This document shows, one piece after another, positions 1 through 22,040 of a DNA stretch of 22,040 nucleotides. Position 1 is the first letter of the stretch. Each line of letters begins with the position of its first letter. The stretch comes from Thermodesulfovibrionales bacterium (GTDB lineage: Bacteria; Nitrospirota; Thermodesulfovibrionia; Thermodesulfovibrionales; SM23-35). Under the pieces are notes generated by a model. The model was not told the DNA's origin, searched no databases, and worked only from the letters and a program-made list of their open reading frames with translations. The stretch lies in contig CAVQRT010000005.1 of the NCBI GenBank assembly GCA_963715195.1, positions 1 through 22,040 on the forward strand. Direction: 5' to 3'. A program made the position numbers and the translations under genes.

Positions 1-3000
1 ATCAGCAGTCCCGTCACAGTCGTCATCTGCCTCATTACAAACATTTTCAGTGATACCGCTTGGAGTTCCAGTCTGACAGGCAGTCTCCGTACCATTTACA
101 CAAGTTGAACCTGTATTCCCAGCTGCACACTCACCAGGTAAGAAACAACTTTGATCTGATACATAATCTTCATCAGCTACACCATCGCAATCATCGTCTG
201 TACCGTCACACGTGGCATCGTCTGCGGCCGGTGTGCCAGGCATACACGTGTCATCCTGTGCTCCTCCTGTACAGGTAAGTACTCCAGCTGATGCACATGC
301 TCCAACACCGCATGATGTCGGATCGTTATACCAAATTTCTCCGGAACCGTCAGCAGTGCCTCCATTACAATCGTTGTCTATCGTGTCGCAGACCTCCGTT
401 GCGCCGGGGTTGATTGATGAATCAGTGTCATCGCAGTCAGAGCTATCCCCCAAAGGTCCCTCATACCCATCACCATCTGCATCGATATCACACGCATCGC
501 CTATACCATCCGTATCTGAATCTTCCTGGCCTGGATTGCTATCATCAGGACAGTTGTCACAGGCATCGCCTATGCCATCACCATCCGTATCACCCTGAGC
601 AGGATTAATATCATCAGGGCAATTGTCGCACAGATCGCCTATGCCATCAGTATCTGAGTCTGCCTGATCGGGGTTATAAACATCTGGGCAGTTGTCAGAA
701 TTATCACCAACACCATCGCCTTGATATCGATAGATGTCCCAAGAACTGCCATTATATTTCTGCCAAACAATTCTATTTGAAAAGACAGACGGGTAATAAT
801 TAGCCGAGGAATCCGTCGTTACCCGGTGAGGCGGCACTGCAGGCGTAGATAAATCGTATTCATAGATATCATAGTTGCCGTGAGTAGAATCCTGCCAAAC
901 AATGATGTTTCCAGAGATGGAAGGTGCTTTTTGATCATAAATACTGTCGGTAATCTGGGTTTCAATCCCCGTCGAAATCTCATACATATAAATGTCCCAT
1001 CGGCCATCCCTAAACTCTTGCCAGACGATTCGGTTTCCTGAGATTGTCGGTGCTTCTTGATTTCCTGGCTCATCGGTTATCCGGGTTTCGAACCCCTGTC
1101 GAAATGTCATACAAAAAAATGTCATAATTGCCAATATCTGTCGTCCTGCCAGACGATTTGGTCTCCAGAGATAGCCGGTTGTGATGAAGTCGAAATGTCG
1201 GTAGTAGTATTGACCTTGGTCTCTATCCCAGTAGATATATCGTACAGGAACACGTCCCATCTGCTCGCGCCGTTATCATAATTGTAGACAATGCGATTTC
1301 CTGATATCCGCGGATAAGATTGTGTTTGTGCATCGGAAGTTATCCGAGTTTCAGCTCCGTCGAACATGTAAATGTCCGTATTGCCATGCCTGTTATCGTG
1401 CCAGACGATACGGTCACCTGAAATAGATGGTCTCTCCTGACTTCCCGGGTCACTGGTTATCCGGCTTTCAGACCCGTCATATGAATAAATTTCAAAGTCG
1501 CCAACTCTGTAATCTTGCCAGACAACCCTATCCCCCCAAATTGAACTTAAGACGAAAAAGCCGGTGTTGGTATCAGCAACATCTTCCCTAATCCGGGTCT
1601 CACTTCTGTCAGAGTCTCGGCTCTCATTGTCATCCAAAGGAAATGCATCATTGAGGTCATCTACTCCATCACCGTCTGAGTCTGAATTCAATGAGTTAGT
1701 CCCGAAGACTGATTCTTCATAATCCGTGTAGTCCATCGCCATCATCATCTGCGTCTAAGCAGTCATCTATCCCATCAGAATCAGTATCACCCTCGTCAAC
1801 TTCACTATCACAGTCGTTGTCTATTCCATCGCATATCTCCGTAGCATCCGGATTTATGGATGAATCACCGTCATTGCAATCCCCCTCACATATCCTAAAG
1901 CCATCGGTGTCAGCATCCGCTTCATCAATAGGCACTTCCGTGTCACAATCATTGTCTATCCCATCACAGACTCTCGTTGCACCCGGATATGTATTGCCGT
2001 CATTGTCATCACAGTCAGTTTCAAGACCGGTTAGCTCTGTTGATACTTTATAACCCGCTGGTCTTTCACATGACGTGTTATCAACGGTTTGATCCGAGTA
2101 TCCATCATCATCCGCATCTTTCCACCAAGTCTGCCCAGGATGCTCGTTCGGATCAGCGTCATCACAATCAGTATTGTCAGCAACATATCCTCCTGGTGCA
2201 GAACATGCCTGAGTAGTTACCGAAGGATTGCCATAGGTGTCGCCATCGCTGTCCTGATAGAAAGTCATCAGAACTCCATTATCAACACTGCCGTCACAGT
2301 CATTGTCCAACCCATCACACGTTGTCTCGGTAACTTCATAAGTTGCAATACCGCTGTAATCATTAACCCAGCCGCCTGCGCCACTACAGGTCTTAGTTGA
2401 GCCCGAGCAGACGCCAGCCTGTAGGTCATTGAGCGGTGCTGTAAGGTCGTTATCAATAACACCGTCACAGTCGTTGTCTAATCCATCACAGACTTCTGAA
2501 GATGATTCTTCTGGTACGCAGGTGTCAGCTTGTGCTCCACCAGAACAAATAAACATACCGTTTGATGCACATTCTCCGACTCCGCAGTTGGTCGTTTGTT
2601 CATACCACGTTTCCCCGGAACCATCAGCAGTGCCTCCATTACAATCATTGTCTTTCGTGTCGCAGATCTCCGTTGCACCTGGATTAATTGAGGAATCGGT
2701 ATCATCGCTAGTCATAATTCATATATGAACCCGCACATTCACTTATATCCAATCCGCTTCTTCCGTAATTATCACCATCAGCATCTGTGCACGTATCACA
2801 TGCATCACCTATACCATCGGTATTAGTAGTTGAACCCGCACATTCACTCGCCACTTATATCCAATCCGCTTCTTCCGTAATTATCACCATCAGCATCTGT
2901 GACGTATCACACGCATCGCCTATACCATCAATCTGAATCTTCCTGGCCAGAATTCCATACGGTAGGACAGTTATCTGTAACATCTGGCACTCCATCCCCA

Positions 3001-6000
3001 TCTGTGTCAGTTTCGGTGGCTGTTGTGAAGCTCCATATGTAATCTGACAACATGCTGTTACCTGCACTATCTTTCACTCCTGTGGTGATAGTTGCAGTGT
3101 ATGTCGTGTTACTATTAAAGTTCGCATCTGGATTGAACGTCGCGGTTCTAATACCGGGATCGTATGACACGGTTCCCGTTACCCCGCCATTTAAATAAAA
3201 TGTCGTCCCGTTAATAGTTGTTTCATCCATGTTTTCGCTGAATGTTGCGGTGACATTGCTATCAACCGATACATCAGTTGCAGCATTGAGCGGATAAATG
3301 CTGCTTACTGTCGGGACTGATGTGTCGACATATCTGGAATAGAGATAGTATTCCACTGAACCCCTCTCACCGTGACTGAGCGTAGGGTTATAAATGATGA
3401 GCTCGGAAATATCGCCATTAAAATATTTGTCGTCACTCGCATCTCTTCCGATCTCATTCGCATATCCAGCCCCGCCGATAAATGTGGCAGCGACGAGGGC
3501 CTTTTCATCATCGTCTTTAACGAATGTAAAATGTGCAGGCTGATCTTTATCCAACCCATTATGCTGCAAGGTGACAATTGATATGGGTACAAAGTCTGAA
3601 GAGTAATTAGACGGCAAGGTCGTAATCCCATCAAATCCCCTGTAGCCGAAGTACGGTGAGTCCCCAATAAAGCCCAGATTTCCGGGTGCCCCAAAGCCGA
3701 AGAGCACTTCCTCATCAACGGTTGTTGTTCTCACCCTTAGCGGAACCACAGAGTCCTTTGAATCATCTGTCAATCTCAATGCAGCAAAGATAGAGAATCC
3801 ATTCCCAATGAGGTTGTTTATCCCGTAATCCAGGTAATCGTTCAAACCGTCAAAACGCAGGGTCGGCAGCCCGCCCGATCCATATTGGATCCACAGAGGT
3901 CGCCTGGACAGGTCTGTTTGTGTGGCATCGTTCAAAAAGCCGCTTTGGTCTGCCCATGCGCTTACATAATCTGTCACATCTTTCGTAATTCCAGCATCTG
4001 CCTTCAGCCAAAGCTGCATGCCAAGTGGCAGATAAAAGGACGAAATATAGGCAGAAGCGTCAACATAATCGCTCACCATGTTTGTCCCGGATAATGGCGG
4101 CCCCGATTCGCTTCCCCAGTAGTTAAACTGGGCATTGACTGTTATGGAACTACTCGTGTTCTGTACCGAGTACGTCGTGTTGTCAGCAATGTTGTTGCTG
4201 GCGACTCCCGATCCTCCGATCACCGGATTGGCATTAGACATACAATAGATACCGATGTCGTTTGAATGAATGGTGTTGTTGTAGACATCCGCATTGGCAG
4301 TCGTCAGATAGATGCCTTCGTTTGTATTGGAAGATATGGAGTTCCACTGTATTGTTGGATTAGAGCTAAGGACGTAAATCCCCTGGTCATTGTTCTTGAT
4401 GATATTTCCATCTATCATTATGGTGCTGCCTGTGTTATTCGCGAGATTTATGCCTCTTCCAGCGTTATCCCTGATGATATTATTGCCGATAAAGTGGTTC
4501 CCCGATGAGCTGGTTATAACGACTCCGTGAAGGTGCGTGTTTCTAATTACGGAGTTGGTCAGTGTGAGATTTCCAGTCCCGCTTTTGTACACTGCGCAGT
4601 TACCCGAAGTATAGCCAGCGTAACTGATTTCGCAATAATCCAATGTTGCAGAACTGTTGGTGTCTATCCAAATTGGTCCCCACCAGTTTGGTGCCGGAGA
4701 AATTTCGGGCTCGTCACCATTGCTGTCACCGCCAACGGTATCATCACTGTCAGCGGTGAAGTAAATCTTGTTTGCCGGATCTCCCACTGCATTGAGTGTC
4801 CCATTATTGATACTCAGATATTTGGACTGCGCAAACTTGATAATTCTTCCCGGTGCTATCGTAAGGGTAATGCCGCTGTTGACCGTCACATTATCATTTA
4901 TATAATAGACTCGTGTGCTCGCCCAGGTGGTATTGCTGCTGATATAGCCGGTTTCAACATATACGGGGTCTGTAATCTCTGAGTCGTAGTTGGAGGCGGC
5001 ACCGGAAGCACTTGCAGAAAACCCCATGGCGCCAAGGGCGTTGAAGGTAGGCGGAGGTCCTGCAACGCCAAAATTATTACCGCTGATAGTTGGCACCGAT
5101 GTGCCGTCAAGATATATACCGTATCCCCCATTGTCCTCTATGTAACAGTTGCTGATATCAGGACTGCTGTTCCACAGGCTTATTCCATGGTCGGCATTGT
5201 TTCTGATTGTGCTGTTGTTTATCGAAATTACGCCGCTCGCACCGTAAAGGTCTATTCCGCTATAAGTGCTATCCTCTATGGTGCTTCCGCTGATGGTTAC
5301 ATCCGCTGATCCAATGTTTACCTGGACGCCATAGCCCTTTGTGTGGGTTATTTTAGAATTGATTAGCGAGAGGCTTCCCGTCCCCGACTTATAAATTGCA
5401 TAATTGGTGTCTCCCGCATACCTGACTTCACAGTGACTCAGCGTCGCATGGGCGCCGTTCACTACATAAATTAATCGCCAGTGGCCTCTGCCCGGACTAC
5501 CGCCGGCTCCATCCGTATCCCCGCCCACGGTATCATCACTGTCAGCGGTGAAGTAGATCTTGTTTCCGAGTGACCCAATTGCATTCAATGTCCCACTGAT
5601 ATAGAAGCGCACCTTGGATGCAAACTTGATGACGACTCCTGGATCTATCGTAAGGGTAACACCCCCGTTGACCGTAACTTCGCCCTTTAGATAGTAAACC
5701 CTGCTGCTCTGCCACGCGGCGTTGGAGTAAACAGTTCCAGCCACTACATATACCGGCTCTGTCGGGAGGATTCCATCATAGTTTTGAGCTGCATCCGCAG
5801 CGTCCGGAGAAAACCCCATAGAACCGGAGGGATTACCGCTCGCGTTGGCAGCAGTAAAACTATCAATAGTCGGGGCAGATATGCTGTCTACAGCATCTAA
5901 ATATATGCCGAAAGTACCATTGTCCTGAATAGTACAATTTTGTATATCAGGATTACTTTCCTGTACCAATATCCCATTAGCCGTGTTGTTGCATATGGTA

Positions 6001-6689
6001 CTGTCGATTATTGAAATATTGGTTGAATTATATAGGCGTATTCCACTCCACTCGCTATGCTCAATTGTAGTTACATTATCGATTACAACAGGTGCTGCTG
6101 AGCTATATATCTCAACTCCATAGCCAGATGAGTAAATTACTTTCGTGTGGTCGAGGGTGAGGCTGCCGGTACTCCCTGTCTTGAATAGTGCTCTCTTATA
6201 ACTCGCTCCGGTATACCTCACTTCAGTGTAATTCAGTGTCGCCGATCCATTTTCATACACAGAGATACCTGCCCACCAGTTTGGTGCCGGAGAAATTTCG
6301 GGCTCGTCACCATTGATGTCACCGCCAACGGTATCATCGCGGTAGTCAGTGAAATATATGGTGTTTCCGTCACCGGAGGTCCCGTTTGCATTCAGCGTCC
6401 CATATACCGCAAGGTATTTGTTTTGCGCAAATTTGACAACAGCACCCGCTTCTATATCGAGGACAACTCCGCTATTGACAGTAACATGGTCGACGACATA
6501 GTAAGGGCTGTTTGCCAGAGTCCATGTTGTATTCGTAGATGATCCGGAGACAGTTGTGGTTGCATTCAGAAGAGAAGGCACTATGATTCCCGAGACAAGA
6601 AAGGCGAAAATAAAAACGATAAAGCTTCTGCATATAACATTTCTATTTCTTATCGATGCCTTGCCAAACATATCCTTGCCCTTTTTCAT
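1..6689 (-). CDS. Giant secreted/surface protein (>2200 aa, runs off the window start; split by probable sequence-error frameshifts). Domains: signal peptide, 3 right-handed beta-helix modules, LamG/ConA-like domain, Ig-like (Big_5-type) domain, thrombospondin type-3-like Ca-binding repeats, MopE-like Cys/Asp repeats and a 7-blade beta-propeller
   Basis: ORFs 2928..6689, 1717..2715, 1122..1748 and an open frame 1092..1 join end to end with motif continuity ([12 protein letters not shown], [25 protein letters not shown], PxISGxRIVWQDxR). ATG 6689 is preceded by GGGGGG and followed by a hydrophobic signal-like segment. Confidence 0.85.
721..1607 (-). other. Seven-blade beta-propeller domain within the giant protein (resembles the Methanosarcina-type surface beta-propeller repeat)
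   Basis: Seven ~40-aa repeats ETRIT..Q..P.ISG.RIVWQD.R.G..DIY.YD, read across small frameshifts at ~1134 and ~1093. Confidence 0.8.
1717..2715 (-). CDS. Middle fragment of the giant protein: MopE-like putative metal-binding repeats
   Basis: Repeated [20 protein letters not shown] and DCDDxDxxxxPGA motifs. It has no signal peptide or RBS of its own, so it is a fragment. Confidence 0.8.
   Translation of the reverse strand: MTSDDTDSSINPGATEICDTKDNDCNGGTADGSGETWYEQTTNCGVGECASNGMFICSGGAQADTCVPEESSSEVCDGLDNDCDGVIDNDLTAPLNDLQAGVCSGSTKTCSGAGGWVNDYSGIATYEVTETTCDGLDNDCDGSVDNGVLMTFYQDSDGDTYGNPSVTTQACSAPGGYVADNTDCDDADPNEHPGQTWWKDADDDGYSDQTVDNTSCERPAGYKVSTELTGLETDCDDNDGNTYPGATRVCDGIDNDCDTEVPIDEADADTDGFRICEGDCNDGDSSINPDATEICDGIDNDCDSEVDEGDTDSDGIDDCLDADDDGDGLHGL
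2726..2929. repeat. Imperfect ~95-bp tandem duplication with indels (probable assembly/consensus artefact)
   Basis: tgaacccgcacattcact..tatatccaatccgcttcttccgtaattatcaccatcagcatctgtg..tataccatc occurs at 2726-2818 and 2831-2929, and the reading frame is broken several times here. Confidence 0.75.
2928..6689 (-). CDS. N-terminal part of the giant protein: beta-helix repeats + LamG-like + Ig-like domain
   Basis: 1253-aa ORF. Three modules of TxWxxxxxYY..VTVxxGVTLTIxPG..KFA..IYFT..DDTVGGD with IxNNxxxGI beta-helix coils; [37 protein letters not shown] (LamG-like); [39 protein letters not shown] (Big_5-like). Confidence 0.85.
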   Translation of the reverse strand: MKKGKDMFGKASIRNRNVICRSFIVFIFAFLVSGIIVPSLLNATTTVSGSSTNTTWTLANSPYYVVDHVTVNSGVVLDIEAGAVVKFAQNKYLAVYGTLNANGTSGDGNTIYFTDYRDDTVGGDINGDEPEISPAPNWWAGISVYENGSATLNYTEVRYTGASYKRALFKTGSTGSLTLDHTKVIYSSGYGVEIYSSAAPVVIDNVTTIEHSEWSGIRLYNSTNISIIDSTICNNTANGILVQESNPDIQNCTIQDNGTFGIYLDAVDSISAPTIDSFTAANASGNPSGSMGFSPDAADAAQNYDGILPTEPVYVVAGTVYSNAAWQSSRVYYLKGEVTVNGGVTLTIDPGVVIKFASKVRFYISGTLNAIGSLGNKIYFTADSDDTVGGDTDGAGGSPGRGHWRLIYVVNGAHATLSHCEVRYAGDTNYAIYKSGTGSLSLINSKITHTKGYGVQVNIGSADVTISGSTIEDSTYSGIDLYGASGVISINNSTIRNNADHGISLWNSSPDISNCYIEDNGGYGIYLDGTSVPTISGNNFGVAGPPPTFNALGAMGFSASASGAASNYDSEITDPVYVETGYISSNTTWASTRVYYINDNVTVNSGITLTIAPGRIIKFAQSKYLSINNGTLNAVGDPANKIYFTADSDDTVGGDSNGDEPEISPAPNWWGPIWIDTNSSATLDYCEISYAGYTSGNCAVYKSGTGNLTLTNSVIRNTHLHGVVITSSSGNHFIGNNIIRDNAGRGINLANNTGSTIMIDGNIIKNNDQGIYVLSSNPTIQWNSISSNTNEGIYLTTANADVYNNTIHSNDIGIYCMSNANPVIGGSGVASNNIADNTTYSVQNTSSSITVNAQFNYWGSESGPPLSGTNMVSDYVDASAYISSFYLPLGMQLWLKADAGITKDVTDYVSAWADQSGFLNDATQTDLSRRPLWIQYGSGGLPTLRFDGLNDYLDYGINNLIGNGFSIFAALRLTDDSKDSVVPLRVRTTTVDEEVLFGFGAPGNLGFIGDSPYFGYRGFDGITTLPSNYSSDFVPISIVTLQHNGLDKDQPAHFTFVKDDDEKALVAATFIGGAGYANEIGRDASDDKYFNGDISELIIYNPTLSHGERGSVEYYLYSRYVDTSVPTVSSIYPLNAATDVSVDSNVTATFSENMDETTINGTTFYLNGGVTGTVSYDPGIRTATFNPDANFNSNTTYTATITTGVKDSAGNSMLSDYIWSFTTATETDTDGDGVPDVTDNCPTVWNSGQEDSD

Positions 6690-6811
6690 TTTCTTGCCCC
6701 CCTGTAAATGAAAGCCTTCTGTTCTGTGTATATGCTTTTAATCCCCATAATTATCCGTAACGTATTTTCTTCAGCTGAATGCCTCGTTCTTTTCATTCTT
6801 TAACTACCCAT

Positions 6812-6856
6812 AAAAAAACAAAAGGCTGGCACCAAGAAACACGCCAGCCTCTTGTT
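6812..6856 (-). terminator. Intrinsic terminator in the region upstream of the giant gene
   Basis: Minus strand AACAAGAGGCTGGC-GTGTTTCTTGGT-GCCAGCCTTTTGTTTTTTT: a GC-rich stem followed by a U tract. Confidence 0.75.
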
Positions 6857-7067
6857 ATGAAAATTTGTATTACAAAAAGAATTTACAGAATCAGCATTCT
6901 CACGACGTATTTGAAACAAACTTCATGACCATCCTGGCAGCCTCCCCCAAAGATTTTTCGTATGAAGAAACTTCTCGCTGTGATTTCCTTCATACTGTGC
7001 CCGGAGATTCAGTCCCCCACTTTCCACTGAAAAAAATTGCCTCGTTATCTCCCCTTCTTTACAAAAC

Positions 7068-7103
7068 ATTAAACCCCATGAGAGGTTACAGATAGGTTAC
7101 AGA
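7068..7103 (-). promoter_or_regulatory. Putative activator-dependent promoter, copy A: TGTAACC-N4-TGTAACC direct repeat, 10 bp, then a TTTAAT -10-like hexamer
   Basis: GGTTACA at 7084-7090 and 7095-7101 (11-bp period). 34 of 36 bp are identical to the copy at 9120-9155. Confidence 0.6.
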
Positions 7104-7230
7104 AAAAGCGCTAAAGGCCGAAGTGCTGAAGCTCTGAAAGCTTTTTTCATATATTTATCAAGGTAATAGCACTTTTTATAAAAGTAATTTGCTATCATAT
7201 GTGTTTTCAGGAAAATGTATAGATATTCAA

Positions 7231-8634
7231 TCAAATATCATCGACATTCACTACTCTCAGGATGGCTCCTATTTGGTTAACATCATTATTCAGTTTGTCC
7301 ATCAGCCGGTTTAGATCTAAGCGATGCTCATCCTTATAAAAAAGGAACAGCCCCATCATCTTCTCTCTCTTTCTGTCGCGAGGCTGATTTGATAGTCCCA
7401 TTTTTTGCATCAACGGCATAAGTGTATCGGTTATCTCAGAAACATTGTTAAATCTTTCTGCCGGGTCTCTCCGTATGCTCTTTACGATAACGCTCTGGAG
7501 TTCCTCCGGAAGATCGGGAATCAGAATACGAGGGTCCGGAGTATTTTCGTTTAAATGCAATTGCAGCAATTCCCCAAGATCGTCTTCAGGAAACGGCCTT
7601 TTCCCGGTGAGCAATTCGTAGACCATGATCCCAAGAGAATAGATGTCTGTACGTTCATCAACCGGTTCACCCTGTATCTGTTCGGGAGACATATAAAAAA
7701 GAGTGCCGGGCATATTGAAATCCATGCTGCCTTGCGGACATGCAAGGCCGAAATCGACAATCTTTGCCTGCCCGTCCGGTTGTATATAAATATTGGAAGG
7801 CTTGATATCCTGATGGATGATACCTTGTTTATGGGCGTATTCCAATCCGGAACACACCTGTAAAATAATATCCAAAAGCACGGAAAGTGATGGCCTCGGC
7901 ATATTTGCGAGTAGATATTCAAGAGAAGATCCCTCGAGGAATTCCATGATAATAAAGACCGTCCGGAAACGTTCTTCTATGTCGTACACTTTCACAATAT
8001 TCGGATTGTTCAGACGGGCTATGGTCTTTGCTTCGTACTCGAACTTTTCCAAGAACTCAGGATCCATGGCAATATTATGTTTCAGCATCTTAACGGCAAC
8101 CGGAAAATTCAGAATAGTATGTATACCCTTATAAACGATGCTCCATGCCCCCTGGTCAACGATGTCACGTATGGTATATTTTCCGATAGTCCTGTTGGCA
8201 GTAATTTTTGAGGAAGAAAACCGTTGTGCAACTATCTCGGTCAAGAAATTTCTGAGATCGGGAAATTCATGACAGAGGATATCGAATTTTTCCCTTGTAA
8301 GACTCCATAAATCCATATCTGTTTCGGCATCAACATGAGTGCTCCGCGGTTCACCTGTTAACACCGCCATCTCTCCCACTACGTCTCCGGCTTTTAGGCG
8401 AGCGACTGAATTCAAAGTATTATCCTTTTCTAAATTAACGATGCACGATCCACTTTGGATAATATAAAGACTGTCTCCCTCATCTCCTTGTGTGATAAAT
8501 CTCTCTCCTGCTTTAACCTGTTTGAATTCCAAATTGTCCAACAATGGAGCGATTGAATCATGGGGTATAGAAGTCAAGAGTTTTGTACTCAGAAGGAACT
8601 CAACAGTGGATACCTCGTGATCTCCCCTTCTCAA
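7231..8634 (-). CDS. Cyclic-nucleotide-binding domain fused to a Hanks-type Ser/Thr protein kinase
   Basis: N-terminus ITQGDEGDSLYIIQSG..GDVVGEMAVLTGEPRST (cNMP phosphate-binding cassette). Kinase motifs VAVK, HQDIKPSN, DFG, YMSPEQ and DIYSLG. The TTG start overlaps the upstream TGA. Confidence 0.92.
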   Translation of the reverse strand: MRRGDHEVSTVEFLLSTKLLTSIPHDSIAPLLDNLEFKQVKAGERFITQGDEGDSLYIIQSGSCIVNLEKDNTLNSVARLKAGDVVGEMAVLTGEPRSTHVDAETDMDLWSLTREKFDILCHEFPDLRNFLTEIVAQRFSSSKITANRTIGKYTIRDIVDQGAWSIVYKGIHTILNFPVAVKMLKHNIAMDPEFLEKFEYEAKTIARLNNPNIVKVYDIEERFRTVFIIMEFLEGSSLEYLLANMPRPSLSVLLDIILQVCSGLEYAHKQGIIHQDIKPSNIYIQPDGQAKIVDFGLACPQGSMDFNMPGTLFYMSPEQIQGEPVDERTDIYSLGIMVYELLTGKRPFPEDDLGELLQLHLNENTPDPRILIPDLPEELQSVIVKSIRRDPAERFNNVSEITDTLMPLMQKMGLSNQPRDRKREKMMGLFLFYKDEHRLDLNRLMDKLNNDVNQIGAILRVVNVDDI

Positions 8635-9098
8635 TGCAAGTCACCTTCCACGATCTTGAAACCCGCCATAGTCAGGGGTGGGTCAATTTTACTGTCTATC
8701 CACATGACCTGAGCTTTTACCTTTGAATCCCCCGCCTTGATATTCATCCTCTTCCCAATTGGCAAAGCTATCTTCTTATTCAACTCGATCCCAATTCCAT
8801 GGTGAGAAGCATTCGTGAGAGTTGCATTGACTCTCTTTTTATGAAGTAAAAATGAAAGTGGAATCTGTTTTTCAGTTCGAGGTTCATTCCTGCGCTCAAC
8901 TCCATGTGATGCGACAGACGATATGTCGTGCACTTTTAATTTTTTCTGCCCATTCTTACCCGATTTCAGGATGCTCCAGAGTTCATCATAGGTAATAAAT
9001 ATTTCTTTCCCCTTAACTCCAACTTTTTCTACCACGCCGAGAATACTCCGGGGTTTATTTTTCTCTTTTCGAAAAATCCGGACAACATAGGTTTCCAA
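8631..9098 (-). CDS. PilZ-domain protein (c-di-GMP receptor) with a small N-terminal domain of unknown function
   Basis: ERRNEPR (RxxxR) and NASHHG (D/NxSxxG) motifs. The likely start is TTG 9098 after AAGGAGGAGA, rather than ATG 9131, which falls inside the promoter block. Confidence 0.8.
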   Translation of the reverse strand: METYVVRIFRKEKNKPRSILGVVEKVGVKGKEIFITYDELWSILKSGKNGQKKLKVHDISSVASHGVERRNEPRTEKQIPLSFLLHKKRVNATLTNASHHGIGIELNKKIALPIGKRMNIKAGDSKVKAQVMWIDSKIDPPLTMAGFKIVEGDLH

Positions 9099-9119
9099 AA
9101 TCTCCTCCTTTTGGAGAAT

Positions 9120-9155
9120 ATTAAAACCCATGGGAGGTTACAGATAGGTTACAGA
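9120..9155 (-). promoter_or_regulatory. Putative activator-dependent promoter, copy B (same direct repeat and -10-like hexamer)
   Basis: GGTTACA at 9136-9142 and 9147-9153. Minus strand TGTAACCTATCTGTAACC-TCCCATGGGT-TTTAAT lies just upstream of the PilZ RBS. Confidence 0.62.
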
Positions 9156-9272
9156 AGCGCTGAAGGATGAAGAGCTGAAGACTGAAGGGTAGAAAAAAGA
9201 AGAACTGGAGAGCTGAAGACTGAAGTTCTAAAAGCTAAAAAACTCAAGAATGGGGAACTGGAGGCGAAATAA

Positions 9273-9406
9273 CTGAAGGATGAAGAAAGTAGAACTGAAG
9301 TGCTGAAGGATGAAAGAAAGTAGAACTGAAGTGCTGAAGGATGAAGAAAGTAGAACTGAAGTGCTGAAGGATGAAGAAAGTAGAACTGAAGTGCTGAAGG
9401 ATGAAG
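9273..9406 (+). repeat. 30-bp tandem repeat, ~4.4 copies, inside a purine-rich CTGAAG array (9155-9450)
   Basis: Unit CTGAAGGATGAAGAAAGTAGAACTGAAGTG at 9273, 9303 (one extra A), 9334 and 9364, with a partial copy at 9394. There are no spacers. Confidence 0.97.
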
Positions 9407-9473
9407 GCTGAAGCTTTAAGTCTAAAGACTAAAGATCTTAAGGCTGAAGTAGAAACAAACAGAGTCTAAGTTG

Positions 9474-9509
9474 TTGAATTTAAGATCTTATCGTGCTATC
9501 CTGTTGGCT
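9474..9509 (+). promoter_or_regulatory. Sigma70-type promoter abutting the start codon (predicts leaderless mRNA)
   Basis: TTGAAT 9474-9479, a 17-bp spacer, TGn-TATCCT 9494-9502, 7 nt, then ATG 9510. There is no Shine-Dalgarno sequence. Confidence 0.6.
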
Positions 9510-9872
9510 ATGTCGAATTACAGAAAACTGATCGCATGGCAAAAATCCGACGAGCTTGCTTTAATGGTATACAATGTTACGAAGAATTTCCCTAAGCAGG
9601 AGTTATTTGGTCTTACCTCGCAACTGAGGAGAGCAGCTCTTTCTGTACCCACAAATATTGTTGAAGGATATAATAGAAAAAGCAAAAAGGAATTACATAG
9701 ATTTATTGATATCGCATTAGGTTCGCTTGCTGAAACTGAGTATTTAATAGAGTTTTCCCAAAAACTTGGCTATATAAAAGGTGATATTTCTCATATCGAA
9801 ACCGCTATCGTTGAAATTGGTAAACTTCTCTGGAGTTTCCAAAAATCACTTTTAACAAGAACTGAACCCTGA
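9510..9872 (+). CDS. Four-helix-bundle protein (23S rRNA intervening-sequence protein family, structural relative of DGR Avd), 120 aa
   Basis: MSNYRKLIAWQKS..T..FPKQELFGLTSQLRRAALSVPTNIVEG..RF..IALGSLAETEY..LGYI is the family signature. It is the only + strand gene. Confidence 0.93.
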   Translation: MSNYRKLIAWQKSDELALMVYNVTKNFPKQELFGLTSQLRRAALSVPTNIVEGYNRKSKKELHRFIDIALGSLAETEYLIEFSQKLGYIKGDISHIETAIVEIGKLLWSFQKSLLTRTEP

Positions 9873-9920
9873 AGCTTTTCTTCAGCCTTCAGCTCTTCAT
9901 CCTTCAGTGCTTTTTGCTCT

Positions 9921-12900
9921 TCAGCTCTTCAGTATTTCAGCCCTGAGTGCTTCTGTTTCAGGTGAAGGCTCTATTCCCAGCACGGCAGAAAAAGTTTTAC
10001 GACAACGATTGTAAACCGCAAGGGCTTCTGCCTTTCTTCCCATACGCTGATAGCAGGCCATGAGGCGCTGATAAAAGTTTTCGGCGAGGTCATCCACTTC
10101 AATGCCCTTGCGAAAAAGGGATATTGCGCTTTGCACTTCTCCCCTCTTTTCAGAAAAAAGTCCAGCCATCTCAATATTTCGAAGAAATCTATTTCTGAGA
10201 TGTTCACGAAAGGATACTACCCAGGGCTCACCGTCATCGGCCAAAAAATGCCCCGCATATAATTTCAAAAGCTCTTGCGAAAGCGACATGATATTCAATT
10301 TGATTTCCCCTGTTATTCCTCCCGTCCAAACAGATTCCAAACGATTCAGAATCCGCTGCAGAAGCCACGCATCAACCCAGCAGCAACGAGGGTCGATTGT
10401 TACTTTTCCATCACTGACGATCAGGGCTTTTTCACTATCTATCAAGTCACGGAGACGAGATAGAGTAGTTTTAAAAGTTATATGAGCAGCATCACCATAT
10501 GCATCTGGCCAAAGAACATCAATGAGACGATCTTCTGAAACACCTTTCCCTCCGCAAGCAATCACTGCTTTCAGGAGCAGAAGCGGTTTTTGATGTGCCC
10601 TCCCTCGGAATTGCACAGGGCTGCCCTGTTTTACTAACCCAAACCGACCTAAGGTATAGATCTTTAACGGCCAGGGCCATCGTTCATCAACTGCAAGAGT
10701 ATCTGGGGGAGGGATCGTATTTCTTCGGATAAGAGTCTTTATATATTTTTCTTCAATTCCATGCTCGAGTGCTTTCGTTAGGACAGTTTCCAGGACACGA
10801 GGTTCAGACATAAATAGATTCATAAATCCTTTTTCTCGTCCCTTCTTCATCCCCTTGCGTATTGCCTGGAGAGCAGGCACTTCTTTTCCCTTCCTCAGGT
10901 AAAAGTATGCCTCGGTCAACAAACAGATAAAGGGCACAAATTCATTGTTGCTTTGCAATCCAATGGTGCGAGCTCGTGAAAGATTTTTGAATGCCTGTTT
11001 ATTCTCCCCAAAGGCATCTGCAAGATAGGCTTTCAGTATATAGGCGACAGAAAGGGTCCATGGATTACCGATATCTTCACACAGCCTCAGACATTCTTCA
11101 GCATGAGTTGATGCCTGAGGAAGACTACCCTGATACAGGGCCGCCCAGGCAACGCAGTAATGGTAGAAACTCTTCTCCCATGGCTTCATAAGGCCTGATG
11201 CAGAGACCATTTTTTGAAGAAACCGCTTTGCCTGAGGAATATTTCCACTTTTTAATGAGCTTATTATGCCGTGTCCCAACAGCATATGTTCCATGACTCT
11301 GATCTTAAGGGATCTTGCCAGTTCAAGACCTTCGCCAACCACGTTCCCGCATTGTTCATACATCGACATCACATTAAACAAAGCAGCCCTCAACCAGTTC
11401 ACAGTTAATATAGTCAATGGAGGTACATCATACCGTTGAATCATGCCCTGCAACGTTTCGAGGGCAATCTGCAATCCGCCGAACTCGCCTGAACTATATA
11501 GGTAACTGGCCTCAGCAGTTAACATCCTTATTTTCTGATATTCTTCCGAGCTCCTGTCAGTGATGGTGCGGATGCAGTTTACCCATTTCTCCGCATCAAT
11601 ATAAGGAGGTCTCCTCAGGGTGAGTATCTTAAAGACGCTTAACACAACTTCGACCTCGGTGTCTTCAGAAGGAAATCCCCCATACTGTTGTATCATCCGT
11701 TCGACTTCTTTTACCAATTGGTCAAGCGATTTCAGACTTTCCCGGCCGAGTACGATCGATTCCACAAGCCCGGCCCATGCCAGAAAAGAACCTGCCGCTT
11801 CATGAGATTCCTGAAAATCATAAAGTGCCTTCTCAAAATACCTCTGGCTCTCATCTGGATCAAACGGCAGTTTGGATACGCCTGACCAGTAGAGCAACCA
11901 GGGATCAGCAGGTATAGCTTCTTCAGGAATTAATAACAGCCAGTTCTGGAGCGTCCCGTATCTTCCCTGTCTTATTAAGGACGGTGCCCATTTTAGAATA
12001 ATGGATATCAGACTTTTTACGTCTCCAGATTCATGAATCAAACGAACGGCATCTTCTGCATGTTCTGATTCTTCAAGGAGCATTGCGGAATCATGTTTGA
12101 TCATGGATAACGTGGCTGGGTCAAATGCACTTTTTGCCATGGAAAGTAAAAACTCCCGGAAAAGCTGGTGATACCGGTAAAAAGTGCTTCCCTTCAATAT
12201 TTTTTCGTGAGAGTATTCCTCTATAAAACAACATTCCCTGATCAGGTTGTCCAGGATGGTACCGGCATGTTTCATACGAGTAAGTTTAGCGGCCGTGTCA
12301 ATACTCATTACAGGTAAGAAGCATGTCCTGAGCATGAAGTCCTGCGCATTCTTGTCTGTCTTGAAAAAAACCTCTTGACCAAAATAGTCAAAGATATTCT
12401 GTGACGAAACCGTGACAGGTAGTCTCTCGTTATGAGACTCTGCATCGCCGCTCTTAAGAAAAAGCATGAGCCCGGCAGCCCAGCCGTTTGTCTTATCAAA
12501 AAGAGCACGAAGAACATTTTCCGGAAACCCACCCGGCATCTCCTTCTCAATGAGTTCCCTTGTCTCTTCCACAGTAAACTTCAGTGCATCCCAACCAATG
12601 ATATGAGCCAACCCATGAACGATAAGACGTGCGAATGCAGGCGGTGGGTCCTTTCTGCTCAAAATGAAAAAGGTAAAACCTTCGGGAACCCCTCGTAATA
12701 CATTGGCGATAATTGCATGAAACCGTGAACTGGCAGGCATTTCATGATAGTTGTCAATAACAAACATAAAAGGTTTATTGATTCTGCTAAAGATTGCCTC
12801 GAAATAGCGATGCGAAAAAATAAGATCTCCACGTGCATGTTCAGCCGTATAGCGGGGCAATAGATGCCTTTTCTTAGGAAATAATTTCCGAAGGGCAATT

Positions 12901-13168
12901 TCCGTATAATAAAAAAAGGTCCCAATGTCTTTATCTCCTTCATCGACCGAATACCATAAACAGGGAATATTGCGGTCAGATGCATAACTTGAGACAAGCG
13001 AAGTCTTGCCTGATCCGGCCGGGCTCACGACAAAAGTTACCGGTAATTTTCTGCTGTTGTCGAGAATCGTGAAAAGTCGCGGTCGTGGCAGTATTCCAGC
13101 CACAGCAGGGCGGGTTATTTTCGGGAATAAAAGGAATCGTTTTTTGGTACGATTATTTTTTATCCCAT
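9921..13168 (-). CDS. MalT-like STAND ATPase transcriptional regulator with a helical/TPR-like sensor and C-terminal SARP winged-helix + BTAD domain
   Basis: Walker A SPAGSGKTS, Walker B FVIDNYH, TNGWAAGL, YRYHQLFREFL. C-terminus IYTLGRF..LIDVLWPD..LSRLR..WVDA..LYAGHFL..YQRLM..GIEPSPET. The ORF is called from 13103, but the frame extends upstream (KITRP). GGAGGGG + ATG 13168 is one base out of frame. Confidence 0.9.
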
Positions 13169-13203
13169 CTATACCCCTCCATTCAACTAATTCCAGAAAA
13201 TAT

Positions 13204-13972
13204 TTACACCCTTATCGTATCCCCATCCTTCAATATCCTCATGTGCCTGAGGCTGAGTTTCTTCAGTTCATTTTTGATAATTCCGTGATACTGTGGTTTT
13301 AAATGCGTAATACAAATCTGCTCCGGTTTCTGTTGTATTTTCGCCAGTTCTTTTACCAGCAATTCCGGCGTCAGGTGCCCGCTTCGTAACGCCATTGCAC
13401 TCAAGGCATTCGGGAATGAAACGTCGATGATGAGGCAATTCAGTTTCTTATTCCCGAGTTTTTCCCACGTTCTGGCAGACGGCCCCGTATCCCCGGTATA
13501 AAAAAATCTTCTACTCTTTTCATCTTCGACAAGATATCCAACTGCCGATACAGTGTGATTCACCTCGTATGGAGTAATGGTGTAACTGTTCACACGGATT
13601 GACCTTCCCGGCTGAGAGCTTCACAAGGTTCAATATCGCATCGTCAGGCTTGGGGAGGATCGTAAAATCGGGCCACATGGCGCTGTTGAACAAGTGCTCC
13701 TTTATCATTCTTAAAACCGGGGGGATACTGTAGAGCGAGACTTTATTCTGTTTTTTTGAAACGATAATATTATCGGCGAGAAATGGAATGCTTGCGATGT
13801 GATCAAGGTGCGCATGAGTGATGAAGATATGTTTTATTTTCATCTGAGCCTTTTCATCCAGCACCCCGGTAAAGCTTCCTGCATCGAATATGATTTCTTC
13901 ATTCAGAAGAAAACTCGGGGTCTTATGCCCCGGCAATTCCGCACCCGAACAGCCTATGACCTTGATTTTCAT
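13204..13972 (-). CDS. Metallo-beta-lactamase-fold 3',5'-cyclic-nucleotide phosphodiesterase (class II-like), split by one frameshift at ~13603
   Basis: MKIKVIGCSG..FDAG..THAHLDH..WPDF (13520..13972) continues as VNHTV..YTGDTG..DVSFPN..GHLTP..THLKP (13204..13593). RBS AAGGAG. Confidence 0.85.
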
Positions 13973-14046
13973 GGCATGCTCCTTATCATTTCCACCAGTC
14001 CCACATTTATAAAATCTCGTCCATAAAGTTCCTACCTAAAGAGTCC

Positions 14047-14120
14047 GTCATTCCCCGACTTGATCGGGGAATCCATTTCTTCAATATCTTCTGGATTGTC
14101 CGGTCAAGCCGGACAATGAC
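14047..14120. repeat. REP/RPE-like double-hairpin palindromic element, copy 1
   Basis: GTC-ATTCCCCGA-CTTGA-TCGGGGAAT-CCA..TGG-ATTGTCCGG-TCAAG-CCGGACAAT-GAC. Confidence 0.88.
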
Positions 14121-14141
14121 AAAACATTAATTTATGTTGCT

Positions 14142-16615
14142 TTACGAAGAGACCTTGTATATCCTTACCCCCTGCTCTTTCCCTTTCACTTTAACCTTTG
14201 CGAGATCGATAAATTTCACCCCGCTCATACTACCAGATTCGATGCTCTTTCTGATATGCTCATAGGTAAATTCTGTAATCAGTATCCTCGATTCATACTG
14301 CCGGGTGATCTTTTCCACCCGCGATGCGAGATTGACTGTGTCACCGATGACCGTGTAATCCATCTTCATGCCCTCCACACCGATGTTGCCGACCAGTACT
14401 TCACCGGTGTTGATGCCTATGCCGCAGTTGAGAACCGGCTTGCCCTCCTTCTCCCATTTCTTCTGGAGTTCATCGAGCGTCTTCGAAACCTCGAGTGCGC
14501 ACTGTAACCGCAAGTTCGGCATGGTTCGGCTGCGGAAAGGGAGCCCCCCAGAATGCCATGATCTGGTCGCCTGCAAACTTGTCGAGCGTGCCCTGCCACT
14601 TAAATATCCCGTTGCTCATTTCTGTAAAGTATTCATTGAGGATCGAGACTACTTCCTCCGGCTGCAGTTTCTCTGAGAGTGATGTGAACCCAATAAGGTC
14701 CATGAATAAGATCGTGACAGTTTTCCTGTCACCGCCGAGATTGACCTCTACATCCTTGTGGATGATATCTTCGACAACCTGGGGTGATAGATAACGGGAG
14801 AGATTCGTCCTTATGATCTCTTCCTTCTTGATCTGGTCAACGAGTTTGGCGTTTTCGATAGCCACTGCCCCGCTGTTCGCTAAGGTATTCAAAAGATCGA
14901 TATCCTCACGGGTGTAAAAATGACCCGACTTCTTGTAGCCAAGGGCAAGGGCTCCCTTGACCGTATCCTGATGCAGGAGAGGCAGCACCATGCTTACCCC
15001 CATTCTCGAAAACCGGTCAGTGCAGGTATCCCTAATATCCCTGTAGCGAGGGTCTTCGTTTATGTCGTAGATGGTAACGAGCTTCTTGTCTTTTGTGAAA
15101 TGCACATCAATAAACGGGTCATCGTATTGTATGCATTCGTTCTCATTGGTCTTGACGTTGATCAGTGCTCATCGCCGAGAAACATAGTCTGGCACTCTTT
15201 CTTCTTGTCATCGAGAATAAGCACGCCTGCCTTATCAATAAACATTTCAAGCCTCGCTGTATTGATGAGCTTCCGAATGATTTCGTTCAGATCAAGCATC
15301 GATGACAGTGCATTGCTGACCTTCGTGACCGTCTCCTTGTAGTCAAACTTCTTTCGATAAAAGAGCTTGTCTACGGCGGTTTGAACTGTCCTGTTGAGAG
15401 GATTGAAAAAGAAAACGACAATAATCGCAAAAAGGACCGGGTAGATTTTTTCCGAGTGTTCGCCGAAGACCGGCTGGAACGTCGTCCTCACTCCCACCTG
15501 TAGCGAGAAATACGTCAGGCCGACGACGGCGGTCATAATAGCATACCCAACCGCCCTTTTGACGTAGACGTCGACATCGAAGAGGTTGTGCTTTGCTATT
15601 GCATACGCGATAGATGCAGGGAATATGATAATGGGAATCGAGGAGAAATTCGTGATGATTCTCATCCCACCAAGCGTTTGCCCCAAAAACGCGGCAAGTG
15701 GACCAAATGCCGGGATTGGCAGGGCAAGCAAGGCTCCAAAAAGGACCACCTTCGCACGCTGTCTCGCCAGGACTGATGCTTTCTTTGCAAAAGCATGCAG
15801 AGTTGCAACAATCAGCGCAAGGGCACTAAAAGCTGCATAGGCAAGAACAATGGTATAAAATGGGCTGAACGCTGGCCGGGGATAGTAGATCTGTATAGGA
15901 ATAACCAGCACAGTCGAAAGAATATACGGCACAACCTCAAGAAACGGACGTTTTTCGATTAACTTTGTTCTTTCAGGAAACAAAAGGCTAAGATGAACAA
16001 CAACGGCAGGCAGAAAAGCATCATCGAAAAGATACAGCCTTACGAAACCAAAGTGGGTAGACTCCATATCAAAGGACATGAATGATGACACACCCTGCAG
16101 GAGGCATGCCATGGAAAAAACCCAACTGACCTTTGTATCCGGCTTGAGCATGAAAACGACAACGCCGATTAATAGGTAGAGAATCCCCTGGAAAAAAAGG
16201 ATGCCGAAGGTCATGACCATGTCTATGCCGGTAAAACGCATCGTTGGAATGGTTACCCGAATAACTTCGGCCTCTCTCTTAACTTCGTATTGCATCGGAG
16301 TGCCTACCTTAGTATTCAGAACTATTTCCTCGAGAGCCTCCGCAGAAGAGACTTCTTTCCCATTGGCTCTGAGAATCTTGTCAGGATACTTCAAACCGGC
16401 CTGTGTTCCGGTCCAGTGGTACTGACCGATATATCCGACAACCATCCGCTGATTGACAAGAAAACCCGGGAATGGTTTATCGATCCATTGCACGGCATTC
16501 CATATGCATACTGCGCCAATAGTCAAGGCAGCAAGGATGAGTCGATAAAAACAACCCTGCCGATGGATTGTCCGCCTGGTAAGTTTTTAGAAAAAGAGGA
16601 TATCATGCTATTCAT
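14142..16615 (-). CDS. Membrane-bound class III adenylate cyclase: TM-PDZ-like domain, multi-TM region, GAF, cyclase (frameshifts at ~16545, ~15170 and ~14500)
   Basis: QAGLKYPDKILRANG (PDZ-like), several hydrophobic helices, GALALGYKKSG..EDIDLLNTLANSGAVAIENA (GAF), LFMDLIGFT, DKFAGDQIMAFWGAP, GIGINTG..DYTVIGDTVNLASRVE. The Lys and Thr specificity residues indicate an ATP substrate. The start (16615 or 16606) is inferred. Confidence 0.87.
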
Positions 16616-16643
16616 ATCTAAAATTCGGATAAGATCTTTCTCC

Positions 16644-16727
16644 GTCATTGCCCGACTTGATCGGGCAATCCAGTGTCGAATAAAAAGCTCTAAAGAACTG
16701 GATTATCCGGTCAAGCCGGATAATGAC
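16644..16727. repeat. REP/RPE-like double-hairpin palindromic element, copy 2
   Basis: GTC-ATTGCCCGA-CTTGA-TCGGGCAAT-CCAG..CTGG-ATTATCCGG-TCAAG-CCGGATAAT-GAC. Confidence 0.88.
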
Positions 16728-16854
16728 ACCCACTGGAACGGAGTTCGCCATGAATCTACTCAAGAATAAGCTAATCTCACAAGACAAAAGAATGCAATAA
16801 GTCCTGCCCATTTTTTGGAGAGGAAATTTTCTACGTATGTAAAAATCTTATATC

Positions 16855-18108
16855 TCAGAAATAGACCTGAAGCCCTAATCCTATGTATTGAGACTTAAAG
16901 ATATTATTTGAACCGGCAAATCTGTTTCGATATGAAATGGAGCCAGTGAGGGGAACCGGGAATTTTTTTGCCATATAGAGCGGCAATGTCGAATAGGATA
17001 ATGTGCCGATAAAAACGTGTTCTGTATAATCAGTTTCATCTTCCAGTGATCTGTATGCATATCCTTTATTACCTGAAACATCATCTTTCAAGGCAAATCC
17101 GTATTTATAATTTAAAGTCGCATCAAATCCAGGTGTTATGGTGTATTTCCCTGACACATCAATTTCAATAACATCACCGATGTCCCTATCAACTTTCTCC
17201 TTGTTTGCAGTAATTGGCAGGTCTACATCATCAGGGATTCTTAATTTTTCATGATCAGGCAATATCAGATCGTATCTGAATGTTGCGTTGAGCACTACAT
17301 TCTTTATACCGGTGTAATCATTGTTTAAACGGAAAAGCAGTGCATAGGCACCAGCTCCTATGGGATAGGCAGTTAAATCATCAGGATCGTCTATCTCGCC
17401 GCTCGGGAACCGCACCCCCCCGGTAAAAGCAAGCCTCCACTTTTCTGTTTTCAAATACTGATATCTGGCTCCCAATTCAATATCACCTACACCGTTATTC
17501 TTAAAAGTTCCGAATTCCTTATATCCGAAGCCGGGAACGTCAATAGTCCCATCCCCATTGATATCAAGGCCCTTAGCTAAAAGAGCTATGACATCCTTTT
17601 TCGTCAGGGGAACTGTTCCCGGGACAGCGAGGGGGACAAGGTTATTTAAAGCAGCATTTTTGCCAACGGTTGCAGCAGAGGTATCCAGACTCGATTTCAC
17701 CTCATTCTTGACCCACCAATACGGCAGTAAAATTCCCACCGAGAGCTTGTCAGTTACACCGTACATGAACGTCATTTCCGTTATTGTGAAGTAATAGTCA
17801 AATGAAACATCAGTTTTCCCAAGATTTGCGGATCCCGGCGGCATGCCGAAAAAATCTTCTACAAGACTTAAATCGGTAAAGACGGTGCTATCCAAAGTGG
17901 TATTGTAATCTCTTGCTACGTCCTCGGTATCGCCATCAGGGTCATAACGCTCATTGATCTTGAAATAAAACTTGCCGTCGAGGCTGATATTTGCCACCCC
18001 CTTAGGCAACACTTCAGCACTGTCGGCATAACAAATAGCAGCGATTGCCAAAAAGATGAGACAGATTAAGAAGCTACTTCCATACATCATGCGTCCTCGC
18101 CTTTTCAT
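16855..18108 (-). CDS. Probable outer-membrane beta-barrel protein (resembles the MetA-pathway/'transporter' family)
   Basis: Signal peptide, YGVTDKLSVG.LPY, GVGDIELGARYQ..GGVRFPSG, alternating beta-strand pattern and C-terminal GLGLQVYF. RBS AGGGGG precedes ATG 18108. Confidence 0.68.
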   Translation of the reverse strand: MKRRGRMMYGSSFLICLIFLAIAAICYADSAEVLPKGVANISLDGKFYFKINERYDPDGDTEDVARDYNTTLDSTVFTDLSLVEDFFGMPPGSANLGKTDVSFDYYFTITEMTFMYGVTDKLSVGILLPYWWVKNEVKSSLDTSAATVGKNAALNNLVPLAVPGTVPLTKKDVIALLAKGLDINGDGTIDVPGFGYKEFGTFKNNGVGDIELGARYQYLKTEKWRLAFTGGVRFPSGEIDDPDDLTAYPIGAGAYALLFRLNNDYTGIKNVVLNATFRYDLILPDHEKLRIPDDVDLPITANKEKVDRDIGDVIEIDVSGKYTITPGFDATLNYKYGFALKDDVSGNKGYAYRSLEDETDYTEHVFIGTLSYSTLPLYMAKKFPVPLTGSISYRNRFAGSNNIFKSQYIGLGLQVYF

Positions 18109-18159
18109 GGTTTTCCCCCTTTTTTGAATTCTCATTGACCATTATATAACATCATGTGC

Positions 18160-19755
18160 CTATTTCAAGAAATATTTACGAACAAGTTCATTCCATACAA
18201 TCATACCGATCACCAGTAAAGAAATAATATAAATAAACCAATCGCCGTATCTGTTGTAAAAGGACCTTTCCGAAGTCAACGGAATTTGCCCCACCAGGTA
18301 TCCCTCAACATCGACGTCTCTTCCCGCTTCGTCCTTGACCCTGCCCACAATCCGCCCGTTCGGTTCGATAATACATGAGACACCGGTCGAAGCAGTCCTC
18401 GCAATAGCCACATGATTTTCAACAGCCCGAAGAACGCTCATCGCTGTCATTTGATAATGTGCTGCCGGAACACGTGTAAAACCTTCATTCGTCATGTTGA
18501 CCATAAAGTCAACCCCTTTTGAAGACATCTCCCGGAATTGATCAGGAAACATATATTCCCAACAGATGAGGACCCCGAATTTTGTTCCGTTCATGTTGAA
18601 AATGGTTAATTCATTGCCCGGTTCATGGTCCGTAATATCCGAGATAATCCATGAGGGCCACTTTAGATACTCTCGCATAGGCAGGTATTCATCAAAGGGA
18701 AGGAGGCGCATTTTATCATACCTCCCGATGTTTCTCCCCTCAGGTGAGAAAAGAAAGGCAGAATTCGCAACTCTTTTTTTCTTTCTCTTATCCCTGCTGA
18801 ACTTATCAAAGCCGCTCGACCCGATTAGAAGGAAATTGCCTGTTTGTTGCGCCAATTCAGAAAGCATTTTGAATCGTTGCCAGTCGTAGGGAATCCTGCC
18901 GGGTACCGAAGAAGAAGGCCACAGGATAAGGGCTGGCACTGACTCGGCAGCAAGCAGCGTTTGGTCGGAGTATTTTTTGAAAATCCCCTCCCTGTAAGCA
19001 GCATCAAACTTATATTTGTCGGTCCAGTACCGGTCGTCCCAGTAAACATTCCCCTGAACCAGAGCAATTTTCAGGGAAGAAAGAGGTGTAACATCCCGCA
19101 AAGTCAAAGACCCGGAGAGGACAGATGAAGCAAATACGGCCAAAACAGCAATAACAAGCAGAAAAAAAGATCTTCTCAAATTCATTGTACCAGGTACCCC
19201 CTTGGCAATCCTCAAACGAGAAGAAAGAATCGATTCGAAAATTTCTGCTATAACAGTATTCACCGCAACGATCAGAAACGAAACACCGTAAACCCCCGTG
19301 AAAGCGGCAACCTGGATAACAGGAATGACAGAATACTGCGAATATCCCAAAATCCCCCAGGGCCATGATAAAAAACCCACGTGGCTTCGTAAAAACTCAA
19401 GAGCAACCCATACTGATGGAAAGGTAAGGACATTCCACTTTGGATACTTGTTGTGAAAATAGTGCGCTAAATATCCGAACAAGCCAAAGTATAATGCAAC
19501 ACCCACTAATGTAATGCTGAAATGGAGCAGATTGAAAGACTCTATTTTCAGTACCCACCACTGGAGACCGAAATTGAACACGAGACTTGCAGCCATTGAT
19601 GACAGGCATGCCCCGAGAGGGCCTGTTTGCCTGATAACAATAAGAAGGGGCACAAGGGCTATCCAGGCTAAATAGTGCATCTCGAAACCCGGAAAGATCA
19701 ATATGAGAAGAGTTGCAGAGAGGAATACTGAACTTAAAATGAAAAGGACTCTCAC
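18160..19755 (-). CDS. lnt: Apolipoprotein N-acyltransferase-like protein (catalytic Glu replaced by Ser)
   Basis: LAWIALVPLL, WVALEFLRS..WPWGILGYSQ..GVYGVSF, LVQGNV, NSAF, YDK..LLPFDEY, LICWE, LRAVEN..TGVS..G, FYNRYGDW. It has WPS where WPE is expected. Confidence 0.88.
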   Translation of the reverse strand: MRVLFILSSVFLSATLLILIFPGFEMHYLAWIALVPLLIVIRQTGPLGACLSSMAASLVFNFGLQWWVLKIESFNLLHFSITLVGVALYFGLFGYLAHYFHNKYPKWNVLTFPSVWVALEFLRSHVGFLSWPWGILGYSQYSVIPVIQVAAFTGVYGVSFLIVAVNTVIAEIFESILSSRLRIAKGVPGTMNLRRSFFLLVIAVLAVFASSVLSGSLTLRDVTPLSSLKIALVQGNVYWDDRYWTDKYKFDAAYREGIFKKYSDQTLLAAESVPALILWPSSSVPGRIPYDWQRFKMLSELAQQTGNFLLIGSSGFDKFSRDKRKKKRVANSAFLFSPEGRNIGRYDKMRLLPFDEYLPMREYLKWPSWIISDITDHEPGNELTIFNMNGTKFGVLICWEYMFPDQFREMSSKGVDFMVNMTNEGFTRVPAAHYQMTAMSVLRAVENHVAIARTASTGVSCIIEPNGRIVGRVKDEAGRDVDVEGYLVGQIPLTSERSFYNRYGDWFIYIISLLVIGMIVWNELVRKYFLK

Positions 19756-19786
19756 GATATGATCATACTTTATTAATCTGTATCAT

Positions 19787-19816
19787 GTAAAATGCCCCGT
19801 TAACGGGGCATTTTAC
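19787..19816. terminator. Perfect 30-bp palindrome; probable bidirectional intrinsic terminator
   Basis: GTAAAATGCCCCGTT|AACGGGGCATTTTAC lies ~35 bp downstream of the inferred stop of the upstream gene, with TTTT after the stem on both strands. Confidence 0.7.
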
Positions 19817-19851
19817 CATACCATATTCGAATGTAGTCAGACCGAATGTAT

Positions 19852-20342
19852 CTATTTCACAGCAAGCTCAACATCAAATACAGCGTAAAAGTTAGTGTAG
19901 CCACATCTATCTGAGCAAATTGCTTTGCAGATTTCAAGGAAACTGTCAGTGAATCATCCCGCCAAAAAATGCATCGATAATCTGCGATTCCATTGCAGCG
20001 GTAACAGCCAGCTGGTTAACGATAATATCGTTAATAAGAACATCTTCTGCCGTGCCATAGAGAAGTACTGGGTCACCACTACCCTTCTGTAATCTCAACA
20101 CGATTTTTGCATTAGCAGTGCTATTAAGAGGATTACCAGGGTCTCCAGGTATATCGACGTTGTAATATTCTATGCAAATAACCCCGTTCAGTTTTGTCCC
20201 GGCTGCATCGGACTGATATGCCATCCCGTATGGGGGATCACCAGCGTCTGCCTGTTGAGGTGCCCCTGAGCCCGCATATGCCAGTGAGCACGTAAGGGCT
20301 ATTGCCAAAAGGATCATTCCTGTTGTTCTATACCTGTTTCAT
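19852..20342 (-). CDS. Secreted hypothetical protein (frameshifted at both ends; boundaries inferred)
   Basis: Core ORF 19946..20317 has a signal peptide (ILLAIALTCSLAYA). RBS AAGGAG + ATG 20342 is one base out of frame. A plausible tail ..VFDVELAVK* ends at 19852. Confidence 0.6.
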
Positions 20343-20374
20343 TTCCTTACTCCTTTCTTCTTGTATTTTTTCTC

Positions 20375-20404
20375 GATTGAGGGAAGATCTTCTCTCCCTC
20401 AATC
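20375..20404. other. Intergenic stem-loop
   Basis: GATTGAGGGA-N10-TCCCTCAATC, a 10-bp perfect stem with no U tract on the sense (-) strand. Confidence 0.5.
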
Positions 20405-20482
20405 ACTGTCTCTAAATTCTTTACATGAATGATCCTGTAACCACCTCCTCTTTGCTGTATTCATACCCCATCTCTTTCTCTG

Positions 20483-21302
20483 CTACTGCAGCGTCACATC
20501 TGCCCGGTCAGCCGATGTATAACCCGTCCCGATATACCATGTGACCTTTCCGCCCTTGTTTGTGTATTTGATTGATTGATCAAGGATGACCCCTGTGCCG
20601 CTCTTGTAGTGATAGCCTCCGAACCGGCTGTTATAAGACGAGGTCAGCTGCATCAAATGCCCCGCCTCGTGTGCTATCGTGTGATTGATGTATTTGGCAT
20701 AAAGTTCAGGACGCTCAACTCCTGTGCTGTCCTGACACTGGCTTGCGCTGGCGCACACGTCGTCAATGAAATTTATGATCCGCTGTGTGTAGATGGTAGA
20801 GTAGTCTAAACCGTTCGGTGTCCCATAGTTGGCAAAGCCAAGGACGTCCAGATTCGACACATCCAGATTCTCCGAGATCATGATCGCCTTCTGCGGCGAT
20901 GCCGATGCGACCCTCCTGTCAGCATCTACTTGAGCCGGATCAAGACGTGAGCAGCTATTTCAAGACCCCCGTCTGCCGCGGTGTTGGTGATGTATTCGAG
21001 CGGGTTAGCGGTCATGTTGCTTGGCGCCTCTAGAACAAAAACCACAAAGAGGTCCTTCGAATTCGGGTCCAGACGGTCTGGTCTATTCAATCCACTATTG
21101 GCCCCAGGGAAATGACTCATGTCAGAAAATCCCTCACACTCCAGTTGGTCTGAAAATCCGTCTGCATCATAATCATCTGCACCCGCTGTGGCACAGTCAA
21201 CTGCATAGACGGGCAAATGACCCAAAGAACGGCCAATCCTAATGCCAGCAAAACAATCAGAATATGACTTCTTTCTGATCTTATAGTTTGTCTTTTCTTC
21301 AT
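20483..21302 (-). CDS. Secreted protein with a DxDxDG Ca-binding motif and an HExxH zinc-peptidase-like motif (three frameshifted pieces)
   Basis: RBS GGAGG + ATG 21302 and a hydrophobic signal. DYDADGFSDQLE..DPNSKDLFV in 20926..21225, and HTIAHEAGH in 20483..20881. Confidence 0.65.
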
Positions 21303-21428
21303 CTTTATACCTCCTCTGGTATCGTTGACATCAACCGAGAAGCCGCCTACATTTTTTTTCATCCTTTCCCTCCTTTCCTAAATATTTTTGTCGATAACAT
21401 TTCAATTTTCTCATCCTCTTCTCTTCAG

Positions 21429-22040
21429 CTATTTTTTATGAATAATAATCGACCCACCGCCAATAATCGTTGCAGGGTCATCAGTATCATCAGCACCCAT
21501 CTGGTTGTCATACACTATCTGATCAGTATCCTTGTCCCAAATTTTGATCCTGAACTTATCGATTCCCCCGCCTCCATTTCTTTGACCGTCAATCGCCGTC
21601 AGCATAAAGCCATAGTTGCCTGTCCCGTTAATTGTCGCCTCACCTTTGTACTGTGCTCTCGGTCCAGCAACTACAAGCCATTTATAAGAATCTGAATGGA
21701 ATTTCAGATCTGCAACTTCGAACTGGAATTGAGTTTCGCCGGTCGGAACCTTTGCACCTTTTTTATATTTGGATACAAATCCAAACGTTGCTTTGCCTGT
21801 TAAATCTGGCTCGGCCGCGTAAGCTCCTTCAGGAGAATCAATCCATCCTCCGCCGGTCACAAAACCACTACTGGCATCATACGTCACCACGTATTGATAA
21901 GTGGCCTCACCACTTCCTCCCCGGTTATCCTGAACTTTCAGCTTAAGCGTATATACTCCAGGGACACTATATGTATGAGTGCCTCTGGCCACGCCAGTGC
22001 CAGCTCCCTCATTAACTATACCCTCACTGTCAGAACCATC
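21429..22040 (-). CDS. C-terminal part of a PKD-domain surface protein with a conserved C-terminal beta domain (5'-partial)
   Basis: The frame is open to the window edge: DGS..HTYSVPGVYTLKLKVQD (PKD), then GFVTGGGWIDSPEGAY..GKATFGFVSKYKKGA..DKFRIKIWD..VYDNQ..GGGSIIIH. Confidence 0.82.
   Translation of the reverse strand, partial: DGSDSEGIVNEGAGTGVARGTHTYSVPGVYTLKLKVQDNRGGSGEATYQYVVTYDASSGFVTGGGWIDSPEGAYAAEPDLTGKATFGFVSKYKKGAKVPTGETQFQFEVADLKFHSDSYKWLVVAGPRAQYKGEATINGTGNYGFMLTAIDGQRNGGGGIDKFRIKIWDKDTDQIVYDNQMGADDTDDPATIIGGGSIIIHKK

Follow-up and report, generated by a model that had tools for sequence, protein, structure and literature searches.

A four-helix-bundle gene between inverted arrays of 7- to 8-nt repeats at a regulator-PilZ junction is built like a 23S rRNA intervening sequence and is likely a mobile passenger without its own transposase

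The intervening sequence (IVS) in the 23S rRNA of Coxiella burnetii has been described as an element with the protein S23p, a 28-bp stem, heptamer repeats that vary among strains and cleavage by RNase III, and the passages of that paper drawn on here state its origin to be unclear (PMC4990558). Excerpts of two papers on Avd describe a four-helix pentamer of diversity-generating retroelements that binds specific RNA (PMC6182149; PMC10053308). Intergenic heptamer repeats of Xanthomonas and Nostoc are left unexplained in the relevant passages (PMC4692102), and for the TAACTGA repeats of Beggiatoaceae a repeat-binding protein was raised as the mobile part (PMC4679880). Furthermore, 18 PF05635 genes lying between cas genes were treated as cas-associated, and the part of that paper used here mentions no arms (PMC3936711). 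Our literature search, which covered sources outside subscription journals and supplements, found no description of arm-flanked copies of this family outside rRNA.

Here, we followed up a first-pass annotation of a 22,040-nucleotide stretch of DNA from a Thermodesulfovibrionales bacterium (the whole stretch is called the window), which had reported a lone antisense gene of the TIGR02436/PF05635 family between 33-bp inverted repeats. Re-measurement gave the same values: positions 9155-9187 match 9880-9912 in inverted orientation at 31 of 33 positions, the longest inverted repeat among 131 pairs in the window. All 16 copies of the motif upstream of the gene (9160-9449) read CTGAAG on the plus strand, with a 17th overlapping the gene stop, and five CTTCAG copies follow the gene at 9880-9932, reaching into the last codons of the neighboring regulator. 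The outer left arm (9155..9225, plus strand) consists of degenerate 7-8-nt CTGAAG/GATGAAG units and includes the left 33-mer. A tandem expansion of a 30-nt unit built from arm motifs comes next (9273..9413, plus strand; 98% matches, with 4.4 copies at 9273-9406), then an inner left arm of variant CTAAAG/CTTAAG/CTGAAG units (9422..9449, plus strand) that is 79% complementary to the right arm. The right arm (9880..9912, minus strand) is made of CTTCAG/CTTCATC units, with unit indels in other strains. A local 6-bp hairpin (9869..9885; CTGAAG, 5 nt, CTTCAG) spans the gene stop codon, and extra arm-like units (9918..9940, minus strand) run across the stop and last codons of the regulator. With its left array expanded, the cassette measures about 760 bp. 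Ten nucleotides recur in direct orientation at 9408 and 9869, perhaps by chance.

The inverted arrangement of the arms is therefore real. As bounds of the element, however, the 33-mers proposed by the first-pass annotation stood only in part: the CTGAAG arms are inverted, but the arrays run on over 9160-9449 and 9880-9932, and the 33-mers are the outer parts of degenerate CTGAAG/CTTCAG arrays rather than discrete or fixed termini. The best arm match in 1000 base shuffles was 23/33, and unit-preserving shuffles reached at least 31/33 in 16 of 2000 runs when both sides were shuffled and in 34 of 2000 runs when only the left side was. A match this good is thus rare under motif-preserving shuffling, although most of it comes from the motif common to both arms, and the excess beyond the motif is modest.

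The enclosed gene (9510..9872, plus strand) is intact and antisense to both neighbors. ATG 9510 is the likely start, because homologues begin there, and gives 120 residues. The protein scored 119.7 bits against the TIGR02436 profile (cut-off 24) and 121.8 bits against PF05635 (cut-off 33.8). Its predicted model (pLDDT 94) matched the Xcc0516 pentamer 2GSC with a TM-score of 0.92, and of the RxxxSxxxNxxE core, R41, S45, N49, and E52 are present, with Q38 replacing the G of the published consensus. It is the sole ORF of at least 80 aa in 9155-9912, hence there is no transposase inside, as the first-pass annotation had stated. The location outside rRNA also held, since no Rfam family reached its gathering score within 8900-10100 and the neighbors are protein genes. 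Two Rfam snoRNA matches, far below gathering score, were taken as chance. Among viral contigs, 12 pattern matches yielded no confirmed close relative of the protein. Plasmid matches (33 records, mostly cyanobacterial) were all <60% identical, and the one plasmid copy inspected had arms of a different motif.

The element resembles the Coxiella IVS in several traits: its protein belongs to the family of S23p, its terminal stem spans about 30 bp, and tandem heptamers precede the start codon. The passages on Coxiella also report a strain-variable heptamer number, a patchy distribution and a proposed horizontal origin (PMC4990558). In contrast to 23S IVSs, the window element lies between protein genes, its ORF is antisense rather than sense to the host, and its gene is intact with a predicted promoter of its own, in a unit of about 760 bp with gene-less versions at the same site. 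The element thus has the anatomy of an IVS without belonging to that class, as two defining features, the rRNA location and the sense ORF, are missing. The modeled protein shares the fold of Avd (TM 0.76 to 4DWL), but at 13% identity, under the cut-offs of the Avd models (NF033474, 35.2 vs 80; PF22296 for bAvd, 36 vs 40) and without a reverse transcriptase (RT) in the locus; the genome's four RT matches are on C15 and C25, with none on C5 or C3 and none beside the gene. As in REPIN-RAYT systems, in the accounts drawn on here, a gene is tied to inverted repeats, and gene-less doublets and single arms are scattered between genes; the gene here is not a HUH transposase, however, its arms are runs of 7-8-mers instead of palindromic REPs, and gene and arms cross phyla. 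An insertion sequence or MITE differs in that the cassette holds no transposase. The arms themselves show unit-level variation among strains. Period-7 arrays at gene junctions, often of convergent pairs, recall the heptamer repeats, but a link to this gene family is absent from the passages in question (PMC4692102; PMC4679880). Finally, several close relatives are found within or next to CRISPR-like arrays or cas genes, whereas the window copy is not in a CRISPR locus.

To the right, the cassette is bounded by a host regulator gene (9921..13103, minus strand) encoding a MalT-like NTPase/TPR/BTAD protein of 1060 aa, and on the other side lies a host gene with a C-terminal PilZ domain (8631..9131, minus strand), followed by a gene for a cNMP-binding Ser/Thr kinase. 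Two TGTAACC boxes, 11 nt apart (9136..9153, minus strand), stand outside the cassette at its left boundary. SARP-type regulators bind boxes spaced 11 nt, and by this analogy the pair is likely the regulator's putative binding site. The annotated spacing was reproduced at both ends: the last GGTTACA box ends at 9153 and the arm starts at 9155, two bases past it, and the right arm lies 8 bases from the regulator stop (9921-9923), whose last codons carry the motif as quoted. A second box copy with a single arm remnant and no gene lies within the window (7084..7140, minus strand), where a promoter was likely duplicated along with a piece of arm. This promoter stands upstream of a large minus-strand ORF starting at 6689, likely another target of the regulator. 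Among the seven neighboring proteins scanned, there was no site-specific recombinase. The window further holds two genes split over frames, possibly by sequencing errors, one with a metallo-beta-lactamase fold, class II cAMP phosphodiesterase-like (13204-13972), and one PDZ/membrane/cyclase-like (14142-16526), which with the cNMP kinase and PilZ genes form a cyclic-nucleotide signaling island. Positions 1-6689 encode one or more large secreted-type repeat proteins with Cys/Asp-rich repeats, beta-helix-like segments, and several broken frames.

We compared the same junction in relatives, where the first-pass annotation had suggested looking for empty sites. No four-helix-bundle gene followed the regulator in 11 family, 6 order, or 15 metagenome homologues (4 of the 15 being duplicates, and two family loci having <450 nt of downstream DNA), and the exact 31-nt regulator-end pattern occurred in no metagenome stretch. 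Empty sites did occur: in 6 of the 11 family homologues the junction was bare, with TGTAACC-type boxes 14-100 nt past the stop codon and arms absent; four had no recognizable box, and in one (G022) the corresponding position held a gene-less CTGAAG...CTTCAG hairpin of 144 nt. Besides this hairpin, five other arrays are gene-less doublets or single arms. By sequence comparison, then, the gene is optional at this site. Single arm remnants adjoin such boxes at 7084-7140, at a second G022 promoter, and in L103/L119, suggesting that an arm has long been present at this promoter. The arm-like units at 9918-9940 may likewise be older than the insert, because a regulator homologue without any cassette (L034) ends in AEILK, identical to the C-terminal residues of the window regulator. 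An exact pre-insertion site with a target duplication was not found, no bare site being close enough. In other lineages, the same gap is filled by unrelated repeats or a small two-gene module. In L085, L105, L106, L108, L111, L122, L124, and L128, an insert of 850-1010 nt there holds two small antisense genes, AbrB-PIN toxin-antitoxin-like, with pyrimidine-rich repeats at the end, and these inserts mark the regulator-box gap as an insertion hotspot.

Seven sequencing runs from near strains were also compared. In the independent run X2, positions 9394-9640, including part of the 30-mer array, were covered without a difference, and the right arm had unit indels. In X4, a 202-nt contig joins 9184-9214 to 9918-10076 via 12 other letters and skips the gene, and in X6, from a different study, a contig end before 9895 carries the same core letters. 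These letters are absent from the window's cassette, so the gene-less allele is not a plain deletion of it. A 198-nt contig of X5 has 9488-9609 (8 differences) on the opposite strand, then 45 unseen letters, then 9895-9925; this would be a sister gene in reversed orientation beside the arm on the regulator side, if the contig is not from a different site. Filled, empty, and possibly flipped alleles thus seem to coexist at this junction, although the allele contigs are short, of depth 2-4 and with 31-nt sides inside or near repeats, and give hints rather than proof. For the first-pass proposal of a mobile or invertible element, this means that the optional repeat-plus-gene unit holds up, while inversion hangs on the one 198-nt contig and is weak.

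The assembly itself contains a 93%-identical second copy of nearly the whole window with many frameshifts (G000:C3:121843-143456). A third copy, 89% identical, covers 13204-18930 (G000:C4:676-6391), and the C3 and C4 copies represent a strain mixture in the assembly. We rejected C3 as an independent insertion, as it is the same locus inside a duplicate of the whole window; nor is the 457-nt identical core of window and C3 special, with three other identical runs at least that long. Changes in C3 are biased toward third positions in most genes, and 10 of 27 tested differences are common with near-strain runs, indicating that C3 is a genuine second allele. Missing from C3 are three 30-mers, the last 59 nt of the gene, and one identical 8-nt unit in both arms, although the region around its regulator is rich in errors (62 gap columns) and its arm differences may be assembly artefacts.

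Inverted flanks on other family copies, for which the first-pass annotation had proposed a test, were common. A PF05635 search of 41 related genomes gave 139 matches, with over-cut-off copies in 30 genomes. From these genomes we examined 90 loci (60 near-full-length among them), together with 22 from a species-wide collection; 90 of the 112 were full length, and 86 remained after removing short flanks and duplicates. When upstream DNA was locally aligned with the reverse complement of downstream DNA, 60 of the 86 loci had inverted arms over the cut-off and 26 missed it, compared to 4 of 1313 control ORFs of this genome (six-frame calls rather than curated genes). Inverted 6-mer scores exceeded the control 95th percentile in 62 of the 86. 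Direct 6-mer matches were likewise raised in 34 and exceeded the inverted ones in 29, as would follow from cassettes or their remnants lying one after another. The arm motif, of 7-8 nt, is each locus's own, and the insertion sites, labeled from translated flanks, include a hisA-hisF junction, kinase-regulator pairs, a tRNA pair, and cas operons. Of the three outcomes that the first-pass annotation had named as speaking against its reading (universal synteny without inverted repeats, flankless family copies, and a 31/33 match by chance), we found none.

Arm motif and protein are related. Among the 15 proteins with at least 58% identity to the window protein, 8 are flanked by CTGAAG-type arms (the other 7 lack the strict CTGAAG label), compared to none of 70 more distant ones. 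The labeled loci come from six phyla (Acidobacteriota, Ignavibacteriota, Edwardsiibacteriota, Margulisiibacteriota, Elusimicrobiota, and Nitrospirota) and fall into one branch of a quick tree, with equal clustering in 0 of 500 label shuffles; the tree (123 columns, many open forks) is weakly resolved and was used for clustering only, and kin share labels. At the level of sequence comparison, this shows that gene and arms are co-inherited across phyla, and the motif-clade link speaks to co-inheritance, not to binding.

Orphan arrays of period 7/8 numbered 48 in this genome, compared to 17-21 at control periods; with a crude coding mask they cannot be called intergenic, and only the period excess is usable. 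One stretch (G000:C30:269172-269231) has a CTGAAG array followed directly by a CCTTGAA array, a hybrid gene-less remnant. In G022, CTTCAG arrays (L225:590-610 and L226:97-124) lie apparently inside long frames, ybeY-like and bioA-like by translation. In L018 (~1300-2100), an integron-integrase-like gene, by translation, is interrupted by a cassette of another motif, and in L027 (~950-1135) foreign DNA, perhaps an intron or insertion sequence, splits a four-helix-bundle gene close to the 5' end.

Orientation toward the neighbors, called with a crude longest-ORF rule, could be assigned on both sides at 55 of 89 loci examined: 44 copies were co-directional, 7 mixed, and 4, including the window copy, antisense to both. 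A consensus two-hexamer scan found no sigma-70 promoter and no terminator. Upstream of the window gene is a predicted extended -10 box, TG-n-TATCCT (9494..9502, plus strand), with 4/6 matches to TATAAT, 7 nt before ATG 9510 and with no Shine-Dalgarno sequence. Such a box 5-8 nt before the ATG, again with no Shine-Dalgarno sequence, precedes 11 of 23 genes of the protein's clade and none of the 72 family genes outside it; among background ORFs, the count is 51 of 1330. The pattern was chosen after seeing the sequences. Positions 9494-9502 are thus likely a leaderless promoter of the cassette, which would explain its rare antisense position. This suggests that copies outside operons may bring their own promoter, and that making the protein may matter to the element. 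Five of the 11 boxed genes, compared to 1 of 12 others, stand beside regularly spaced CRISPR-like repeats, with the cassettes' own arrays (two matches) uncounted. Close relatives in L059, L067, L068, L207, and L011 are placed within CRISPR-like arrays or at their ends, some occupying a spacer slot between two repeat copies, and in L058 and L062 the cassette follows a cas4-like gene.

On balance, we consider it somewhat probable that the cassette is one copy of a widespread, IVS-like element acting at the DNA level, which recombination between like arms brings in, removes, and inverts. Gene and arms would travel together horizontally, and gene-less hairpins would be leftovers and landing sites at once. 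Between arms, host recombination or template switching would exchange, invert, or delete the enclosed DNA, as suggested by the unit-number variation, the matched changes in both arms, the gene-less hairpins, and the possible flip. The leaderless promoter would transcribe the window copy and permit its antisense site, whereas most copies would ride a host operon. In the weakest step, the predicted pentamer would bind its own arm motif as single-stranded RNA or DNA and so favor spread. At this site, the cassette is likely a mobile passenger without its own transposase, proposed to be tolerated because it sits between a stop codon and an intact promoter. No mobilizing enzyme was identified, and first arrival at an arm-less site is left unaccounted for by arm recombination.

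Spread could instead occur at the RNA level, with RNase III cutting the arm stem and the Avd-like protein recruiting a host RT. The passages on the Coxiella IVS, with its 28-bp stem, heptamers, and RNase III cleavage (PMC4990558), and those on Avd, whose binding of a specific RNA segment enables reverse transcription (PMC6182149), provide a precedent; for either strand, the arm duplex comes to about -56 to -57 kcal/mol, this genome carries RNase III and RT genes, and the 44 of 55 copies sense to their host fit as well. However, no RT match was obtained in 14 of the 30 genomes that carry an over-cut-off copy, including G017 with 12 family matches, the window gene is antisense, its leaderless transcript would lack the 5' arm, and whole-cassette folding is ordinary (z -1.3 and -1.6). 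G-U exceeded A-C mismatches on the sense strand (118 vs 89; 31 vs 17 loci; p about 0.05), but this excess, the one hint of pairing in single strands, is marginal and would fit RNA as well as single-stranded DNA. We therefore regard an RNA-level unit as unlikely. Action on the arms by a trans-acting enzyme, either HUH/Y1 as in REPIN-RAYT or a tyrosine recombinase, with the gene as cargo or specificity adaptor, seems to us a poor prospect: the gene-less doublets and single arms do resemble REPINs and REPs, but arm motifs vary between clades with no fixed terminal sequence, and the only Y1 gene of this genome has perfect hairpins of its own, unrelated ends, and no heptamer arms. Of 30 genomes with the gene, 29 have a Y1 domain, as do 5 of the 11 without it, but kinship and general mobile-element load confound this co-occurrence.

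The first-pass annotation had also suggested that the element could couple or uncouple the regulator from its target, through cassette orientation or an RNA stem acting on the PilZ-kinase operon. The cassette fills the entire gap from stop to box, arm remnants adjoin such boxes at other promoters of this genome and G022, a possible flipped allele exists in X5, and antisense transcription would enter the regulator's 3' end. Yet boxes and downstream gene lie together outside the cassette and stay joined in every allele, the 6 bare family junctions have boxes and no arms, the gap elsewhere holds the unrelated repeats or two-gene module, and the neighbors scanned include no recombinase. A local control device is therefore very improbable, the regulator-PilZ switch is unsupported, and the cassette is probably of little consequence for the host operon. 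We find it scarcely credible that simple repeats misled assembly or polishing and so produced both the 31/33 match and the differences between alleles. The bin does hold the frameshift-rich 93% copy, and unit shuffles attain 31/33 about 1-2% of the time, but the independent run X2 is identical over 9394-9640, including part of the 30-mer array, and 60 of 86 loci, drawn from many assemblies, show this layout too.

Three long-standing questions lack an accepted answer: where ORF-bearing rRNA IVSs come from, what the very common TIGR02436 proteins do, and why intergenic heptamers are in excess. This locus ties them to one unit. New here are the apparently filled, empty, and flipped alleles at one site, the cross-phylum link of motif and clade, and the self-promoter subclade, and the link of arm motif to protein clade makes a swap test of binding specificity possible. 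Tentatively, and with doubts that outweigh our confidence, we raise a broader reading, namely an undescribed class of transposase-free elements in which an Avd-like pentamer recognizes its own heptamer arm and drives insertion or exchange at gene junctions, with rRNA IVSs, gene-less arrays, and the self-promoting clade all derived from it. If this is true, 23S rRNA intervening sequences would be the copies inserted into rRNA, the 7-8-mer arrays dispersed in many bacteria would be gene-less leftovers, and the clade of the window protein would be a self-promoting branch capable of settling in antisense positions or CRISPR arrays.
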